The notes beneath the pieces are model-generated. The model saw only the letters and a program-made list of their open reading frames with translations. It did not search any database and had not been told where the DNA came from. DNA of 63,868 bases, filler included, from Nitrospinae bacterium RIFCSPLOWO2_12_FULL_45_22 (lineage in GTDB: Bacteria > 2-12-FULL-45-22): the NCBI GenBank assembly GCA_001803565.1. It is 4 parts of 4 records of this genome, joined end to end, with 100 filler letters (N's around TTAATTAATTAA, not from the genome) between each part and the next. Parts side by side here need not be neighbours in the genome. Positions count along the whole stretch, not along the records: positions 55,943 to 63,868 come from MHDQ01000138.1; 3 more parts are not named here. One strand, written 5' to 3'. The translations under genes were made by a program, and so were the position numbers. Within the stretch, counting starts at the first letter, position 1; each line of letters starts with the position of its first letter. This document shows, in pieces, positions 1 through 63,868 of the stretch.

Positions 1-156
1 ACCTATCCTCCATTGGGCATCCACCAGGTAAGTCTCATAAGAGAAGCCTTCAGTCGTCTGGGTAAAGTTTGCCAGGGCAAGGCCCTGGGTCTCTGGGATA
101 TGGGAGTGTAGATAGGCTTTAACTCTATTTTCTAAGCTGCTGATTTGATCATTCAT
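1..156 (-). CDS. Phosphotransferase (APH/ChoK-like) family protein, N-terminal part; runs off the window start
   Basis: Hand translation from ATG 156 gives MNDQISSLENRVKAYLHSHIPETQGLALANFTQTTEGFSYETYLVDAQWRIG. The GxSxET..D..W pattern is typical of APH-family N-termini. Confidence 0.55.
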   Translation of the reverse strand, partial: MNDQISSLENRVKAYLHSHIPETQGLALANFTQTTEGFSYETYLVDAQWRIG

Positions 157-346
157 AGGGAAATCCTTACCGCTTCCTTGGTGTAATATTCTGTCAATTT
201 TATCCGCATTAGCTTTTTAATTCAACACTTTTTTTATATTTAGGTAACCGAAATAAAATCGCTTGAATATTTATATTATTTTTGTTATAGACAATCATAA
301 ATAAGGCTGATGCCTCAATCTTTATAATTGATAAGGAGGAAAACCC

Positions 347-1219
347 ATGCTGACGGATAAAGATGAGTACCGACATAATCCCAGTAACGATCTTTGTTGG
401 CAAGAGAGCGTAGTCCTGATCTGGTATGATCCTGCTACCGAGTTAGGCGGTATCCATAGGATAGGGGTAGAGCCCAACCAGAATAAATGTAATACCCAAA
501 ATTATATTGCTAGAGGAAAAGAATTGCTCTATAAATATGACAACATGTATCTCCCTCTAAGTAATGCTGATTGGGACAATTATCAAGCCGGGGTCATTAC
601 CCGCAAGGCTATAGAGCCCCTCAAAAGTTTTCAATTCCTGATTGATGATCCATATTACAACTGTCAAGCAGAACTGACCTTTAAAGGCTTCCACCCGGCT
701 CATGATTATAGCCGGGGACTGGATCCGGCAGGCCAGATAGCTGCTAATCATTTCGAAGGGGCAGGGTTGGTCTCGGGTTGGGTGAAGAAAGGAAGTACTC
801 AATACAACTTAAAGCAAGGAGTAGGTATGAGGGACCACTCCTGGGGGGTACGCTACTGGAATGTCATTAATAATTGGCGATGGGTCTGTGGCATTTTTGG
901 GGATCAATTTGCCTTTAATGCCCTTACCGTAGTAACCGACTCGGGGATGATGCATGGCGGATTTGTCTTTGATGGACAAGAGACATTGGCGGTAAAAGAT
1001 TGTTGCATAAATGTTATACTGGAAGATAACGGTAAGGAGCATAAAGGGACTAATGTGTGGTTCAAAGATGAAAAAGATAGGACGGTTACCGTCTCTTCAG
1101 AGACCTTATTTGTCAGGCCCATTTATTTTTATGAAGTGAGAGCAAATGAGGGGTTGAGTAAATTTATTATGGATCAGCGGACAGGTCATGGTATAGTGGA
1201 ATTTGGTTATCGGCTCTAG
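347..1219 (+). CDS. Uncharacterised beta-barrel protein (AttH/tocopherol-cyclase-like fold)
   Basis: 290 aa with AAGGAGG RBS. WQES, HFEGAG and RDHSWGVRYW motifs. Confidence 0.6.
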   Translation: MLTDKDEYRHNPSNDLCWQESVVLIWYDPATELGGIHRIGVEPNQNKCNTQNYIARGKELLYKYDNMYLPLSNADWDNYQAGVITRKAIEPLKSFQFLIDDPYYNCQAELTFKGFHPAHDYSRGLDPAGQIAANHFEGAGLVSGWVKKGSTQYNLKQGVGMRDHSWGVRYWNVINNWRWVCGIFGDQFAFNALTVVTDSGMMHGGFVFDGQETLAVKDCCINVILEDNGKEHKGTNVWFKDEKDRTVTVSSETLFVRPIYFYEVRANEGLSKFIMDQRTGHGIVEFGYRL

Positions 1220-1278
1220 CCAAAAAAGCCCCTTTATGAGTCTGCAGGTTACAGCGGGGCATAAAAAGAAGGAGAAAG

Positions 1279-2133
1279 ATGCAGCAGATTTTAGTAGTTA
1301 ACGATGATGGGATAAATTCTCCCGGCTTACTAGCCCTTGCTGAAGCCGTGAAAGATTTGGGGAAAGTTACTATTGTAGCACCTCGTAACCAGAGATCTGG
1401 ATCTGGTGTTTCCCTTACTATACGTAGACCTCTTCGGGTAGAGGAGATAAAGGTTGCTGGATTTGAATCATTTGTAATTGATGGCACCCCGGCAGACTGT
1501 GTAATTTTAGGTCTCAATTACCTCTTAAAAGAAAAACCTAAAGTAGTATTGAGTGGATACAATATGGGAGCAAACCTTAGCCTAATGGCTCCCTTATCGT
1601 CTGGTACTATAGGGGCTGCTATAGAAGCGGCTCTTAACGGGATACCGGCCGCAGCCCTCTCCTTTGAGGTTACAACCCTGCAAGAAGCCCTTAAAGATAG
1701 ACCTTCTGGTATAGATTATGCTGGGGCTAGAAAGGCTGCCTGTATTATAACCCGCTATCTCTTGCAGGAGGGCTTGCCTCATGGAATCCATCTCCTTAAT
1801 GTATGCTTTCCTCCTAATGTAACTGAACAAACTGGCTTAGAGATAACTTCCCTGGCCCCTGATTTTTTTAAAAAAATGGTCTTAAGAAAGGAAGATCCTT
1901 ACGGAATGCCCTACTATTGGATTAAGATGATGCGGGGAGAAAATGATTGGAAAGATGGAACCGATGTCTATTGCCTTTATAAGGAAGGCAATATATCCAT
2001 TACTCCCTTAGCCATTGATCTCAGTGGTCTTATATCAGAAGCTAAAATAGCCGAGCTAAAAAAATCCCTCACCGCCGAGAGCACAGAGAACACTGAGATA
2101 GAATCAAACCGGAAGGGCATAACAGAATTATAG
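1279..2133 (+). CDS. surE: 5'/3'-nucleotidase SurE
   Basis: ILVVNDDG, GTPADCV, SGYNMGAN and SGTIGAA motifs. The C-terminal ~20 aa run into a REP-like repeat. Confidence 0.95.
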   Translation: MQQILVVNDDGINSPGLLALAEAVKDLGKVTIVAPRNQRSGSGVSLTIRRPLRVEEIKVAGFESFVIDGTPADCVILGLNYLLKEKPKVVLSGYNMGANLSLMAPLSSGTIGAAIEAALNGIPAAALSFEVTTLQEALKDRPSGIDYAGARKAACIITRYLLQEGLPHGIHLLNVCFPPNVTEQTGLEITSLAPDFFKKMVLRKEDPYGMPYYWIKMMRGENDWKDGTDVYCLYKEGNISITPLAIDLSGLISEAKIAELKKSLTAESTENTEIESNRKGITEL

Positions 2134-2580
2134 TGAACTGTAAGGCGATACCTAAAGCCACGCAGCAAAGAGGACAAAAAGGAGAGAATTTGAGTTAACA
2201 ACTCTCGGTCTCAGATCTCGGTTCTCTGTTAACTCTGTTCACACAAAGCCCACAGATGACTAATACCTCTCCTGGTATCAGAAAAACCAAATATTTCAAG
2301 GGCTAAGTTCATCGTAGAGGAATTTTCATTTTTTTTAATGCGGTTTTGTGGTAGTCGCCTGCCTGTGATCTGGCAGACAGGCAGGCTTTAGCCTGCGTTA
2401 AGTTCTGAGGTTGCAAAAGAATGGGGGTGGGCAAGATCAAAAACTGCCTTGACAAAGAAGGTTATCCGGTGATAATTATTTAATAACAATAGGATTAGGA
2501 GAAAAAGCCGCTTTTTGGTTAAAAGAGAGGTTTTTTTGAACCGCGGCACTAAATTGATTTTCTGAGGGGGTTACAAAAGA

Positions 2581-3375
2581 ATGGCAGAAAAAACACTGTT
2601 TAGTCAAGTGGGTGAAAAGGAAGTCACCAGGGCGATAATAGGCGAGTTTGCCAAGCAATTTCAAGAATATGTTGAGAGCGATGTAATCATTATTGGTGCT
2701 GGCCCCAGTGGTCTTATGGCCGGGAAAGAATTGGCCCATGAGGGCTTCAAGGTCTTACTGGTAGAGCGGAATAATTATCTGGGTGGAGGGTTCTGGATTG
2801 GCGGTTATTTAATGAACAAGGTAACCGTGAGGGCTCCAGCCCAGGAAGTCCTGACAGAGTTAGGAATTCCTTTCAAGGAAGCTGTCCCGGGCCTCTATGT
2901 AGCCGATGGCCCCCATGCTTGCTCTAAACTCATTGCTGCGGCTTGTGATGCTGGGGTAAAAATCATCAATATGACCAAATTTGACGATATTGTCTTGCGG
3001 GAAGGGAACCGGGTAGCTGGTGCAGTCATTAACTGGACTCCAGTATCCGCTATGCCCAGGGAGATTACCTGTGTAGACCCTATTGCTATTGTGTCCAGGA
3101 TGGTAGTAGATGCCACTGGACATGATGCCTCTGTAGTAAGCAAGCTGGAGGAACGGGGCCTGATCAAGACCGTTGGCTATGGGGCTATGTGGGTCGAGAA
3201 ATCAGAAGACCTGGTAGTAGAGCATACTGGCGAAGCACATCCGGGCTTAGTGGTTATGGGGATGGCAGTATCTACCCTGTATGGACTGCCCAGGATGGGA
3301 CCGACCTTTGGGGCTATGCTGCTCTCCGGCAGAAAAGGGGCCGAGGTTATTAAGACCCGCCTCCGCAAATCTTAA
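2581..3375 (+). CDS. thi4: Thiamine thiazole synthase THI4 (ADT synthase), Cys-type active site
   Basis: [26 protein letters not shown] and [10 protein letters not shown] motifs. Lies next to thiC. Confidence 0.93.
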
Positions 3376-3427
3376 TGGCTCTATTCATTCCTAAATCAAC
3401 AAACCCGGAAGGGGCAGGGGATAATGG

Positions 3428-4300
3428 ATGAAGAAGGGGAGGAGATTAGTTCGCCCCACCCATATATTACTTTATGCCCCGGAAAAAACTGGTGCTTTAA
3501 ATCTCGAAGAGAGTGTTGATTATCTCAGTTCTCTGCTTGATAAGGTCAAGATTGAAGTTAGAAAAGACTTTATATCGCATAGTTTGGAAGGGACAGCACC
3601 AGAGCAGAAAGAGGGTTTTATTGCCCGACTGGCCCATGACCTGGCAAGGACCAAGGTCAGGAATATCCTGAAGCCCGACTTCTCTTTCCCACCCCTTTAC
3701 GGCGAAATCCGGTATGAAGAAGAAAGGATTCGGGAACCTGGTAGCAAGCCCAGCGGTATCTTTTACGATGGTTTCCAATTGCAAGAAGTCTTCTGGAGCC
3801 TGATCCCTAGAGAAGAGGCTAATCTAAACCATATGCATATCATTTTTACTGGACAGTTAGTTGGCACCTGGGATGAGGACGACCTTAAGTATCATGCCCG
3901 AACCAGTATTTATGGGTACCCAAATATCCTTTCTACTACCGGTTTGGTAGAGGCACCAGCTAAGCCCAGAGAATACTATTTGTTAAAGCAGCAAATACCT
4001 GCGGCTGTCCTGGATGAAGTAGCTATATTGGCTCTGAAAGAGAAACTAAAGGGTCGTTTCCTCGATTATGACGATCCCGGAACTACCGAGGTCATGAAGG
4101 GTTATGTAGCCCAGGCCCTGGTAGGCCAGGCAACGGGGTTTCCTTTTTGCCAGGATGTAAACTGCCGCCTGTTCAATGCCCATTGGCAAGAAGAGATGCT
4201 CCAGGCCCAGTTAAAGAGTGATTATGAATTTTGTCCCTACCATAACGAAATCCTGGAAGAGATCAAGAGACAGGCAGCAATAATAACCAATAACCAATAA
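3428..4300 (+). CDS. Putative zinc metallopeptidase-like protein (DUF6775-like)
   Basis: YHAR, GLVEAPAKP and C-terminal FCxDxxCRLFNAHWQ...CxxH motifs. Confidence 0.55.
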   Translation: MKKGRRLVRPTHILLYAPEKTGALNLEESVDYLSSLLDKVKIEVRKDFISHSLEGTAPEQKEGFIARLAHDLARTKVRNILKPDFSFPPLYGEIRYEEERIREPGSKPSGIFYDGFQLQEVFWSLIPREEANLNHMHIIFTGQLVGTWDEDDLKYHARTSIYGYPNILSTTGLVEAPAKPREYYLLKQQIPAAVLDEVAILALKEKLKGRFLDYDDPGTTEVMKGYVAQALVGQATGFPFCQDVNCRLFNAHWQEEMLQAQLKSDYEFCPYHNEILEEIKRQAAIITNNQ

Positions 4301-4332
4301 CCAATAACCAATAACCAATAACCAATAACCAA
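4284..4332. repeat. Perfect heptamer tandem repeat (TAACCAA)x7
   Basis: Read directly. It supplies the stop codon of the upstream ORF. Confidence 0.95.
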
Positions 4333-4391
4333 CATAAGTTTTGTACTTTTCGCTTTAAGCTTTGCCTTTTACTAAGGATGGGTTAAGTATT

Positions 4392-5675
4392 ATGAGTACT
4401 CTAATAGAAAAAGCCAGAGAGGGTATTGTTACCCCGGAGATGGAATATATAGCCCAGGCTGAAGGGTTATCAGCGGAGACTATCCGAGAGGGAATAGCTC
4501 AAGGGGAAATTGTTATTACCCAGAATAACCGCCATAAAAATATTAAACCTTTAGGGATTGGCAAGGGGTTAAAGACCAAGCTGAATGCCAATATTGGAAC
4601 ATCAGTAGATCAAGTGGACCTGGCCCGGGAGTTAGATAAGCTGGAAATAGCTATCAAGGCCGGTGCTGATACTATTATGGATTTGAGTACTGGTGGGCCG
4701 TTGGATGAGATCAGGCGGGCTATTATCGAAAGGTCTACCGTGCCGATAGGAACTGTCCCCATCTACCAGGCAGCCGTAGAAAAGGTGCGCTCAGGGGCCT
4801 CCATAGTCCACATGGCAGCAGACGATATGTTCCGGGTCATAGAACAGCATGGGCAGGATGGGGTAGATTTTATCACGGTCCATTGTGGGGTCACCAAAGA
4901 AACTGTTACCCGGGTCCAGAGGGAAGGCCGGCTGCTGGATGTAGTTAGCCGGGGTGGGGTCTTTCTGGTAGAATGGATCATCTATAATAATAAAGAGAAC
5001 CCCCTCTACCAGGAATATGACCAATTGGTGGCTATTGCCAAGGAGTATGATATGACCCTGAGCCTGGGCGATGGCCTCAGACCCGGCTGCCTGGCAGATG
5101 CCACAGACCGGGGTCAGGTACAGGAGACCATCTTGCTAGGTGAACTGGTTGATCGGGCCAGGGAGGCTGGGGTACAGGTCATGGTAGAAGGACCGGGCCA
5201 TGTACCTATGCACCAGATCGAAGCCAATGTCCTGTTCCAGAAGCGGCTATGCCACGGGGCACCGTTTTATGTCCTGGGGCCACTGGTAACCGATATTGCC
5301 CCGGGTTATGACCATATTACCGGGGCTATTGGTGGGGCTATTGCAGCGGCCGCGGGGGCCGATTTCTTGTGCTACGTAACGCCATCTGAACACTTACGCC
5401 TACCCACCTTAGAAGATGTAAAAGAAGGGGTTATTGCCGCCAAGATTGCTGCCCATGCCGCTGATATCGCTAAAGGGGTCAGGGGTGCCATGGACAGGGA
5501 TATCAAGATGGCCAAGCTCCGCAAAGAATTGAACTGGGAAGGTCAGATCCAGATGGCCTTGGATCAAGAAAGGCCCCGACAGTATCGCCAGGAAAGCCCA
5601 CCGCATGATAAAGATGTTTGCACCATGTGTGGTGAATATTGTGCCATTAAGGTTTTGCATAAAGAAAGAACTTAA
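4392..5675 (+). CDS. thiC: Phosphomethylpyrimidine synthase ThiC
   Basis: NANIGTS, SRGG, EGPGH, YVTPSEH and CTMCGEYC motifs. ATG 4392 is preferred over TTG 4362. Confidence 0.95.
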   Translation: MSTLIEKAREGIVTPEMEYIAQAEGLSAETIREGIAQGEIVITQNNRHKNIKPLGIGKGLKTKLNANIGTSVDQVDLARELDKLEIAIKAGADTIMDLSTGGPLDEIRRAIIERSTVPIGTVPIYQAAVEKVRSGASIVHMAADDMFRVIEQHGQDGVDFITVHCGVTKETVTRVQREGRLLDVVSRGGVFLVEWIIYNNKENPLYQEYDQLVAIAKEYDMTLSLGDGLRPGCLADATDRGQVQETILLGELVDRAREAGVQVMVEGPGHVPMHQIEANVLFQKRLCHGAPFYVLGPLVTDIAPGYDHITGAIGGAIAAAAGADFLCYVTPSEHLRLPTLEDVKEGVIAAKIAAHAADIAKGVRGAMDRDIKMAKLRKELNWEGQIQMALDQERPRQYRQESPPHDKDVCTMCGEYCAIKVLHKERT

Positions 5676-5852
5676 CCCCGACAGAAAGAACTCCTTGACT
5701 TTTTTACCACTCTACGCTACCATCTCCTTAAATAGACTCCTTAGCATTTTGCCATCCTTACCTATTTGTCTAACATAGACGAACCGGGTTTATGACAAAC
5801 TTCCCCCTTACTATCCTTGTGGAATTTGATGACATAGGAGGGCGATAAGAGA

Positions 5853-7403
5853 ATGGCTATTGAGGCAAAACTGGCAGAATTGAGGGTGCGGGACCAACTA
5901 GCAGAACTAGGCGGCGGGGAAGAGCGCATCAAGAAACAACATGATGCAGGAAAACTTACGGCCCGGGAAAGGGTGCATAAACTACTGGATAAAGGGACTT
6001 TTATAGAGCTGGACAAATTCGTTACCCACCGATGTACTAATTTTGATATGGATAAGACCAGGATTTTGGGCGATGGGGTAATCACGGGTTATGGCAGGAT
6101 AAATGGCCGTCTGGTCTTCCTTTTTGCCCAGGATTTTACCGTATTTGGCGGCACGTTGAGCGAGGCATATGCCAGGAAGATTTGTAAGATTATGGATTTG
6201 GCCATGAAGATGGGTGCACCCGTCATCGGGCTGAATGATTCCGGTGGGGCCCGGATACAGGAAGGGGTAGTGAGTTTAGGGGGTTATGCCGACATATTCT
6301 TACGTAACACCTTGGCCTCGGGAGTAGTACCTCAAATATCAGCTATCATGGGCCCCTGTGCTGGTGGAGCAGTATATTCGCCGGCTATTACTGATTTTAT
6401 TATCATGGTAAATAAGACCAGCCATATGTTCATCACTGGCCCCAACGTAATCCGTGCTGCTACCCATGAAGAGATAACCATGGAAGAGCTAGGCGGGGCC
6501 ATGGTTCATAACTCCGTTAGCGGGGTAGCCCATTTTTTAGCCGAAGAGGAGGAGGAGTGCCTGGCCACGATCCGGGAACTCCTTTATTTTATTCCACAGA
6601 ACAATATGGAAGACCCTCCCAGAGTTCCTACCAAAGACAGCCCCAACCGTATAGATGAGGGATTACAAACCCTGGTACCAGAAAATCCTAATAAGCCTTA
6701 CAATATAAAAGATCTGATCGAGCCGGTAATGGATGATGGTTATTTCTTTGAAGTACAGCCCCATTATGGCCAGAATATGGTGGTGGGCTTTGCCCGGCTG
6801 GATGGTCGGCCTGTAGGCATAGTGGCTAATCAACCGGCACATCTAGCTGGTTGCCTGGATATTGCGGCCTCATTGAAAGGGGCCCGGTTTGTCAGGTTCT
6901 GTGATGCCTTTAATATACCCCTGGTGGTCTTTGAAGATGTTCCGGGTTTTTTACCCGGGGTGAGCCAGGAGCATGGTGGCATTATCAAGCATGGCGCTAA
7001 ACTCCTCTATGCTTTCTGTGAAGCGACAGTACCTAAGATAACTGTTATTACCCGGAAGGCCTATGGCGGAGCATACTGTGTCATGAACAGCAAACATATC
7101 CGGGGTGATATGAATTATGCTTACCCTACCGCAGAGATTGCGGTAATGGGCCCAGATGGTGCCGTTGATATAGTATATAGGCGAGAGATATCCCAGGCCA
7201 AAGACCCCCTTTCCTTCAAGGAGCAAAGGGTCAAGGAATATAATGATAAATTTGCTAACCCATATGTGTCGGCGGAATTAGGGTATATAGATGAGGTTAT
7301 AGAGCCTAAATATACCAGGCCCAAACTGATCCAGGCACTAGAATTAACAGAAAATAAGCGCGATAGCAATCCCCCTAAAAAGCATGGTAATATTCCCTTA
7401 TAG
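5853..7403 (+). CDS. pccB: Acyl-CoA (propionyl/methylmalonyl/acetyl-CoA) carboxylase, carboxyltransferase subunit
   Basis: [25 protein letters not shown] and KKHGNIPL motifs. Confidence 0.93.
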
Positions 7404-7418
7404 GATTGAGGTGATAAT

Positions 7419-8939
7419 ATGTTTCGTAAGGTGATGGTGGCTAATCGGGGAGAGATAGCAGTACGAATTTTACGGGCTTTAAAAGAGGTGGGTATCCCTA
7501 CTCTTACTATCTATTCAGAAGCAGACCGCAATTCCCTCCATGTCCGCATGGCGGAGGAGGCATATTGTATTGGTCCTCCCCCTGCGGAAGAGAGCTATCT
7601 TCAAATTAAAAAGATCATTAGCCTGGCAAAAGACAAAGGGGTTGATGGTATCCATCCGGGTTATGGCTTTTTAGCGGAAAATCCTGTATTTGCCCAGGCC
7701 TGTCAGGAAGCAGGTATCAATTTTATCGGCCCCCCAGCCTATGCCATTGAAGCTATGGGGAGTAAGACCCGCTCCCGAGAAATGATGCAAGATGCTGGAG
7801 TACCAGTAGTCCCCGGTACCACAAAACCAGTACGGGATGAAGCAGAAATATTCAGGCTGGCGAGCGACCTCGGTTATCCGATTGTGCTAAAGGCAGTAGC
7901 AGGCGGGGGCGGTAAAGGCATGCGTGTAATAAAGCGGGCGGCAGAAATCAAGAGTGCCTTCCGGGCTACACAATCAGAGGCCCAATCAGCCTTTGGTGAC
8001 TCTGCGATTTATGTTGAAAAATATCTGGAGAACCCCCGACATATTGAGGTCCAGATACTGGGTGATAAATTTGGCAACCTGATCCACCTGGGGGAGAGAG
8101 AGTGTACTATCCAGCGACGCCACCAGAAGGTTATTGAGGAATCCCCTTCGGTACTGGTAGACGAAGAGATGCGGCGTCAGATGGGTGAGACTGCTATAAG
8201 GGCGGCCCGGGCAGTAGGGTATTTCAGTGCCGGGACAGTCGAGTTCCTGGTTGATAAACATAAGAACTTCTATTTCCTGGAGATGAATACCCGCCTCCAG
8301 GTTGAACACCCCGTCACCGAGATGGTCACGGGTATAGACCTGGTAAAAGAGATGCTCAAGGTGGCTGCGGGCCACAATCTTACCTATAGGCAAGAAGATA
8401 TCAAATTCCGGGGGGCGGCCATCGAATGCCGGGTCTACGCTGAAGACCCCCTGAACAATTTCTTCCCCTGTCCAGGAAAGATACTCTCCCTCCGTACTCC
8501 TGGTGGTCCCGGGGTACGGGATGATACCGGGGTCTATCCCGGTTTCGAGATCCCTATCTATTATGACCCCTTGATCTCAAAAGTGATCACCTGGGGTAGG
8601 GATCGGGAAGAGGCCATTCATCGCATGGCCCGCGCTTTACAGGAATATGTTATTAATGGGGTCAAGACCATCATACCTTTCCTGCAAGGGGTTATGGAGG
8701 ATAAACATTTCCTGCAAGGGGACATTACCACGGAATATATTGACCAGAAATTGCACCGCGGATCATTGGTTGATGCTGGTTATTTCAAGGAGGTAGCGGT
8801 CCTGGCAGCAGCCCTGGATGCGTATCGTACCGAGATTAGTAGAGGGACTAACTCTTTTCCCAAAATTAATGGCCTGAAAATGGTGGATAATCCCTGGAAG
8901 ATGACAGGACGACGAATGCTTCTGGATAGCAGGTTATGA
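7419..8939 (+). CDS. accC: Biotin carboxylase subunit
   Basis: [25 protein letters not shown] and [10 protein letters not shown] motifs. Confidence 0.95.
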
Positions 8940-8940
8940 T

Positions 8941-9441
8941 ATGGCGTATGAAGTAAAGATTGACGACCAGATCTATCGGGTAGAAGTAGAAGAGGATGCT
9001 GGGGCATATCAGATCAAAGTGGGGGATAGGGTTTATTGGGTAGATGTTGCCCAACCCCAGCCTTATTTTTATTCCCTGATCATTAATGGGCATTCCTACG
9101 AAGTAGATATTAGCCCCCAGAATGACCAGAGAGATATCTTGGTCGAGGGAAAGGCCTTCCATACAGAGGTTTATGATGAAACCAGGAAGCCCTTGCTCAG
9201 CAAGAAGAAGTTAGAGTTCCTGGAAGGAGAACAGAAAATCGTTTCTTCCATGCCGGGTAAGGTCATCAGTATCCTGGCCCAGCCAGGCCACCAGGTGAAG
9301 AAAGGTACGGGGGTTATTGTTATCCAGGCGATGAAGATGGAAAATGAGATCAAGGCCCCAAAGGATGGAGAAATTAAAGAGATCCGGGTAACCGAGGGAA
9401 AGACTATAGAGGCTGGGGAAGTGTTACTGGTCATTGCCTAA
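8941..9441 (+). CDS. Biotin carboxyl carrier subunit
   Basis: C-terminal biotinyl domain with AMKM. Confidence 0.92.
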   Translation: MAYEVKIDDQIYRVEVEEDAGAYQIKVGDRVYWVDVAQPQPYFYSLIINGHSYEVDISPQNDQRDILVEGKAFHTEVYDETRKPLLSKKKLEFLEGEQKIVSSMPGKVISILAQPGHQVKKGTGVIVIQAMKMENEIKAPKDGEIKEIRVTEGKTIEAGEVLLVIA

Positions 9442-9787
9442 ATAGCGAGAGAAACGCCTCCATGATCTAGAAATACTGCTCTATCTGGTTATTGTCTTGC
9501 CTCTGTCACAACCAATCCCGGGGTGATAGACCTGATTCGCCAGATCTTCAAATTAGACCCCACCAGCAAACAATAAACGGTGCAGATGCTGGTTTCATGA
9601 TAGTATTAAAGGGGAGAAGAGGAAAGGCATAACTATATGGTGGCAGAGCTTGCTCTGCACGTTGTTTGAGGGGAGTAACGACGAATATCAAACGACAAGA
9701 GTTTTTTACAAATAACTGCCATAGGGGGTATAGTCATTCTTGGAACCAGTAAGTACTCCCTGGCACAACCGACAAGGAGGAGTAAAG

Positions 9788-10366
9788 ATGGCTTATACAG
9801 CAAAAGACTATAATAATTTAATTGGGATGGAGGGATTCAGCGAGACCTTGCTCAAAAACCATTTCACCCTCTACCAGGGCTATGTTACGAATACCAATAA
9901 GGTCTTGGATGCTCTGGACCAGATGCTCAAGGATGGCAAGACCGGTACCCCGGAATATGCCGAGCTGAAGAGGAGGCTGGGCTGGGAGTTTAATGGGATG
10001 CGGCTTCATGAGTATTATTTCGAAAACCTCGGTGGCAAAGGCGGTATAGATAAGGCGGGTAAGCTGGCTAAAAAAATAGGGGCAGACTTTGGCAGCTACG
10101 AGGTCTGGGAGAAGGATTTTAAGGCGGTAGGGGCCATGCGGGGTATTGGGTGGGTGGCCTTATACCAGGACACCCTTAATGGTAGGCTGATAAACTTCTG
10201 GATTAATGAGCATGATGTTGCCCATCCCGCGGGCGGCAACCTGATATTAATAATGGATGTTTTTGAGCATGCCTTTATGATTGACTATGGCCTCAAGCGG
10301 GCCGACTATATTGATGCCTTCTTCAAAAATATCAACTGGCCCAGCGTAGAAACCAGGTTGAAGTAG
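9788..10366 (+). CDS. Fe/Mn superoxide dismutase family protein (ChrC-like subgroup)
   Basis: AAGGAGG RBS before ATG 9788. NHFTLY, LHEYYF and DVFEHAF metal-ligand motifs. Confidence 0.85.
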   Translation: MAYTAKDYNNLIGMEGFSETLLKNHFTLYQGYVTNTNKVLDALDQMLKDGKTGTPEYAELKRRLGWEFNGMRLHEYYFENLGGKGGIDKAGKLAKKIGADFGSYEVWEKDFKAVGAMRGIGWVALYQDTLNGRLINFWINEHDVAHPAGGNLILIMDVFEHAFMIDYGLKRADYIDAFFKNINWPSVETRLK

Positions 10367-10591
10367 GCTCTAAAAAAATTAGAGTAGGGGTCTCTTTCCC
10401 GTAACAACTTATTTGAAAACTCTACTACTCGATCGCAAAAAAGAGACCCCTCTTTTTTTAGGAGTATGTCCGTAATTGTCAAATATCTTGTGGGCAGAAA
10501 TCCTGAATAAATCTCTACCTGCGTGCCCGCCTGAGTGATAACGTTTGCCAATCAGGCTTCCTCACGCATAGGCATAAATGACATCAATAAG

Positions 10592-10650
10592 GTAATTGCT
10601 CAATACCCTGCGGTTCAATGGTCATTTTCCACAACTTATTGAGTAATTAC
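10592..10650. mobile_element. 59-bp MITE with GTAATTRCTCAATA terminal inverted repeats and 8-bp target duplication
   Basis: TCAATAAG flanks both ends (10584-10591 and 10651-10658). A second copy lies at 43478-43703. Confidence 0.8.
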
Positions 10651-10919
10651 TCAATAAGTGTTGATACTGTTGGATTTTGGTATTGTTTAGAGTTTAGAAT
10701 TTTCCACTTTTTATGGAGCATGTTCTGTTAGTGGCTTTGATGGCATCCCTAGTGGCAGTAATTTTATTGGATTCCAGTTGGAAATGGCTGAAGACCGCGG
10801 TAATTGGTGCGGCAGCGAGCTGACCCCTCAAACTCCTAAACTCCTATGAGTATCTATATCGATGGGTTGAGTCTGCATTTTGGATTACTGAGCAGTGGTA
10901 TGGGGATCCCTTTGATAAA

Positions 10920-11393
10920 ATGAGCTTTTTAATTACTTTTATCCACTTATACGTATTCTGGATTTTATTATCAGGCCATTTTGACATATTTCATTTATCC
11001 CTGGGGGTTATCTGCTGTGCCCTAGTAGCCTATGGAACCCATGATCTGGTGTTGGAAGGCTTGCCTATAGATATGCATACAGAAGTCATCCGATTTATTA
11101 AATATCTCCCATGGCTTGTGTACCAGATCATATTGGCTAATATTCATGTAGCTTATCTGGCATTGAGTCCTAAAATGCCTATAGAACCTAGAATTATAAA
11201 GATCAAGACAAAGTTAAAGAGAGATCTTGCTTTGGTAACCTTTGCCAACTCCATCACCCTCACCCCTGGTACTATCACGGTAGATATTAAAGAAGGGGTA
11301 TACGATGTACATGCTTTAAGTGAGAAGGTTAGTGAGGATCTGTTGAGCGGCGAGATGGAAAACCGGGTAGCCCATATATTTATGGAGGATTAA
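10920..11393 (+). CDS. mrpE: Mrp/Mnh Na+/H+ antiporter subunit E
   Basis: ANSITLTPGT motif. Confidence 0.92.
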   Translation: MSFLITFIHLYVFWILLSGHFDIFHLSLGVICCALVAYGTHDLVLEGLPIDMHTEVIRFIKYLPWLVYQIILANIHVAYLALSPKMPIEPRIIKIKTKLKRDLALVTFANSITLTPGTITVDIKEGVYDVHALSEKVSEDLLSGEMENRVAHIFMED

Positions 11394-11497
11394 GTGTCAG
11401 TTGTTAGTTGTCAGTTGTTTTTGGTCTACGGACTACTGACAGCATGCAAGGCAAACCATTTTACTACCGGGGCATTATTCCGGGAGGTTAGTATAGT

Positions 11498-11764
11498 ATG
11501 AGAGAGTTCTTTTTGGTAGCTAGTATGATAATAGGTTTGCTGGTTCTACTTACTTTTTATCGGGCTATCTCCGGACCAGGGTTATTGAATAGGATATTAG
11601 GTGTTAACGTTATTGGCACTAAGACAGTGATTATTCTCCTCCTTATGGGATTTATCTATGGCAGGGTGGATATGTTTGTGGATATTTCTATGGTTTATGC
11701 GATGTTGAATTTTATTGCTACTCTGGCTGCGGCAAAATATCTGGAAAGAAAGGTGAGTATATAA
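11498..11764 (+). CDS. mrpF: Mrp antiporter subunit F
   Basis: Three TM helices, GPxxxNR motif and operon position. Confidence 0.85.
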   Translation: MREFFLVASMIIGLLVLLTFYRAISGPGLLNRILGVNVIGTKTVIILLLMGFIYGRVDMFVDISMVYAMLNFIATLAAAKYLERKVSI

Positions 11765-12081
11765 TGGTGGCCATATCTATATTTATTATTCTGGTTGGAC
11801 TCTTTTTCTTGCTCGCAGGAACTATTGGGCTGTTGCGTTTCCCCGATTTTTATACCAGGATGCACGCTGCGGGAAAATGCGATACGCTAGGGGTCTTATT
11901 ATGTCTTATAGGTATGGCCTTGTATAATGGATTTTCCTTAATTAGTATAAAAATAATGTTTATCGCTGTCTTTATCTTTTTAACTAGTCCTACTGCCACC
12001 CATTCTATAGCTAGGGCAGCAATGAACTGTGGTATCACCCCTTGGTCAAAGGATGAGGAAGGGGGAAGGATAGAGGGATGA
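11764..12081 (+). CDS. mrpG: Mrp antiporter subunit G
   Basis: RFPDFYTRMHAA motif. Confidence 0.92.
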   Translation: MVAISIFIILVGLFFLLAGTIGLLRFPDFYTRMHAAGKCDTLGVLLCLIGMALYNGFSLISIKIMFIAVFIFLTSPTATHSIARAAMNCGITPWSKDEEGGRIEG

Positions 12082-12323
12082 TATGGCAACTGGATCTTAT
12101 ATTGCTCCTCTTTGTGGTTATATGCGGGATAGCTGCTATTAGTGTAAAGGACCTTTTGAGTGCCGTCATTCTCCTTGGCCTTTATAGTTTCCTTATGTGC
12201 CTGCTATGGACAGAGATGGGGGCAGTGGATGTGGCCTTCACAGAGGCATCTGTAGGGGCCGGTATCGGTACAGTTTTATATATAGCTGCCGTATATAAAA
12301 CTACAAGGAGGTCAAAGGATTGA
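12078..12323 (+). CDS. Mrp/Mbh subunit (DUF4040, MbhD-like split domain)
   Basis: AVDVAFTEASVGAG motif. Confidence 0.85.
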   Translation: MIWQLDLILLLFVVICGIAAISVKDLLSAVILLGLYSFLMCLLWTEMGAVDVAFTEASVGAGIGTVLYIAAVYKTTRRSKD

Positions 12324-12595
12324 GATTTCTCAATTTTATCTTGGTAGCTATAGCTGGAGGAATACTCATTTACTCTACGGTAGATATGCCTCCTTGGGCT
12401 GATCCAAGCTCTCCGGCCAGTGTTCATGTATCGCCTAGATATATCGAAAAAACGCTGGAAGAGACAGCCACACCCAATGTGGTCACCTCAGTCCTTGCTG
12501 ATTACCGGGGATATGATACCTTGGGTGAAACTACGGTCATTTTTACCGCAGGGATGTGTTGTATATTACTACTGCGGAGGGTTAGCAAAAGATGA
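12320..12595 (+). CDS. Mrp/Mbh subunit (MbhE-like split domain)
   Basis: NVVTSVLADYRGYDTLGE motif. Confidence 0.85.
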   Translation: MRFLNFILVAIAGGILIYSTVDMPPWADPSSPASVHVSPRYIEKTLEETATPNVVTSVLADYRGYDTLGETTVIFTAGMCCILLLRRVSKR

Positions 12596-13029
12596 TATCC
12601 AGATATGAAAGTATAATTATAACTACCCTTTGTAAGCTACTCATACCGGTTATTCAACTCTATGGCCTCTATGTGATCATGCATGGACATAGCAGCCCAG
12701 GCGGAGGTTTTCAAGGAGGGGTTATTTTGGGGGCAAGCTTCATCTTGTTGGTTATCTCTCATGGATTGGATGAAGTAAAGAAGCGGATGAGCGAAAAGTT
12801 GAATACTATATTTTGCAGCTTTGGGCTATTGATATATGCTGGGCTGGGAGTGTTAGCCTTAATCTTCGGGGGAAACTACCTGGATTATGGTCATCTTCCC
12901 ATTCCTGTGACTATAGCAGAGGCAAGATATTTAGGTATTTTGGGCATCGAGATTGGGGTAGGGATTACGGTAATGGCCGTTATGATCTCTATTTTCCTGG
13001 ATATATCTTCTGTTGGAGAGCAGGAATGA
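12592..13029 (+). CDS. mrpB: Mrp antiporter subunit B
   Basis: GHSSPGGGFQGG motif. Confidence 0.9.
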   Translation: MISRYESIIITTLCKLLIPVIQLYGLYVIMHGHSSPGGGFQGGVILGASFILLVISHGLDEVKKRMSEKLNTIFCSFGLLIYAGLGVLALIFGGNYLDYGHLPIPVTIAEARYLGILGIEIGVGITVMAVMISIFLDISSVGEQE

Positions 13030-13409
13030 TAGAATACATAATTAGCAAGTATAATTACTGGATTTATATAGTGCTTATGATGATAGGCTTTTATGCTATG
13101 ATTAGCAAAAGGAATTTGATGAAGAAGCTTATCGGGATGACCATATTCCAGACAGCCATAATTCTCTTCTACATCTCCATTGGTGTGAAGAGGGATGCAA
13201 CTATACCTATCGTCCCGGAGCATTCCCATGAGGCTATTAAGGCCCTTGAATATGTCAACCCCTTACCTCATGTGCTTATGCTTACTGCTATAGTAGTAAT
13301 GGTAAGTACTAGTGGGGTTGCCCTAGCGCTATTGATAATGATTTATAAGAGGTATAAGACCATAGAAGAAGATGAGATTTTGAAGCTCAGGCAAGAGGCG
13401 GGGGCTTGA
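13026..13409 (+). CDS. mrpC: Mrp antiporter subunit C
   Basis: NPLPHVLMLTAIVV motif. ATG 13026 overlaps the mrpB stop, so the longer ORF call from 12813 is an over-extension. Confidence 0.9.
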   Translation: MIEYIISKYNYWIYIVLMMIGFYAMISKRNLMKKLIGMTIFQTAIILFYISIGVKRDATIPIVPEHSHEAIKALEYVNPLPHVLMLTAIVVMVSTSGVALALLIMIYKRYKTIEEDEILKLRQEAGA

Positions 13410-13413
13410 GAGC

Positions 13414-14907
13414 ATGAGCCATTCCCCCATCTTAATAATAATTATACCCCTCATATCCTCCTTTTTTGTCCCACTGATTGGATGGCGGAAGAAAAATCTT
13501 TGCTATCCTCTGGTGGTTCTAGCCCTTTTCATCTCCTCAATTTTATCCTTGTATATTATGGGTTCTGTAATAACGCACGGGTCTATTTATTATCGCCTAG
13601 GGGGTTGGGAACCTCCCTGGGGTATAGAGTATAGAATCGATTACCTGAACGGATTCATGGCAGTCATAGTATCATTTATCAGCTTTCTGGTAGCCATTTA
13701 TTCCCGGAGAAGCGGTGAGCAAGAATTGCCTGATCGGATTGTCCACTTCTATTGTATATTTCTTTTACTGGTCACTGGACTTTTAGGGATGGTAGTTACA
13801 GGAGATATGTTTAATCTCTATGTTTTCTTAGAAATAGCCTCTTTAGCTGCCTATGCCCTCATAGCCATAGGAGAGGACGGGGCCCTTATGGGCAGTTTTA
13901 ATTACCTAATTATGGGGACTATCGGTGCCTGTTTCTATCTTCTGGGTGTAGGATACCTCTACATAGTTACTGGTTCTCTTAATATGAATGACCTATCTCA
14001 GATATTACCTGGACTATATCATTCCAGAGTGGTACGGACGGCCTTTGCCTTATTTATAGTTGGTTTAGCCCTAAAGATGGGCCTTTTCCCTTTACATACA
14101 TGGCTACCAGATGCTTATACCCATGCCCCATCCGCTGTGAGTGCATTGCTGGCTTCAGTGATGAGCAAAGTTTCAGTTTATATAATGATAAGGATTATGT
14201 TTACAGTATTTAACCCTTATTTTTCCATAGAGCTTATTCCTATAACCACTATGCTAAGTTGGACGGCCGGGATTGCTATCCTTTTCGGAGAAATCATGGC
14301 TATTGTCCAACCCGATTTAAAAAGAATGCTGGCTTATTCCTCCGTCGCCCAGATAGGCTATATAGTGTTAGGCATAGGATTGGCTAATACTATGGGCCTC
14401 ACAGGCAGCCTCCTCCATGTCCTTAATCATGCCCTTACGAAGGGCTGTCTATTCTTAGGGGCCGGGGCAATAACTTATAGGAGGGGGACGAGGGATATCC
14501 GTCAATTGGGGTATTTACATGTAGAAATGCCTTTTACTATGGCTGCCTTTACTATAGCTGCCCTTTCCATGATAGGGATACCCCCTACCTGTGGTTTTTT
14601 CAGTAAATATTATTTAATCCTTGGGGCAATAGATGCAAGACAATGGATATGGGTGATAATTCTGCTATTAAGTAGCTTACTTAATGCTATATTTTTCTTT
14701 AGGGTTATAGAGAATGCATACTTTAAGCCCTTAGGGGTGATTCATGAATCTTCTTACGATAGAGGAGAACAAGAAGAGGCCAATGAAGTTCCCCTAGGTA
14801 TGCTTATCCCTATACTTGCATTGGCAGCAGCAATCATTCTCACAGGTATCTTTAGTGGCAAAATCATCTCTACTATAATACAGTTTGCTATCCCGGAAGG
14901 GATATAA
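13414..14907 (+). CDS. mrpD: Mrp antiporter subunit D (copy 1)
   Basis: FNLYVFLE, KMGLFPLHTWLPDAY and LAYSS motifs. Confidence 0.9.
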   Translation: MSHSPILIIIIPLISSFFVPLIGWRKKNLCYPLVVLALFISSILSLYIMGSVITHGSIYYRLGGWEPPWGIEYRIDYLNGFMAVIVSFISFLVAIYSRRSGEQELPDRIVHFYCIFLLLVTGLLGMVVTGDMFNLYVFLEIASLAAYALIAIGEDGALMGSFNYLIMGTIGACFYLLGVGYLYIVTGSLNMNDLSQILPGLYHSRVVRTAFALFIVGLALKMGLFPLHTWLPDAYTHAPSAVSALLASVMSKVSVYIMIRIMFTVFNPYFSIELIPITTMLSWTAGIAILFGEIMAIVQPDLKRMLAYSSVAQIGYIVLGIGLANTMGLTGSLLHVLNHALTKGCLFLGAGAITYRRGTRDIRQLGYLHVEMPFTMAAFTIAALSMIGIPPTCGFFSKYYLILGAIDARQWIWVIILLLSSLLNAIFFFRVIENAYFKPLGVIHESSYDRGEQEEANEVPLGMLIPILALAAAIILTGIFSGKIISTIIQFAIPEGI

Positions 14908-14915
14908 AACAGATT

Positions 14916-16397
14916 ATGGACATTATTTCTATAAGACCCCTATTAGCGGTTCTGATGGGTATGATAGGTGCTTTTTTTATATTGCTTGCTGGAGAGAGGC
15001 ATAAAAATATTAGGGAATTCTCCACCATTCTGGCCTCTGTGGCCAAATTCTTGCTGGTTTTTTCCATGGTTCCTTTTGTTTTTGAGGGAAAGACTTTAGT
15101 ATATGACCTCATTACCCTGGCCCCTGGACTTTTACTGGAGTTCAAGGTGGATACTTTTGGTATTTTCTTCGGGGTTTTAGCTTCTTTTCTCTGGATTATT
15201 ACCTCTATATACTCCATTGGCTACATGAGAGGTCTCCAGGAACATGCCCAGACCAGGTATTTTTTCTGTTTTGCTATGGCCCTTTCTGCTACTATGGGAA
15301 TTGCCTTTGCCGGGAACCTCCTTACCCTTTTTATCTTTTATGAGATATTAACTATAACCACCTACCCCCTTGTGGTTCACAAAGAGACGGCTGAAGCCAT
15401 AAAAGCCGGCAGGAAATATCTTGTTTATACCCTTACTGGCGGAGTAACTATCCTCTTCTCCATTGCCTTCACTTATCATCTCACCGGGAGCCTCGATTTT
15501 GTGGGGGGAGGATTTTTGCAGGATCATGGGTCGAAGAATGTTCTCACCTTGCTTTTTATCACTTTTATCTTAGGCTTTGGGGTAAAGGCTGCGATTATGC
15601 CTTTACATGAATGGCTACCCACAGCCATGATCGCTCCCATTCCTGTTAGTGCCTTACTGCATGCGGTAGCCGTAGTCAAGGCCGGGGTATTTGGATGTCT
15701 AAGGGTCATCTTATATGTCTTTGGTCCTGCACTCCTCCATGAGTTAGACCTTTGGTGGATGTTGGCTTATTTTGTCTCCTTCACTATAGTTGTATCAGGT
15801 ATATTTGCCTTAGTTCAGGACAATTTGAAGGTAAGGCTTGCCTTTTCTACCATAAACGCTTTATCCATTATTATTTTAGGGGCAGCTTTGCTTTCCCCCA
15901 GTGCGGTAAAGGGTGGAATCCTTCATATAGCCAATCATGGCTTTATGAAGATTACCCTCTTTTTCTGTGCCGGTGCCATTTATGTAAAAACTCATAAAGA
16001 AAAGGTAAGTGAATTAGATGGTTTAGCCAGGCAGATGCCCTTTACCATGGGTTCCTTTGCTATAGGAGCTATGGGATTGGCTGGAATACCACCTATATGT
16101 GGATTTATAAGTAAGTGGTACCTATGCCTAGGGGCTTTAGAGGCTCACGAAATCACCTTTCTTTTTGTATTACTTATAAGTGCTATGCTGGATGCGGCTT
16201 ACTTCTTCCCCATAATATATAATTCCTTATTTAAAAGGTCTCAAGAAATTAATCCAACCTTTAATGAGGCCCCCTGGCTTATATTAGTACCAATGTTGAT
16301 AGCAGCCATCATATCTATAATCCTGGGGATTGCTCCTGATGCCTTTGTCCACTTTTTTAAGATGGCCGCCCTCATAGGGCAGAATACATTACATTAG
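14916..16397 (+). CDS. Mrp antiporter subunit D family (copy 2)
   Basis: KAAIMPLHEWLP and HAVAVVKAG motifs; NuoL/M/N-like. Confidence 0.88.
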   Translation: MDIISIRPLLAVLMGMIGAFFILLAGERHKNIREFSTILASVAKFLLVFSMVPFVFEGKTLVYDLITLAPGLLLEFKVDTFGIFFGVLASFLWIITSIYSIGYMRGLQEHAQTRYFFCFAMALSATMGIAFAGNLLTLFIFYEILTITTYPLVVHKETAEAIKAGRKYLVYTLTGGVTILFSIAFTYHLTGSLDFVGGGFLQDHGSKNVLTLLFITFILGFGVKAAIMPLHEWLPTAMIAPIPVSALLHAVAVVKAGVFGCLRVILYVFGPALLHELDLWWMLAYFVSFTIVVSGIFALVQDNLKVRLAFSTINALSIIILGAALLSPSAVKGGILHIANHGFMKITLFFCAGAIYVKTHKEKVSELDGLARQMPFTMGSFAIGAMGLAGIPPICGFISKWYLCLGALEAHEITFLFVLLISAMLDAAYFFPIIYNSLFKRSQEINPTFNEAPWLILVPMLIAAIISIILGIAPDAFVHFFKMAALIGQNTLH

Positions 16398-16533
16398 TTA
16401 ATGTCCGTTGTCCGTATTTAGTTGTCCGTATTAATTGATGGTCTACGGACTACTGGCAACGGACCACGGACACTATCAAAAAAGGGTGGGCCCTTGTAGC
16501 CGTAAAAAAAGGAAATTCCTATACGCTTAAGCT

Positions 16534-16740
16534 ATGAAAAAAGTATTATTTTTTATCAGTATTATTCTGGCTTGTTTAGCAGATCTTTTTATCTCTCATC
16601 ATGACCATGCCCCTTTTTGGTGGCATAAACTGCCGGCATTTGATGCCCTTTATGGATTCATAGGGGGCATTTTGCTTATAATAGTAGCTCAGGCATTGGG
16701 CCGTTATTGGCTTCAGAAGGATGCGGATTATTATGATTAA
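16534..16740 (+). CDS. Small two-TM protein of the Mrp operon
   Basis: 68 aa, coupled to the next gene, ending W..LP.F.ALYGF...DYYD. Confidence 0.7.
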   Translation: MKKVLFFISIILACLADLFISHHDHAPFWWHKLPAFDALYGFIGGILLIIVAQALGRYWLQKDADYYD

Positions 16741-18553
16741 ACCACTACCCCCGGCGGCTATATTCATTCTAGGAGCTCTCCTTATTCCCCTGGCAAGGAC
16801 TAAGAGACTGAAGCAATTAATCCTGCTCCTGGTTCCAGCGGTGGCTTTTTTGGATCTTCTGTATATGTCCCATGGCATCTACTGGATCTATCCTTTTTTA
16901 GGATATGAGCTTGTCCTTGGCAAGGTGGATAAACTGAGCATGTGTTTTGGATACATTTTTGTTATCGTAGCTTTCCTGGGAATGATCTATGCCATCCATG
17001 TAAAAGAAGATGGACAACATATAGCCACATTCTTCCACATAGGAAGTAGCCTGGGGGTTGTCTTTGCCGGAGATCTTTTTACCTTGTTAATTTTTTGGGA
17101 GATCATGGCGGTCTCTGGGGTATTCCTTATCTGGTATCAAAGGGACAAAGCTGCCCTTGATGCAGGATTCAGATATATCTTGGTACACCTATTTGGTGGG
17201 TCTTGTTTACTGGCTGGCATTATAATCCATGTGGTGAACAGGGGAGCTATTGAATTTGGGCCCATAGAATATGAAGGATTAAGCTCTCAACTTATCCTCA
17301 TTGCTTTTATAATAAATGCGGCTGTACCTCCCCTTCACGCCTGGTTAACTGATGCCTACCCTGAGGGAACGGTCACAGGAAGTGTATTTTTGACCGCCTT
17401 TGTTACAAAAAGTGCGGTATATGTGCTAGCCAGGGCTTTCCCAGGGGTTGAGCTTCTTATGTGGCTAGGGGCAGTAATGGCGGTATATGGTGTTGTCTTT
17501 GCGGTACTGGAAAATGACATTCGACGGCTTCTAGCTTATCACATCGTTAGCCAGGTAGGGTATATGGTATGCGGGGTTGGAATAGGGGGAGAGATGGCCA
17601 TAGATGGTGCTACTGCCCATGCCTTTTGCCATATCTTATATAAGGCCCTGCTTTTCATGGGTGCTGGTGCGGTAATCTACACCACAGGAAAGAAAAAGCT
17701 TAACCAACTAGAAGGGATAGGCTTGTATAAGAAAATGCCCATTACTCTTACCCTTTATATGATAGGTGCCTTCTCCATCTCTGGTGTACCATTTTTTAAC
17801 GGATTTATAAGCAAGTCAATGGTAGTCTCAGCAGCAGCCTTGAAACATGAGCCTGTCATAGAGCTTATGCTATATCTGGCCTCCATAGGAACATTCCTCC
17901 ATACAGGCCTGAAACTTCCTTACTATACCTTTTTCGGTAGACCTTCTGAAAAGGGAGAGATAGAGGCTAAAGAGCCGCCTTTCAATATGTTACTGGCTAT
18001 GGGTTTGACTTCCTTTTTATGCATCCTTATAGGTTGTTATCCAAAGATACTCTATGATATTCTCCCCTATCCAGTGGATTACCATCCTTATACACCTGAC
18101 CATGTGATAGGGGCGATCCAGTTGCTGTTATTGACTGGGGCAGCATTTTGGTTGTACATAGACAAACTTCGCGGCGAGCCAACCATCACCCTTGACACAG
18201 ATTGGTTCTACAGAAAGCCAGCTAAAGCTTTTCTATGGCTATGTGATATCCCCTTGAACAACTTTAGACTCACAGTACAGGATTTTCTTTCCAAGGCAGT
18301 AGGCTTCTTAACGGAATTAAGTAAGAATCCTTATACTGCTCCCACGGTATTGGTTCTATCAACCCAAATAAGTATTACCAAAGCCCTTAATGGCTTGCGG
18401 GGACAACCATATCCGGATAAAGTGGTGGAATTAAAAAAGAAGCTAAAGGGTATAAATGGTATCATTTATATTGAAAATAGGTATAAAAATCCCCTCGCTT
18501 TAAACATCTCTTTAGTCCTAATATTTCTTTTATTATGTACATTGTTTGTGTAA
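16733..18553 (+). CDS. Mrp antiporter subunit D/A family (copy 3)
   Basis: PPLHAWLTDAYP and LAYHIVSQVGYM motifs. Start is 16721 or 16733. Confidence 0.88.
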   Translation: MIKPLPPAAIFILGALLIPLARTKRLKQLILLLVPAVAFLDLLYMSHGIYWIYPFLGYELVLGKVDKLSMCFGYIFVIVAFLGMIYAIHVKEDGQHIATFFHIGSSLGVVFAGDLFTLLIFWEIMAVSGVFLIWYQRDKAALDAGFRYILVHLFGGSCLLAGIIIHVVNRGAIEFGPIEYEGLSSQLILIAFIINAAVPPLHAWLTDAYPEGTVTGSVFLTAFVTKSAVYVLARAFPGVELLMWLGAVMAVYGVVFAVLENDIRRLLAYHIVSQVGYMVCGVGIGGEMAIDGATAHAFCHILYKALLFMGAGAVIYTTGKKKLNQLEGIGLYKKMPITLTLYMIGAFSISGVPFFNGFISKSMVVSAAALKHEPVIELMLYLASIGTFLHTGLKLPYYTFFGRPSEKGEIEAKEPPFNMLLAMGLTSFLCILIGCYPKILYDILPYPVDYHPYTPDHVIGAIQLLLLTGAAFWLYIDKLRGEPTITLDTDWFYRKPAKAFLWLCDIPLNNFRLTVQDFLSKAVGFLTELSKNPYTAPTVLVLSTQISITKALNGLRGQPYPDKVVELKKKLKGINGIIYIENRYKNPLALNISLVLIFLLLCTLFV

Positions 18554-18649
18554 TTGTCCAGAATATACTCTTGTACTAAGAAACCGCTGTAAGGATCTTG
18601 GAAGTTGTATAGGCATTGTAACAAAGGATAGGCATCCCTTGAGCGAATA

Positions 18650-19237
18650 ATGTTGAAGAAATTATACCATTGGGTTTTACATTGGGCAGATACACCTTAT
18701 GGCTCCTGGGCCTTGGCCCTGAATGCCTTCTCTGAATCGTCTTTTTTCCCTATCCCACCGGATGCCTTATTGATAGCCATGGGGATTGCGGCCCCCAAGA
18801 GGTCTTTGCGATTCGCCTTTATTTGTTCCCTCTCCTCGGTCTTAGGGGGTATCTTTGGCTATTATATAGGCCTGTATTTCATGGAGCTTATTGGGTTCTA
18901 TATCCTTAACGTTTATGGCTTTAAAGCCCTGGATAAATACCACTATGTCCAGCAACTATACCAGCAGTATGATGCCTGGGCAGTAGGGATAGCCGGCTTT
19001 ACCCCTATACCGTATAAAGTCTTTACTATTGCTGCGGGGGCCTTCAAGATAAATTTTGCTGTCTTTGTCCTGGCCTCAGTCATCAGCCGTTCCGCCCGGT
19101 TCTATCTGGTAGCAGGATTGCTCTACTGGTTTGGGGAACCTATTAAGACCTTTATTGATAAATACTTTAACCTCCTCTCTATCCTGTTTATTATTTTGCT
19201 TATCCTGGGCTTTCTGCTAATACGCTGGGTATTATAA
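18650..19237 (+). CDS. DedA/YqaA family membrane protein
   Basis: ESSFFPIPPD and FTPIPYKVFTI motifs. Confidence 0.9.
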   Translation: MLKKLYHWVLHWADTPYGSWALALNAFSESSFFPIPPDALLIAMGIAAPKRSLRFAFICSLSSVLGGIFGYYIGLYFMELIGFYILNVYGFKALDKYHYVQQLYQQYDAWAVGIAGFTPIPYKVFTIAAGAFKINFAVFVLASVISRSARFYLVAGLLYWFGEPIKTFIDKYFNLLSILFIILLILGFLLIRWVL

Positions 19238-19244
19238 TTAGGTT

Positions 19245-19419
19245 GTAATCGTTCAGCCACTAGGGCACTAAATCACCAAGGAGCGAAAAATGAGATGGAA
19301 AGAGTCGAGCAAGCTCTGCAATATGTATGCAGCTTACGCCATATACTGGCTAAATGATCTTGTGGTTTGGTGTCTTCGTGCCTTAGTGGCAGAGAAAGGT
19401 TACCCAAGTGAACGGTTAG
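19245..19419. mobile_element. GTAAYCGTTCA...TGAACGGTTA MITE carrying a GCCAC..GTGGC REP-like hairpin
   Basis: Same terminal repeats as 24143-24297, 37314-37500, 49566-49765 and 63065-63205. Confidence 0.7.
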
Positions 19420-19437
19420 TCATAAAGTTTATATTCC

Positions 19438-20526
19438 ATGAATGAGAAGAAAAACTTATATGTAGTTATTATGGCTGGGGGAAAAGGAACCCGTTTCTGG
19501 CCCCGTAGTCGAGAGAAGTGCCCCAAACAATTCTTGAATATAGTTGGCCAGAAGAGTATGCTGCAACAGACCGTAGACAGAGTCCGGCCAGTGATAGACT
19601 TCGATAAAATCTTAGTGGTAACCTCGCAGGAGCAGTCCCTGTTAGTCCAGGAACAATTACCAGACTTGCCTGCTAGCAATATCCTGGTAGAACCGATGGG
19701 CAAAAATACCGCCCCCTGCCTGGGCCTAGCAGCCGTCTATATTAGCCGGATGGAACCAAAGAGCTTGATGTGTGCCCTACCCGCAGATCATCTTATCGAG
19801 GAAGAGGAAGAGTTCAGGAAAATTTTAGGTATAGCACAGCAATTCCTGGAGGGCCATGACTATTTGGTTACTCTGGGTATCCAGCCTACGCGGCCTGAGA
19901 CCGGGTATGGTTATATTCAGGCAGGAGAGGAGTTGCTGAGTTTAGCAGATAAAAAGATCTTTCGGGCTGCCCGCTTTATTGAGAAACCCGAAGTAAGCGT
20001 GGCTGAAAGGCTTTTTAGTAGTGGTCAGTATCTATGGAACAGTGGCATGTTTATCTGGCGTACCAATACCCTTCTGCACGAGATACAGAAACATCTACCA
20101 AATTTGTGCCAGGGCTTAGAGGCAATCGGCTTAGCCCTTGGTACCCCGAAGGAGGCTGATGTTATCAGGGAGGTATATGCGGAGCTGGAAGCAGTATCTA
20201 TAGACAAGGGGGTAATGGAAAAGACCTCCAGGGTAGCAGTCATCCCCGGTCAATTCGGCTGGAGTGATGTAGGTAGCTGGAATTCGCTCTACGATCTCCT
20301 ACCAACTGATGCCTCCAGCAATATTATTATGGGTAAGCACCAGGGTATAGAGTCCCAGGGCTGTTTGATCTTCAGTCCCGATAAACTGGTAGCTACTATT
20401 GGTCTGCAGAATATTATCATTATCAATACCGAAGATGCCTTACTGATCTGTCCCAAAGAGCAGGGACAAAAGATAAAGGACCTGGTAGAAAAACTAAAAC
20501 AAAAAGGTCTGGATCAATATTTATGA
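19438..20526 (+). CDS. manC: Mannose-1-phosphate guanylyltransferase
   Basis: MAGGKGTRFWP..R, PKQFL, EKP, WNSG and WSDVGSW motifs. Confidence 0.93.
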   Translation: MNEKKNLYVVIMAGGKGTRFWPRSREKCPKQFLNIVGQKSMLQQTVDRVRPVIDFDKILVVTSQEQSLLVQEQLPDLPASNILVEPMGKNTAPCLGLAAVYISRMEPKSLMCALPADHLIEEEEEFRKILGIAQQFLEGHDYLVTLGIQPTRPETGYGYIQAGEELLSLADKKIFRAARFIEKPEVSVAERLFSSGQYLWNSGMFIWRTNTLLHEIQKHLPNLCQGLEAIGLALGTPKEADVIREVYAELEAVSIDKGVMEKTSRVAVIPGQFGWSDVGSWNSLYDLLPTDASSNIIMGKHQGIESQGCLIFSPDKLVATIGLQNIIIINTEDALLICPKEQGQKIKDLVEKLKQKGLDQYL

Positions 20527-21332
20527 TGGATACTGCACAAGGTATTATTCTGGGGCTAATACAGGGGCTAACCGAGTTTCTGCCTATCAGCAGCTCTGCC
20601 CACCTGGTTATAGTGCAACATTTACTGGGCTTAAAAGAGCCCATGCTTCTGTTCTATATTATACTTCACCTGGGCACTCTAGGGGCAGTAATAGCGGTCT
20701 TTTGGCCAGATTTAAAAAAGCTATGGCAGGAAGAACTATTGCCTGTGGTTGAGGGTTTTAACAGTAATCCCGGGTTTCGATCAGCCTTATGCCGGGCACG
20801 GATGACTATCCTTATCCTGCTGGCTACTATACCCACGGGACTCATAGGCTATCTCTTTAAAAAGCCGCTAGAATCCCTCTTTACCTCTCCGCATGCCGTT
20901 GGATTTGCCCTGTGTCTCACTGGGACCTTACTCTGGTTTACTAAATATTGCAAAAAGAAGGATGGTACCATAAAGACTTATCAGGCGCTGCTTATTGGTC
21001 TGGCCCAGGGCATAGCCATTACTCCAGGAATATCTCGCTCCGGCACTACTATTGCCACGGGCCTCTTCCTGGGATTATCCGGCGAATTGGCTGCCCGCTT
21101 TTCTTTCCTTTTATCTATTCCAGCTATCCTGAGTGCGGTATCACTGGAGCTAAGTAGTTCCACTATCTCTACCCATACTCCATTCTTGCCTACTCTTCTC
21201 GGTACCCTTACAGCCGCCCTGATGGGCTACCTGGCCCTGAGATACTTGCTCAAGGTCATCAGTCACGGCAAATTATACCATTTCTCTTACTATTGCTGGT
21301 TATTAGGGGCTCTTGCACTTGTTCTGTTATAA
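20523..21332 (+). CDS. uppP: Undecaprenyl-diphosphate phosphatase
   Basis: QGLTEFLPISSSAH and PGISRSG motifs. Confidence 0.95.
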   Translation: MMDTAQGIILGLIQGLTEFLPISSSAHLVIVQHLLGLKEPMLLFYIILHLGTLGAVIAVFWPDLKKLWQEELLPVVEGFNSNPGFRSALCRARMTILILLATIPTGLIGYLFKKPLESLFTSPHAVGFALCLTGTLLWFTKYCKKKDGTIKTYQALLIGLAQGIAITPGISRSGTTIATGLFLGLSGELAARFSFLLSIPAILSAVSLELSSSTISTHTPFLPTLLGTLTAALMGYLALRYLLKVISHGKLYHFSYYCWLLGALALVLL

Positions 21333-21501
21333 AGATATCTCCCTATCCCCATAATCTCCAAATCTCCTTTTCTTACCCAGACCTTTCCTGCCAGATTGAG
21401 GATTAAGGCAGTTGCATAACACTGGCTAATAGCATATTATGATCAACTAGGATAGGCCCAGGGACAATCAATATTTAATCTTTTCTGGAGGTGGTATCAA
21501 C

Positions 21502-22685
21502 ATGGTAGAGAAGAATGGGCGGCTAGGCATAGTGGTAGGTGGCGGGCCGGCACCCGGCATAAATGGGGTGATAAGTGCAGCAACCATTGAAGCCCTTAAC
21601 GAAGGAATTAAGGTAATAGGTATCTATGATGGGTTTCACTGGTTAGCCCAGGGCGACATCAGCCATATTACCGACTTGACTATCAAAGATGTATCCCGCA
21701 TCCATACTACCGGCGGTTCTATCTTAAGGACATCCAGAGAAAATCCGGCTAAAAACCCGGAAAAACTAAGCCGGGCATTGGATGCCCTGCAAAGATTAAA
21801 TATTCGATATTTACTGATTATTGGTGGTGACGATACTTGCTTTACTGCTGCCCGGATAGCAGAGACGGCTCAAGGGGTTATCTCAGTGGCTCATGTGCCT
21901 AAAACTATTGATAATGACCTGCCTCTGCCTGATAACGATGTCACCTTTGGCTTCCAATCCGCCCGCCATGTAGGAGTGACCTTAGTTCAAAGCCTGATGG
22001 AAGATGCTAAAACTACTGGCCGTTGGTATTTTATCGTAACTATGGGCAGGCAGTCCGGGTTTCTGGCCCTGGGTATTGGTAAGGCCGCAGGGGCTACCCT
22101 AACTATCATTGCGGAGGAATTCAAGGAAGAACATATTAGTCTGCGACACCTGTGTGATATTATCGAGGCAGCTATTATAAAGAGGAAGTCTATGGGCCAT
22201 GACCATGGCGTCCTTATCATCTCCGAGGGGATAGGCGAGAGATTGGCCCCAGAAGAACTTGATGGGCTAGAGAGTATGGAGCGGGACGAGTTTGACCATC
22301 CCAGACTCTCAGAACTGGATCTAGGAAAGGTGGTAAAAGAAGAGATAAAAAAACGCTGGGCTAATCGGAGTCACAAGGTTACTATTGTAGAAAAAGATAT
22401 TGGCTACGAATTGAGGAGCTGCCCCCCTATCCCTTTCGATTGTGAGTATACCAGAGATTTAGGTTATGGGGCGGCAAGATTTCTTTTAAAGGGCGGCACC
22501 GGGGCCTTGATAACCCTGCGGGGTGGTAATCTGGAACCCATCCCTTTTAATAAGATCATAGACTCACAAACCGGCAAAATAAGGGTCCGGATGGTAAATA
22601 CTAATACAGAATCTTATCAGGTAGCATTAAAATACATGATTAGACTGGAGAGAGAAGACCTGGAAGACCCGGAAACCCTCAGGGG
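21502..22685 (+). CDS. pfp: Pyrophosphate-dependent 6-phosphofructokinase; 3' end falls in an N gap
   Basis: GGGPAPG, GGDDT, PKTIDND, MGR and GYELR motifs. Interrupted by the gap at 22686-22703. Confidence 0.9.
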
Positions 22686-22730
22686 NNNNNNNNNNNNNNN
22701 NNNATTTAGTTTATTAAGGAGGGGCGGGAT

Positions 22731-24146
22731 ATGGCATATAATAGTTTAAAGGAGCTGGAGGCTAACCTGTCAGGAGTTGTACAGGTGAATAAAACCGGAC
22801 ATTTAGAGATCATGAACCAGGAGAAGATTAAAGGAGCTGTCATAGATGATCTTATACATGAGTATGTCTTCAACCAAAACCAGGAAATAAGAGAGGCTTG
22901 TGCCTGCTACATCCGTAATATCGCTCATCAACTCCATATTGTTCCCGCCTCTATCAGTGGGTTGTACCAGGCTATGGGCAAGAGGGAAACAGGAGGTTTC
23001 ACTGTACCGGCCTTCAACCTGAGAGGTATGACTTACGATATGGCCCGGGCGGCCTTCCAGGCTGCCTGCAAGCTCCAGGTAGGGGCCTTGATCTTCGAGA
23101 TTGCCCGCTCGGAGATAGGTTATACTCATCAACGTCCCTCAGAATATGCTATCGCTGTGATAGCTGCGGCCATAAAAGAAGGGTTCCAGGGGCCTATTTT
23201 CTTACAAGGAGACCATTTTCAATTCAATGCCAAAAAGTTTGCCCAGGAGCCTGAGACAGAGACCCAGGCTATTAAAGGCTTGATAAAAGAGGCCATCGCA
23301 GCCAGTTTCTATAATATTGACATTGATGCCTCTACCCTGGTTGACCTTAAGCACTCTACCATAAAAGAACAACAGAGGCATAATTTTGAACTAACCGCCC
23401 AATTGACCGGATATATCAGGGGCTTAGAGCCAGCCGGGATAACCATTTCTGTTGGAGGCGAGATAGGCGAAGTGGGTGGGAAGAATAGTACGGTCGAGGA
23501 ATTAAAGGCCTTTATGGACAACTACCTGGAGGTATTATCGGCTTCCGGGAATGCCCTGAAAGGGATCAGCAAGATAAGTGTTCAGACCGGCACTAGCCAC
23601 GGTGGAGTACCTCTGCCGGACGGGAGTATTGCCTCAGTAAAGCTGGATTTTGGGACATTAGAATCCCTTTCACGAGTAAGCCGGGAAGAGTATAGCCTGG
23701 CTGGTGCAGTACAGCATGGCGCTTCGACCCTGCCCGAAAATGCCTTTGATAAGTTCCCTCAGGTCGGTACTGCGGAGATTCATCTAGCCACCGGGTTCCA
23801 GAACATCCTGTTCGAGAGTTCCCATTTTCCTGAAGCATTAAGAGAAAGAATCTATAGCTATATCCGGGGAGAATTGAGTCAGGAAAGGGGTTCCGGCGAT
23901 ACCGAGGAACAATTCATCTATAAGACCAGAAAAAAGGTCTTTGGCCCTTTTAAAGAAGCTATCTGGCATATCCCTGCGGAAGCCAAAGCGGGCTTAAGGC
24001 AGGAATTTGTCCAAAAGTTTGAGCTACTATTCCACAAACTCCAGGTTACTAACACCAAAGACACTATTAACAAATACATAAAGGCAGTACAGCCCCCGCG
24101 GCTCTTTTACCTGGAGCCCTGTCCCAAACTTTATAAAAAACAGTAA
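22731..24146 (+). CDS. Class II fructose-bisphosphate aldolase family protein
   Basis: VPAFN, GDH, GEIGEVG, GTSHG and QHGAS motifs. Follows the PFK gene. Confidence 0.85.
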   Translation: MAYNSLKELEANLSGVVQVNKTGHLEIMNQEKIKGAVIDDLIHEYVFNQNQEIREACACYIRNIAHQLHIVPASISGLYQAMGKRETGGFTVPAFNLRGMTYDMARAAFQAACKLQVGALIFEIARSEIGYTHQRPSEYAIAVIAAAIKEGFQGPIFLQGDHFQFNAKKFAQEPETETQAIKGLIKEAIAASFYNIDIDASTLVDLKHSTIKEQQRHNFELTAQLTGYIRGLEPAGITISVGGEIGEVGGKNSTVEELKAFMDNYLEVLSASGNALKGISKISVQTGTSHGGVPLPDGSIASVKLDFGTLESLSRVSREEYSLAGAVQHGASTLPENAFDKFPQVGTAEIHLATGFQNILFESSHFPEALRERIYSYIRGELSQERGSGDTEEQFIYKTRKKVFGPFKEAIWHIPAEAKAGLRQEFVQKFELLFHKLQVTNTKDTINKYIKAVQPPRLFYLEPCPKLYKKQ

Positions 24147-24297
24147 CCGTTCACTCGCTTTTTTATTATTATTGTCATTCTGAGCCCTTCGGCCCTGAGC
24201 GGGCCTCAGGGCAAGCTCCGTGAAGGGGAAGCGAAGAATCTCTAAAATCGAGAGACCCTTCGCTGTACTCAGGGTAGTATGTTCGGTGAACGGTTAC
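24143..24297. mobile_element. GTAACCGTTCAC...GTGAACGGTTAC MITE carrying a TGTCATTCTGAG-type REP
   Basis: Perfect 12-bp terminal inverted repeats. Flanks are AAAAAACA and AAAAACCA, a near 8-bp target duplication. The left repeat supplies the aldolase stop codon. Confidence 0.8.
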
Positions 24298-24361
24298 AAA
24301 AACCATAACTTTTTGCATCAGCACCGGTAGCCCAAATTGGAGACTCATGGTATTATAAAAA

Positions 24362-24592
24362 ATGGAGGTGTTGGCGATGAGGCTTGAAGAAGCAAAGGCC
24401 CTCTATCCCAATGAGTGGATTGCCTTCCATATCTTTGAGGAGAGGGATAATCCAGAGGGAGAGGTAGTCCTACATAACAAAGACCGTCGGGTTTTTGATA
24501 AGGAACTCTTGGAGCAGGGGTTGACCGATGTCTATATTACCTTTGCCGGTCCACCCGTTCCTGAAGGTTATGCGGTGATGTTTCAAGGCTAG
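24362..24592 (+). CDS. Small hypothetical protein (DUF5678-like partner of an aspartyl protease)
   Basis: YPNEWIA...GEVVLH pattern. GGAGG RBS precedes ATG 24377. Confidence 0.6.
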   Translation: MEVLAMRLEEAKALYPNEWIAFHIFEERDNPEGEVVLHNKDRRVFDKELLEQGLTDVYITFAGPPVPEGYAVMFQG

Positions 24593-24601
24593 GATGGGTT
24601 T

Positions 24602-24979
24602 ATGCGCTTGCCGATTGGTATCCCGCTGGTCGTGAGAAATGTCAAAATTGCTGGTCCCAAGGGTTCGGTCAGGGTGGATCTGGTTTTTGACACGGGAGCC
24701 GCGTTTACTGCCCTTTCTTGGTCTGTGCTCAAAGTAATTGGCTATGATCCAGCAGTTGCCCCTGAGCGCCAGGAAATTATTACGGCCAATGGTGTCATTG
24801 AAGTTCCAAAGTTGCGTGTAGATAGCATTACCATTGGAAATGTGGAAGCCCGGGAGGTTGAGGTCATCTCTCACGATATACCCGAATTGGCTGGTATTCG
24901 TGGACTGCTGGGTCTAAGTTTTCTGAAGCATTTTAGAACCGTCATTGATTATAGACAAGGTTACCTTGAGATTACATGA
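24602..24979 (+). CDS. Retropepsin-like (clan AA) aspartyl protease
   Basis: FDTGA catalytic motif and GLLGLSFL. Confidence 0.85.
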   Translation: MRLPIGIPLVVRNVKIAGPKGSVRVDLVFDTGAAFTALSWSVLKVIGYDPAVAPERQEIITANGVIEVPKLRVDSITIGNVEAREVEVISHDIPELAGIRGLLGLSFLKHFRTVIDYRQGYLEIT

Positions 24980-25388
24980 TGATGAAGGTACGCAACTTCG
25001 GTTAACCGGCGGTTTACATTCCGAGCCAAAATCACATCTTCTTCTATTAGACCTCGTGAATCGCCTAGTGTGTGAATCCGTCCGCTTACCGCAAGAATGA
25101 AGACAAGCTTTCTATCCCTATTTTAAAAGATTTCGCTTTACTTTGTTCAAATCCGCTTTCAGCGGACTTCTTTTATATCAGGAACATTATTGGTCATATG
25201 ACTCTACAGTCTGAAGCGGCATATGCAAGAAAACAGTTGGGAGGTGATCGCCATGATTACACGTAAGGAAGCCAGCAGACGTTTAGAAGAGGTTGTCAGA
25301 GAGATTACCGCAACCGCTGGCTGGAGGACAATAAAGAACAGGATACAGTTTGGGATATAACTAAACTAAAATTGGGGGAGGGAAGGAT

Positions 25389-25622
25389 ATGAAAAAAGGT
25401 CTGATTGTAAGTAGCCCTGACATCCTTAATGGTAAACCTATAGTCAAAGGAACCCGTATCTCAGTTGCATTGATATTGCAGTGTATTGCATCTGGTATGG
25501 CAAACGAGGATATTCTTCGTGGTTATCCAACTTTGACACAGGAGGGTCTGGAAGCAGCCCTTGATTTTGCTGCAAGACAGTTTCAGGGCGAAGAAATCAG
25601 GGTTTTTGAACATAGAAAATAA
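25389..25622 (+). CDS. DUF433 antitoxin (VapB45-like)
   Basis: PDILNGKPIVKGTRI...YPTL motif. Confidence 0.88.
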   Translation: MKKGLIVSSPDILNGKPIVKGTRISVALILQCIASGMANEDILRGYPTLTQEGLEAALDFAARQFQGEEIRVFEHRK

Positions 25623-25726
25623 TGCGAATCCTTGCAGATGAAAATGTTCATACAGATATTATCCTGGGACTTCGCCGTGCAGGATATCAAGTCCTTAGAG
25701 GGCTATATATCCCAATGCGGATATGA
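25622..25726 (+). pseudogene. Truncated DUF5615/PIN (VapC45-like) toxin
   Basis: Overlaps the DUF433 stop and reads MRILADENVHTDIILGLRRAGYQV before running into unrelated sequence; 34 aa in total. Confidence 0.75.
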
Positions 25727-25757
25727 ACGAGTTAGGTGAAGTCGAGGAGATAGAGTT

Positions 25758-26289
25758 ATGAGGTTTGATAGAAACAATCCATGGGTTGTAGGAATCATTG
25801 CTGGAATTATTGTTACTGTTGTAGGCGGCACCATACTTTATTATTTATTCGAATATAGAGAAAAAAAGGAGTCTACGAATGCACACATAAATCTCGTGAA
25901 TAATGCAGATATGTTCTTAGCGAAAAATATGAGTAATGATGCATTGTCTATATACATAGAGTTATTGAAAATAGTTTCTAATAAGAGAGAGGCAAAGCTC
26001 TATGCCCATATTAAAAGCAACGAAGGGATTTGTTATTTTAATTTAGCAACGATCAAGAACAAAGAGGAAAATCTAGCTAGGGCAATCCAAGCCTATGAAG
26101 AAGCCCTGAAGATTAGAACTGTTGAGAAATACCCTCTTGACTATGCTGCGACCCAGAACAGTCTCGGAGCTGCCTACAATACTCTTGCCGAAGTTCGAGA
26201 CAAAGAGGAAAATATATCTAAGGCAATCCAAACCTATGAAGAAGCCCTGAAGATTAGAACTGTTGAGAAATACCCTCTTGACTATGCTC
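25758..26289 (+). CDS. Membrane-anchored TPR-repeat protein, truncated by the contig end
   Basis: N-terminal TM helix. A 47-aa repeat (AIQAYEEALKIRTVEKYPLDYA) is near-identical in DNA at 26059-26147 and 26200-26288. Confidence 0.8.
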
Positions 26290-26389
26290 NNNNNNNNNNN
26301 NNNNNNNNNNNNNNNNNNNNNNNNNNNNNNNNNTTAATTAATTAANNNNNNNNNNNNNNNNNNNNNNNNNNNNNNNNNNNNNNNNNNNN
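26290..26389. other. Artificial contig-joining linker
   Basis: N run, TTAATTAATTAA (stops in all six frames), N run; 100 bp. Confidence 0.97.
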
Positions 26390-27299
26390 TGAATCCTAAG
26401 TCTTCATAAATAATTAGCTCAGTTATGGTAAAACAGTCATGGACTTCAGCCAGGCTTAACTCTTCCCGGGGGGTTTTTATTCCGGCTTCTTTGTAAGCCA
26501 GTTGGCCCGCTTTCACATTTTCCGGAAAATGTACAAAATCGTAATCGTCCTGGAGCTGTCCCTGCCTTGCCCCACAGGTGATGCCCAACCCCTTCACCAG
26601 TACATAATCCTTCCGGAAATCCTTGGCCCGCTCAGCCCGGGTAATGATAGCCACAGCCGCACCATCACTTACTGCACAGCAGTCAAATATCCCTAAAGGC
26701 CAGGCAGTCATCGGGGCCTTTACTGCTTGTTCTACGGTAATCTCTCGCCGGAAATGGGCCTTGGGGTTAAGGGTACCATTATAATGATTTTTTACTGCAA
26801 TTTTGGCCAGGGTCTTCTTGCCTTCTTCATAGCTAATATTGTAACGGTGGAAGTAGCGAGTAGCAGCCAAGGCAAACTGGACCGGGGGTGGAGTATTTGG
26901 TTCAACTCCACTACTGGGTGGTTGTTCGCCAGCCAGGCCGGTGAAACCAGAATCCTTCAATTTCTCTGCCCCACAGACTAATACCAGGTCATAGATACCT
27001 GCGGCTACAGCGTAGCAGGCATTACGGAAGGCATCGGTACCGGTAGCACAGGCATTCTCTACCCGCGTAATAGGGATATACTCCAGCTTTAAAGGATAAG
27101 CTAAGAAACTACCCCGCCTGCCAGAGCCAGAGGTGCCTACCCAGCCAGCCTGGATATCTTTAGGATCAATCCCCGCATCTTCGTATGCCTCATAAGCCGC
27201 CTCCACTATCAAATCATCTACACTAGCGTCCCAGCGTTCGCCAAACTTGGTGCATCCCATACCTATAATAGCCACCCGGTCTTTTATCCCTTCCATCAC
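26390..27299 (-). CDS. SCP2-type thiolase / acetyl-CoA acetyltransferase, 3'-truncated by the contig end
   Basis: VENACATG, SDGAA and EVHDCF motifs. Confidence 0.9.
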
Positions 27300-27424
27300 C
27301 TTTCCCCCCTTATTAAGGCTGTTAAGGCCACTAACTTTCCACTTTATAGAGAGATGAATTCAGGAGACAGACTGACAAAACAGCTTTTCTTCTGACTCCT
27401 GACTACTGGATTCTGAATTCTAAT

Positions 27425-28834
27425 TTATCCTCCTCTTATAGGGGTACATTTCCAGAAGTAGTTATGAATACCCCCAGCCGAATACAATTTCCTGAAAGAC
27501 ATTGCCACCGGCATACCTATTTTTATTTCCCCAATGTCTCGATCAGTCATGGCACATAATATCCGGCCTCCACCTTCAAAATTAACTACAGAAATAACCA
27601 GAGGGACGTCTACTGTCCCTGCAATATAGTCCATGGCATAGGTAAAAAGCTCCCCCCGCTTCTCTGCTAATCTTATCGAATCAAACTGGTCTTTGGTATG
27701 GCATCTGGTACATACCCTCTGGGGTGGGTATTGGATAGTACCGCACTCGCGGCACTTCCCTCCATAGAACCGGAGGTTTTTGTCCCGTTCCCGCCACAGG
27801 CATGTGGCGGAGGGGGTAGGGAGAGGAGGGCGGCGGGCGGCCTCACTAGGCACATACTGCCGCCAGCGGAGATAGGTATCATAATTATCCAGAATTCTCT
27901 TTGTTTGCAGATGCCCTTTAATAGGTTGATGGTTGCGGATCTTGGTTATCTGGTCCGTTACTTGAAGAAGAAAAGCATCTGCGCCATCGCCATAAGTAGC
28001 CAGTAGGATCTTATCTCCCGGCTTAGCCTCCTCTAAGCAGGCCACTAGAAGCATCAAGGCATGAGCCGTACCCGTGGAGCCTATGGCGCCAAACATAGGG
28101 TTCTGGATCTGAGTAGCGGCATCAAAGCCCAATGCCTTTCCTACTGCCCCATGGGAACCAGCATCCGGGCCATAAAATACTGCCTTAGTAAAATCCTTGG
28201 CAGAAAGGTTGTATTTCTGCATGAGGCCCGATATGGCATCAGCAATGACTTTCTGATACCCCTGCGAGATAACAAAACGGTCTTCCCAGGAACGAAGGAA
28301 AGGATCTCCCTCTGGCCGCCAGACGTCCACCATCTCATGAGAGATAGAGAAGCTACCCTCTATAGATACCGCTACATCAGTAGCGCTAAGCAGTAAAGCC
28401 GCCGCACCATCGCCCGCGGTTCGGTCGAAGCTACCTTTGGGAGGCCCTTTGCGGCAGTCGGCAGCGGTTACTACGACCTGTTTTGCTGATCCCCCTTTTA
28501 TGGCATCTATCGCCATCCTCAAGGCAATGGTGCCGGCCCTAAGAGAATTGGTAGAGTCAGCCGTGAAAATATCGCTCCGCAGATCAGCCGCCGTAGCAAT
28601 TAAGCTGGCAGCTTGTTTCTCGCCATACGGGGAAGTAGTGGAGGCAAAAAATAAGCTATCTATTGACTGGCTACCCACCCCCTTAAGACAATCCATTACT
28701 GCCGCTACTGCCATACTTATACTATCCTCATCAAAACTGGCTATGGCCTTTTCTACTGGTAAATCCCAACCCTTAGTCTCCTTGCCCAGCCGGTAAAGCG
28801 GTATATAGGCCCCATAAGCGCTAATCCCCACCAT
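27425..28834 (-). CDS. HMG-CoA-synthase-like domain fused to a Zn-ribbon/OB-fold (DUF35) domain
   Basis: GAYIPLYRL, DEDSISMA and GDGAAA motifs. C-terminal CxxC...CxxC and OB fold. Confidence 0.85.
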   Translation of the reverse strand: MVGISAYGAYIPLYRLGKETKGWDLPVEKAIASFDEDSISMAVAAVMDCLKGVGSQSIDSLFFASTTSPYGEKQAASLIATAADLRSDIFTADSTNSLRAGTIALRMAIDAIKGGSAKQVVVTAADCRKGPPKGSFDRTAGDGAAALLLSATDVAVSIEGSFSISHEMVDVWRPEGDPFLRSWEDRFVISQGYQKVIADAISGLMQKYNLSAKDFTKAVFYGPDAGSHGAVGKALGFDAATQIQNPMFGAIGSTGTAHALMLLVACLEEAKPGDKILLATYGDGADAFLLQVTDQITKIRNHQPIKGHLQTKRILDNYDTYLRWRQYVPSEAARRPPLPTPSATCLWRERDKNLRFYGGKCRECGTIQYPPQRVCTRCHTKDQFDSIRLAEKRGELFTYAMDYIAGTVDVPLVISVVNFEGGGRILCAMTDRDIGEIKIGMPVAMSFRKLYSAGGIHNYFWKCTPIRGG

Positions 28835-29291
28835 CTCCTGTCCCTCCTCCTCGGCTCTTTAGTAAAAAAAGCAGCATATAAATTTTCATTAAAGTTATTG
28901 GCTCATTAGCCAATAACTGCTAATTGCTTCGCATCCTAGCATTCTTACCTGGGTTTGTCAAGCCAACGAATTACTAGAACCTGGTAATGCCAGTCCAGTA
29001 TGAATAATTGCGTCCATCATGTCCCCGGATTTCATCTTGACTCTGCTGCTATAACTTGATATAACGTTTTTTAGATATTGCATCCCTTGCAAAATCCTCA
29101 TTAGAAGCCAATAAAGCTATCATTAAAGATGCAAAGGGCGCGAAGATTGACCAGAGTAGGGGTGGCTTTCAACCCCACCCCTACAGATGGAAAATCTTGT
29201 GAAGCCTTTGCGATCTTAGCGCCTTTGCGGTTAATTTAACAGTAGTGATTTGTTATATAAAAATCTAGTTATTTACTGGAGAGATAAAGCC

Positions 29292-30345
29292 ATGTCTTTT
29301 AGTGATATATTGGGCCAGGAGCAGGCTTTAAAAATCTTACATAACGATTTAGAGCGGCATCAANNNNNNNNNNNNNAAAATCTTACATAACGATTTAGAG
29401 CGGCATCAACTTGCCCATGCTTACTTATTCCTGGGGCCGGAAGATATAGGCAAGAAATATACTGCTATTAGCTTTGCTAAGGCGGTGAATTGCTCTCAAA
29501 AGCAGGCGGACTTTTGTGATGAATGTCTATCCTGCCGAAAGATAGATAAGGCCATTCATCCCGATATAAGTCTGGTTAGGCCCCAGGGGAATTATATCCG
29601 GATTGACCAGTTGCGAGAGCTGCAAAATAGGATAGCTTTTAAACCATTAGAAGCTAAAAGCAAAGTAGTGATCATGGATGAGGCAGAGAAACTTACCCCG
29701 GAAGCGGCCGGCGCTTTATTAAAAACCCTGGAAGAGCCTCCGTCCAATACTATAATAATCCTGGTATCACACAAGCCTTTTAGCCTACCTGCCACTATTA
29801 TTTCCCGGTGCCGCTTAATGAAGTTTAACTCCTTAAAGCCCGCTAATATAGCAAAAATCTTGATAGAAAAGGTATCCTTTAACCCGGAACAGGCCCGGTT
29901 AGTAGCCTCGTTATCGCTTGGCAGGATAGGGAGGGCCCTGACCCTGGACTTATCGCGAATACTAGCTTTGAGAGATGAGGCATTAAGAGTTTTTGACCTT
30001 GAGAGGGGCAATAGAATAAAGTATATTTTAAGTAAGCTTAAAGAATGGGAGAAGGATCGCAATGAGGCTGAGGAGTGGTTAAATGGCTTACTGATAGTTG
30101 GTCGGGATCTGATGGTTTTGGTCAGTGGGCTCCCCTCGGTCTTTTTAATTAATAGTGACCTGGAGAAAAGACTGAGCAGTATTGCTAACAAACTAACATT
30201 AGAAATGACCATTAGCCTATTAGAAAACATTAGAAAAACCCAGCAATTGTTACCACAAAATGTCAATACTCAATTGGCTATGAATAATCTGCTAAATGAT
30301 ATTTTAGAAATGATAGACCTCGGGAGGAAAAATGAAGATCTGTGA
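29292..30345 (+). CDS. holB: DNA polymerase III subunit delta'
   Basis: MSFSDILGQE start, HAYLFLGP, CxxC, LLKTLEEP and SRC motifs. The N gap at 29364-29376 is flanked by a duplicated overlap, an assembly artefact. Confidence 0.9.
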
Positions 30346-30862
30346 ATGGGGGATCGGAGCCCCCTTAAGAAAAATCCTGCGTAAGGCCGCCGAAGAAAAT
30401 ATAGAGGCCATTGCACATCTGGAGGAGTTAGAGCGCGAGGCCATGCAGTTTTGTCAAGAAAAAATAAAAGAGAGAAGTCTACCTATGGAACTGTTGGATG
30501 TGGAATTTAACTCTGATCAATCCAAAGCGACCTTTTATTTCAAGGCTAATAAACGGGTTGATTTTCGTGAGCTGGTAAAAGAGTTAGCCCAACAGTTCAA
30601 GACCAGGATCGAGATGCGGCAGATAGGAGCAAGGGATGAAGCAAGATTGTGGGGCGGAGTAGGTGTGTGCGGGCGGGGCCTTTGTTGTACCACTTTTTTG
30701 CGGCAATTTCAGCCTGTCTCTATCAATATGGCTAAACAGCAAAAACTTACCCTAGACCCGGCTAAAATCTCAGGTCAATGCGGCCGGCTTATGTGCTGCT
30801 TAGCCTTTGAGCTAGATATGAGGGATAAGTATAAACAAAAAGAGAGGGGCGTAGATGGCTAA
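30332..30862 (+). CDS. PSP1 C-terminal domain protein (RicT/YaaT family)
   Basis: RVDFRELVK, GVCGRGLCC and GQCGRLMCCL motifs. Confidence 0.92.
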   Translation: MKICEWGIGAPLRKILRKAAEENIEAIAHLEELEREAMQFCQEKIKERSLPMELLDVEFNSDQSKATFYFKANKRVDFRELVKELAQQFKTRIEMRQIGARDEARLWGGVGVCGRGLCCTTFLRQFQPVSINMAKQQKLTLDPAKISGQCGRLMCCLAFELDMRDKYKQKERGVDG

Positions 30863-32822
30863 AAATACCTTTTATGTAACTACACCTATCTATTATGTCA
30901 ATGATATTCCCCATATCGGTCATGCTTATACAACTATTGCGGCCGATGTCCTGGCCCGCTATAAGCGTCTGTCGGGCTATGATGTCTTTTTCTTAACCGG
31001 TACCGATGAGCATGGGCAGAAAATAGAGAGGACTGCCCTGGAGTCAGGTGAACAACCCCAATCGTTAGCTGATAGAGTTGTGGAACGCTTTAAGGAACTA
31101 TGGGCAAGGCTCAATATCTCCTATAACGATTTTATCCGCACCACAGAATTGCGGCATAAAGAGGCAGTGAGGGCCTTTTTCCAGAAAGTATATCAGCAGG
31201 GAGATATTTACTTAGGTGATTATGAGGGGTGGTACTGTACACCCTGCGAGAGCTTTATAACTGAAACCCAGGTCTCGCTGGAAAATAATTGCCCTGATTG
31301 TGGCCGGCCAGCCGAAAGGGTGAAGGAGAAGAGTTTTTTCTTCCGGATGTCTAAATACCAGGAGCCGCTCCTGGATCATATTGAAAAAAATCCCGCTTTT
31401 ATCCAGCCGGTCAGCCGTAGGAACGAGATTATCAGTTTTGTAAAAGGGGGACTCAAGGACCTGAGTATCAGCCGTACGAGCTTCCGCTGGGGCATCCCGG
31501 TCCCTTTTCAGCCTGATCATATAATCTATGTCTGGTTTGATGCCTTAACCAATTATATCTCTGCTATTGGCTACCCCGGCAACCAGGGCCTCTTCCAGAA
31601 CTTCTGGCCCGCGGATGTGCACCTGGTAGGGAAAGACATATTACGCTTCCATACTGTCTACTGGCCTACCTTCCTTATGGCGGCTGGCTTGCCCCTGCCT
31701 AAAAAGGTCTTTGCCCATGGCTGGTGGACTGTGGAAGGGAAAAAGATGTCCAAATCCCTAAGAAACGTGGTAGACCCTAATCGCCTCATTGATACCTATG
31801 GGGCAGATGCCGTGCGCTACTTCCTGCTCCGCGAAGTCCCTTTTGGCCTGGATGGTGATTTTTCGCATGAGACCTTTATCCAACGCATTAATAGCGATCT
31901 AGCTAATGACCTGGGTAACCTCTTCAACCGCTCCCTGGTTATGATAAAGAAGTACTTTGGTGGTAGGCTCCCCACAGCGAGCACCCCGGGCGATGGCGCT
32001 ATACTCTTAAAGAGCAAAGCCGAGGAACTGTATCAGGAACTAGAGCCAGCTTTTAATGAGCTGGCCTTTAATAAAGTCCTGACCAGGGCCTGGGAACTTA
32101 TAAATATCACTAATAAATATATAGATAGCTCAGCACCCTGGGTACTGGCTAAAGAACCTGCTAGAAAATCAGAGCTTGGCCAGGTCTTATATAGTGTTAT
32201 GGAGACACTACGGATAATAACCCTTACCCTGGCCCCGTTTATGCCTTCTACCGCTGAGGAGATGTGGTATCAACTGGGCCGGGAAGAAGACTTGTGGGGT
32301 CAACAGATCAATTCTATAAAGGACTGGGGGCTATCTCCGGCTGGTATAGAGGTCCGGCCCAGGAAACAGCTCTTCCCACGGCTGGAGCGAGATATTTCTC
32401 TGAAATTCAAGGAAGAAATAACAGATCGGGGAGCTGCCCTAATCCCTGAGCCCCAAGCCCCGGGCTCCGACCCCCGACCCCCGATCCCTTCCCTCATTAG
32501 CCTGGCTCAGTTCCAGCAGGTGGATTTGCGCACAGCCAGGGTGCTGGAGGCAGAGGTAGTAAAAGGGTCTAAAAAGCTGATTAAATTGAAACTGGACCTG
32601 GACTATGAAAAAAGGACCGTGGTGGCCGGTATTGCCCAGAGCTACCAGCCAGAGGAGTTATTGGGCAAGACGGTGATTTTAGTTGCTAACCTGGAACCAA
32701 CCAAATTAATGGGTATTGAGTCGCAAGGGATGATCCTGGCAGCCGATACTGATGAAGCTACGGGCAAGCTGGCCCTGGCTACTTTTACTGATCAGGTCAA
32801 ACCTGGCACCCGACTGCGTTAG
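30855..32822 (+). CDS. metG: Methionyl-tRNA synthetase with C-terminal tRNA-binding domain
   Basis: HIGH and KMSKS motifs, Zn knuckle and SQGM domain. Confidence 0.97.
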   Translation: MAKNTFYVTTPIYYVNDIPHIGHAYTTIAADVLARYKRLSGYDVFFLTGTDEHGQKIERTALESGEQPQSLADRVVERFKELWARLNISYNDFIRTTELRHKEAVRAFFQKVYQQGDIYLGDYEGWYCTPCESFITETQVSLENNCPDCGRPAERVKEKSFFFRMSKYQEPLLDHIEKNPAFIQPVSRRNEIISFVKGGLKDLSISRTSFRWGIPVPFQPDHIIYVWFDALTNYISAIGYPGNQGLFQNFWPADVHLVGKDILRFHTVYWPTFLMAAGLPLPKKVFAHGWWTVEGKKMSKSLRNVVDPNRLIDTYGADAVRYFLLREVPFGLDGDFSHETFIQRINSDLANDLGNLFNRSLVMIKKYFGGRLPTASTPGDGAILLKSKAEELYQELEPAFNELAFNKVLTRAWELINITNKYIDSSAPWVLAKEPARKSELGQVLYSVMETLRIITLTLAPFMPSTAEEMWYQLGREEDLWGQQINSIKDWGLSPAGIEVRPRKQLFPRLERDISLKFKEEITDRGAALIPEPQAPGSDPRPPIPSLISLAQFQQVDLRTARVLEAEVVKGSKKLIKLKLDLDYEKRTVVAGIAQSYQPEELLGKTVILVANLEPTKLMGIESQGMILAADTDEATGKLALATFTDQVKPGTRLR

Positions 32823-32925
32823 GTTATTACGTTATTGGGTTACTAGGTTATTAGGTAACTAAATAACGCAATGACCCAATAACCTAATGACTAAATAACG
32901 CAATGGCGCAATTACGTAATAACTC
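32821..32925. repeat. Degenerate octamer inverted-array repeat (GTTATT/AATAAC units)
   Basis: ggttatta/cgttattg units followed by their reverse-complement units, between metG and tatD. Confidence 0.7.
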
Positions 32926-34323
32926 ATGCTGATAGACACCCATGCCCATCTGGATTTTCCTGATTATGAACCTGACCGGGAACAAGTGCTCCAGCGGGCC
33001 TCAGACGCAGGGATACAATATATTATTACCGTCGGGACTGACCTCGCTTCTAGCAAAAAGTCTTGTGAGCTCAGCCAGTCTTATCCCCAAATATATGCCA
33101 GCATCGGCATCCATCCCCACGAAGTCAAAGAGCTGGGGCCTGACCCCTCAGATATTTACGATGTCCTGAAAGGGCTAGTGCGGCAGGGCAAAGGGAAAGT
33201 AATAGCCTGGGGAGAGGCTGGGTTAGACTATTACCGGGATTATTCTCCCAGGGAGGTTCAGGAGAGGGAATTTCGCCACCAGGTCAGGATAGCTCAGGAG
33301 CTGGACCTGCCTTTGATTATCCATGCCCGGCAGGCCCATGACGAAGTATTGAAAATCCTTAACGAAGAAGCGGGCCCCAGGTTGCGGGGTGTCTTCCACT
33401 GCTTCTCTGGCGATGAGAGGATTGCTAAGGAAGTGCTGGGCTTAGGTTTTTATATCTCCCTGGCAGGCCCCCTTACCTACCCCAACTCTCATAAATTACA
33501 GCGGCTGGCAAAAATACTCCCTACTGACCGCCTATTGCTGGAGACCGATGCCCCCTTCTTAACACCCCAACCACGGCGCGGGAAACGAAACGAGCCCGCC
33601 TTTGTCACCTATGCGGCGGATAAACTCGCTGAGATAAAGGGGCTTTCTAGTAGAGATATTGCCCGGATAACTTCCCTCAATGCCTCTCTTCTGTTCGGCA
33701 TAGGAGGAAAGGATAAGACCGCTAAGATCGTTTACCAAATAAGGAAATCCCTCTACCTCAACCTGACTAATCGCTGCACCAACAACTGCTGCTTCTGTGT
33801 CAGGAACGATACCACCTATGTTAAAGGGCATAACCTGAAACTATCCCAGGAGCCTTCCATAGAGGAGCTCTGGCAAGCCACAACTGCAGAAGACCCAGGC
33901 CGCTACCAGGAGGTGGTATTCTGTGGCTTAGGGGAACCTACGTTGAGGCTAGAGGTTATTAAAGAGATTGCCCGTCGCTTAAAAACCAGAGGGATAAGGG
34001 TACGGCTCAACACCAATGGCCAGGGCAATTTGATCCATGCCAGAAATATCCTGCCGGAGCTAGAGGGCTTGATTGATGCTATCTCTGTGAGCCTCAATGC
34101 AGAGGATAAAGAAAAATATTATCACTTATGCCACCCCATATTTGGCCTTGATACTTATGACCAGGTCAAGGAATTTATTAGGGGGGCGAAGCGATATATC
34201 CCGCAGGTAGGTGTCACGGTGCTGGATATGCCCTGGGAGATAGATCTAAGCAAGTGTCAGGAGATAGCAGAAAAGGAGTTGGGGGTTTCCTTCCGCATCA
34301 GAGAATATAACATACTCGGCTGA
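32926..34323 (+). CDS. TatD DNase fused to a TatD-associated radical SAM domain
   Basis: DTHAH, GIHPH and ETDAP motifs, then YLNLTNRCTNNCCFC and FCGLGEP. Confidence 0.9.
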   Translation: MLIDTHAHLDFPDYEPDREQVLQRASDAGIQYIITVGTDLASSKKSCELSQSYPQIYASIGIHPHEVKELGPDPSDIYDVLKGLVRQGKGKVIAWGEAGLDYYRDYSPREVQEREFRHQVRIAQELDLPLIIHARQAHDEVLKILNEEAGPRLRGVFHCFSGDERIAKEVLGLGFYISLAGPLTYPNSHKLQRLAKILPTDRLLLETDAPFLTPQPRRGKRNEPAFVTYAADKLAEIKGLSSRDIARITSLNASLLFGIGGKDKTAKIVYQIRKSLYLNLTNRCTNNCCFCVRNDTTYVKGHNLKLSQEPSIEELWQATTAEDPGRYQEVVFCGLGEPTLRLEVIKEIARRLKTRGIRVRLNTNGQGNLIHARNILPELEGLIDAISVSLNAEDKEKYYHLCHPIFGLDTYDQVKEFIRGAKRYIPQVGVTVLDMPWEIDLSKCQEIAEKELGVSFRIREYNILG

Positions 34324-34334
34324 AAAATCTATTT

Positions 34335-34425
34335 ACCACGGAGTCACAGAGAACACGGAGAATGGAAGAAGATTTAAATCAATTAGCAGAAAGGATTGCA
34401 CTATAAAAACTCGGTGCCCTCTGAG
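34335..34425 (+). pseudogene. Internally deleted GxxExxY-family gene between its REP arms
   Basis: accacggagtcacagagaacacggag arm, then MEEDLNQLAERIAL* (34362-34406), then a ctcggtgccctctg arm. Confidence 0.55.
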
Positions 34426-35040
34426 GCTTTTTTTAAAATCAAATATGAAGACCTGATGGGCATTTTTTATGGGATGACTAAGGAGATATATGTGGGCGAC
34501 CGCTCTCAGGTAAGGCCTGGTAGTTTTTGGACCAGCTTTGAGACCGACCCCTACCTAAAAATTACCAGGAGCGATATCTATGGTCGGTGTGTCCCTTGTA
34601 TAGAGAGCTTATATTTTCAGATCAAAGAGGGGAAAGAGCTAATAAATGTAGAACTGGTAAACAATTGCTGGAAGGTAGGGATTATACTTAATAGCGAAGA
34701 AGAATGCCTGGCCTTTTTATATTATTACCAGGAAATTTTTTTGTCCGCTAGACCAGTCAGGGGCCGCTTTGGTACGCGAGATGCCAACTTAGGCACCTAT
34801 CTCCTCCTGTTCCAGGCCGAGAGCGAAACCGAGAAGGACATCTTAGCGGAAGAACTGACACTATGCAAAGCTGCCTTACAGCGACCAGCCGAGATCTTTA
34901 TCCAAAAAGGTTGTGCCAGCCTCTATCATGAGCTGCTGGGTCCCTGGCAGGCCTGGCAAGCATATACCCCTATCCAGAAGCCTGACCTTGTTCCTCAGCT
35001 CCTGTCTCATATCCGCAAACTCCTCTTCTGGGATGAATAA
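34396..35040 (+). CDS. Hypothetical protein; true start probably downstream of the REP
   Basis: 214-aa ORF with CxxC and no recognised family. Confidence 0.6.
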   Translation: MHYKNSVPSEAFFKIKYEDLMGIFYGMTKEIYVGDRSQVRPGSFWTSFETDPYLKITRSDIYGRCVPCIESLYFQIKEGKELINVELVNNCWKVGIILNSEEECLAFLYYYQEIFLSARPVRGRFGTRDANLGTYLLLFQAESETEKDILAEELTLCKAALQRPAEIFIQKGCASLYHELLGPWQAWQAYTPIQKPDLVPQLLSHIRKLLFWDE

Positions 35041-35111
35041 CCCACCTGGTTGGCCGTAATCTTTAACTATTACCCTTTCCGCCTTGACTTAAACTTACTA
35101 TGAATACTTTT

Positions 35112-35369
35112 TTACATTTTAGCTACTTCTTTTTTCATTTCATCTAAGGATATTCTTTTCCCTAGTTTAAATTCCTTTCTTGATTTTGCAATAATCTCGA
35201 GGAATTCTTGATTTGTGCTTAAAGATATTGATTCCATATCTACGTCTTTTAGCGAAACAAGCGCCGCCACAGGCTTATCCTTCGATTTTAGAACCAGTAT
35301 TTCTTTATCAATTTCTTTGGCATACTCAGATAAAGGTTTGGAGGCCGTTTCTAAATCAATTGTTTTCAT
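35112..35369 (-). CDS. Phd/YefM-like antitoxin
   Basis: KPLSEY..E...KPVAALV pattern. Coupled by an ATGA overlap to the restored toxin frame. Confidence 0.8.
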   Translation of the reverse strand: MKTIDLETASKPLSEYAKEIDKEILVLKSKDKPVAALVSLKDVDMESISLSTNQEFLEIIAKSRKEFKLGKRISLDEMKKEVAKM

Positions 35370-35673
35370 AATTTCACCGTCTTTCCAGCCATAAATAAGA
35401 CACTACCTTTCTTATAACCTACTGCAAGGATTTTTACAATTTTACAATATTGGGATCATCTGATGTGATAGCGTAAAATGCACGAAGGTTGCCTATTCTT
35501 AATTCCCAAGGGGCAATTGGGTTAGGACGAAGAGGTTTTCTATTTCGTGTCTCTTTCAGAGGCTCGTGGAAAAGTTGCTTTTCAATTCCATCCATTATTA
35601 ATGAACGCTGACTTGCGTTTAGGTGTTTGAAATGTTCTCTGACGCAATCGGCAAATTCGATTTTGTAGGCCAT
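35366..35673 (-). pseudogene. RelE/ParE-family toxin frameshifted by an 8-bp duplication
   Basis: KPLRPN...WELRIGNLRAFY motif. TTTACAAT is duplicated at 35433-35448; removing one copy restores KILAVGYKKGSVLFMAGKTVKL*. Confidence 0.85.
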
Positions 35674-35698
35674 TTTTTATTCTAATTTTAAAGCCACA

Positions 35699-36591
35699 AT
35701 GGGTAAGGGAGAGGCCGTCGCCACTCCCTTACCGTTGTCGCAATAGGGTCAATTCCCTATATTTGCCCCGATAGAAAACTTTCCTAACGAGGTTTACCAG
35801 CGTGAGTCTTTCTCTCACTGGGCGGCCCCCGCAAGATTGCCCCAAATAGGGGAGTAATCATATCGACCTTTGCCTGTTTGCAACAGGTGTTCCCTTGTTG
35901 ATACGATTACCGAAGGTAGTCGATCAATATCTACATCGAGAGTGTTCTTAGCGTTACATTGAGCCTTCCCCTACTTTTCATACATGAAAGTAAGGGAGAG
36001 CCTTATGTGGCCGATACTCGTAAGCTAACTTCTCCCATGCGGTTACCTCTCCTACCTCTCTCTTTTAGGTGTACCCTTTTGAGCTTCCAAAAGAAAGCCC
36101 TCCTCCGGGTACGCTGTAGACCCTAAAGAGCAAGAGCCAGGGATAGCCCCGTGCTCACCATCGCATAACGCCAACATTTCGGCATAGCCTTATAGTTGCC
36201 GCTTATCTCCATCTTCACAAATGGAGAACGACGTAGATCATTCATCGGTCAGTTATTGCACCATTTTCCTCAGGTGAAACCACCAAGCACCCCCACGAGT
36301 CATCCATGGATAATCGTCCACTACATGGACGGAGGTCAATAGACTACATAACCCCAGCGCTTCAGTCGTCGTTAGGCTCCTGGCGCACAGAGAAGGCCGA
36401 ATCGTGACTCCTCCCGAAGTATCATTGCCTGGCCCCTTCGCCACAGCCCATTTCTGGACTGCCCTGGCTGCATACCCCTCAAAAGAGAGTTCGAGCAATG
36501 ACTTCTGTACGGAGACGAATCCGCACCTGTCTGCCAAGGCACAGGCAGGCTCCGACCCTAAAAGGGCCTCACCGTTTAAGACTGAGCGCAA
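35699..36591 (-). ncRNA. ORF-less group II intron-like RNA
   Basis: 5' TTGCG, GAGAAGTTAGC junction-like motif and DIII-like hairpin ending GGGGAAGG. DV-like CGCCCAG-TGAG...CTCA-CG-CTGG and a DVI-like hairpin ending CCCTTACCCAT. No reverse transcriptase ORF. Confidence 0.65.
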
Positions 36592-36606
36592 TTAACCTGC
36601 GTCTCA

Positions 36607-36664
36607 CGGTAACGATAGAGCTAAGCTGCCGCTGAAAGCGGTTGGCTGGAGCGAATGGTTAGGT
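36607..36664 (-). mobile_element. Integron attC site
   Basis: Minus strand reads ACCTAAC-cattcgctccagccaaccgc...gcggcagcttagctctatc-GTTACCG, directly after the cassette stop codon. Confidence 0.8.
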
Positions 36665-36666
36665 GC

Positions 36667-37050
36667 TCAAGACACAAAGCCAAAATAGCCGAACAAGAGT
36701 CCGACGAAAATCCAAACATATGGAAGTATCCTCAAAACCCTGTCGTTGAAAAATGGTTTGGAGAGACTCTGAAAATATTTTGGGAAGGCTATTATGATTA
36801 CGCCTTTCATTAGGGTGAGCCAGCCGATAATCGTTATCAGCACAGTCCAGTTTCTTTCCCAGCTATTGTGATAGTTCACTATCATAAATCCAATAATGAC
36901 TGCCGTGAGACCCATAAAGTATGTCAGTGCAGTGTTCTTGAACATGTCGTCCTTTAGTCTGCGATAATGATCTGCACTGAAAATCCCACCTACAGCAACC
37001 GATAGATATATTACCGAAATGATTTTGGCGATGAGCCTAGATAGTTCCAT
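36667..37050 (-). CDS. Integron gene cassette encoding a four-TM membrane protein
   Basis: GGAGG RBS before ATG 37050. Bounded by two attC sites, with cassette ends GTTAGGCGC and GCACCTAAC nearly complementary. Confidence 0.8.
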   Translation of the reverse strand: MELSRLIAKIISVIYLSVAVGGIFSADHYRRLKDDMFKNTALTYFMGLTAVIIGFMIVNYHNSWERNWTVLITIIGWLTLMKGVIIIAFPKYFQSLSKPFFNDRVLRILPYVWIFVGLLFGYFGFVS

Positions 37051-37074
37051 ATCAGCGGCCTCCATATCTGTTGC

Positions 37075-37135
37075 GCCTAACGATAAGCTCACCCGCGCGC
37101 GGTTTTTGCGCGTCGGCTGGAGCGCTTTGTTAGAC
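37075..37135 (-). mobile_element. Integron attC site
   Basis: Minus strand reads GTCTAAC-aaagcgctccagccgacgcgc-aaaaacc-gcgcgcgggtgagcttatc-GTTAGGC, a canonical RYYYAAC...GTTRRRY site. Confidence 0.88.
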
Positions 37136-37205
37136 CCATTGTTTGTTGGGCCACTTTCATCAAACTGCGCAAAGCATCATTGACAGAGGCGTCATCACGA
37201 AATAC
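37089..37205 (-). CDS. 3' fragment of an upstream cassette ORF (antitoxin-like hypothetical)
   Basis: VFRDDASVNDALRSLMKVAQQTMGLTKRSSRRAKTARG*, ending inside the attC. The 5' part is lost at the contig end. Confidence 0.6.
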   Translation of the reverse strand, partial: VFRDDASVNDALRSLMKVAQQTMGLTKRSSRRAKTARG

Positions 37206-37206
37206 T

Positions 37207-37306
37207 NNNNNNNNNNNNNNNNNNNNNNNNNNNNNNNNNNNNNNNNNNNNTTAATTAATTAANNNNNNNNNNNNNNNNNNNNNNNNNNNNNNNNNNNNNN
37301 NNNNNN
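37207..37306. other. Artificial contig-joining linker
   Basis: N-TTAATTAATTAA-N. Confidence 0.97.
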
Positions 37307-37313
37307 AAAATTC

Positions 37314-37500
37314 GTAATCATTCACCGCAGAGCACGCAGAGGGCACAGAGGAAAGCTCCTGTAACTCAAGGCTTTAGCCTTGATCAACCCTAAAGGGTTG
37401 ATTTACGGTCTTGGGTAACTCAGGGCTGAAGCCTGTCCCATATTTAATTCAGATTGTGTCCCATCTCAGCGTTCTCTGCGATCTCTGCGGTGAATGGTTA
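37314..37500. mobile_element. GTAATCATTCAC...GTGAATGGTTA MITE with nested CACCGCAGAG and GTAACTCA REP-like elements
   Basis: Nested inverted repeats read directly. Confidence 0.7.
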
Positions 37501-37708
37501 AAAATTTATTGAACTATTGAATCCCCAAAAATATTTAAATTGTCCTAATGTCAACTTTTTTATTGGTTTGCATATATTATAGTAAAAGACAAAGGAAACA
37601 TTCATGGCCTTGAGGCTCCACTCTCAACTTATTTAAGTCGTTTACTATAATTATATCAAGCCAAAAGGATAGTAGAAAAATGAAATTATGCGTATCTGAA
37701 GGAAATGA

Positions 37709-38758
37709 TTACTGGTGGTTAGCGGGGGACAGGAGGAGCAAGCCATCCCTTCTATGGGTATCTATGGTAGTGCTCAATGATAGGCCAACCCGTAAAGGCT
37801 TATCTGGCGGTGGTGGTTCTTCCAGGACAATCTTTACCGGTACCCGCTGAACTACCTTTACCCAATTACCAGTAGCATTTTCTGGTGGCAGGAGAGAAAA
37901 AGCTGCGCCAGTACCTGAACTGATACTATGGACTCTTCCTTTATATATATAACCCGGATAGATATCTGCCTCTATCTCTACCGGCTGTCCTACCCGCACA
38001 TGGGTCAGTTGAGTCTCTTTATAATTGGCTTCTATCCAGATACCGTCCAGCTTCACTATTGCCATCAGAGGCTGGCTTACCTGTATGCGGTGCCCTATCT
38101 CTACAGTCTTCCGGGTGACAAACCCCTCTACGGGTGATTTGATGGTAGTATAGCTAAGGTTGAGCTCTGCTTCCTGTTTTTGGGTCAGGGGTTTTTGCAC
38201 AATAGCCCTTTCATATCTGGCCCCGTCCAATTCCCCTCCCAGGGCCGCTTTAGCATGTTCCAGTTCTTTAAGGGCAACATTAAGCTGCGATTCTGCTACT
38301 TTATAATCCGTATCAGCACGGTCATATATCTCCCGGGAAACAACACCCTTATCATAGAGGGCTTTGGCCCTTTCTAAGTCCAGCTTTGCCTGGTCATATT
38401 GGGACTTAGCTAATTTTACTCTGGCCTGCGCTGTCTCTACCGCCGCATAGCGCTGGTCGACTTCTTCAACCGCAAGCCGCAGGCCCATCTCCATCTCTCG
38501 CAGTTTAACGGCATAATCATTGGGGTCTAATTTTACCAGGGTCTGTCCGGGTAATACATGCCAGTTATTGTCTACCAAGACCTCGTTCACGGTTCCCGGG
38601 ATTCTGGAGCTTATATAAATAATATCTCCTTTAACATAGGCATTATCTGTGGTGACAAAATATTTCCTATAGGTCCACCATTTTATGCCAAAAAATATAG
38701 CGCCTATACTAATCAATATGAGAATAGATATAATGAAAATCCGCTTTTTAGAGAACAC
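37709..38758 (-). CDS. EmrA/HlyD-family efflux membrane fusion protein
   Basis: TDNAYV and GTGAAFSLLPPENATGNWVKVVQRVPV motifs. Confidence 0.92.
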   Translation of the reverse strand: MFSKKRIFIISILILISIGAIFFGIKWWTYRKYFVTTDNAYVKGDIIYISSRIPGTVNEVLVDNNWHVLPGQTLVKLDPNDYAVKLREMEMGLRLAVEEVDQRYAAVETAQARVKLAKSQYDQAKLDLERAKALYDKGVVSREIYDRADTDYKVAESQLNVALKELEHAKAALGGELDGARYERAIVQKPLTQKQEAELNLSYTTIKSPVEGFVTRKTVEIGHRIQVSQPLMAIVKLDGIWIEANYKETQLTHVRVGQPVEIEADIYPGYIYKGRVHSISSGTGAAFSLLPPENATGNWVKVVQRVPVKIVLEEPPPPDKPLRVGLSLSTTIDTHRRDGLLLLSPANHQ

Positions 38759-39219
38759 TTCTCATCGCCTGCCCGCATCAGTTGTCTGCGTTAGATTCTT
38801 ATCTCGGAAGGAACTTTGACCCTTGAAACAGATTTATTAATCGTATTTTACTATACTTTCGCAGAAAATGTAAACCAGACGCATAGAACATAGAGATTTC
38901 GCAGAGAGAGGAAAACCAAAGTTGAATTTTTAAAAGCTCGCTTCTAGTGCGGACTTTCAAAAATCCAGTAAGTTTTCTCTGCGAGCTTTGCGCCCTTTGC
39001 GTTTGGCTCTTTTGGGGTTGGGAAAAAGTGCGAAAGTATAGTTATTTTACATTAATAACCGATAGATCGCCAATAACAATTCGGCCATATGGCCAGTGAA
39101 GCAATATCCCATTGAGATCTCCAATGGCATACTTGACAGAAAGGAATTATTCTGTTAAGAAGATGGTAGTTTCAAGAGCAAAGGGGCAGTGACACTTTCT
39201 TTAACCAGAGGAGGGTATT

Positions 39220-39411
39220 ATGTTTTCCTTATTAAGATTGTTTGGTTTGTTTACTTTACCGGGCTTATTTCTTCTATCTATTGGTGGTATGCTGTGAGCG
39301 GCGGTAGTTGGGTTTGCCGTGGGCAAGCTGATGTCGAGATTTAGGCAGACCGGCACCTCTACCTGTGCTTCTCCTTCACCTACCGATATCCGGATAGGCA
39401 CTTGTGGTTAG
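39220..39411 (+). CDS. Small membrane protein with an in-frame TGA (possible selenoprotein or pseudogene)
   Basis: GAGGAGG RBS and a TTGACA promoter-like site at 39134. TGA at 39295-39297 lies in mid-helix and is followed by a hairpin. Confidence 0.45.
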
Positions 39412-39679
39412 AGAGGACAAGGAGTATATATTCACCGCATTTTTTATCCTGAATCCAGAACGAATGATAAAAAATCCTTATCATATAAGGATTTACCGGG
39501 CACAAAATGTAGCTGCAAAGCTTGTCTTTGCTACCGCCTAATCATGGCAGAGACAAGCTCTGCGGCTATCTGAGATTGATTCGCTCTGGATTCAGGTTTA
39601 TAGTAACCACAGATTCCACAGATAAAATAGATTTGGACCAGAGAAATCTGTAGTTTCTATAAAAAGTATTTGCTGAATT

Positions 39680-40123
39680 TTATCTTTTCCATTGGGAGCC
39701 GACCCTTGCTATCGTACTCATTAAGGATTTTGAGAGCGGAAAAGCTATATTACTCTTCCAGATAAAGGTATCCCAATAGCCCCGATAATAATAGATCTTC
39801 CCCTCCTTTATCCTAAAGACACTGCTCCCTTCTACTGAAAATTTTATCCCCAGCGTCGCCTCCGCATACCATTCTACACATGCCTCCTCGCCGGCAGCAA
39901 AGATATTTTTGGCCTCCCACACTACCCGCATAACCAGATTCTCTAGCCCGGCATATTGGAAGTATTGTGCTGCCTGATCCTTCCCACGAAACGGCGGGAA
40001 GCGGGGGTCCAGCCAATAGACATCGTCACTGACTAATTCGAGGGTAGATGATTCTTGCACTCTATAAGAATTGCAAATACTCATATAACACTTTACTACC
40101 TCTATGGTCTTTTCACTCTCCAT
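39680..40123 (-). CDS. SnoaL/NTF2-like protein
   Basis: DDVYWLDP..P.RG...EGKI...RGYWD pattern. GGAGG RBS upstream of the MESEK start. Confidence 0.75.
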   Translation of the reverse strand: MESEKTIEVVKCYMSICNSYRVQESSTLELVSDDVYWLDPRFPPFRGKDQAAQYFQYAGLENLVMRVVWEAKNIFAAGEEACVEWYAEATLGIKFSVEGSSVFRIKEGKIYYYRGYWDTFIWKSNIAFPLSKSLMSTIARVGSQWKR

Positions 40124-40127
40124 GGTC

Positions 40128-40829
40128 TTATCCCCTCCTTGTATAAAAAACAATACTCTTGGGAAAGAAATGGTTTAAGATACTTTCAACCCTCTGGGCA
40201 AACCGGGAATGGATACCCAATACCAGGAATTTATGATACCAACTGGGGAGCCAGGCCAGTTCATTGCTTAACCCAAAAACACACCGTAGGAGCCAGTAGA
40301 TAGAGTGAAAGGCGTGCTCAAAGCGGACAGCATGGATTTCTAGCTGATTCTGGAATAATTTTTTGGCCAATTCCCGAAAACCATATTTCCTGATATGGCC
40401 CCCCGGGCAGTTAAAATATTCTTTGGATAACCGTCCGTAGAGGGCTTCAGTAAACCAGGTAGGGACGGTTACCGCCATCTCTCCCTGCTTTTTTAATACC
40501 CGGACAAGCTCCCGGATCCCTCGGTTGTCGTCTGGTATATGTTCTAAAACCTCGGCACAAATAATCTTATGGAAAGCGCCATCTTTGAAGGGCAGGTTTT
40601 GGGCATCGGCTTTCACCAGCCTGATTCTGCCTATAGACTCTTTCTTTAGGGCCATTAGCTCGATCATATAATGAACTTTTAATAAGCTCTCTCTATCGGT
40701 ATCCATAGCATAGATTTGGTAGTCTCCCTTCTTGCTCAATTCCAGGCAATGGCGCCCCGTGCCACAACCGGCATCTAGTACCAGCTCACCCGGCTTCACC
40801 TGGAATATATCAAGATTAACGGTAAGCAC
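40128..40829 (-). CDS. Class I SAM-dependent methyltransferase
   Basis: LDAGCGTGRH, EVLEHI and GGHIR motifs. Confidence 0.88.
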   Translation of the reverse strand: MLTVNLDIFQVKPGELVLDAGCGTGRHCLELSKKGDYQIYAMDTDRESLLKVHYMIELMALKKESIGRIRLVKADAQNLPFKDGAFHKIICAEVLEHIPDDNRGIRELVRVLKKQGEMAVTVPTWFTEALYGRLSKEYFNCPGGHIRKYGFRELAKKLFQNQLEIHAVRFEHAFHSIYWLLRCVFGLSNELAWLPSWYHKFLVLGIHSRFAQRVESILNHFFPKSIVFYTRRG

Positions 40830-42054
40830 GGCGGGTCTCCTGATATGCCTGGATAATATCTCGACCTGCCTTCTCCCAGGTAAAATTCTCTGCTATCCGC
40901 TTCCGGGCTAATTCTCCCATCTTTTCCATTCTTCTCTCATCATGCAAAAGGCCCTTTATATGGAAAGCCAGGGCGGCTGGGTCTCGGGCTGGGACTAATA
41001 TCCCCCCCTCTCCTTGCTCTCCTACTACCTCCGGTAAGGCGCCAGCCCAGGTAGCAATAACGGGTAGACCGCAAGCCATTGCCTCACCTGCCGGGAAGCC
41101 AAAGCCTTCATATAGCGATGGAACCACGGCTATCTGGGCCGCTGCATACAGATCTATCAATTTGTTCTGGTTAATATTCCCGCGAAATATCACTCTATCT
41201 TTTAACCCATATTTTCTAACCAACCTTGAAGCATACTCTTTCCGTGTTGCTCCCCCATCCACTATAATTAGCTTAATATGGTCTTCTAATAACTGCATGG
41301 CCTGCAGGAGATATAAGATGCCTTTTTTCCGATCATCGGTATTACCGACAAAGATCAAGCTATGAGGTATTTTCTTTATGTTTGCTAATGGTCGAAATGC
41401 CTCCAGGTCTATCCCGTTATAAACTACCCGGATATTTTTTCTCGGTACCCGAAAATATCGCTCTATATCGTGGGCGGATTTATTAGATACCGTAATGATC
41501 TTATCCAATCTTTTGGCTACTATCCGCTGCATCAGCAAGGGGTAATATAATGCCATCCGTACTTTATCTCTAAGATGGGGCCGATGTTCAAACTCAATCC
41601 CGCAATCAATGTGTAAGGGATGGTGGATGGTAGCGATTACTGGAATTTTGAGTGCCCTGAGAAGCAATAGCCCGTAACCCAGACATTGGTTATCATGGAT
41701 GATATCGAAACGCTCATGCCGCAAAAGTTCTACTACCTTTTTGAAGGCACGCAGGCTAAAAGCCGTCATTTCAGGAAAGGAATTAAACCGGGTTACCACA
41801 AATTCATAGAAATGGAGGGGAGAAAAGATCTGGAAAGGATTGCCGGGCGGTAAAAACCCGGTTTTGCGCCCAAAAAAATTGAAATTAGTAATCGGATATA
41901 CAGGAATGCCATCCATAGACTCAGGATAAGGAGGGCCAACCATCATTTTGACTTGATGCCCCTGCCGGACCAACTCTCGGGCCAGATAATAGATATATAT
42001 ACCTTGTCCACCACAATATGGGTTACCTCGATAGCTGAGGAGCAGTATCTTCAT
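40816..42054 (-). CDS. Glycosyltransferase family 4
   Basis: SYRGNPYCGGQG, HDNQ and PSLYEGFGFPAGEAMACG motifs. Confidence 0.9.
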   Translation of the reverse strand: MKILLLSYRGNPYCGGQGIYIYYLARELVRQGHQVKMMVGPPYPESMDGIPVYPITNFNFFGRKTGFLPPGNPFQIFSPLHFYEFVVTRFNSFPEMTAFSLRAFKKVVELLRHERFDIIHDNQCLGYGLLLLRALKIPVIATIHHPLHIDCGIEFEHRPHLRDKVRMALYYPLLMQRIVAKRLDKIITVSNKSAHDIERYFRVPRKNIRVVYNGIDLEAFRPLANIKKIPHSLIFVGNTDDRKKGILYLLQAMQLLEDHIKLIIVDGGATRKEYASRLVRKYGLKDRVIFRGNINQNKLIDLYAAAQIAVVPSLYEGFGFPAGEAMACGLPVIATWAGALPEVVGEQGEGGILVPARDPAALAFHIKGLLHDERRMEKMGELARKRIAENFTWEKAGRDIIQAYQETRRAYR

Positions 42055-42068
42055 CGCCTCCGCATCTC

Positions 42069-42299
42069 CTATTCCTCGTCAGACTCGGATTTTGAGCCCG
42101 GGGTAGGAGATTCAACTCTGATAGTCATTATTGTCCAACCCACCCAGAACCCTAAGCCCAATATGATCAAAAATCCTAACGCCACTGGCATAGCTACAGC
42201 CCAATAACTCTGCCGCAAGATACCCACAATGAATCCCAATCCTACCAATACTGTACCTAAACAGATTAACCCACCGTACAATCTTGAATAATCATTCAT
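42069..42299 (-). CDS. Small two-TM hypothetical protein
   Basis: GGAG RBS, hydrophobic, lies within the operon. Confidence 0.65.
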   Translation of the reverse strand: MNDYSRLYGGLICLGTVLVGLGFIVGILRQSYWAVAMPVALGFLIILGLGFWVGWTIMTIRVESPTPGSKSESDEE

Positions 42300-42324
42300 T
42301 ATTCCTTCTCCTTTCTTAGGTGAG

Positions 42325-43182
42325 TTACTTTAACCGACATCTAGACACCAGGACGTCACTAAAGATAGGGAGCCTGGCTGCAATCTTGTCCAATACTATC
42401 AGGATAGACCAGGCAATAGCCTTAGGGAGCCTCTCTAATACGCTGTGCCAATGAGGCAAATTCCAAAAAAGCGATACTCCTACTACTGACTCAATAATCA
42501 GATATTTCTCCAGGGCCTTTTTTAAGACAAAATAATCAAACTTAAAGGTGTGATCCGCCGGGGGGTCCCAGGGATAACGCTCCTCTTTTTTCTGCTCTAA
42601 AAGGCAATGAAGTTCAGGAGATGGCTGGGTATTGGCCTTGCCATATCCTTCCCAGGGCCTTCTTTGCGAGGACCTTTTGTTGAGTAGACTATGTTTGATC
42701 TTGATATAGATTCTGGCTAAGCGACAGCCCAAGCTCTCATAATTAGTCACTGCGATAATAACCCGACCTGTACTTTTGGTAGCCCCTGCTATCTCTTTGA
42801 TAGCGGCCTCAGGGTCGTAAAAGTGGTCCAGCGCGCCCTTGCAAACCGTCTTATCAAAACTCCTGGCTTTAAAAGGCATATCTTCGCCTATGCCCTGGAC
42901 CAAATAGGCCTTTATTCCCCACCCCTGCAGCCATTCCCGGGCCTTGGCTAACATGATCCTTGAAGGCTCTAATCCTACCAAATAATGCCCATTATTGGCC
43001 ATCTCTCTGGTATCTATCCCCATACCACAGCCTACATCTAGTATCCGGGCTCTCTGATCGTATAGCCCCACGGCATTAAAGGTCTCTTCGACCATCCTTT
43101 GAAAGACAAAACTAGTCGCCAGATCCAATCTGAGAGGTAAGGCATGGGTATCGTCCCATTCTAGGTCAACTCTTTTGCTCAT
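42325..43182 (-). CDS. Class I SAM-dependent methyltransferase
   Basis: LDVGCGMG and KGALDHF motifs. Confidence 0.85.
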   Translation of the reverse strand: MSKRVDLEWDDTHALPLRLDLATSFVFQRMVEETFNAVGLYDQRARILDVGCGMGIDTREMANNGHYLVGLEPSRIMLAKAREWLQGWGIKAYLVQGIGEDMPFKARSFDKTVCKGALDHFYDPEAAIKEIAGATKSTGRVIIAVTNYESLGCRLARIYIKIKHSLLNKRSSQRRPWEGYGKANTQPSPELHCLLEQKKEERYPWDPPADHTFKFDYFVLKKALEKYLIIESVVGVSLFWNLPHWHSVLERLPKAIAWSILIVLDKIAARLPIFSDVLVSRCRLK

Positions 43183-43477
43183 ACTTACTTCAGGTTTTGA
43201 ATAATAATTCAGGTGGGATAAAGGCTCAGATCATGCCTCTGAAGCACAGTAAGACAAACCAAGACCGCCTTCTTATAGCATAAACCAAAGGCCCCGTCAA
43301 CAGGAAAATGACTGGAGTTTATTCTAAAACTCCAGCTATCTACCCTCTTTACTTTTACGGATAGATTTGGTATTTTTGTCTCTGTCTTGCAGCTTAGGCA
43401 AAATACTTAAATCCTTCATTAAGGGACTTGGAGCGGCCAGACTTCCGGGAAGAATTCAGGAATTAGCTAAAGGATTT

Positions 43478-43703
43478 GTAATTACTCAATAAGTTGTGGA
43501 AAATGACCATTGAACCAGACGCGGAGGCGCAAAGTCTTTATAATAATTAACTATTGTCAATTCATTTAGAATACGGATATAATAAATAGTACGGATTAAC
43601 ACCGATAAAAAATTTAAGCAAATCCGTCAAATTTCTGTTATCCGTGTCCTATTTAAGTCCTTCTCCGCGCCTCTGCGGTTACCCCAGGGTATTGAGCAAT
43701 TAC
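43478..43703. mobile_element. Inverted copy of the 59-bp MITE, expanded by two nested REP-like elements; 8-bp target duplication
   Basis: Ends match the reverse complement of 10592-10650. AAGGATTT flanks both sides (43470-43477 and 43704-43711). Confidence 0.82.
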
Positions 43704-43739
43704 AAGGATTTAACCCTGTAAGAGTAGGGAGCTTCCTCC

Positions 43740-44336
43740 ATTTATTCCATAGAAAATAATTTACGGGAGCAAGGTTTTGGCAGAGTAGCTGGGGTAGATG
43801 AGGCAGGAAGGGGGCCTCTGGCAGGACCAGTAGTCGCTGCCGCGGTGATTCTTCCAGAAAAAATATGCTTGAGGGGCTTGAAAGATTCCAAGCAACTCAG
43901 CGCCAGCCAGCGGGAGGAGTTATTTAACCTGATTCGGGAAGGGGCCTCGGCCTGGGGCATAGGCATAGTGCGGCATGAGGCAATAGATCAGATGAATATA
44001 TTAAGAGCCAGTTTGCTGGCTATGGAAAAGGCGGTCTCAAGGCTGGCTATTACCCCTGATTATATCCTGATAGACGGTACCGCCCCGATTAAGACCCTGA
44101 TCCCCCAACTGCCCCTTAAGTATGGCGATACCCTTTGTGCCTCCATAGCCGCTGCTTCTATAATAGCTAAAGTAATCCGTGACCGGGTGATGCGGGTAGT
44201 AGACAAGCTTTATCCTCAATATTGTTTTGCCAAGAATAAGGGCTATGGCACCCAGGAACATCTGACTGCCTTGAGAGAATACGGTCCCTGCCCCTGGCAT
44301 CGCAAGACCTTCCGGGGTGTAAAGGAACTTCTGTAA
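43740..44336 (+). CDS. rnhB: Ribonuclease HII
   Basis: The AGVDEAGRGPLAGPVV motif lies upstream of the called GTG 43845. DSK, AAASIIAKV and HRKTF motifs. Start codon uncertain. Confidence 0.9.
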   Translation: MYSIENNLREQGFGRVAGVDEAGRGPLAGPVVAAAVILPEKICLRGLKDSKQLSASQREELFNLIREGASAWGIGIVRHEAIDQMNILRASLLAMEKAVSRLAITPDYILIDGTAPIKTLIPQLPLKYGDTLCASIAAASIIAKVIRDRVMRVVDKLYPQYCFAKNKGYGTQEHLTALREYGPCPWHRKTFRGVKELL

Positions 44337-44340
44337 ATTT

Positions 44341-44727
44341 ATGGTAGCAGAGCATCTTGAAACCGGGAGAAAAGGTGAAGGGCTAGCCCAGGACTTTTTA
44401 CGCAAAAAGGGCTATAAAATAGTGGCTACTAATTACCGCTGCCCCTTCGGCGAGATAGACTTAATAGCCCAGGATAAGGAGAGTATGGTATTTATAGAGG
44501 TTAAGACCCGAACCAATGAAGATTTTGGCCCACCACAACTGGCTGTTACTGCTAGGAAGCAGAAACAGTTGATAAAGGTTGCCCTGAACTATCTCAAACG
44601 GAATCACCTTCACCAACAAGACTGTCGGTTCGACATAGTAGCTATTAACCTAACCCAGGAAGGGGCCAAAAGGATTGAACTTATCAAAAATGCCTTTTCC
44701 CTCGACCAAACTAAATATTTCTATTAG
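44341..44727 (+). CDS. yraN: YraN family (UPF0102) endonuclease-like protein
   Basis: GEIDLIA, FIEVKTR and RFDIV motifs. Confidence 0.92.
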   Translation: MVAEHLETGRKGEGLAQDFLRKKGYKIVATNYRCPFGEIDLIAQDKESMVFIEVKTRTNEDFGPPQLAVTARKQKQLIKVALNYLKRNHLHQQDCRFDIVAINLTQEGAKRIELIKNAFSLDQTKYFY

Positions 44728-44854
44728 AGATAATTTAAATAATTTCCTTTTTGGACGCAGATAAACACAGATTATTAGGATATAATCCTGAATTAGGCAA
44801 ATATTTATCTGTGCATATCTGCGAAAATCTGTGTCCAAACTAATTAAAGGTATT

Positions 44855-46165
44855 ATGAGAAAAGAAATGGATTTAGAACGAAAGATCAGCGATAGATCGG
44901 CCCTCGTAGCGGTCATAGGACTGGGTTATGTAGGCCTGCCTTTGGCAGTAGAATTTGCTAAGGCCGGGTTTCAGGTGACCGGTATAGATGTGAATCCCTT
45001 AAAGGTCAGGATGATAACTGAGGGAGAGAGCTATATTCAGGATGTGGCTAAGGAAGAGCTAAAGTCCTTAGGGGAGCGCGGGTTGTTGGTGGCCGTCAAC
45101 AATTATGAACCTCTTAAAAAGATGGATACTATCAGTATATGTGTGCCAACACCCCTGAGTAAGACTAAAGACCCGGATATCTCTTGTATAATAGAAGTCA
45201 CTAAGGAAATAAGCAAGGCCCTTCGGCCAGGCCAATTAATTATCCTGGAAAGCACTACCTACCCCGGGACTACTGACGAAGTTGTTTTACCTGAGCTGGA
45301 AGCTAGGGGCCTCAAGGTGGGTAAGGACTTTTTCCTGGCCTTCTCGCCTGAACGGGTTGACCCGGGTAATACGATGTATACGACTAAAAATACCCCTAAG
45401 ATTATTGGTGGTGTTACCCCCCGTTGTGCCCATATGGCTAAGGAACTCTATCAGGTGGCGGTAGAAAAAGTAGTCTTAGTAAGCTCTACCAAGAGCGCCG
45501 AGATGGTAAAATTGCTGGAGAATACCTTCCGGGCGGTAAATATTGCCCTGGTTAATGAAGTAGCCCTTATGTGCCACCGACTTGGGATTGATGTCTGGGA
45601 AGTTATTGATGCTGCGGCTACTAAGCCCTTTGGCTTCATGCCTTTTTATCCGGGACCTGGTCTGGGTGGTCATTGTATCCCTATTGACCCTCATTATCTG
45701 GCCTGGAAATTGAAGACCCTGGACTATAAGGCCCGATTTATTGAGTTAGCCAGTGAGATCAATACCAATATGCCTTATTATGTGGTTAATAAAGTTGCTG
45801 ATGCCTTGAACAGTTTCCAAAAAAGCGTCAATGGCTCCAGGATCCTGGTCCTGGGCATTGGCTATAAACGGGATATAGACGATATCAGAGAGTCTCCCGC
45901 CCTGGATATTATTCAGCTCTTGCAGGAAAAATCTGCCCGGGTTTTTTATCATGACCCCTATATACATCAGTTGGATGAAGGGCTGGGAGTCAAGTACACC
46001 CCCTTAGAAGAAAAGATAGTGAGAGAGGTAGACTGTGTCGTAATTGTCACGGATCATTCTCAGTATGATTATCAATGGCTAGTAGATAATGCCCGGCTTG
46101 TTATTGATACCCGCAATGCCACCAAAGGCGTCCAGAACGGCCAGGAAAAAATCGTTAAGCTATAG
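44855..46165 (+). CDS. UDP-N-acetylhexosamine 6-dehydrogenase (WbpA/WbpO-like)
   Basis: GLGYVGLP, ICVPTP, ESTTYPG and GPGLGGHCIP motifs. Confidence 0.92.
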   Translation: MRKEMDLERKISDRSALVAVIGLGYVGLPLAVEFAKAGFQVTGIDVNPLKVRMITEGESYIQDVAKEELKSLGERGLLVAVNNYEPLKKMDTISICVPTPLSKTKDPDISCIIEVTKEISKALRPGQLIILESTTYPGTTDEVVLPELEARGLKVGKDFFLAFSPERVDPGNTMYTTKNTPKIIGGVTPRCAHMAKELYQVAVEKVVLVSSTKSAEMVKLLENTFRAVNIALVNEVALMCHRLGIDVWEVIDAAATKPFGFMPFYPGPGLGGHCIPIDPHYLAWKLKTLDYKARFIELASEINTNMPYYVVNKVADALNSFQKSVNGSRILVLGIGYKRDIDDIRESPALDIIQLLQEKSARVFYHDPYIHQLDEGLGVKYTPLEEKIVREVDCVVIVTDHSQYDYQWLVDNARLVIDTRNATKGVQNGQEKIVKL

Positions 46166-46267
46166 CCCTGACGTTAGCTTTCAACGGTGATGAATCCAGG
46201 AGTCAGAAGGACAAAGTAGCTTTTATTCTGGCTACTGAATTCTGAGTTCTAATTTAAGGGAGATATT

Positions 46268-47662
46268 ATGAAGGTACTGTTTATATATCCCGATATTAAA
46301 TCGGGAAACTTTAAGAGCTTTCACTTCGGTATTGGCTCTATTGCAGCGGTTCTGAAAGAGGCCGGTCACGAAGTATCATTATTATATTTGCAAGACGAAC
46401 TGAAGAACGAAGAATTAGTGAAGAGGGTCAAAGAAGTCAATCCCGGCCTAATAGCCTTTTCTACTGGCACGCAGCAATGGCGGTATGTAAAGGAATACAG
46501 CCAGGCCCTTAAAACCGCCCTGGCTACCCCTATTATCTGTGGTGGTAACCATGCAACTCTAGCACCGGATGAAGTAATTGCTAATGGAAGCATAGATTGG
46601 GCCTGTGTAGGCGAAGGGGAGCTGGCCATGTTAGAGTTGGTGGCTAGGCTAGAGAAGGGGGAACCGGTTAAGGATATTGCCAATATCTGGCAAAGGACTA
46701 AAAAGAAGGTAATAAAGAATACCCCGCGGCCATTAATTGACGATTTAAACCCCTTACCCTTTCCTGAGCGGGATATTTTCCAGTGTGATAAGTTGTTAAA
46801 AGATAATGGCTATTATTTGACCGTAATGGCGGGCAGGGGTTGCCCTTATGCCTGCACCTATTGCTGCAACCCTGCCTTTAACCGCCTCTATGATGGGCAG
46901 GGGAGAGTTGTTAGAACGCGATCTCCTGAGAGGGTTATAGAAGAAATAACCGATCTACGGAGCCGGTATCGCATAGAGCTAATAGATTTTATGGATGAAG
47001 TTTTTCCCTTTAAAAGGGATTGGCTAACCCAATTCTGTCAGCTTTATTCCGAGAAAGTTCGGCTCCCTTTTCACCTGATGATCAGGCCAGAGATGGCCCA
47101 GAAAGGGAAGCTGAAACTATTGAAAGAAGCAGGCTGTGAGCAGGTTCGTATCGGAGTAGAATCGGGCAATGAAGAGTTCAGACGCACCCTCTTAAATCGT
47201 AATGTATCCAATAAAGATATTATTAAGGCCTTTGAGGAGGCCGACAAGCTCGGCCTAAAGACCTATTCTTTTAATATAGTGGGCCTGCCGGACGAAACCC
47301 CCGCCCTGATCCGCGATACTATAGCCCTGAATAAACTGATAAGGCCTAATCATATCCAGGTCTCGGTCTTTTATCCCTATCCCGGGACAGAGCTATATCG
47401 GCTCTGTCAGGAAAAAGGGTATTTTACCGGGGAGGAGCGGACTTCGTTCTTTGCCAACAAGTCTGTCCTCCAGATGCCCACCATTTCTACCAAAGAGATT
47501 GCCAGGCACTATAAAAGATTTGTACTTACGGCTTTACTAATAAAACTAAGGAAAGAAAAAATAGGATTGATCATTAATATATTAAAAACCTTCTTCAGGA
47601 GCCAGGGTAAATGGGGTCTTATCCGACATTATTATAAAGCCCTCCTTTTAGCCTTTAAATAA
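46268..47662 (+). CDS. Cobalamin-binding (class B) radical SAM protein
   Basis: GGNHAT and GEGE motifs, and RGCPYACTYC. Confidence 0.9.
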   Translation: MKVLFIYPDIKSGNFKSFHFGIGSIAAVLKEAGHEVSLLYLQDELKNEELVKRVKEVNPGLIAFSTGTQQWRYVKEYSQALKTALATPIICGGNHATLAPDEVIANGSIDWACVGEGELAMLELVARLEKGEPVKDIANIWQRTKKKVIKNTPRPLIDDLNPLPFPERDIFQCDKLLKDNGYYLTVMAGRGCPYACTYCCNPAFNRLYDGQGRVVRTRSPERVIEEITDLRSRYRIELIDFMDEVFPFKRDWLTQFCQLYSEKVRLPFHLMIRPEMAQKGKLKLLKEAGCEQVRIGVESGNEEFRRTLLNRNVSNKDIIKAFEEADKLGLKTYSFNIVGLPDETPALIRDTIALNKLIRPNHIQVSVFYPYPGTELYRLCQEKGYFTGEERTSFFANKSVLQMPTISTKEIARHYKRFVLTALLIKLRKEKIGLIINILKTFFRSQGKWGLIRHYYKALLLAFK

Positions 47663-47949
47663 GAGAACCCCAAATTATGCACCGCAGACGCAAAGTTCAG
47701 TAAGGAGTAAGCCGTGAGGAGTATCTGCTAGTACTTCGTTACATTAAAATGTTTTCACTGCGTAACCAAGCCTTTGCCACAAAGTCACGAAGACACAAAA
47801 TTCCTAATTCATTGTTTTTAAGTTTTTAAAGAAAAAATAACTCTTTGAGCCTTAGTGCCTTTGTGGCTAACACAAGGTTTTATTGTATACTTTTTAATGA
47901 AACGGTCTGCTAGCTGCTTACTGCTCACTCCCAAGAGGGGGGATTAGTA

Positions 47950-48906
47950 TTGAGAAAAAAGCTGGAAAAGAAGCTGATCAAGCTATTAGGCCAAAGTAGC
48001 GCGCTGGTATTAAGACAGCCCCGTTTAGCCCACCATATCCCCTTTAATATCCACAATACTAGAGAGCTCTACTCGGAGCTTTCGAACCAGCTATGTTGTG
48101 TCCTGGGCCGAGCAGTATCCTATCGGCTGCGGAGCATAATTGTCGAGCCTACTAATACCTGCAACTTGCGCTGCCTGACCTGTCCGGTCAATGTAGACTT
48201 AAAAAGAGAAAAGGGGTTTATGGAATTTACCCTCTTTAAGAAGATAGTGGATGATAATCCCCATTTAGATTTTCTCCATCTCACTTTTGCCGGTGAGCCC
48301 CTCTTACACCCCAGGGTAATGGATATGATCAGTTATGCTAAATCCCACGGGGTCAGGGTAGGGTTGGTCACGAACGCCACCTTATTGGATAAGTTAGTGA
48401 CCCAACAACTATTGGATAGTGGCCTGGATGTAATAACCTTTTCGGTTGATGGTGTAGACGATACTTTTGAGCGGGTACGGGGGGTCAATTATAAGGCTAT
48501 CGAAACAAAGATATTAGATTTTATTGCGGCTGGTAAGGCCCAGGGTAATCCAGTAAAGACCGAAGTATCTATGGTCTTGTTTCACGAGACCCTGCCCTAC
48601 GTAGAATCATTTCAAAAAAGCTGGGAGGGGAGAGTAGACTGGGTAAATATTCAGCCCCAGATAGGCTTTGAAAAAATACCACGGAATAGGCGCTGCCGGA
48701 ATCTCTGGCGGACCCTGGCGGTCTATTGGGATGGCAGGGTAGTACCCTGCTGCGTAGATTATGAAGGGGCCTGGGTACTAGGTGATGCCCGGCAAGAGAG
48801 CCTTTCTAAGATCTTTAATGGTCCACGGATACAGGCTTTACGGCAGAGACATGCTGCAGGCCGTTTTGACTCGATATGTGAGTATTGCAGCCCATTTTTT
48901 GGCTAG
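47950..48906 (+). CDS. Radical SAM protein with twitch/SPASM C-terminus
   Basis: CNLRCLTC and GEP motifs. C-terminal C...DGxVxPCCxD...CxxC. Confidence 0.88.
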   Translation: MRKKLEKKLIKLLGQSSALVLRQPRLAHHIPFNIHNTRELYSELSNQLCCVLGRAVSYRLRSIIVEPTNTCNLRCLTCPVNVDLKREKGFMEFTLFKKIVDDNPHLDFLHLTFAGEPLLHPRVMDMISYAKSHGVRVGLVTNATLLDKLVTQQLLDSGLDVITFSVDGVDDTFERVRGVNYKAIETKILDFIAAGKAQGNPVKTEVSMVLFHETLPYVESFQKSWEGRVDWVNIQPQIGFEKIPRNRRCRNLWRTLAVYWDGRVVPCCVDYEGAWVLGDARQESLSKIFNGPRIQALRQRHAAGRFDSICEYCSPFFG

Positions 48907-48996
48907 CCCCCAGAGCCACCACTCAGGGTACCCAGGAGCCGAACCCAGGGCAGGATAAGGAGACATTATATCACTCAAATTATCCCGGAGCGTGAT

Positions 48997-49515
48997 ATGA
49001 CCGATCAATATATTGAAATAATTCAAGGCGATATTACCAAAGTTGAAGTTGATGCCATTGTAAATGCGGCCAACAAGACTCTTCTGGGAGGTGGTGGGGT
49101 TGACGGCGCTATCCATCGGGCGGCAGGTCCGAAGCTTTTAGAAGAATGCAGTACCTTAGGAGGATGTGAAACAGGAGAGGCAAAGATTACCAGAGGGTAT
49201 AATCTGCCGGCCAAATTTGTGATTCATACCGTGGGGCCGATCTGGCACGAAGGAAAAAGCAATGAAGCCGAGCTTCTGAGGAATTGTTATCTTAATTCCC
49301 TGAAGCTGGCCGAGGAGCACGGCCTAAAAACAATTGCCTTTCCCGCTATCTCTACTGGAGCTTACGGATACCCTATTGAAGAAGCGGCAAAGATAGCCAT
49401 AAAGGCCGTAAGAGATTATCTTAAAAATTCCAAAATAGAGAAAGCTATCCTTGTGCTTTTTAGTGACAGAGACCGTCAAGTTTATGAAAGAACCATGAAA
49501 CAGGTTTACGGCTAA
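48997..49515 (+). CDS. Macro domain O-acetyl-ADP-ribose deacetylase (YmdB-like)
   Basis: [18 protein letters not shown] and ISTGAYG motifs. Confidence 0.93.
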
Positions 49516-49565
49516 TTAAAATTCCCTCATTATGGCTAATTCAGTGTCGCTTACTTTCTCTAATT

Positions 49566-49765
49566 GTAACCGTTCAGCCACCAAGGCACTAAGTCACCAA
49601 GAAGCTCAAAACTTAAAATGCAAAGTCTAAAATTAAGGTAATTATTCCTCCCTGCCTGTGCGGTGCACGCAGACAGGAGCTTTGCACTTTTAGCTTTGCG
49701 TTTTACATTTCCTTGGTGCCCTTGTGTCTTAGTGGCTGATAAAGCTTAGCCGGGTGAACGGTTAC
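49566..49765. mobile_element. GTAACCGTTCA...TGAACGGTTAC MITE with nested repeats
   Basis: Terminal inverted repeats enclose GCCAC/GTGGC arms, heptamer arrays and a CCTGCCTGTG...AGACAGG insert. Confidence 0.78.
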
Positions 49766-49769
49766 AATC

Positions 49770-49878
49770 GCCTAACAAGCGGATTGAGTTGACGGCGTAC
49801 ACTCTGTGCGCCGTTTTGTTTTTAGAGACTCACAAGGTGTCTTTCAACTTCCGCCGCAACTCATCCTAATCGTTGCTA
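49770..49878 (+). mobile_element. Solitary attC-like site
   Basis: GCCTAAC-aagcggattgagttgacggcg...cgccgcaactcatcctaatc-GTT with extrahelical-base asymmetry. Confidence 0.7.
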
Positions 49879-50157
49879 TCTAAGGTAAAGAATTCCGGCA
49901 GTAACCCATACCTCTAAAGGTTTTGCATAAAGTGCGGATTACTACGAGAAAGCTGCCCCCAAGGAATTAAGCAATCCATTAGGTCTATCCCCTAATGTCG
50001 TCAGAAGGTGTGATATTTGCCCCCCACTAATTCTGCGCGGGCTTCACATTATCTTTTTGATTATTACCTACACCAGCCTTTGTAGAGATACCAGATCTAT
50101 TGTGAATTGTTGTACTGATCGAGCAAGTTAATCTAAGGAGCACCAATGGGGTGAGTT

Positions 50158-51381
50158 TCAAGGATAACTTCGTTCTGCTTCCTTTAACTGAGGGGTTATC
50201 AAAGCCCTTTCTGCCCGAGCTATCTCGTCCAGAAAGGCTTGATATTTTTTTTCTATGATAGGCCAGGAATAATTCTCTTTTACATAGCCTTCTCCATTGA
50301 TGGCTAACTGCTCCCCCAGGCGTTTATCCCGTAATAATCGCTCCAGAACAATCCTAAATTCGTCATAACTGTAATAAAACAACCCACCATTACTACGCAG
50401 GCATTGCCCCTTCAATACTGCGCACTTCCCATTAACGATAACGGGTGTCCGGGTCAGCCAACTCTCTAACAAAAGAATAGAGAAGCTTTCATAAGGCGAG
50501 GGCATGACTGCAGCCGCAGCCGCCTGGAGGGCATCAAACTTGTCTTCTTCAGACAGTTGTCCTAGATAGATGATATTAGGATGTTGAGGAATAGGCATAA
50601 TGGCATTACCTATCAAGACCAATTTCAGGGGGCTATTAGTCTCGCGCTGGTAACGGAGAAAGTAATAAACTATCTCCTGGCACCCTTTAGACTTATCAAC
50701 CCGGCCTACATAGATAATAAATTCTTCTTCTAAGCTATATTTACTCCTGAATCTCTGGCCATTAAAGTCTTTGGGCGGGTCAACTCCTACCCCGATAGTC
50801 TCTGAAGGGATATGATGATTATTGAACCGTTTCCACACCAGATCTGCTTCTTCAGGTGTAGAATAGATAATGGCTTTGGGGAGCAAAAAAAGCTCGTCGA
50901 ATATACTAAGATAGAGGGGTGGCTCATCATGGCCCAGGGGGATTAGGAGGGCCTTTTCTTTTACCCGGCGCAGGCCATAGTAGGTATGGGCATAGAGATA
51001 GGTGACAAAGATAAAAAAATCATATTCGCTGGCCCTTGCCTCTAAAGCCTGTTGCAGGGAAGAGGAACATGGGCCCTGTAGTTCCATCCAGCGCTCTTCT
51101 TCCTCTTTGGTATGTTCACTACCATAAATCTTTTGGGTTAACTGGTCAAAGGCCTTTATGTCGCGGGGATTATCTACCGGAAAGCGCCAGACTGTTATGC
51201 CATTAACCTCCCCTTTACCTTCAGGATACTCATTCCGCCAGCTCATATAATCTATGGCACAGGTAGTAAATACCTCAATAGTCCAGTATTTGCTGAGATG
51301 TTCTGCCAGGAGCCGACAGAGAAACTCTGCCCCACCCGTAACTTCTAAACCGTAGCGCTGAACTACAAAAGCAATCCTCAA
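50158..51381 (-). CDS. Glycosyltransferase family 4
   Basis: VQRYG..GGAE, YVGRVD..KG and PSPYESFS motifs. Confidence 0.9.
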   Translation of the reverse strand: MRIAFVVQRYGLEVTGGAEFLCRLLAEHLSKYWTIEVFTTCAIDYMSWRNEYPEGKGEVNGITVWRFPVDNPRDIKAFDQLTQKIYGSEHTKEEEERWMELQGPCSSSLQQALEARASEYDFFIFVTYLYAHTYYGLRRVKEKALLIPLGHDEPPLYLSIFDELFLLPKAIIYSTPEEADLVWKRFNNHHIPSETIGVGVDPPKDFNGQRFRSKYSLEEEFIIYVGRVDKSKGCQEIVYYFLRYQRETNSPLKLVLIGNAIMPIPQHPNIIYLGQLSEEDKFDALQAAAAAVMPSPYESFSILLLESWLTRTPVIVNGKCAVLKGQCLRSNGGLFYYSYDEFRIVLERLLRDKRLGEQLAINGEGYVKENYSWPIIEKKYQAFLDEIARAERALITPQLKEAERSYP

Positions 51382-51887
51382 CCCTGGTCCTTGCTCCCCT
51401 CAGGATTATCCAACCTTTGCTCCAGGATTTTACTGCGATCTTCTAGCGCCTGGCAGCGGTTCTTCAAGGCCTGATTTTCTGCCAGGAGCTTTTCTATTTC
51501 CTCCCGCAAAAAATTTATAAAGGCAGCTACTTGCCGATTAAATCTTACCTGCTTATGAAAAAACACACCCACCATGAATTGCACCGGTGATATCAAGAGT
51601 CGTTTACTCAGGACAATAAATCTCCCCAGCAACGGTCTATGTGATGTTATGCTATGCTCTCTGGTTATATCGGCGTACTCATTAAGCATCTTGAGATGGT
51701 ACAGGAATTTATCTTTGATAGGGATATTATCCGCTGCCGGTTGAATAGTAAGATTTTTTATCCTCTCGATCTCCGCCTCAGTATAGAGTCCCAGGGCTTT
51801 TTTTTGCTCTATCCGGCTCTGGATTTGCTGGATTAATGTCTTCAGATTAATGGTATTATCTCTTGTGGAGAATGTCTCACCCTTCAT
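51378..51887 (-). CDS. Coiled-coil hypothetical protein associated with glycosyltransferases
   Basis: ITSHRP..G...K...Q..FN pattern; overlaps the start of the GT4 gene. Confidence 0.65.
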   Translation of the reverse strand: MKGETFSTRDNTINLKTLIQQIQSRIEQKKALGLYTEAEIERIKNLTIQPAADNIPIKDKFLYHLKMLNEYADITREHSITSHRPLLGRFIVLSKRLLISPVQFMVGVFFHKQVRFNRQVAAFINFLREEIEKLLAENQALKNRCQALEDRSKILEQRLDNPEGSKDQG

Positions 51888-52182
51888 GGCTCAGCCTTTG
51901 TCGCGATCCAGTCCTTAACTCTTCCCGCATATTTCCGCAGACGATAACTATTTTATATAAGGAAAATTCCTATCCTTCCTGGCTACTCATTTTATTGGCC
52001 AAGTCTATATCATGTCAAGCGTTATTCGCAGGCTAAAGCCTGCACCTACCAATTTTTACCCCCGTAACTGAGGCGCTACCTGAATTGGGGAGGGAAAGAT
52101 TTTGGAGCTTGTTTTTATCTAATAATAAAGCTATTATATTGCTACAGTCTGTAAAATGTAAGATGAGTAAGGAGGAGAGAAG

Positions 52183-52374
52183 ATGTGTGATACTAATGTT
52201 TTTCTTTGGCAGGGTAATAAAGAAGAGATACTATTGCGGGAGGTGACCAAGGTCAAGCGGAAAGAGGGAAAACTTTACCTGAGTACCCTCTTCGGTGAAG
52301 AACGGGTCGTGGAAGCAGAGATAGAAGAGATTGATCTTTTAGGCCATAAGATTTTGTTGCGAGAGATCAGTTAA
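52183..52374 (+). CDS. cooT: CooT family nickel-binding protein
   Basis: N-terminal MC, LFGE and C-terminal H motif; 63 aa. Confidence 0.8.
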   Translation: MCDTNVFLWQGNKEEILLREVTKVKRKEGKLYLSTLFGEERVVEAEIEEIDLLGHKILLREIS

Positions 52375-52392
52375 TCTAGAAAAGGAGAGTTT

Positions 52393-52608
52393 ATGAGTCA
52401 GGAAATGGAAAGATTAAAAAAACTCTTAGAGCATTGGATAGAACATAACAGTTCTCATGCACAGAACTATAAAGAGTGGGCAGGTAAAGCTCAAGACGAT
52501 AAAAGACCTAATGTGGCTTTTGAACTAAACCAGGTAGCGGAATTGACAGATAAAATTACCCACCATTTCCAGCGGGCTAAAGAACTCCTTGAGGAGAGAG
52601 GAAAGTAA
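52393..52608 (+). CDS. Small His-containing helical protein, possibly metal-binding
   Basis: LLEHWIEHNSSH...W motif; AAGGAG RBS. Confidence 0.7.
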   Translation: MSQEMERLKKLLEHWIEHNSSHAQNYKEWAGKAQDDKRPNVAFELNQVAELTDKITHHFQRAKELLEERGK

Positions 52609-52661
52609 ATCTAGCCCGAGGTAATCTTTTTTCCTAACCAGCCCCTAAGGGCAAAAAACCT

Positions 52662-52754
52662 CTATTTCTTTTTGGAACCTTTCTTGCCAGTAGCTTTTTT
52701 AGGAGTGGGTTTTTTCTTTGCTTCTGCTTTTTTGGATTTGGCTTTTGTGGCCAT
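52662..52754 (-). CDS. 30-aa Lys/Ala-rich basic peptide (histone H1-like)
   Basis: AAGGAG RBS; MATKAKSKKAEAKKKPTPKKATGKKGSKKK*. Confidence 0.65.
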   Translation of the reverse strand: MATKAKSKKAEAKKKPTPKKATGKKGSKKK

Positions 52755-52961
52755 AGCCTCTCCTTCTCTGCTACCCCTTCAGCTATCGAGGGGCAGCGCA
52801 AAATTATGGTTGACCTTGATAGATTACCCCGGGCTAACGAGGAATTTTTGATAATTAAAAAAATTAGCACAAAAAAAATCCATGTCAAGAGAAAAATTTC
52901 AAAAAAATGAAAAATTTTAATATTTCTTTTAAATTACCCTTCTTTCCTTTCTTATTTAATC

Positions 52962-53939
52962 TTATTTCAATATTTCTTGTTTAACTACCTGACCCTTACG
53001 GAAAAAGAATCTACGGTCTATCTGACCATCAAAATCAGTATCCTCCTCTTGTCGTTCTAATTCGCCGGCTTGAAAATATGACCTTACATCTACCTTCCCA
53101 TCGCGGTTAGTATCTACTTCCTTTTTGCTCAACTGGCCGCCAACAAAGTACGCCTTCAGGTCTATCTGGCCATCAAAATCGGTATCCTTTTCCTGCTGGA
53201 GGAGTTCCTGCCCGGAATAGTAATCCCTCACATCAATAAGGCCGTCCTTATTTGTGTCTTCATCTCTCCTGCTAAGCTGACCATTCTGATAATAAAAAAA
53301 GATGTCTATCTCTCCATCATTGTCCCTATCCTCTTCCTGTCGTAATATCTTGCCACCCGCCCCGTAATATGACCATAGGTTTATCTTGCCATCCAGATCA
53401 GTATCCTCTTCCTCACGGACACGGGCGCCTTTCTCAAAATAGGCCAGCAGATCAGGGTAACGGTCACTATCTTTATCCTTCTCTATCCTGATTATCTCTC
53501 TATTAGAATAATAGAGCCAGGTATCCACAATATGATCATTATTAGTATCTCGCCACTCTCGCTCCATAACACCATTTTTATCCATAAAAAACCAGTGGTC
53601 AGGCTTGCCATCTCCATTAGTGTCCCGCTCTTGCCTATCTATTTTACCTTTCAAATAATAAGTCCAAAGGTCAACCCGACTATCATTATCGGTATCTTCT
53701 TCCTGTCGGTCTATTCCTTCCCCGACATAATATAGCCAAACCTCGATATCACCATCCCGGTCTAAGTCTTGTTCCTGTCGCACTAATCGCCCATCCTTAC
53801 GGATAAAGTGGACAACAGGCCCCTGTGGTGAAGCTTCTCTAGTCTCTTTTGTCTCGGCTCCCCAGATGTTCTCTAACTCGAACAAGGATAAAAGGAATAA
53901 GAGTAGCAGGGATAGGTAGATATAGAGGGGGTTTTTCAT
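52962..53939 (-). CDS. Secreted repeat protein with DxDxDG motifs
   Basis: Signal peptide followed by about 11 repeats of ~23 aa (E.DxDxDGxxDxxxYY..G). Confidence 0.75.
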   Translation of the reverse strand: MKNPLYIYLSLLLLFLLSLFELENIWGAETKETREASPQGPVVHFIRKDGRLVRQEQDLDRDGDIEVWLYYVGEGIDRQEEDTDNDSRVDLWTYYLKGKIDRQERDTNGDGKPDHWFFMDKNGVMEREWRDTNNDHIVDTWLYYSNREIIRIEKDKDSDRYPDLLAYFEKGARVREEEDTDLDGKINLWSYYGAGGKILRQEEDRDNDGEIDIFFYYQNGQLSRRDEDTNKDGLIDVRDYYSGQELLQQEKDTDFDGQIDLKAYFVGGQLSKKEVDTNRDGKVDVRSYFQAGELERQEEDTDFDGQIDRRFFFRKGQVVKQEILK

Positions 53940-55842
53940 TAGAAATGTTGTTTTACTACTTCGATGATTCCGGTAGCCTTCAAATTGTGCACCCGGGTAT
54001 ATTGGGCACCCATAGCCTCAGCAATACTCCTGACGCTTCGGTTGGGACTCCATCCCTCGCTCACATCTATAACTAAGGACTTGATCTGTTCACCCGTCCG
54101 GATATGCCGGGCGATGTTCAAGATTTCTTGCATTATCTTAGCAAAGCCCCACAAGGCGTAATAATTGAGAGCACATTTACCTTCCAGGAGACCTACATTG
54201 GCCCGGCCATCGGAGATAAGGATCAATAAGGGAGATGACTTTCGATCCTTACGTAAGTAGTTCTTGATAACCTGATACCCACAAATAAGCCCCTGTCCCA
54301 GGGGAGTACGACCACCGGTTGGTAAGTCTTCCAAAAGCTTTTTGGCCAACTCAATGCTATCGGTAGGAGGTAAAAGGACATCAGCGCTAGTCTCCCTAAA
54401 GGCTACCAGGCTTACTTTATCACGTTTCTGATAGGCATCGAATAACAAGGACATGATAGCCCCTTTGCTCTCGGTCATCAATTTTTCTCCCATAGAACCG
54501 CTGGCATCTACTACAAAGACCAGGAGGTTACCGGTTTTCCTCTCCCGGACCTTTTCCCGAATATCTTTCTCTTCAATAGCAATAGCTACGCCACGCTTAA
54601 CCCGCCTTGTCTGGTAAGGAGAAGCTGCCCGGATAGTGGCATCCAGTGCCACATCGTCATTACGTCTCTCCGAGGTACTGCGGATATAGCGGCCGCTCTT
54701 AGCCAGGGTTTTACTAGGGGTTCTTCGGCCCGCACCTATACGATAGTACTGGTCTTTTTTCAAGATCAGTGGGCGGACCTTAAAAGGTTGGCCAATGGGA
54801 AAGAGGGTTTCTAAGACGAATTGGCTGGTTCCCTCTGTCCCTTGTTCATCCAACTCTTCACCTAATTTCTGTCCGGGCCGGTCATCTTTTGCCTCTACTC
54901 GGAAAGGGACCGGCGAGCCATCTTTGCTGACTACTAGGGCTGGTTTAGTGGTGTAAGCATCGGTTTTAGTAAACCGGTCATGGCCCAGGGCGGCCTGGGG
55001 ACCGATAGGCTCCTGAGAATCATCGAAATAACCATCTTCTGCCGTGTCGGGGTCTGGTGCAGGTTTTTTTTGCGTATCAGCCTGTTTATTTTGCATTATC
55101 GGGGCATTAACCGCAGCCATGGCTGGGCGGGCCCTATGGGGCAGGATTAATTCTGCTGCGCGCGTTATCTCCTGAAAGGTTACCCGGTAGCGATCCTGCA
55201 AAGCAGCAATGGTCTTTGCTGTATTGGCGATAAGGATATCTGAGCGATGCCCGGCCACACCATTAGCTAGAGAAATCTCTATTATGGCCTCCATTAGCCG
55301 GGGAGAAATCTCTATTTTCTCCAATAACCCCCTGGCATGTATGATCTTCTCTCTCAACTGTTCCTGGTCTGGCACCCATTTGTTCAAAAAAGCCTGGGGG
55401 TCCTTATCAAACTCTTCCCGGTAGCGGCAGATAGCTACCCTTTGCTCTAAGTCACCACTGGCCTCTACTTCTACACACATCCCAAAACGGTCTAACAACT
55501 GGGGCCTCAACTCTCCTTCTTCGGGGTTCATAGTACCTATTAAGATAAACTCTGCTGGATGCCTAAATGAGATTCCTTCCCGCTCAATAAAATTTATCCC
55601 AGTAGCCGCAGCATCTAGCAATAGATTAACCAGGTAATCGTCCAAAAGGTTTATCTCGTCTACATACAAGATGCCCCGATTGGCCGAGGCCAATATCCCG
55701 GGTTCTACTTTTCTCTCGCCTTGTTTGAGGGCCTGTTGAAAATCAATCCCCCCTACTAGCCGGTCTTCTGTCACTCCTAAAGGCAGCTCGATCACCCTGA
55801 CTTGCCGCCAGGCAACCGGCAGCTTACCTTCTCGCTCCCAGA
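53939..55842 (-). CDS. ChlD/BchD-like chelatase subunit (AAA+ plus vWA), 5'-truncated
   Basis: [30 protein letters not shown] and DASGSM motifs. Confidence 0.9.
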
Positions 55843-55942
55843 NNNNNNNNNNNNNNNNNNNNNNNNNNNNNNNNNNNNNNNNNNNNTTAATTAATTAANN
55901 NNNNNNNNNNNNNNNNNNNNNNNNNNNNNNNNNNNNNNNNNN
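55843..55942. other. Artificial contig-joining linker
   Basis: N-TTAATTAATTAA-N. Confidence 0.97.
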
Positions 55943-56719
55943 ATTATTTATCAACTTAAGGATGTATCTTTGCCCTCCGCTATTCAGGGCCTTGCGGATC
56001 TGGCCTAAGGAACCACAGAGCCTGATCTTGCCCTGGTCGATGATAGCCATCCGGTCGCACAACTGCTCTGCCTCTTCCAGGTTATGGGTAGCCAGAAAGA
56101 CCGTCTTCCCATTTTCCAATACCAGCTTATTCCGTAAGAATTCCCTGAGCTTGTGCGCAGCTATCGGGTCCAGGCTCTTGGTCGGCTCATCCATTAAAAG
56201 TGTGCCTGGATTAGTCAGGAGTGCCCGGGCAATAGAGAGCCGTTGCCGCATACCGGTGGAATAGTCCTTGAACATCCGGTCAGCATGATCTTCCAGCTCC
56301 ACCTGCTGTAATACTTCTTTTACCCTACCCTGGGCTTCTGCCCGGGAGAGGTTATTCAGCGTAGCAAAGAAGATCAGGTTTTGTCGGCCCGTGAGGCGCC
56401 AGGAGAAGCTCCTTTCATCACTGACCACATAGCCAATAGCCCGCCTGATCTCCCTGCCATTCTTCACAACATTGTATCCATGGACATAGGCCTGCCCTGC
56501 ATCAGGCAGGATCAAGGTGCATAGGATCTTTATCAGGGTAGTCTTACCGGCCCCATTGGGTCCTAGCAGACCGAACAATTCCCCCTCCTCTACCTGGATA
56601 CTTACCCGATCCAGGGCCAGGACTTCCTTCCGCTGGAAGGGATGGAAGACTAAATCCCCATAGCCTTTGGCCTGCAAAAACCGCTTGGTTAAGTCAATAG
56701 TCTCAATAGCAAAACCCAT
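55943..56719 (-). CDS. ABC-2 type transporter ATP-binding protein, 3'-truncated
   Basis: GPNGAGKT, YSTGM, LLMDEPT and TH motifs. Confidence 0.92.
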
Positions 56720-56919
56720 CGAGTATTATCCTTTAAGCAGGATGAATAACGCAATCTATATTTAATCTCCTCTAGGCCCCTTCTTACCGGAGAAGGCTCT
56801 TTTTTGTTGGCTTGGCCCCTCATAGGCTACAAGAGAAAAGCAAGGATTCCTCTTTATAAAGGTTTTCTGAACTGATAGAGATATTGACAAACCGATAAAA
56901 AACTAATATAGAATAAGAA

Positions 56920-57168
56920 ATGAAAGAAGATAAAATTTATCATAAGGCTAAGACTAACCCTTATGGACTTCGATTCAATGAGTTTTGTAATCTTATCGAG
57001 GCCTTTGGATTTATCCATCGCCGTCAAAAAGGTAGCCATGTCATTTATGGTCGGCCAGACATCCCGGAATTTGTTAATATTCAGAGCGATAGAGGAAAGG
57101 CTAAAAGTTATCAAGTTAAGCAATTCTTGCAACTTATTGAAAAATATGATTTAAGGATGGAGGAATAG
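56920..57168 (+). CDS. hicA: HicA family toxin
   Basis: KGSH...AKSYQVKQ motif. Confidence 0.85.
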   Translation: MKEDKIYHKAKTNPYGLRFNEFCNLIEAFGFIHRRQKGSHVIYGRPDIPEFVNIQSDRGKAKSYQVKQFLQLIEKYDLRMEE

Positions 57169-57170
57169 GA

Positions 57171-57395
57171 GTGAAAAGAAAATTTAAATATCGTATAGAA
57201 GTAAGCTATAGCCAGGAAGATGATTGTTACATAGCTATAGTGCCTGAGCTGAAGGGATGTAATACATTCGGTGATACACCGGAGGAGGCGGTAAAAGAAG
57301 TAGAGACAGCTATTGAGCTGTGGATTGAGCTTGCTAAAGAAATGGGACGGGAAATACCAGGGCCAGCCTCCAAACCTTATATCTTCTCGCATTAA
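57171..57395 (+). CDS. hicB: HicB family antitoxin
   Basis: VPELKGC.TFGDTPEEA...W.E...G.EIP motif. Confidence 0.88.
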   Translation: MKRKFKYRIEVSYSQEDDCYIAIVPELKGCNTFGDTPEEAVKEVETAIELWIELAKEMGREIPGPASKPYIFSH

Positions 57396-57538
57396 CCTAT
57401 AATCCTACTATCTTCCAGGAAAATAAAATCTCCAGACGTGCCATTCCTTTCTTTATGATGTCACCTGGTAAGCTGCCCACCCGGTCTTTCCTGAAGATTT
57501 ATTAGTGTTACTAATCGACCTTTTTAGTGTAACTAATA

Positions 57539-57949
57539 CTATCCCTTCTGAGCTTTCAGCTCAATGATAAAGCCGCTGAAGGCGGCCAGGCAATCTACCA
57601 GAATATCTCGTAACTGGAATGAACGGAATGGGACCGTGGACTGATAGAACTCATCCATCACACCATAGAAGCAGGTAAAGATCAGGGTAGTAATCAGGCC
57701 TACCTGCCTCATCTTATTACCCTGCTCTTGATGGATAAATACCCCTTTAGCCAGTTGGAAGAGGACAAAATAGAGGAAGAAATGGGCCGGGTATTGGACA
57801 GAATCACCGAATACCTGCTTCAGGAAAGAAAATTTCTTTACAATAAGAGCAGCCGAGGGTGTAGATAGGTAGAAGATAAATACCATCCACCCCATAGTGG
57901 CCAGTAAGGATATCACGGTGCGATAGCGTAGCCATAAAAGCTTATCCAC
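57539..57949 (-). CDS. VanZ family membrane protein
   Basis: IFYLS, HFFLY and DEFYQSTVPFR....D motifs. Confidence 0.82.
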   Translation of the reverse strand: MDKLLWLRYRTVISLLATMGWMVFIFYLSTPSAALIVKKFSFLKQVFGDSVQYPAHFFLYFVLFQLAKGVFIHQEQGNKMRQVGLITTLIFTCFYGVMDEFYQSTVPFRSFQLRDILVDCLAAFSGFIIELKAQKG

Positions 57950-58207
57950 AAATAGACTCTATCGGCGAAGTCCGAAAAGCATTAACCCACATCCAGGGCG
58001 ACCAATCTCAGGTAGCACCTAAGCAAGGGCATCCTAAGTTCACCATTGCTACTGCCCAACGGTAGCAGATACAGGCTCTGGATATCTACTGGAATCTTAC
58101 ATTTTGCCTTCGGCAAATCCTTATCCGCTAAGCATCTTTCATTGCTACCGATGGATTCAGGATTAATGTAATTTAGCGGTGTTGACTCCCAGAATCAGGA
58201 TCTGTTC

Positions 58208-58264
58208 CTGAAAAAGGGTAGCCTGAATTGAGCAACCGCCCACCCAGGACACCCCCCCTTTCAG
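58208..58264 (-). terminator. Stem-loop just 3' of the precursor gene
   Basis: On the minus strand CTGAAAGGGGG pairs with CCCTTTTTCAG. Confidence 0.4.
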
Positions 58265-58281
58265 TATCCCACCCCGGAAGT

Positions 58282-58422
58282 TTAGCCACCAGATAACCAG
58301 TTATTAACTGCATCGATAATAAAGCTACCTACGTCATCGCCGCTACATGCACATGTACCGGCTAGTGAAGTAGCTTCCAGCCGCTCAGACTTAATCTCTG
58401 GCTTGACATATTTTCGTTTCAT
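58282..58422 (-). CDS. RiPP precursor peptide, 46 aa, absent from the ORF track
   Basis: The GGAGG RBS overlaps the rSAM stop. MKRKYVKPEIKSERLEATSLAGTCACSGDDVGSFIIDAVNNWLSGG* carries a YxxPxI leader. Confidence 0.85.
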   Translation of the reverse strand: MKRKYVKPEIKSERLEATSLAGTCACSGDDVGSFIIDAVNNWLSGG

Positions 58423-58426
58423 ATCT

Positions 58427-59485
58427 TCACCTCCTCTCAGGCGGGATGGCCCCCTGGCATAGCCAGTGGGCTTGCCGGCAGTATCCTGCCGAACACTGGA
58501 AGATATCTCCCTTTTCCAGATAATTTACCCCCAGGCAGGGGGTACAAAAAGGCAAGATATCACACTGAACACATTGCGAAAGATTCGATAAGCTAGCAGC
58601 CCTTATTTGCTTTAATACCTCTGGAGGAGCTGTCTGCCAGATATCCCTAAAGCTATTTTTTCGCAGGCTCCCCAGACCGCTGGGAATCAGCACGCAGGGA
58701 TATACCAATCCCTGGGGAGAGATACTGCATAAGGATCGGCCGGCATTGCAAAAATCCTTTTTGCTAAGTTGAGATTCCGACAAACTTTTGCTGCCTGCCT
58801 GCCCAAGGCTCAATCTCTTACCAGTTGCCCATTGAGACAGGTACCTCTTCCAATCCTCTTCAGAAATCTGGTACTGTAGCGGATTCCGGGAGCCATCTAC
58901 CTTTGGAATAACCATAGGACCGATGCTAAACCTTGCCCCTAATCTCCGGGCTATATCCTTTAGCCCCTCATATTCATGGATATTCTCTCTCATCATGGTG
59001 CTCTTAATAACAGTAGGTATCTGCTCCCTTTGCAGGAGACCGAGGGCATTTATCGTTCTGATGTAAGAACCAGATACCCCGGTAATCGCATCATGAACTT
59101 GGGGGCTGGCCCCATAGAGGCTAATCTCCACCTGGGTAATCCCTATCTCTTTCAGGCATTGAACTATGGACGGGGTTATAAAAGTTCCGTTGGTAAGGAG
59201 GATAACGACGAAATGCTGCCCGGCAAACCGGATTATCTCTGATAAATCCTCCCGGAGGAATATCTCTCCCCCGGACAAGGCCAGACTGACCGTTCCCATC
59301 TCCTGGAGTTGTTTCAGGATATCGATAATTTCCGGATAGGTGAGCTCATCCCCCTCTTCCTTATCTACGACATAGCAATGGCAGCAATCCAGATTACAGC
59401 GGTGAGTCAACTCGAAATGGACCCCCCAGGGTAAACAGAACTCCCTATATTTATTCTGTATAGCAGTAATCAAGCTAGCCGGCAT
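58427..59485 (-). CDS. Radical SAM/SPASM peptide maturase
   Basis: CNLDCCHC and SGGE motifs. SPASM domain C...GxVYPC...CxxCx5CxxC...C. Confidence 0.9.
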   Translation of the reverse strand: MPASLITAIQNKYREFCLPWGVHFELTHRCNLDCCHCYVVDKEEGDELTYPEIIDILKQLQEMGTVSLALSGGEIFLREDLSEIIRFAGQHFVVILLTNGTFITPSIVQCLKEIGITQVEISLYGASPQVHDAITGVSGSYIRTINALGLLQREQIPTVIKSTMMRENIHEYEGLKDIARRLGARFSIGPMVIPKVDGSRNPLQYQISEEDWKRYLSQWATGKRLSLGQAGSKSLSESQLSKKDFCNAGRSLCSISPQGLVYPCVLIPSGLGSLRKNSFRDIWQTAPPEVLKQIRAASLSNLSQCVQCDILPFCTPCLGVNYLEKGDIFQCSAGYCRQAHWLCQGAIPPERR

Positions 59486-59528
59486 ATTTTTATCTCACAA
59501 GTGGGGCTATTTTCTGTCAGAAAAGACC

Positions 59529-59602
59529 GTAACTCAACCCTTCAGGGTTGATCAGTCAGAGTCTGCCCTGGGCTTGTCGAAGGGGCTAAAGCCCTGAGTT
59601 AC
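59529..59602. repeat. GTAACTCA...TGAGTTAC REP-like element with a nested GCCCTG..GTCGAAGG mini-repeat
   Basis: Related copies at 37361-37406 and 60815-60863. Confidence 0.7.
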
Positions 59603-59641
59603 GCCTACTTCATGACAAAGAATACCCCCACCCTATTTTTC

Positions 59642-60472
59642 CTACAAGCTTTCGATGAGGTGCCAGAAGCTATTGTCCTGCGTAAAATGCAGCTCATAGC
59701 AAGGTATTTTATTGACCAGCCCGGAGACGAGCCTTAATACCTCTGAGATAGCTTCTATTCGATTATCAGAGAAATTAGCGGGATAAAAGAGAAGGGGAAA
59801 GAGTTTTATACCTGCATCTATACCCTTAATCCTCTGGACATAAGAGATATTATCCTTTCTAAGGATAAATATCCCCCTCAGCTTCTTAGTCAAATCAGTA
59901 GAGGCATAAAAATCGCCCTTTACAGGTGTCCCTTTCAGCCAGTATTCCCCGTTGATGTTACTAATAAGGACCAGTTCGTCGTTAATCGCAATACCTTCTG
60001 GATGAGACAATCTGGATATTGTTGTCTTGCCACTGCCCGATGGGCCGGCAAAGACATAACCTTTATCATCTCTGATAATACCGGCTGCATGTAAAAAAAC
60101 ACTATCCTCCTGCCCCTTTTTTAAGATATAAAAGGCGCTTATCAGCAGAGACAAAAGGTAAGCAGGGTGGAGGGGGTTAGCTGCCTCTTCAAATAACACC
60201 TTGATTTTCGTTCCCCCACGGCGGAAATATCCCCTAACCCCTCTATCCCCATAGCCGATTTCTTGCCACTCGGGGTCGCTCAGGATTTCTGCACTCTTGA
60301 CACGTCCGGCTGGCAAAAATCCTATCTCAAGGCTGATCTGGGGCTTATGATTATGATCAGGTAAGATAAAAGAGTTTCGTAGACTCTTGATAAAGGGTTC
60401 ATTAATGGATATTATCGAAAAAGACACCCCACCAAGCTCCAGGTCAATCCGATTATTCTCTTCCCCAGGCAT
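59642..60472 (-). CDS. HPr-kinase-related P-loop protein (ScmC-like RiPP accessory kinase)
   Basis: LHAAG, GPSGSGKTT and NDE motifs, ending PCYELHF....FW. Confidence 0.8.
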   Translation of the reverse strand: MPGEENNRIDLELGGVSFSIISINEPFIKSLRNSFILPDHNHKPQISLEIGFLPAGRVKSAEILSDPEWQEIGYGDRGVRGYFRRGGTKIKVLFEEAANPLHPAYLLSLLISAFYILKKGQEDSVFLHAAGIIRDDKGYVFAGPSGSGKTTISRLSHPEGIAINDELVLISNINGEYWLKGTPVKGDFYASTDLTKKLRGIFILRKDNISYVQRIKGIDAGIKLFPLLFYPANFSDNRIEAISEVLRLVSGLVNKIPCYELHFTQDNSFWHLIESL

Positions 60473-60860
60473 ATATTATCTCCTGGTAACAGTTAACAGG
60501 GTTCAGGAAAAGACTTTAAATTAGTAACAGGTATAGGCAGAGGCATAGGTAGAGAATTTCCTGTACCTCTACCTCTTCTTATTTGGAGATTGCGCTAAGG
60601 GTTAAATGCCCGTGAAGGTCTTTGAAGAAAAGCCTTTCTGGCCTGTCTGCCAAGGCACAGGCAGGAATGTCATTCCGAGCGAAGCGAGGAATCTTGTATT
60701 TTAACGGTATAGAAGATTTCTCCCTTTGGTCGAAATGACAACTTTATTTGGTCGTTTACTATAAGTTATATGCCTTTATACATCCAGATTAAGTTACCTG
60801 CTTTTTATACATCCGTAACTCAGGGCTTTAGCCCTGACAGGTCAACCCTAAAAGGTCGAG

Positions 60861-61136
60861 TCACTCCCTTTTTACGTTCTCCTTAAACTCAACCACCCCT
60901 TTTTCAGAAAGGATACGGATAAATTCAGCGGTATCCTGCCGGGCTGTGCTCTCTTCTACCTCAAATTCCTGGCATATCTTCAAGATAATCTCTTCTACCG
61001 TCATAGCGCCATCCGCGCAGTTCCAGATTTCAGTCCCTACTTCATTTAAGACATGGAACCATTCCCCATCTTCGCCTATGATAATGGTTTCACCGTCTAC
61101 TACTCTCCAGATACATTTCGATCGTTTTATATACAT
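60861..61136 (-). CDS. PqqD family RiPP recognition element (RRE)
   Basis: WRVVDGETII...LNEVGTEIW...DG...I...F.V...A..D..F...L..G pattern. Confidence 0.92.
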   Translation of the reverse strand: MYIKRSKCIWRVVDGETIIIGEDGEWFHVLNEVGTEIWNCADGAMTVEEIILKICQEFEVEESTARQDTAEFIRILSEKGVVEFKENVKRE

Positions 61137-61160
61137 AAAATCTTCTTCCTCCCTTTTACT

Positions 61161-61760
61161 CTAATGTCCTGGCCAGGCAGCCCTTACTAATATAGCTACC
61201 ATGATCCTATGCGCCGATAAGACAGGTTTCTTTGCGGCCCGATATAGCCATTTAAAAAATACTAATTCATACTGCCCATTAAGCCTTTGCTGGAAGTATC
61301 CCAGCCTTCTTCCAAGCAGATAGGCGCCATAAAAATAGACAGCAAATAGACGATTAATCAGTCCCCCCCAACCCCTATCTATCCTTAGAAGGTTATATTC
61401 CCCTCTTTTAATAGCCACCACCTTGCCCAGTACACTACTGGCCGGGATCTGCACCGCTATACTTCCTCGATCGCCTTTCTGCCAGAAAAAGAGCCCCTCA
61501 TCGTCCCTATATTTGCCGATCACCCGATGGGTAATGAAGGTGCCGTCTTCTGAGAAGACAATAATATCACCGAATCTTATCTCTCCTGCAGGAACCCGTT
61601 GGGCCAGCACCCGATCGTTTACCTCAATCAGGGGCATCATGCTGCCCGAGGTGATACGGAACCAGGCCTTCCCATTTCGGGCAAAATACTCTGCCCAGAG
61701 TTCCTTAATCATCTCTTTAGGCAGAGAAAACCCGTTCTTTTTCTCACCAATGTTCAGCAT
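61161..61760 (-). CDS. S26/S24 family peptidase (Ser-His type)
   Basis: SGSMMP, GDIIVF, THRV and KGD motifs. No N-terminal TM helix before the catalytic Ser. Confidence 0.85.
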   Translation of the reverse strand: MLNIGEKKNGFSLPKEMIKELWAEYFARNGKAWFRITSGSMMPLIEVNDRVLAQRVPAGEIRFGDIIVFSEDGTFITHRVIGKYRDDEGLFFWQKGDRGSIAVQIPASSVLGKVVAIKRGEYNLLRIDRGWGGLINRLFAVYFYGAYLLGRRLGYFQQRLNGQYELVFFKWLYRAAKKPVLSAHRIMVAILVRAAWPGH

Positions 61761-61918
61761 AAACTCCATCCGCAAATTAACAATTGACCCTTTTTCCCTT
61801 TGACAGGCACAACTATATTATATATTCTAAATACATAGTATAACCCATTTAGGGAGGTGCATTATGGATACGGTTCGTTAAATATTACTCTGCCAAAAGA
61901 ACTGGCCCGGCAGTTAGA
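61731..61918 (+). repeat. ~190-bp direct repeat, copy 1
   Basis: Near-identical to 63680-63868. Confidence 0.92.
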
Positions 61919-62132
61919 TAAGTTGGTTGGATCCAGAAAAAAGAGTCGTTTCATCACCGAAACCCTGACCCAAAGGATAAAGCAAATTCAGCATGAAGAA
62001 CTTCAGAAACTTTTGGAAGAAGGCTATCGTGCCACCAAACAAGAGGGCCTTGCTATAGCAAAAGAGTTTGAACCCATAAAAATCTTCGGAAGATCTATCC
62101 CTTTGAGGTATTCTTACCTATTTCTCCTTTAA
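61864..62132 (+). pseudogene. Ribbon-helix-helix antitoxin-like gene with a 1-bp frameshift
   Basis: GGAGG RBS, then ATG GAT ACG GTT CG-, lacking one G that is present in the second copy (MDTVRLNI...). NITLP...KSRFI...L.EGY pattern. Confidence 0.75.
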
Positions 62133-62462
62133 CTCATTAATGATCCTCTCAAACTTCTTCATTATCTGTTCGATAGACATTTCAGGAGTTTTCTCATGTC
62201 GCTCTGGGTACTCAATGGGATGATAATGCCAGTTGTCCAAATTATCTATACCGAAAATGCGATCTTTATCCTTGATCAAAGCAAAATCAACGCGTCTTTT
62301 TCTATAGCCATAGAAAATGTCGATAAATAGAGAGGAAGTAATCATAACCCTAACTTTTAGTCTTAATACGTTAAATTCATTTAACTCAACTTTAGCAGAA
62401 GGGAAGTACCTCTTGATGCTCTGTTCCACTTCCTGGAGGAATTCCTTAACTGAAATGAACAT
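62118..62462 (-). CDS. DUF6516/TumE-like toxin-type protein
   Basis: FALIK...IFGIDN...WHYHP motif. Confidence 0.6.
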   Translation of the reverse strand: MFISVKEFLQEVEQSIKRYFPSAKVELNEFNVLRLKVRVMITSSLFIDIFYGYRKRRVDFALIKDKDRIFGIDNLDNWHYHPIEYPERHEKTPEMSIEQIMKKFERIINELKEK

Positions 62463-62785
62463 TACTTTTGAAATATCTCCTCCTGGATGTTGCGCAATTG
62501 AGAAAGGATCAGGGTGTGTTCATCATCGAGGCTTTCCCACTCCATATAATCTCGCTCAACCGGATGAGAGTATTTATCAGGGATAAGGTTACTTTCCCAG
62601 GCATCTTTAAATTCATTGAAACTCATGCCATATTTGCTTTCAAAGGAATAAATTCGGTCTAAACAAGCCCTCAAACTTTGCTTCAAATCGCTAACTACCA
62701 GATGCATTAATTTATCATCTATTGTTTCCCCTTCTATATATTCTAAGGCTGATTTCACGGCTTTTGGAATGTTATTTATTTCCAC
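62462..62785 (-). CDS. Antitoxin-like hypothetical protein
   Basis: FESKYGMSFNEF...DYMEWE motif; coupled to the downstream gene. Confidence 0.65.
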   Translation of the reverse strand: MEINNIPKAVKSALEYIEGETIDDKLMHLVVSDLKQSLRACLDRIYSFESKYGMSFNEFKDAWESNLIPDKYSHPVERDYMEWESLDDEHTLILSQLRNIQEEIFQK

Positions 62786-63044
62786 AACCTTATCTCCTTC
62801 TTAAAAGGCTACCGTCTTTTTGTGAAATTTCGGAAGTTTTCTGATGTTGATTTGGATTCCAAATAGGATGATAATGCCATTCAGGTAGATTATCAATACC
62901 TAAGTTTATCAGTGGCGATGAGTGTTTATCTGATTTCATCCGTGAAGACATTTGTAATCCCAAGAATGTCGATCTGTCAGGCTAGTGAGTAATAGTATAA
63001 CAAGGAGTTCCACTCTGCAGCTACATTGCAGCAGATGAGCTTGA

Positions 63045-63680
63045 GTTTCTCGCTTATTTTTTTTGTAACCGTTCACCCGGTTCCCTTTGGGTGCTGCCAC
63101 TAAGGCACAAAAAGACCATGTAGCCGCAGGGCCTTGCCCTGCTAAGATGGCAGCGTAAGACGCTGCTGCTACCTTTCCTTAGTGCTTTGATGGCTGAACG
63201 GGTACTTTTTTTTTAAACCCGTGAATTTACCGAAGATTATATTTTAGAAATTCAATTTTGAGCCATTGTAAACCGTTATAAAAACGTAATAGCACAACTC
63301 TCAATATTGTCATTTCGACCGAAGGGAGAAATCTTTGTTTTGCCGATAGCAGAAATCTTTACCCTTCAGAACACAGGTCGTTCCAGGTTGGATTAATCTG
63401 ATTAACCAATTGGTTCTTTTTCTCCCTTCGCCAGTTACTTCAACTCCGCTTCAGTACAAGCCTTAATTTCTTTTTCCCTAGCAATAGCTGCAGTTACATC
63501 ACTTTATTGTTCCAGTTTGTTAGCAAATAAACATAATAACCTTCTGCCATAGACGTTTAAGATTTCTCCCGGAGTTTACCCTGAGCTCCAATAAAAGATT
63601 CCTCGCTTCGCTCGGAATGACAGGGGCGAAGGGGTCGGAATGACATTATTCATACCTTTTGTTAAAAATAAGCGAGAGAC
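63045..63680. mobile_element. Composite non-autonomous element bounded by GTYTCTCGCTTATTTTT inverted repeats
   Basis: Inverted repeats at 63045-63061 and 63664-63680. Contains a GTAACCGTTCA MITE and a REP-flanked GIY-YIG remnant. Confidence 0.55.
63359..63550 (-). pseudogene. GIY-YIG nuclease remnant with an internal deletion and a mini-repeat insertion
   Basis: Three fragments: MAEGYYVYLLTNWNNKVM, DVTAAIAREKEIK and NWRREKKNQLVNQINPTWNDL. Flanked by TGTCATT...AATGACA REP arms. Confidence 0.85.
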
Positions 63681-63868
63681 CCGTTCTTTTTCTCACAAAT
63701 GTTCAGCATAAACTCCATCCGCAAATTAACAATTGACCCTTTTTCCCTTTGACAGGCACAACTATACTATGTATTTTAAATACATAGTATAACCCATTTA
63801 GGGAGGTGCATTATGGATACGGTTCGGTTAAATATTGCTCTGCCAAAGGAACTGGCCCGGCAGTTAGA
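63680..63868 (+). repeat. ~190-bp direct repeat, copy 2, containing the intact antitoxin start (ATG 63813); runs off the window end
   Basis: MDTVRLNIALPKELARQL is in frame. Confidence 0.9.

Follow-up and report, generated by a model that had tools for sequence, protein, structure and literature searches.

An ORF-less, IIC-like group II intron with a hairpin-interrupted domain V, in sense orientation at an integron attC site of a Nitrospinae genome

The Intron Locus and Its Integron Setting

The window analyzed here is a 63,868-nt chain of contigs from the metagenome-assembled genome Nitrospinae bacterium RIFCSPLOWO2_12_FULL_45_22 (GCA_001803565.1). On one of these, contig MHDQ01000131.1 (C131), a 912-nt element lies ∼600 nt from the contig end, preceded by an integron cassette with its attC site and followed by a toxin-antitoxin-like gene pair. 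The features of the locus, in 5′ to 3′ order on the minus strand, are as follows (domains V and VI are listed further below):

37075–37135, minus: attC site before the 141-aa ORF cassette (R″ GUCUAAC ... R′ GUUAGGC)
36667–37092, minus: 141-aa cassette ORF, hydrophobic, with no Pfam or NCBIfam match
36610–36664, minus: attC site of the 141-aa cassette, from R″ ACCUAAC to the GUUA of R′ (...AUCGUUA)
36610–36615, minus: IBS1, UCGUUA, the last 6 nt of that attC site, complementary to EBS1
35698–36609, minus: ORF-less group II intron, 912 nt, delimited by homolog junctions, EBS1-IBS1 pairing and an invariant 3′ U
36603–36609, minus: intron 5′ end, CCGUGAG (GCGYGAG in the family; G1 replaced by C)
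36526–36549, minus: REP-like 24-nt palindrome in domain I, adding 16 nt (36539–36524) relative to the paralogs on contigs C216, C99 and C260
36369–36374, minus: EBS1, UAACGA, at a homologous domain I position that co-varies with the 5′ exon
35853–35936, minus: domain IV remnant without an ORF, its approximate limits taken from sequence comparison (the reverse transcriptase ORF of the relative L033 starts here)
35112–35673, minus: toxin-antitoxin-like pair, consisting of a 79-aa ORF and an 85-aa Phd/YefM-like ORF

The attC site at 36664–36610 directly abuts the intron, which starts 3 nt after the G/TT crossover (GTTA/intron; the slash marks the junction here and below) and has the same sense as the cassette genes, on the strand where the attC runs from R″ (RYYYAAC) to R′ (GTT..). 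Both attC sites in the window belong to one attC family together with sites on contigs C23 and C216; no attC was found at the intron’s own 3′ end, and a search of the genome with the intron flanks found no empty target sites. Integron integrases are encoded in the genome (TIGR02249, 467 and 439 bits against a cut-off of 265), none of them on the intron’s contig. These two full integrase genes are part of 34 TIGR02249 matches with unusually many fragments, distributed over contigs C243, C304, C115, C136, C7, C317, C55, C202 and others.

Downstream, 24 nt separate the end of the intron from the ATG of the gene pair, whose 79-aa ORF we take to be RelE/ParE-like; the 85-aa ORF scores 20.6 bits with PhdYeFM, below the cut-off. 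The toxin-like ORF (35434–35673, minus) is shortened by an 8-nt tandem duplication relative to L031, a near-identical metagenome copy in which this frame is ∼18 codons longer and its stop overlaps the antitoxin start. Also in the window, on the plus strand, a 465-aa ORF (32926–34323) reads in translation as a TatD-type hydrolase-like protein with a radical-SAM-like C-terminal half.

No credible gene lies within 36609–35698, where ORFs do not exceed 112 aa, and the intron region folds far better than its shuffles, none of 20 reaching its MFE of −368 kcal/mol (z −6.9). The region is more than a chance sequence because partial paralogs occur on four other contigs of the genome and homologs elsewhere. 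In 15 distinct copies the 5′ junction reads N/GCGYGAG, with CCGUGAG only in the window lineage and C216, and the family 3′ end reads ...CUUACCCNCU, with the final U (35698 in the window) invariant in 44 of 44 aligned copies. The boundaries are further supported by L028, in which a canonical R′ box, GTTA/GGC, is restored, and by a head-to-tail pair in L024. Neither end follows the group II consensus (5′ GUGYG, 3′ AY); the family has 5′ GCGYG and 3′ ...CCCNCU instead. The first-pass annotation, which overlooked the integron setting, had the element run from a TTGCG at 36591 to a CCCAU at 35699. Both strings are present on the minus strand (36591–36587, and ending at 35699); however, comparison with homologs places the conserved 5′ end 18 nt upstream, at 36609, and UUGCG falls in a variable stretch and is no family feature, whereas the CCCAU ending was misplaced by a single base from the true end at 35698. 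A GUGAG start was also considered and was dropped, since the EBS1 pairing sets the 5′ end two bases upstream.

Distribution of Homologs and Intron-Encoded Proteins

A 22-mer from domain I recruited at least 18 metagenome loci: four near-identical to the window copy, three representing the genome’s own paralogs, and the rest seven distinct relatives (L020/35, L021/22/25, L024, L026, L027, L028/36 and L033). A contig scan with a 20-mer from domain I gave 0 matches, and a DNA search of 60 relatives of the genome, which is taxonomically isolated, gave none. A 22-position DV/DVI pattern recovered at least 110 loci from species genomes, of which ∼17 are estimated to be chance matches; at least 77 of them have a DVI-like tail, in MAGs of many phyla labeled Planctomycetota, Acidobacteriota, Chloroflexota, Desulfobacterales, Verrucomicrobia, Chlamydiae, Nitrospiraceae and others. 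Six loci are full elements of ∼2.0–2.1 kb with the same 5′ module, and five loci have YADD-containing ORFs of 341–436 aa. Only DV/DVI (73–81%) is common to the window intron and the copies in Ca. Scalindua rubra (L184, L185). The L024 contig (16–372; 1155–2386) carries a canonical DV/DVI (RF00029, 36.7 bits) and a D1D4-4 match, followed by the two family introns head to tail.

The relatives place a reverse transcriptase (RT)/maturase in domain IV, which in the window copy is without an ORF. L033 shares the 5′ RNA with the window copy, and its ORF, beginning ∼720 nt after the shared 5′ motif and reaching 302 aa before it runs off the locus, scores 341 bits with TIGR04416 (cut-off 300) and 142 bits with RVT_1. 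The ORFs of L110 and L101, which have the same DV/DVI, score 399 and 404 bits with TIGR04416 (cut-off 300), and L110 is one contiguous element comprising the 5′ module, the ORF at 635–1942 and DV/DVI at 1958–2075. The proteins of the family are ∼400–440 aa long and have no endonuclease domain. The nearest solved chains to the L110 ORF are IIC RTs (7uim, 257 bits; GsI-IIC, 251 bits); the maturase RT chain 6me0 and LtrA score lower, at 171 and 167 bits. In 301 genomes of one phylum, the closest relatives of the L110 intron-encoded protein (IEP) do not exceed 44% identity across the full ORF, except for one 130-residue fragment with a stop that is 69% identical. Judged by the nearest solved proteins and by its behavior, the lineage is IIC-like.

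Detection With Covariance Models

A scan of the whole window at the gathering score gave no Rfam match, and at E ≤ 10 the interval 35300–37000 gave three chance-level matches, none to a group II model. The Rfam group II models (D1–D4, RF00029) were likewise without a match at five other family loci, and Rfam also missed the ORF-bearing L110 intron (L154). Ordinary group II DV/DVI in the genome were found (C191, 43.4 bits; C30, 42.6; C47, 35.4), and so, at the gathering score, were all 19 of the scanned control loci carrying the nearest RT/maturases to that of L110 (D1–D4 and/or RF00029, the latter in 12). A covariance model built from the 44 aligned copies (R1) gave 104–133 bits on family members, whereas 29 loci that surround the nearest other RT/maturases, all of one phylum, scored no higher than 36 bits. 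The first-pass annotation had named the Rfam Intron_gpII and group-II-D1D4 models as the check on its intron call. That check gave no match, an outcome that had been named as refuting the call, yet the identity stands on the RT/maturases of the relatives and on EBS1 covariation, and the miss does not refute it because Rfam also misses members of the family that contain the ORF while finding ordinary introns in the same runs.

Target Recognition

At the EBS1 position of domain I, the sequence tracks the copy’s own 5′ exon over 5–6 nt in six further lineages, as EBS1/IBS1 pairs GUAACC/GGUUAC (L069), GAACGC/GCGUUC (L075), GCCCU/AGGGC (L076), GCCCC/GGGGU (L083), AAGUUC/GAAUUU (L101) and GAAUGU/ACAUUC (L110), alongside UAACGA/UCGUUA of the window type. 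The pairing thus comprises 5–6 bp in all lineages examined, with six of six positions paired in the window copy. Because this domain I hexamer is complementary to the 5′ exon and changes with it, the 5′ splice site is fixed right after GTTA. For EBS2, 6-nt complements to exon positions −7 to −14 were sought in the first 520 nt, and none stood at homologous columns, so that no consistent EBS2 was found. Copies outside integrons likewise sit just 3′ of hairpins; the upstream hairpin target, attC or other, is that of class IIC.

These observations fit a lineage that recognizes a DNA hairpin together with a 5–6-nt IBS1 read by EBS1, and a sub-lineage that inserts in the top strand of attC, after GTTA and ahead of the remainder of the R′ box. 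Top-strand insertion at this position leaves the intron in sense to the cassette genes and, as proposed here, co-transcribed with them. It would also leave G/TT intact, so that the intron would travel as the 5′ end of the next cassette.

Structure of Domains V and VI

The 3′ part of the window copy contains the following elements, also in 5′ to 3′ order:

35797–35826, minus: 5′ strand and hairpin of domain V, parsed by hand with pairs counted in 44 copies, comprising GCCGC (CGC triad at 35824–35822), a CCAGU/GCUGG lower helix, an AC bulge (35803–35802) and a GAG/CUC upper helix with an AGAAAGA loop (upper hairpin also from RNAalifold)
35762–35792, minus: 31-nt extra hairpin particular to the window copy, at a variable expansion site
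35743–35760, minus: hairpin B, a family-wide DV insert (AUAGGG AAUUGA CCCUAU), in 44 of 44 copies
35737–35741, minus: GCGAC, the proposed 3′ strand closing the CGC stem
35698–35733, minus: domain VI and 3′ end, in which 35704 is the branch-point A (7 nt from the 3′ end)

The initial reading of this region, a DV-like helix (CGCCCAG UGAG..CUCA CG CUGG) followed by about 55 nt with two hairpins and then by a closing UGCG, was confirmed on the sequence (helix at 35824–35797, 54 nt with two hairpins at 35796–35743, UGCG at 35742–35739), and it agrees with the architecture of the whole family. In the family, DV reads G(U/C)CGC, CCGGU, the hairpin GCGG-GAAAG-CCGC, AC, GCCGG, UAAAU, hairpin B (AUGGGG-AAUUGA-CCCCAU), U and GCGAC, after which come AAC and DVI. 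A typical group II DV is a hairpin of ∼34 nt that carries the catalytic triad, a 2-nt bulge and a GNRA-type loop. With hairpin B and its linkers taken away, what is left agrees with this DV in its elements and their spacing, with a 5-bp spacer ending in U.G, a two-base bulge and a short upper helix; the loop is GAAA-type and 5 nt long.

A MAFFT alignment of 44 distinct copies was used to test covariation at 30 proposed pairs in DV/DVI. Standard pairs filled 94.5% of the cells and nine pairs had double changes; the covariation score was reached by none of 500 shuffles, and slid partners were 47–56% paired. Hairpin B was paired in 98.8% of cells, two of its pairs having double changes (G-C/A-U and U-A/C-G swaps). 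DV helices 2–4 co-vary, and the triad stem is invariant: CGC is present in 44 of 44 copies although the G(U/C)CGC partner stood outside the search pattern, and GCGAC is equally invariant but was itself part of that pattern. RNAalifold recovered only hairpin B and DVI from the gappy 44-row alignment; with 20 insert-free rows its structure comprised hairpin B, the upper hairpin of DV and a DVI whose A is bulged, and in place of the triad stem it gave a small GGG/CCC hairpin with a GU/AC closure. We infer closure of the triad stem from the canonical DV, because the stem never varies, its 3′ strand was pre-set by the pattern and RNAalifold disagrees. If closed, it would make the family DV a three-way junction of CGC stem, DV hairpin and hairpin B, with hairpin B leaving the 3′ strand just above the triad.

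The interruption of DV had been considered a possible private inactivating event, to be judged from homologs. Hairpin B proved to be family-wide and covarying, and only the second, 31-nt hairpin belongs to this copy alone: it is missing from C261 and most other copies, and L020, L027 and L028 have other inserts there. The interruption is not a private inactivating event, because hairpin B is present in 44 of 44 copies, including six of six that were found by the D1 motif or BLAST, independently of the DV motif (L020, L024, L027, L028, the window copy and C261).

Group II introns have the unpaired branch A of DVI 7–8 nt from the 3′ end; in the family it is bulged 7 nt from the end, and the 3′ strand resembles the Rfam consensus cCUACCCcAu. 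In the window copy, GGUAAGGGAG (35733–35724) is fully paired with CUCCCUUACC (35711–35702), and the branch A pairs with U35731 within a perfect stem, just as first read. A U or its equivalent stands opposite the branch A in three of 44 copies (the window copy, L108 and L111). The RT/maturases of the relatives, the EBS1 covariation and the fit of DVI and the 3′ end to the consensus together bear out the original call of an ORF-less group II intron RNA, and the window element is almost certainly a member of a group II intron family.

State of the Window Copy and Its Paralogs

At columns conserved in at least 90% of copies, the window copy departs at nine of 177 in its first 520 nt (D1–D3) and at four of 66 in DV/DVI; five of the nine D1–D3 departures are an effect of the REP insert, and the ORF-bearing L110 and L101 show 8 and 10 departures. 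By this measure its core does not appear visibly eroded, being no more decayed than that of ORF-bearing relatives. The changes of note are G1 to C, where the other 12 of 12 sequences of the D1 alignment have G, GG to UA in the DVI 5′ strand (which pairs the branch A), the penultimate C to U, and the REP hairpin. Exact or near-exact copies of this perfect 24-nt palindrome (CCTGCCTGTGCC TT GGCAGACAGG type) occur on 11 other contigs (C71, C287, C124, C182, C107, C315, C150, C138, C48, C174 and C78), and among the intron copies it occurs only in the window. It is dispersed in the genome like a REP/MITE-type hairpin. The idea that it was part of the intron family was dropped, as an unrelated dispersed palindrome that is missing from the other copies.

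The paralogs of the intron in this genome are all partial. C261 retains the 3′ half at 82% identity, ends exactly at the position of 35698 and starts exactly at the G/TT of another attC; C216 has the first ∼250 nt joined straight to the last 31 nt; C99 and C260 retain 5′ parts. A toxin-antitoxin-type pair follows three copies, those of the window, C216 and C261. The full copy carries GTTATGCG internally (∼36171), matching the start of C261 (L002, ∼1583–1640). This match and the position of the C261 start look like integrase-type recombination at an internal pseudo-site, and the C261 copy suggests that an intron traveling with a cassette can be cut down by the integrase. Deletion derivatives in the family comprise mini-copies of ∼300–355 nt (C216 and L059), L020, which lacks ∼300 nt between direct repeats, L032, which lacks ∼40 nt, and L138, which lacks the 5′ half of hairpin B.

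No cognate RT/maturase of the family was found in the assembly, which is 85% complete. Its only RT/maturase-like sequences are a 1003-aa frame with a group-II-like RT and a C-terminal fragment beside an ordinary intron. The 1003-aa frame (L148, C291:13901–14833) scores 293 bits with TIGR04416, just under the cut-off, and is possibly a fusion protein. No spliced or intron-less joint was found in four public runs, which consist of assembled contigs only and are uninformative on splicing. An RNA-library contig (X20) is 93% like 35905–36175, and a run that is probably of DNA (X18) contains a relative at ∼94% identity; neither of the two is evidence that the window copy is transcribed or spliced.

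Interpretation and Alternative Explanations

The reading that we favor, with a probability of about 0.6, is that the window element is a non-autonomous, ORF-less copy of a IIC-like lineage at an attC site, most likely stranded there and splicing poorly or not at all. The grounds for regarding it as stranded are the C at position 1, the pairing of the branch A within an unbroken stem, the REP hairpin in domain I and the lack of a cognate maturase in the assembly. With the branch A paired in this way, any reaction would probably proceed by hydrolysis, the route already suggested in the first-pass annotation; the U opposite the branch A is also present in L108 and L111 and may therefore be tolerated. 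With a completeness of 85% and the poor assembly of repeats, the IEP may simply be missing from the MAG. On balance the window copy has probably lost useful splicing, and it may act mainly as a structured spacer fused 5′ of the downstream toxin-antitoxin cassette.

A still-working intron is the next explanation to weigh: co-transcribed and excised mainly by hydrolysis with a maturase supplied in trans from an unassembled copy, it would join the flanking cassette RNAs and restore the attC R′ box at the RNA level. IIC introns self-splice in vitro mostly by hydrolysis, and in a yeast intron mutation of G1 slows splicing but leaves it accurate. The conservation of the core at the level of ORF-bearing relatives, the match of EBS1 to its own 5′ exon at six of six positions, the persistence of near-identical copies in several metagenome contigs and runs, and the recurrence of the GGUAAGGGAG-type DVI in L108 all agree with this explanation. 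It is made unlikely by the C at position 1, by the REP hairpin in a domain I helix and by the lack of a family IEP in the assembly, and the deletion derivatives C216, C261 and C99 point to ongoing decay of the family in this genome.

Improbable is an RNA co-opted by the host or the integron, whether as a structured leader with promoter or stability elements or as a protein-free, HYER-like hydrolytic ribozyme. The toxin-antitoxin-type pair after three copies and the short distance from the intron end to the downstream ATG would suit such a role, as would the excess of ORF-less over ORF-bearing copies among the attC-type matches listed; known IIC-attC introns do carry outward promoters, according to the available part of their description (PMC3001079). 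However, the ORF-less copies are heterogeneous, with varied deletions and truncations and no common derived feature; no minus-strand promoter-like site was found near the intron 3′ end, the sole one inside the intron lying at 36339–36310; and toxin-antitoxin genes are frequent in cassette arrays anyway, as the accessible text of PMC7923331 indicates. A non-coding integron cassette, moved as structured RNA or DNA solely by the integrase, would account for the start of conserved sequence 3 nt after G/TT, for the C261 start exactly at G/TT and for the absence of an Rfam intron match, but it is already contradicted by EBS1-IBS1 covariation that includes copies at non-attC hairpins, by the RT/maturase ORFs inside relatives, by the lack of an attC at the element’s own 3′ end and by the L024 head-to-tail pair.

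Beyond the stranded copy preferred here for the window, the recruited loci allow a broader and more tentative proposal, namely a widespread undescribed group II intron lineage (at least 77 species-genome loci) with a three-way-junction DV and a 5′ GCGYG. Surveys detect group II introns by domain V, their most conserved part. Detectors based on DV would miss this lineage, so that many ORF-less copies, among them sense copies at attC, may have been overlooked. According to the part of one review available to us, ORF-less bacterial introns would be missable only if their DV is unlike known ones (PMC4424553); the present family falls under this condition: Rfam misses all members tested, and R1 separates them cleanly.

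Comparison With Known Systems

Class IIC introns use a CGC triad. The family resembles them in having CGC in place of AGC, in inserting just after a DNA hairpin, in its short EBS1-IBS1 pairing with no EBS2 found, and in an endonuclease-less RT/maturase of ∼400–440 aa whose nearest solved proteins are IIC RTs. It differs from them in the lack of Rfam D1–D4 and DV matches, in its 5′ GCGYG against the IIC GUGYG, and in a DV with a conserved hairpin in the 3′ strand and a 5-nt loop. The IIC-attC introns (S.ma.I2 lineage) are similarly specialized for integron attC sites, often in arrays; however, they are described, in the portion of the source consulted, as inserting in the bottom strand, antisense to cassette transcription, whereas the present lineage lies in the top strand, in sense, at GTTA/ in R′ (PMC3001079). 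UHB.I2, a IIB1/CL1 intron, also lies in sense directly after an attC, with non-consensus termini and in a toxin-antitoxin-rich array, but in the available part of its description its triad is AGC, its fold is that of a typical IIB intron, an IBS2 is present and no DV insert is reported (PMC7923331). Classes IIE and IIF share with the family a 5-nt DV loop in place of a tetraloop and endonuclease-less IEPs, and differ from it in that they are described as IIB-like; the excerpts available of their description mention neither a DV hairpin insert nor a GCGYG end (PMC3753933).

In the text searched, the literature on class E/F introns and on HYER contained no match to the features of the family, and full-text searches brought up no relevant account of a group II intron whose DV has an insertion or a three-way junction; an earlier description is possible. 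In the U2/U6 catalytic core of the spliceosome, the triad helix and the bulged stem-loop form separate arms of a multi-helix junction instead of a single hairpin. The proposed family DV would be alike in this arrangement, and unlike in that two RNAs, acting in trans within a protein machine, make up the U2/U6 core; the likeness would be one of topology only. If the proposal holds, this DV topology would be a natural intermediate, with the undivided DV of group II introns on one side and the multi-helix U2/U6 core on the other. Were a three-way DV able to support catalysis, its triad helix would not need to be coaxial with the bulged hairpin in one continuous stem, which would bear on the origin of the U2/U6 core.

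Follow-up and report, generated by a model that had tools for sequence, protein, structure and literature searches.

SynChlorMet cassettes (TIGR04248–TIGR04251: ScmD, ScmC, ScmE, ScmF; PF27840) are defined in databases and have no characterised product. The phosphorylated and phosphoglycosylated lasso peptide systems, among them paeninodin and pseudomycoidin, contain a B1/PqqD protein and homologues of HPr kinase and of a nucleotidyltransferase. Two reports describe phosphorylation of the Ser at the C-terminus by the HPr-kinase homologue, with little else recognised, followed by addition of a hexose by the nucleotidyltransferase homologue (PMC8498205, PMC9266682). A SPASM radical SAM enzyme accompanies a Cys-bearing core in the sactipeptide and ranthipeptide systems (SkfB, AlbA, StsB, PapB) and a stand-alone PqqD-type chaperone in the PQQ and mycofactocin systems (PqqD/PqqE, MftB/MftC).

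The locus and its relation to described systems

The window (the whole stretch of DNA analysed, 63,868 nucleotides) consists of several contigs with runs of N between them. Positions 55943–63868 are a single 7.9-kb contig, C138 (G000:C138), of a metagenome-assembled genome; positions below 55843 are not neighbours of the cassette on C138, because they belong to separate contigs joined through N. The features of C138 are as follows.

61161–61775, minus strand: S26B/SipW-type serine peptidase, 204 aa, without a membrane anchor
60861–61136, minus strand: stand-alone PqqD-family RiPP recognition element (Pfam PqqD, 6.1e-17)
60473–60860: spacer of 388 nt separating the PqqD gene from the ScmC-like gene, packed with short dispersed repeats
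59642–60472, minus strand: ScmC-family P-loop protein with an HPr-kinase/PEPCK-like fold (assigned from NCBIfam, precomputed Pfam and fold)
59486–59641: spacer of 156 nt separating the ScmC-like gene from the radical SAM gene, carrying a dispersed repeat
58427–59485, minus strand: peptide maturase of the radical SAM/SPASM type, with no RRE fused to it (Pfam Radical_SAM 1e-20, SPASM 1.8e-7)
58282–58422, minus strand: 46-aa precursor (leader K-Y-V-K-P-E-I, core C-A-C-S-G, tail N-N-W-L-S-G-G)
57539–57949, minus strand: VanZ-family membrane protein (NF037970 vanZ_1, 58.6 bits, cut-off 20; Pfam VanZ 1.7e-7)
57171–57395, plus strand: HicB (Pfam HicB_lk_antitox 3.2e-10)
56920–57168, plus strand: HicA (Pfam HicA_toxin 8.6e-9)
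55943–56719, minus strand: DrrA-type ABC-2 ATPase (TIGR01188, 245 bits, cut-off 312; ABC_tran 5e-32)

All the genes named in the original prediction were found on the minus strand of C138: peptidase, PqqD/RRE, P-loop protein, SPASM radical SAM enzyme and precursor in that order, then the two transport- and membrane-type genes. The predicted succession of vanZ and the ABC ATPase holds in that both are present, but the HicA/HicB toxin–antitoxin pair (56920–57395), an unrelated insertion on the opposite strand, lies between them. The ATPase gene lacks its 3′ end because the contig ends there.

PqqD, a SPASM radical SAM enzyme and a P-loop protein of ScmC type are common to C138 and SynChlorMet. 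The proposed resemblance is borne out by a true SynChlorMet member, L074, whose matches to all four models exceed the cut-off and which has the same parts. L074 encodes a peptidase of S26B type as well, and in addition carries an NTP_transf_5-like gene. A small ORF between its ScmF and ScmC genes carries the same leader motif (M-K-Y-E-K-P-E-L), two Cys and a -T-G-G end. C138 has one radical SAM enzyme, however, where SynChlorMet has two; the core peptides are unrelated, and C138 scores far under the equivalog cut-offs (ScmC 32.3 bits, 6e-8, against 125; ScmD 28 against 100; ScmE 120.6 against 400; ScmF 82.8 against 400). No C138 component reached a curated NCBIfam cut-off for the SynChlorMet, GeoRSP, HPr-rel, lasso or sactipeptide families.

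The modified lasso systems and C138 both have a Tyr-x-x-Pro leader and a kinase, putative in C138, of the HPrK-like superfamily. The PqqD protein of C138 is closest to lasso B1 models (best NCBIfam match lasso_PqqD_Bac, 44.5 bits where the cut-off is 80), and NTP_transf_5 genes occur in related cassettes. The precursors are alike in little beyond the C-terminal Ser, and C138 differs in having no cyclase or B2 protease, a class-defining radical SAM/SPASM enzyme and an S26-like peptidase. Compared with sactipeptide and ranthipeptide systems, whose SPASM enzyme and Cys-bearing core it shares, C138 has its RRE as a separate protein, additional kinase-like and S26-like genes and a different leader motif. 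The pairing of a stand-alone PqqD-type protein with a SPASM enzyme is shared with PQQ and mycofactocin; here the full-length matches (106–114 bits) fall under the cut-offs (381 and 265), the accessory genes differ, and the C138-family cores are hypervariable and Cys-rich and are no cofactor precursor.

Recurrence of the cassette and the precursor family

Three cassettes are present in the same genome, on contigs C138, C258 and C54, and the set recurs across phyla. The kinase-like protein was located in 53 loci, 33 of them with PqqD, 31 with a radical SAM gene and 22 with the peptidase. Among the 18 evaluable loci, defined by at least 2.5 kb of flank on both sides, the radical SAM gene is found in 16, PqqD together with radical SAM in 15, the peptidase in 13 and an NTP_transf_5-like gene in seven. 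The arrangement in C138 is far beyond chance, because the gene set and the type of peptide recur in many unrelated loci. The cassette family is large, widespread and listed in databases; its product has been characterised by no one.

A GGAGG box precedes the precursor ORF by 6 nt, and the ATG of the ORF lies 4 nt past the radical SAM stop codon. Contigs of three sequencing runs (X1, X3, X4) span it fully with zero differences, and X2 does so partially. A leader profile was built from 12 seed peptides and run over 4064 small ORFs; it found further peptides beside radical SAM genes, and later searches contributed three and one more. The resulting set comprises 31 distinct precursors with the lasso-like leader K-Y-x-K-P-x-I/L/V beside homologous radical SAM genes, a count that overstates independence because many are closely related (L034/35/39/40/41/42 and L013–15 among them). 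These same-leader peptides support the original reading of a RiPP cluster with a genuine precursor: the C138 cassette is a real gene cluster for a small modified peptide. The closest homologue of the C138 peptide, P0195, is 76% identical and stops at the Ser to which the C138 peptide adds GG.

Of the core residues, Cys alone is conserved throughout the 31 precursors. It follows the leader motif in every case, at least twice in 30, and the first Cys lies 16–20 residues past the leader aromatic (Tyr) residue in 26. A C-terminal Ser is seen in 24 of the 31 (absent in seven) against 10.6% of all small ORFs; counted by core type (our own grouping), about 10 of 14 types end in Ser.

Proposed cross-linking and phosphorylation

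We lean towards the view that C138 is a ScmC (SynChlorMet-like) superfamily RiPP cassette in a one-radical-SAM form, with a mechanism of Cys cross-linking, Ser phosphorylation, cleavage and export whose chemistry is proposed from sequence. The radical SAM enzyme lacks an RRE; PqqD would bind the Tyr-x-x-Pro leader and hand the core over to it. The radical SAM enzyme would modify the Cys pair C24 and C26, most likely forming sactionine- or ranthionine-type thioether cross-links to other core residues.

The best solved relative of the radical SAM enzyme is SkfB (6efn, 3.8e-18), which makes a Cys thioether. This, together with the universal Cys and its position relative to the leader, fixed in 26 of 31 precursors, argues against other chemistries acting on the same cassette and precursor, such as anSME-type Cys oxidation, a C–C or C–O cross-link, epimerisation or an MftC-like C-terminal modification. 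Such chemistries are nevertheless a possibility to be taken seriously, if clearly the less probable one. Mycofactocin MftC (113.6 bits, residues 19–323) and PqqE match the enzyme lengthwise as well as the sactisynthases do, PqqE is the second-best solved relative (6c8v, 9.9e-15), Cys spacing varies widely among the precursors, and the L022 precursor has a single Cys and a -C-Y end. Every NCBIfam match of the enzyme is below its cut-off; those of the sactipeptide and ranthipeptide maturases were not reached (AlbA 92.6 against 850, StsB 99 against 625, SkfB 81.5 against 300), and the best partial matches are to heme-pathway enzymes (AhbD, 152 bits).

The peptide may also be phosphorylated. The ScmC-like protein gave no match in a local copy of Pfam; its precomputed Pfam assignment is PF27840, “ScmC” in the Atlas naming, and the kinase-like family is already catalogued under it. 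Besides ScmC, NCBIfam gave HprK_rel_A (26.6 bits, 3e-6). In an alignment of 19 sequences H128, the P-loop G143-x-S-G-x-G-K-T and D165 are invariant. One protein, P0112, is a natural fusion of PqqD with ScmC. With ATP, this proposed peptide Ser kinase would phosphorylate Ser44, the conserved Ser near the C-terminus that is terminal in most relatives. The suggestion of a possibly phosphorylated product gains support from the terminal Ser of the family precursors, the same residue as is targeted by the lasso HPr-kinase homologues. We note that the C138 peptide terminates in -SGG and not in -S.

It is rather unlikely, and somewhat less to be expected than a different radical SAM chemistry, that the ScmC-like protein acts otherwise, on another residue, in carboxylate activation, or as an ATP-driven scaffold or peptidase partner. 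Pointing that way, the AF2 model (pLDDT 88.9) matches ATP-dependent PEPCK best and over its whole length (1xkv_B, E 1.6e-8) rather than HPrK/P alone, to which the sequence match is weak (E 0.008). In C258, C54 and L011 the ScmC-like gene adjoins or overlaps that of the peptidase, and both the C138 peptide and that of the true SynChlorMet member end in -[S/T]-G-G. Against this stand the enrichment of terminal Ser, the invariant Walker A, His and Asp as in HPrK-type kinases, and the co-occurrence of NTP_transf_5 genes as in phosphoglycosylated lasso clusters; these genes were located in C54, L011, L017 and L019, and contig C138 has none.

Proposed leader removal and export, and integrity of the cluster

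The peptidase start is ambiguous (TTG 61775, ATG 61769 or ATG 61760). Its S24/S26 Pfam matches are 3e-4 and 6e-4, and it scores 51.2 with TIGR02228 against a cut-off of 51.85 (C54 paralogue 65.3). Residues A5, S45, M46, P48, H83, R84, G101 and D102 are invariant among 14 aligned sequences, and with them the family's boxes for Ser (SM.P), His (HR) and GD. The AF2 model (pLDDT 85.2) shows an S24/S26 fold, the best fold matches being SipA (4n31), LexA and human SEC11 (7p2q). A hydrophobic 19-mer is absent from 14 of 15 family peptidases, and the C138 peptidase has no 19-residue window with Kyte–Doolittle hydropathy above 1.6. The soluble S26 peptidase that had been predicted is therefore upheld. 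The Ser–His catalytic boxes and fold are common to SipW/Sec11-type (S26B) signal peptidases, but in place of their hydrophobic anchor C138 has two long C-terminal helices, and its genomic role is predicted to be that of a RiPP leader peptidase. As the proposed leader peptidase, it would cut within the small-residue stretch S-L-A-G-T, right before the first Cys.

The operon is broken up by its repeat-filled spacers. That of 388 nt gave 76 BLASTN hits in the genome, on 54 contigs, and has inverted matches to 63590–63622 and 63307–63335; that of 156 nt gave 26 hits. Inverted repeat I4 has its arms at 59583–59603 and 60814–60834. Read depth in four runs spikes to about 3000x at the repeat spacers (in the longer one at 60668–60811) against about 10x; the region is contained in no RNA run. 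The longer spacer is probably a later insertion rather than a functional part. Such spacers, HicAB within the cluster and the atypical -GG extension of the peptide could be taken as signs of a decaying copy inactivated by repeat and toxin–antitoxin insertions; with five intact reading frames, catalytic motifs kept and near-identical sequence, with few differences, in runs of several studies, we regard this as very improbable. That C138 is part of a lasso cluster, with the cyclase and B2 protease genes beyond the end of a contig of just 7.9 kb, is, for all its lasso-like leader and B1-like PqqD, extremely improbable, in keeping with the original prediction: the 85%-complete genome has no PF13471 (B2) match above cut-off, none of 77 neighbour proteins in 11 loci (nine related loci, C54 and C258) matches Asn_synthase or Transglut_core3, the partner that stays constant across the evaluable loci (16 of 18) is the radical SAM gene, and neither Asp nor Glu stands at core positions 7–9 counted from any plausible cleavage site.

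Of the remaining genes, vanZ is present as predicted, but its place in the pathway is not reflected in conservation, none being found in nine annotated related loci, and its membership of the cassette is uncertain. The product of the favoured cross-linking and phosphorylation route would be exported by an ABC-2 transporter, with the ATPase at the contig end as a proposed subunit. That ATPase shares 52.6% identity with the one inside the related cassette L019 and is its best match in this genome. ABC-2 permeases are present in L017 and L019, and C258 has one at its start.

The cassette and its contig

The source genome (G000) is a metagenome-assembled genome of 3.67 Mb in 321 contigs and is 85% complete. 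The cassette lies on contig C138, which corresponds to positions 55943–63868 of the window, so it is not contiguous with the DNA below 55843. Five co-oriented minus-strand genes had been predicted here and all five (peptidase, PqqD, kinase-like protein, SPASM radical SAM protein and 46-residue peptide) are present. The vanZ gene and the ABC ATPase said to follow them were also located, with a HicA/HicB pair on the opposite strand between the two.

61161–61775, minus: S24/S26-like peptidase, 204 aa
60861–61136, minus: PqqD, 91 aa (Pfam 6e-17)
59642–60472, minus: P-loop (ScmC-like) protein, 276 aa
58427–59485, minus: radical SAM/SPASM protein, 352 aa
58282–58422, minus: precursor ORF, 46 aa, MKRKYVKPEIKSERLEATSLAGTCACSGDDVGSFIIDAVNNWLSGG
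57539–57949, minus: VanZ, 3′ of the precursor
56920–57395, plus: HicA/HicB pair, between VanZ and the ABC ATPase
55943–56719, minus: DrrA-type ABC ATPase, continuing beyond the contig end

The precursor ORF is preceded by a GGAGG box and its ATG lies 4 nt downstream of the radical SAM stop codon. Neither a promoter scan (8 sites, 10.6 in shuffled sequence) nor a terminator scan (5 sites, 6.3 in shuffled sequence) gave an excess of sites. No RNA runs are listed that cover 57500–61800 of the window.

The spacers 60473–60860 and 59486–59641 are packed with short dispersed repeats, having 76 and 26 matches in the genome respectively. Read depth over the spacer repeats in four public runs is around 3000×, against around 10×; since this depth is reached at 60668–60811, the element is widespread in these communities. 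Logan contigs end at the same region. The repeat elements of the spacers, together with those at 63307–63335 and 63590–63622, are spread over 54 contigs of the genome, with 12–24 copies per segment. We also note a 153-nt direct repeat (61730–61882 and 63679–63831, 96% identical), the second copy of which is at the contig end. The first copy takes in the 5′ part of the peptidase gene, the intergenic region between it and a divergent ribbon-helix-helix ORF (61857–62132), and the beginning of that ORF. The stretch that separates the copies contains two small ORFs on the minus strand with no Pfam match (62118–62462 and 62462–62785) and a degraded paralogue (62790–62963). The only Pfam match among the ORFs upstream of the cassette (61857–63100) is a weak one to RHH_1 (E 0.0012).

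The ScmC-like protein and recurrence of the cassette

The P-loop protein (P0001) carries a precomputed PF27840.1 annotation, given without a score, as do all 17 other homologues listed; PF27840 bears the name ScmC in the Atlas. All 19 aligned homologues share a His, the G-x-S-G-x-G-K-T loop and an Asp. The predicted structure (pLDDT 88.9) matches ATP-dependent PEP carboxykinase across both domains (E 1.6e-8, TM 0.56), and a profile search of solved sequences returned PEPCK (E 0.002) and HPr kinase/phosphorylase (E 0.008). A search of 1.84 billion representative proteins shows a large family, with 3717 matches at E ≤ 1e-30 and 18219 at the looser threshold of E ≤ 1e-10, and every member looked up by name is “hypothetical” or unnamed. 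One representative, P0112, is a natural PqqD–ScmC fusion, which ties the ScmC-like enzyme to RRE-presented peptides. A search for fused forms among proteins of at least 558 aa returned one multi-P-loop protein, which is unrelated. Complex prediction for the ScmC-like protein and PqqD, run without controls, gave a score of 0.28 against a mark of 0.32 and counts neither for nor against an interaction.

Other domain combinations were seen in the family. P0156 (444 aa, from a cluster of 10 members) is a kinase-like protein with a C-terminal Peptidase_M23 domain (Pfam 1.6e-18). The kinase-like gene of Chloroflexota loci has a small ORF ahead of it (L013 6547–6918 and L016 6247–6603, 48% mutual identity); this ORF has no Pfam match and contains a conserved motif, T-A-G-F-N-L-Y-R ... 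Y-Y-Y-x-L-E. As read from the printed sequences, P0095 and P0118 carry a domain with the same motif, and a hydrophobic stretch, at the N-terminus of the kinase-like protein.

The cassette recurs. Contigs C258 and C54 of this genome each carry a further copy, in which the four proteins are again accompanied by a small ORF that contains Cys and shares the leader. Scanning by the kinase-like protein gave 12 loci from species genomes (Chloroflexota, Nitrospirota, Desulfobacterales, Actinomycetota and one Oscillospiraceae record) and 41 from metagenomes. These 53 loci contain PqqD in 33 cases, a radical SAM gene in 31, the peptidase in 22 and an NTP_transf_5-like gene in 9. Where at least 2.5 kb is available on both sides (18 loci), a radical SAM gene is present in 16, PqqD and radical SAM together in 15, the peptidase in 13 and the NTP_transf_5-like gene in 7. 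Most often the genes run in the order kinase-like, PqqD, radical SAM, precursor, peptidase. A tree of 37 kinase-like proteins pairs the window protein with that of the related locus L025 (support 100/99), and its clades track the precursor core types.

Four loci, which belong to different lineages, have a giant Peptidase_C25 (gingipain-like) protein of 1031–1756 aa immediately next to the cassette.

L011, 1306–5346: Peptidase_C25 protein
L012, 10314–15584: Peptidase_C25 protein
L013, 9675–12767: Peptidase_C25 protein
L016, 10698–13871: Peptidase_C25 protein

Exopolysaccharide genes (AAA_22, Wzz/GNVR, Wzy_C) lie further on in L011, and the C54 cassette is preceded by what, judged from ORF translations alone, are sugar-modifying genes.

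Precursor peptides and partner enzymes

The leader portions of 12 motif-identified peptides were made into a profile and run against the 4064 small ORFs of the loci. The profile retrieved additional peptides, nearly all immediately 3′ of a radical SAM gene; three more from a six-frame motif scan and one from the protein collection brought the set to 31 distinct precursors. Many are close kin, and manual grouping gives around 14 core types, of which around 10 end in Ser. An aromatic-x-x-Pro motif is present in all 31, mostly as K-Y-x-K-P-x-I/L/V, and is followed in all by a Cys; 30 have at least two Cys. The first Cys sits 16–20 residues past the aromatic residue in 26. The C-terminal residue is Ser in 24 of the 31, compared with 10.6% for the small ORFs of these loci as a whole.

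The window precursor has the leader Y5-V-K-P8-E-I10 and a core with two Cys. It ends in -N-N-W-L-S-G-G, whereas its nearest homologue (P0195, 76% identical) stops at -N-N-W-L-S. The precursor of L025, the second nearest, shares T-C-x-C-S-G and N-W and also has Ser at its end. Because both homologues end at Ser, Ser-44 of the window peptide is the counterpart of the terminal Ser of the family. The additional -G-G is not an assembly error, since contigs from three public sequencing runs (X1, X3 and X4) span the whole ORF without differences; those of a fourth (X2) cover it in part. No NCBIfam model reached its curated cut-off with 17 of the precursors (the window peptide and 16 relatives), and the only match among them was a weak one of the window peptide to StsA (E 0.006, 16.5 bits, cut-off 42).

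The radical SAM enzyme has a C-x3-C-x2-C motif near residue 31, a SPASM domain (1.8e-7) and no N-terminal RRE. Among solved relatives SkfB (3.8e-18) scores best, followed by PqqE (9.9e-15). The combination of SPASM domain and Cys-bearing core is that expected of a sacti-/ranthipeptide system. Every curated NCBIfam model scores below its cut-off, including the sacti-/ranthipeptide maturases AlbA (92.6 bits, cut-off 850), StsB (99, cut-off 625) and SkfB (81.5, cut-off 300); PapB does not figure in the top 25 families listed. The best-scoring model for the window PqqD is NF033536 (lasso B1/PqqD) at 44.5 bits, below the cut-off of 80.

The peptidase had been proposed to be a soluble S26 enzyme, and its sequence and predicted structure bear this out. 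The Ser (S-M-x-P), His (H-R) and G-D boxes, S45, H83 and G101-D102 in the window protein, are invariant in 14 sequences. The model has an S24/S26 core, with a fold matching SipA, LexA and SEC11, and two long C-terminal helices. There is no membrane anchor by the measure of a 19-residue stretch with Kyte–Doolittle hydropathy above 1.6, and such a stretch is also absent from 14 of 15 family peptidases. TIGR02228 scores 51.2 bits, marginally short of its cut-off of 51.85.

Relation to known systems and a proposed pathway

The cassette had been said to resemble the SynChlorMet and HPr-rel systems, a likeness that holds for parts and leader and does not extend to family membership. Against the SynChlorMet models the window proteins score 28 bits for ScmD (TIGR04248, cut-off 100) and 32.3 for ScmC (TIGR04249, cut-off 125), and the single radical SAM protein scores 120.6 and 82.8 against ScmE and ScmF (cut-off 400 each). 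The P-loop protein gives 26.6 and 20.4 bits with HprK_rel_A and HprK_rel_B (TIGR04352/TIGR04355, cut-off 200). A true SynChlorMet cassette, L074, scores 142.7 for ScmD, 626 for ScmE, 598 for ScmF and 304 for ScmC. With all cut-offs missed, and one radical SAM gene in place of two, the window cassette lies outside the SynChlorMet equivalogs. Yet L074 too has the extra peptidase and, as in relatives of the window cassette, an NTP_transf_5-like gene; one small ORF of L074 combines an M-K-Y-E-K-P-E-L leader with two Cys and a -T-G-G end. On these sequence comparisons the window cassette is a distant one-enzyme relative of SynChlorMet, a variant of a system known in databases but uncharacterised.

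The GeoRSP models TIGR04302 (42.1 bits, cut-off 100) and TIGR04303 (98.5, cut-off 400) are not reached, and no NCBIfam cut-off of the PQQ and mycofactocin families is reached by the cassette proteins. The window leader fits the lasso leader motif, Tyr-x-x-Pro-x-Leu, with Ile at the last position, and this pattern recurs in the 31 precursors. The original prediction that this is not a lasso cluster stands: neither a cyclase (Asn-synthase-like) nor a B2 protease is found on C138 or in 11 annotated loci (nine related loci, C54 and C258), and PF13471 has no above-cut-off match in G000. A search for a lasso-linked kinase in five genomes with kinase homologues gave PF13471 matches solely on contigs other than those bearing the homologues.

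The gene observations of the original prediction were confirmed, and its reading as a RiPP pathway, with chemistry that is predicted, is supported by the precursor set and the recurrence of the cassette. The comparisons establish which parts are present, that they recur and that the precursors have a common anatomy, and from this we infer the steps of a mechanism. PqqD would bind the Tyr-x-x-Pro leader and serve the RRE-less radical SAM enzyme, which would modify the Cys pair, C24 and C26, most likely to thioethers. By analogy, the ScmC-like enzyme may phosphorylate the conserved Ser at or near the C-terminus. The soluble peptidase would cleave in the small-residue stretch ahead of the first Cys, with a predicted cut inside S-L-A-G-T, which precedes C24, and an ABC-2 system would carry the product out.

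The phosphorylation step is proposed because of the lasso HPr-kinase homologues and of NTP_transf_5 genes in related cassettes (C54, L011, L017 and L019); C138 has no such gene, and the two in G000 are on C54 and C284. In the passages of PMC8498205 and PMC9266682 that deal with them, the lasso homologues act on linear precursors, in which they phosphorylate the Ser at the C-terminus with hardly any other recognition requirement, this Ser being the sole common feature of the precursors, and a nucleotidyltransferase homologue attaches a hexose to the phosphate. Full-text searches of the open literature gave no paper that combines an HPr-kinase homologue with a radical SAM RiPP, and the RiPP papers listed in which HPr kinase is named deal either with lasso peptides or with unrelated topics.

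Tentatively, and with rather less than even confidence, we suggest that ScmC-type cassettes form a large unrecognised RiPP class, in which a lasso-type leader/RRE and the lasso C-terminal-Ser tailoring module (kinase with or without nucleotidyltransferase) are combined with a cross-linking radical SAM enzyme. Their product would be the first peptide to bear both radical SAM cross-links and a C-terminal O-phospho(glycosyl)serine. Leader removal would take place in the cytoplasm, through a signal-peptidase-like enzyme that would represent a novel type of leader peptidase for RiPPs. A still bolder idea, based on polysaccharide genes and giant C25 peptidases as recurrent neighbours, is that the phospho-Ser end could be a sugar attachment point on a secreted or surface peptide and not an antibiotic decoration.

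The kinase-like family now has candidate substrates, a leader rule and a fixed position for the first Cys; together with the terminal-Ser rule, which gives a concrete chemical prediction, these are the most useful new facts. The database-only SynChlorMet cassette is also linked to an experimentally known lasso phosphorylation module. To our knowledge, the TIGRFAMs text for SynChlorMet reads “precursor not identified”; this entry is now open to direct testing by co-expression.

The window ABC ATPase is 52.6% identical to the in-cassette ATPase of L019 (Desulfobacterales), being the best match to it in G000. L017 and L019 contain ABC-2 permeases. C138 begins within the ATPase gene, and C258 begins with the last 61 residues of an ABC-2 permease, which share 46% identity with the L019 permease inside the cassette; C138 and C258 may be direct neighbours across a short gap. 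Directly after the C258 cassette is a sigma-54-dependent response regulator (3623–5158), which may regulate that copy.

Follow-up and report, generated by a model that had tools for sequence, protein, structure and literature searches.

One of the closest described systems is the linear polyphosphorylated peptide (LPP) cluster lppA-K-B-S-D-N of Paenibacillus alginolyticus (Popov et al., Nat Commun 2026; PMC13381572), in which, according to the main text, a discrete RiPP recognition element (RRE), an HprK-like kinase (LppK) and a SipW-like peptidase (LppS) work on a precursor with a YxxP leader. LppK phosphorylates Ser3 of the core, the SipW-like enzyme was shown experimentally to be the leader peptidase, and LppS, which requires the RRE and its own Ser/His/Asp residues, cuts after F-E-T and not at an A-x-A or small-x-small site (PMC13381572). 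A three-chain structure prediction exists for LppS-LppB-LppA.

The locus analysed here lies in a stretch of DNA of 63,868 nucleotides, filler included (the window). It shares with the LPP system, as this is presented in the main text, a short precursor whose leader reads Y-x-x-P-x-(V/I), a PqqD-type RRE encoded on its own, a putatively HprK-like P-loop protein, and a SipW/archaeal-type Ser/His(/Asp) leader peptidase devoid of the usual membrane anchor, catalysis by the window protein being predicted. However, the window encodes a radical SAM (rSAM)/SPASM enzyme, whereas the LPP product is linear and the terms radical SAM, rSAM and SPASM have 0 occurrences in the main text of PMC13381572. As judged against the same text, an NTP transferase was not found among 24 scanned ORFs, of which 15 surround the operon at 55895-62785, the ABC ATPase of the window is of DrrA type whereas the LPP exporter is MsbA-like, and only YxxPx(I) of the LPP leader YxxPxVLxHQxIxFETxxS is held in common, the VLxHQxIxFETxxS part being absent. 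The hosts also differ, with Bacillota carrying LPP clusters and uncultivated anaerobe-type lineages carrying the cassette.

With sactipeptides and ranthipeptides (SkfB, AlbA, StsB, PapB), the locus shares an RRE, an rSAM/SPASM enzyme whose Cys set is complete, and a short precursor made up of leader and core with invariant core Cys residues, which would be donors by analogy. In those systems the RRE is fused to the enzyme, whereas in the window it is a separate protein. Weak likeness to the StsA leader was detected in 3 of 15 peptides (best E 3e-4), and the StsA model gave 16.5 bits against its cut-off of 42; enzyme and peptide alike are far below the cut-offs of all curated families. Kinase-like and signal-peptidase-like partners were absent from the sacti- and ranthipeptide clusters described in the texts examined, and a term search of the main texts of PMC10288494 and PMC7470986 returned no mention of a kinase or a signal peptidase; PMC13692751, in the portion consulted, deals with a different system. 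Phosphorylated lasso peptides of the paeninodin type resemble the window in their Y/WxxP leader, in having PqqD as a discrete RRE and in a kinase of HprK-like type, for which the P-loop protein is the candidate here (lasso features as outlined in PMC13381572), and HPr kinase occurs in lasso clusters according to the text consulted of PMC4289311. By contrast, the lasso cyclase and B2 cysteine protease were not found among the operon ORFs, and the window has an rSAM gene instead.

The P-loop, PqqD and rSAM proteins of the window have ScmC, ScmD and ScmE among their best peptide-maturase-type matches, which recalls the SynChlorMet cassette, but all scores were far below the equivalog cut-offs (ScmC 32.3 bits against 125, ScmD 28 against 100, ScmE 120.6 against 400, and ScmF 82.8 against 400). 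According to the family text, a SynChlorMet cassette has two rSAM genes, whereas the window cassette has a single one. In the literature searched, no mention of the SynChlorMet cassette, no match to the motif strings of the peptide family and no combination of HPr kinase, radical SAM, RiPP and PqqD were found. HprK-related kinase and GeoRSP were unmentioned in the matches of a search swamped by unrelated 'SCMC', and signal peptidase, HprK and RiPP leader peptidase appeared together only in the LPP paper (PMC13381572).

The peptide gene, its operon and its family

The ORF described in the original prediction was recovered letter for letter (Table 1). Its ATG (58420-58422) starts at the fifth base after the rSAM stop, with 4 bases between, in agreement with the predicted spacing, and the ribosome-binding site is, as proposed, embedded in the end of the rSAM gene, which finishes AGG AGG TGA and thereby places GGAGG 7 nt ahead of the ATG. 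The peptide gene is, as read from the sequence, translationally coupled to the rSAM gene. It comes last in a minus-strand operon whose order is the signal-peptidase-like Ser/His protease, PqqD, the HprK/PEPCK-fold P-loop protein, rSAM/SPASM and peptide. Between the peptide gene and the ABC ATPase lie a hicA/hicB pair and a VanZ gene; the minus-strand ORFs at 56854-57132 and 57111-57392 were rejected as cassette genes, the plus strand there encoding hicA/hicB.

Table 1. Positions of the features of the locus within the window.
Feature	Position	Strand	Length, basis or remark
ABC transporter ATPase, of the type cassette-linked in relatives	55895-56719	minus	61% identity to L056 ATPase
Structured 3' region, long imperfect hairpin	58185-58281	minus	fold z = -3.18
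Precursor peptide ORF	58282-58422	minus	46 residues + TAA
Proposed core, residues 22-46, GTCACSGDDVGSFIIDAVNNWLSGG + stop codon	58282-58359	minus	conserved C24, C26
Cys26 codon	58345-58347	minus	
Cys24 codon	58351-58353	minus	
Proposed leader, residues 1-21, MKRKYVKPEIKSERLEATSLA	58360-58422	minus	family-wide leader conservation
Radical SAM/SPASM enzyme without fused RRE	58427-59485	minus	352 aa; Pfam matches
Ribosome-binding site GGAGG for the peptide gene	58430-58434	minus	direct sequence reading
Intergenic spacer with short repeated palindromic element, not part of the pathway	59486-59641	minus	
HprK/PEPCK-fold P-loop protein (ScmC-like), putative peptide kinase	59642-60472	minus	276 aa
Discrete PqqD-family RRE	60861-61136	minus	91 aa; PF05402 E 6.1e-17
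Signal-peptidase-like protein (S24/S26 fold, SipW/archaeal type), putative leader peptidase	61161-61775	minus	204 aa

A search over 5.8 billion sequences returned a 45-aa protein with 76% identity (E 9e-13). The original prediction had set in advance the occurrence of similar peptides beside homologous rSAM genes as a point on which it could fail, and it stood unrefuted, since a family peptide adjoins the rSAM gene in 12 of 15 non-self loci (rSAM/SPASM at least 36% identical; near-duplicates L059/L061 and L060/L062 included). Among the three misses, the contigs of L067 and L068 stop at, or 141 nt past, the rSAM gene, and in L065 none of the three forward frames held a family peptide over 500 nt spanning and following the rSAM stop. 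Leader-like peptides in L010 and L053 were not accepted by the family profile.

Among 308 candidates, a profile search accepted 75 proteins at E<=10 and 66 at the stricter E<=1e-3, and none of the 75 was named or carried a Pfam domain. Full HMMER with a profile of 15 peptides returned 72 cluster representatives at E<=0.001 (7 at E<=1e-10), none named, among which three long proteins are probably spurious. Searching by tblastn across 126 loci, a count in which duplicate loci and L054, the contig of the window itself, are included, retrieved PqqD in 22, the P-loop protein in 21, the ABC ATPase in 16 and the peptidase in 12. Relatives have the same gene set, mostly arranged differently and in many cases with an ABC exporter behind it, and record titles assign the hosts to uncultivated Desulfobacterales, Dehalococcoidia, Omnitrophota and other lineages. 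Homology places the peptide in a widespread peptide-modifying gene set, with an uncharacterised product, which recurs with a homologous peptide in many uncultivated bacteria. RiPP precursors are usually overlooked by gene callers, and an orphan rSAM enzyme cannot be studied without its substrate; here, the substrate has been pinned down for a conserved five-gene module. The ORF quite probably encodes the precursor for a peptide-maturation operon of the RRE-dependent radical SAM/SPASM kind.

Predicted leader recognition and leader removal

A precursor-type peptide with a Y-x-x-P-x-I leader beside an rSAM gene had been proposed from the start, and both the leader and a separate PqqD/RRE gene in the operon were found. 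The family-wide leader motif is K-x-x-Y-x-K-P-x-I-x-[ST]-E. Of 76 peptides, 75 kept Y, while K, [TS] and E were present in 72, 69 and 70, respectively, statistics that are partly circular, the regular expression having demanded an aromatic residue, P and I/L/M/V and the profile having been built on motif-bearing peptides. In the 15-peptide alignment, P8 was invariant and Y5 was present in at least 90%. The predicted boundary between leader and core may lie one residue further on.

Among NCBIfam models, the PqqD protein came nearest to GeoRSP PqqD and the PqqD chaperone of lasso type without reaching either cut-off, and PqqD homologues adjoin the rSAM gene in the 22 loci mentioned above. Prediction of a complex between the PqqD protein and the peptide gave weak support, with a score of 0.48 (runs 0.48, 0.50 and 0.47; best control 0.00), in a range (<=0.60) where scores are more often wrong than right unless the pair is likely beforehand. 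Of 80 solved complexes, 58 pass the mark applied, as do 2 of 110 mismatched pairs; only 7 of the solved complexes, but both mismatches, pass it at <=0.60. The runs shared at least 70% of contacts, with a partner pLDDT of at least 57; the pass may mirror mere likeness, because like complexes have already been solved.

The peptidase scored 51.2 bits with the NCBIfam model TIGR02228 (sigpep_I_arch), just below the cut-off of 51.85, and gave weak matches to Pfam S24 and S26. Its alignment revealed an SGSMxP serine box, a His invariant in 8/8 homologues and an Asp (KGD box) in 7/8, and no N-terminal membrane anchor was found in the protein. The best Foldseek matches of its model (pLDDT 83.5) were SipA (4n31_B, E 1.1e-4), the LexA C-domain and the human signal peptidase complex (7p2q_A, E 4.1e-4). 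The original prediction had invoked a signal-peptidase-type cut of the leader, which is plausible given an S24/S26-fold Ser/His protease in the operon and small residues at P+11 in 62 and at P+13 in 57 of 76 family peptides. The exact site that it proposed was unsupported and is uncertain in the window peptide, because LppS cuts after F-E-T and not at a small-x-small site (PMC13381572, main text).

Enzymes and proposed chemistry of the core

The rSAM protein matched Pfam Radical_SAM (E 1e-20) and SPASM (E 1.8e-7). The Cys residues of its CxxxCxxC motif (C30/C34/C37) were invariant in the eight closest homologues, as were nine C-terminal Cys residues (C246, C253, C264, C305, C308, C314, C317, C331 and C336). 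Of the general features of RRE-dependent rSAM/SPASM RiPP systems, the locus has CxxxCxxC plus a SPASM domain with auxiliary-cluster cysteines, a PqqD protein and, beside the enzyme, a short precursor with a conserved leader and a variable core that recurs across loci. The best solved relatives were SkfB (E 3.8e-18) and then PqqE (E 9.9e-15). However, the enzyme reached none of the curated NCBIfam cut-offs, not even those of sactisynthases (StsB 99 bits against 625, AlbA 92.6 against 850, SkfB 81.5 against 300), so that its reaction cannot be read from homology.

The importance attributed to Cys24 and Cys26 was corroborated, these being the sole invariant core residues in the six closest peptides. 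CxC was found in 17/17 subfamily members (identified among 129 candidates), and nearly every family core has at least two Cys, in CxC, CC or CPPC motifs. The archetype of the window peptide, with CxC at the core N-terminus, is the rarer one; in the larger sister subfamily, Cys lies at the C-terminus (ending QPFFGLCC or CPPC) and the core often has no Ser or Thr, and therefore a single shared kinase site is not obvious.

Regarding phosphorylation, no Pfam match was obtained for the P-loop protein, and its NCBIfam matches to ScmC (32.3 bits, cut-off 125) and to HprK-related kinases A (E 2.9e-6) and B (E 2.3e-4) were weak and below cut-offs. Conserved motifs are LHAxG, GPSGSGK(S/T)T and NDE. Foldseek searches with its model (pLDDT 86.6) placed ATP-dependent PEP carboxykinases at the top (E 6.8e-9, TMq ~0.5), HPr kinase/phosphatase 1ko7_A coming only at rank 50 (E 1.8e-4); both model and profiles suggest that the protein matches HprK itself weakly. 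The earlier proposal of Ser/Thr residues as kinase targets is plausible because the operon P-loop gene encodes an HprK/PEPCK fold.

The window peptide is probably best read as an uncharacterised hybrid RiPP precursor, cross-linked at cysteine and probably phosphorylated, which the neighbouring enzymes most likely cross-link, phosphorylate and trim. The PqqD protein would bind the leader (approximately residues 1-21). The rSAM/SPASM enzyme would cross-link the core via Cys24/Cys26, most likely by thioether bridges to residues further along the chain that would fold it into a small hairpin, a proposal for which the chances are about even. By analogy with LppK in LPPs, the P-loop protein might phosphorylate a Ser or Thr of the peptide, which falls slightly short of an even chance; candidate sites are T23, S27, S33, S44 or, in the leader, S12. 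The soluble Ser/His signal-peptidase-like enzyme would cut off the leader around Ala21/Gly22, at a site presented by the RRE.

It is tentatively proposed, and somewhat doubtful when all its parts are taken together, that the cassette represents an undescribed RiPP class, in which the kinase/RRE/signal-peptidase-like module of LPPs is joined to a radical SAM/SPASM cross-linker, a small hairpin carrying both thioether bridges and phosphate would be made, and phosphorylation would gate leader removal as in LPPs. If so, one enzyme family would form bridges in opposite directions along the peptide, as given by the two core archetypes. The module unites two maturation logics so far described apart, radical SAM cross-linking and the route through a kinase and a SipW-like peptidase (2026), and it could show the recruitment of a signal-peptidase-like enzyme as a cytoplasmic leader peptidase outside Bacillota. 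The two archetypes, with at least 72 cluster representatives, offer a ready natural substrate panel for reconstitution.

The enzyme is no nearer to sactisynthases than to the AhbD/NirJ, MftC, PqqE and WgkB models, its second-best solved relative PqqE is a C-C cross-linker, and the CxC, CC and CPPC motifs would also suit metal binding. These observations would fit a true precursor whose rSAM/SPASM chemistry is other than thioether formation, for example epimerisation, some other modification of Cys, or a C-C or C-O bond made to the conserved aromatic residue, the two Cys then being metal ligands or a disulfide. Nevertheless, such chemistry is rather unlikely, since the conservation of Cys as the sole invariant core residues of the subfamily, and of at least two Cys in nearly all family cores, is the pattern of Cys-donor cross-links, and the best solved relative, SkfB, is a thioether-forming enzyme.

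State of the locus and remaining readings

The ABC ATPase of the window, placed by NCBIfam with DrrA-type subfamilies, matches the L056 cassette ATPase over residues 1-257 of 334 and is short by ~75 C-terminal residues. An ABC-2 permease is present in L056, L064, L002 and L062, and no counterpart of the L056 permease was found in the window at E<1. The shortened ATPase of cassette type and the lack of a permease gene in the window make export uncertain. The spacer between the P-loop and rSAM genes contains a palindromic element with partial copies at 37361-37412 and 60814-60834, and at 59501-59600 the summed contig depth in metagenome runs rises from ~4 to ~110, with many loose ends. The truncated ATPase, the unmatched permease, the hicA/hicB pair and VanZ gene between peptide and ATPase, and this repeat element would fit a decaying remnant, in which peptide and enzymes are still encoded without export of a mature product. 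The locus may have decayed in part, but the remnant reading is quite unlikely for the whole: the five core reading frames are uninterrupted and keep their conserved catalytic motifs, the coupled ribosome-binding site is intact, and the peptide gene is letter-identical (0 differing letters) in contigs from four other metagenome DNA runs, a match that indicates presence only and provides zero variants for a selection test.

The original prediction had suggested possible partners for the core residues, with ranthionine-type thioethers from Cys24/Cys26 to Asp29/Asp30/Asp37 and a three-residue cyclophane at Trp42-Leu-Ser. The rSAM enzyme PapB forms Cys-to-Asp/Glu thioethers (PMC9413430, in the text consulted), 14/17 subfamily members have an acidic residue in the 8 positions after CxC, and 17/17 have an aromatic one among their last 7 positions. 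However, the acidic frequency is, by rough estimate, near that expected from composition alone, the other 3/17 members have no acidic residue there, and Asp29, Asp30, Asp37 and Ser44 vary among the six closest peptides, in whose cores no conserved acceptor residue was found. In a three-residue cyclophane, the motif is aromatic-X-X and the third residue donates its beta-carbon. The W-L-S motif is not kept, the aromatic being W in 4/6 and F in 2/6 of the closest peptides and the third residue Pro in 1/6 and Gly in 2/6, which therefore have no beta-carbon there, so that the triceptide motif does not describe the family and this combination of bridges is improbable. Overall, the original interpretation was partly supported: the precursor, its leader and the Cys residues were borne out, a peptidase cut and kinase targets are plausible, and fixed Asp acceptors and W-L-S were unsupported.

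An ORF of this size is on its own merits not beyond chance (107 ORFs of at least 30 aa occur in the 13.9 kb at 50000-63868), but a chance ORF without product, extremely improbable here, is already contradicted by homologues reaching E 9e-13, by the place beside the rSAM gene kept in 12/15 loci, by the consensus ribosome-binding site and by the start M-K/R-K/R-x-Y kept across the subfamily. Homology and position beside the rSAM gene raise the ORF above chance, and its reading as a genuine small-peptide gene is confirmed as a real observation at sequence level. An overlapping second 46-aa ORF (58173-58313, same strand), across the 3' end of the peptide ORF, had no support as a gene.

Rfam gave no match within 57400-62200 at E<=1, a simple consensus terminator scan gave no site between 57901 and 58281, and over 55500-63868 the scan gave 7 sites against 8.5 expected. 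The predicted hairpin downstream of the ORF was reproduced by folding, the 131 nt 3' of the peptide stop forming a long imperfect stem-loop of -52.5 kcal/mol, equalled by 0/200 shuffled regions (mean -39.66, sd 4.04; z = -3.18). UUUUU follows its inner stem, and the hairpin is likely the end of the operon.

Precursor gene and operon

Read on the minus strand, the precursor ORF translates to MKRKYVKPEIKSERLEATSLAGTCACSGDDVGSFIIDAVNNWLSGG and then TAA, exactly the translation given in the original prediction. The rSAM gene (352 aa) ends in the codons AGG AGG TGA, with a GGAGG at 58430-58434, 7 nt ahead of the peptide ATG, and a gap of four bases lies between the rSAM stop and that ATG. At the level of sequence, this arrangement shows translational coupling of the peptide gene to the rSAM gene. 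The length of 46 codons alone says little, since 50000-63868 contains 107 ORFs of 30 aa or more and a second 46-aa ORF overlaps the 3' end of the peptide ORF. The 131 nt past the peptide stop fold at -52.5 kcal/mol into a long imperfect stem, with an inner hairpin and then UUUUU; shuffled versions average -39.66 (sd 4.04, z = -3.18) and 0 of 200 fold equally well. This hairpin was not among the sites called by a simple terminator scan, and the structure had no match in Rfam.

Genes of the predicted operon and its downstream flank, with positions along the window
Feature	Coordinates	Strand	Match or position
S24/S26-type signal-peptidase-like protein	61161-61775	-	TIGR02228, 51.2 bits (cut-off 51.85)
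PqqD	60861-61136	-	PF05402, E 6.1e-17
P-loop protein	59642-60472	-	best matches ScmC (32.3 bits, cut-off 125), HprK-related kinases A and B
Radical_SAM + SPASM enzyme	58427-59485	-	
Precursor peptide	58282-58422	-	last gene of operon
VanZ-like gene	57539-57949		first gene downstream of peptide
hicA toxin; hicB-like antitoxin	56920-57168; 57171-57395	+	PF07927, E 8.6e-9; PF15919, E 3.2e-10
Cassette-type ABC ATPase	55895-56719	-	beyond hicA/hicB
Mg/Co-chelatase-like gene	53939-55795		after ABC ATPase, in permease's place

Related rSAM loci (L numbers) were sought with an alignment of the eight nearest enzymes; 53 came from genome contigs and 73 from metagenome contigs. One of them, L054, is the window sequence itself, and L001 and L063 are identical. 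When the cassette proteins were compared by tblastn with these 126 loci (L054 and duplicates included), matches were most frequent for PqqD (22 loci) and the P-loop protein (21), followed by the ABC ATPase (16) and the peptidase (12). Gene order in L056, L058, L064 and L002 is P-loop, PqqD, rSAM, (peptide), peptidase, ABC, the L064 peptide sitting ahead of the P-loop gene, and L055 holds two complete cassettes that both include a peptide. The gene set of the cassette, its order and its conservation are evident from the sequences. The L055 cassettes are in tandem on a metagenome contig (8196-11014), each with P-loop protein, PqqD, rSAM, peptide and peptidase, and their peptides differ markedly in the core: one belongs to the window's CxC archetype, and the other ends in AWWS.

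Occurrence, leader and core of the peptide family

Among 5.8 billion proteins, a word-indexed search recovered, besides the peptide, a single relative of 45 aa with 76% identity (E 9e-13). For the rSAM enzyme, 1640 of 5191 candidates were relatives at E<=1e-20, and 18 full-length ones (P0008-P0025) share 40-54% identity. The original prediction had proposed looking for similar peptides beside homologous rSAM genes; indeed, a family small ORF lies near the rSAM gene in 12 of the 15 distinct non-self loci with rSAM at least 36% identical (L002, L055-L068), an independent count lower than this owing to the near-duplicate pairs L059/L061 and L060/L062. The peptide is directly downstream of rSAM in L002 and L055-L063, and just downstream on the opposite strand in L066. 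No family peptide was found near rSAM in L065, and the misses also include L067 and L068, whose contigs stop at, or 141 nt past, the rSAM gene. The more distant loci L004 and L006 likewise carry family peptides. A profile of 15 family peptides (A3) matched 75 proteins at E<=10 (308 candidates), 66 of these at E<=1e-3; none of the 75 has a Pfam domain, and any source name given is hypothetical protein. With full HMMER, 72 of 1.84 billion cluster representatives matched at E<=0.001; 7 reached E<=1e-10, and three of these are long proteins that look spurious.

The putative precursors show a clear pattern of conservation in both leader and core. Leader statistics cover 76 peptides, namely four locus ORFs plus P0001, P0006 and P0127-P0196, with numbering from the invariant Pro; the three hits above E 1 were excluded. 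Y at -3 (75/76) and I or M at +2 (73/76) accompany this Pro. The counts at these three positions are partly circular, since all three were prerequisites of the regex (an aromatic at -3) and motif-bearing peptides had supplied the profile. The remaining positions are K at -6 (70/76) and -1 (72/76), T or S at +4 (69/76), E at +5 (70/76), A, V, S or T at +11 (62/76) and G or A at +13 (57/76). A precursor with a YxxP leader was right in kind, as was a probable cut of signal-peptidase type, a putative S24/S26-type peptidase being encoded in the operon. Ala21 is P+13 of the window peptide, which would place the cut at S-L-A/G, as in the original prediction. Three of 15 family peptides weakly matched the StsA sactipeptide model, with 3e-4 as the best E-value; the window peptide scored 16.5 bits, below the cut-off of 42.

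Family cores sort into archetypes, a large one being roughly YG(Q/E)Y...QPFFGLCC or ...CPPC, with Cys at the C-terminus. The window's archetype, with CxC straight after the leader and an aromatic near the C-terminus, has 17 distinct members (among 129 candidates); CxC and an aromatic in the last 7 residues occur in 17/17, and an acidic residue at most 8 residues past CxC in 14/17, by rough estimate not clearly above the composition-only level. In the six closest peptides only M1, Y5, P8, C24 and C26 are invariant, which agrees with the two cysteines having been singled out as key core residues. The fixed Asp acceptors suggested for them find no support, since D29, D30 and D37 vary in these peptides, and neither does a W-L-S cyclophane, position 42 being W in four and F in two and S44 being variable.

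Two further small ORFs were observed. In a Dehalococcoidaceae genome, the post-rSAM ORF at L001 7011-7256 (= L063 6011-6256) has two in-frame leader-like repeats, MKEPCEKPKM... then MKEPYEEPEM..., which may represent a tandem pair of precursors or a leader duplication. L053 7679-7942, next to a distant homologue of the rSAM enzyme, is Gly/Cys-rich with a similar leader, KKYTEPAIKYL, and was not accepted by the family profile (E 0.23).

Cassette enzymes and proposed maturation

The predicted cassette proteins carry their catalytic motifs. In the rSAM enzyme, every Cys of the CxxxCxxC and SPASM motifs is invariant among its closest relatives; the enzyme scores below the cut-off of every NCBIfam family, and among solved structures SkfB (E 3.8e-18) and then PqqE (E 9.9e-15) come closest to it. 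The P-loop protein retains LHAxG, GPSGSGK(S/T)T and NDE, and its model (pLDDT 86.6, pTM 0.84) resembles ATP-dependent PEP carboxykinases (E 6.8e-9, TMq about 0.5) and, more weakly, HPr kinase/phosphatase 1ko7_A (rank 50, E 1.8e-4). The peptidase retains SGSMxP, with His invariant in 8/8 homologues and Asp in 7/8; its sequence has no hydrophobic N-terminal anchor, and its model (pLDDT 83.5) matches signal-peptidase homologues and LexA C-domains (E about 1e-4).

In the proposed route, the leader would be bound by PqqD, Cys24 and Cys26 would serve as cross-linking points for the rSAM/SPASM enzyme, a Ser or Thr would be phosphorylated by the P-loop protein, and the peptidase would cleave near Ala21/Gly22. 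The suggestion of kinase targets in the peptide fits the HprK-related kinases among the best matches of the P-loop protein. Binding by PqqD is weakly supported by the PqqD-peptide complex prediction, which scored 0.48 (best control 0.00); its runs share 70% or more of their contacts, and partner pLDDT is at least 57. The mark it passed is reached by 58/80 solved complexes and 2/110 mismatches, and with a score of 0.60 or under it is reached by only 7/80 solved complexes and by both mismatches. Since like complexes are already solved, this pass may stem from likeness to them.

For linear polyphosphorylated peptides (LPP), the main text of Popov et al. (2026; PMC13381572) describes a leader, YxxPxVLxHQxIxFETxxS, bound by the discrete RRE LppB, an HprK-like LppK that puts several phosphates on core Ser3, and a SipW-like LppS (catalytic residues S29/H68/D93) that cleaves after F-E-T; LppS is inactive without LppB, unphosphorylated precursor is poorly processed, and the core set also includes an MsbA-like pump and an NTP transferase. 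Whereas the window cassette has a rSAM/SPASM enzyme, that main text names none (0 occurrences of radical SAM, rSAM or SPASM). A literature search found no description of the combination of rSAM, kinase-like, PqqD and signal-peptidase-like proteins, and a term check of the main texts of the genome-mining papers PMC10288494 and PMC7470986 found no kinase or signal peptidase. The peptide family is uncharacterised and joins an LPP-like module to a rSAM enzyme.

Surroundings of the cassette

The hicA/hicB pair sits between the VanZ-like gene and the ABC ATPase, on the strand opposite to the operon; minus-strand ORFs 56854-57132 and 57111-57392 are probably not genes, the pair occupying the plus strand there. 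Of the 334 residues of the L056 protein, the ATPase aligns with 1-257 only, and its C-terminus is ~75 residues short of its relatives. The ABC-2 permease that follows the ATPase in L056, L064, L002 and L062 had no match at E<1 in the whole window.

A B12-binding radical SAM protein (46268-47662, +) lies 11 kb from the cassette, with no link to it seen; its best matches, HpnJ (145 bits) and a lipid-biosynthesis B12/rSAM family (144.6 bits), are both sub-cut-off. Upstream of the peptidase gene lie the small ORFs 62118-62785 (-) and 61857-62132 (+), unmatched in Pfam and NCBIfam and lacking counterparts in related loci, and a weak ribbon-helix-helix match (E 0.0012) is present on the plus strand. 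Within the spacer between the P-loop and rSAM genes, 59501-59600 holds a repeat element, short and palindromic, that recurs in part at 37361-37412 and 60814-60834; across the element, summed contig depth in four metagenome runs rises from ~4 to ~110, with many loose ends.
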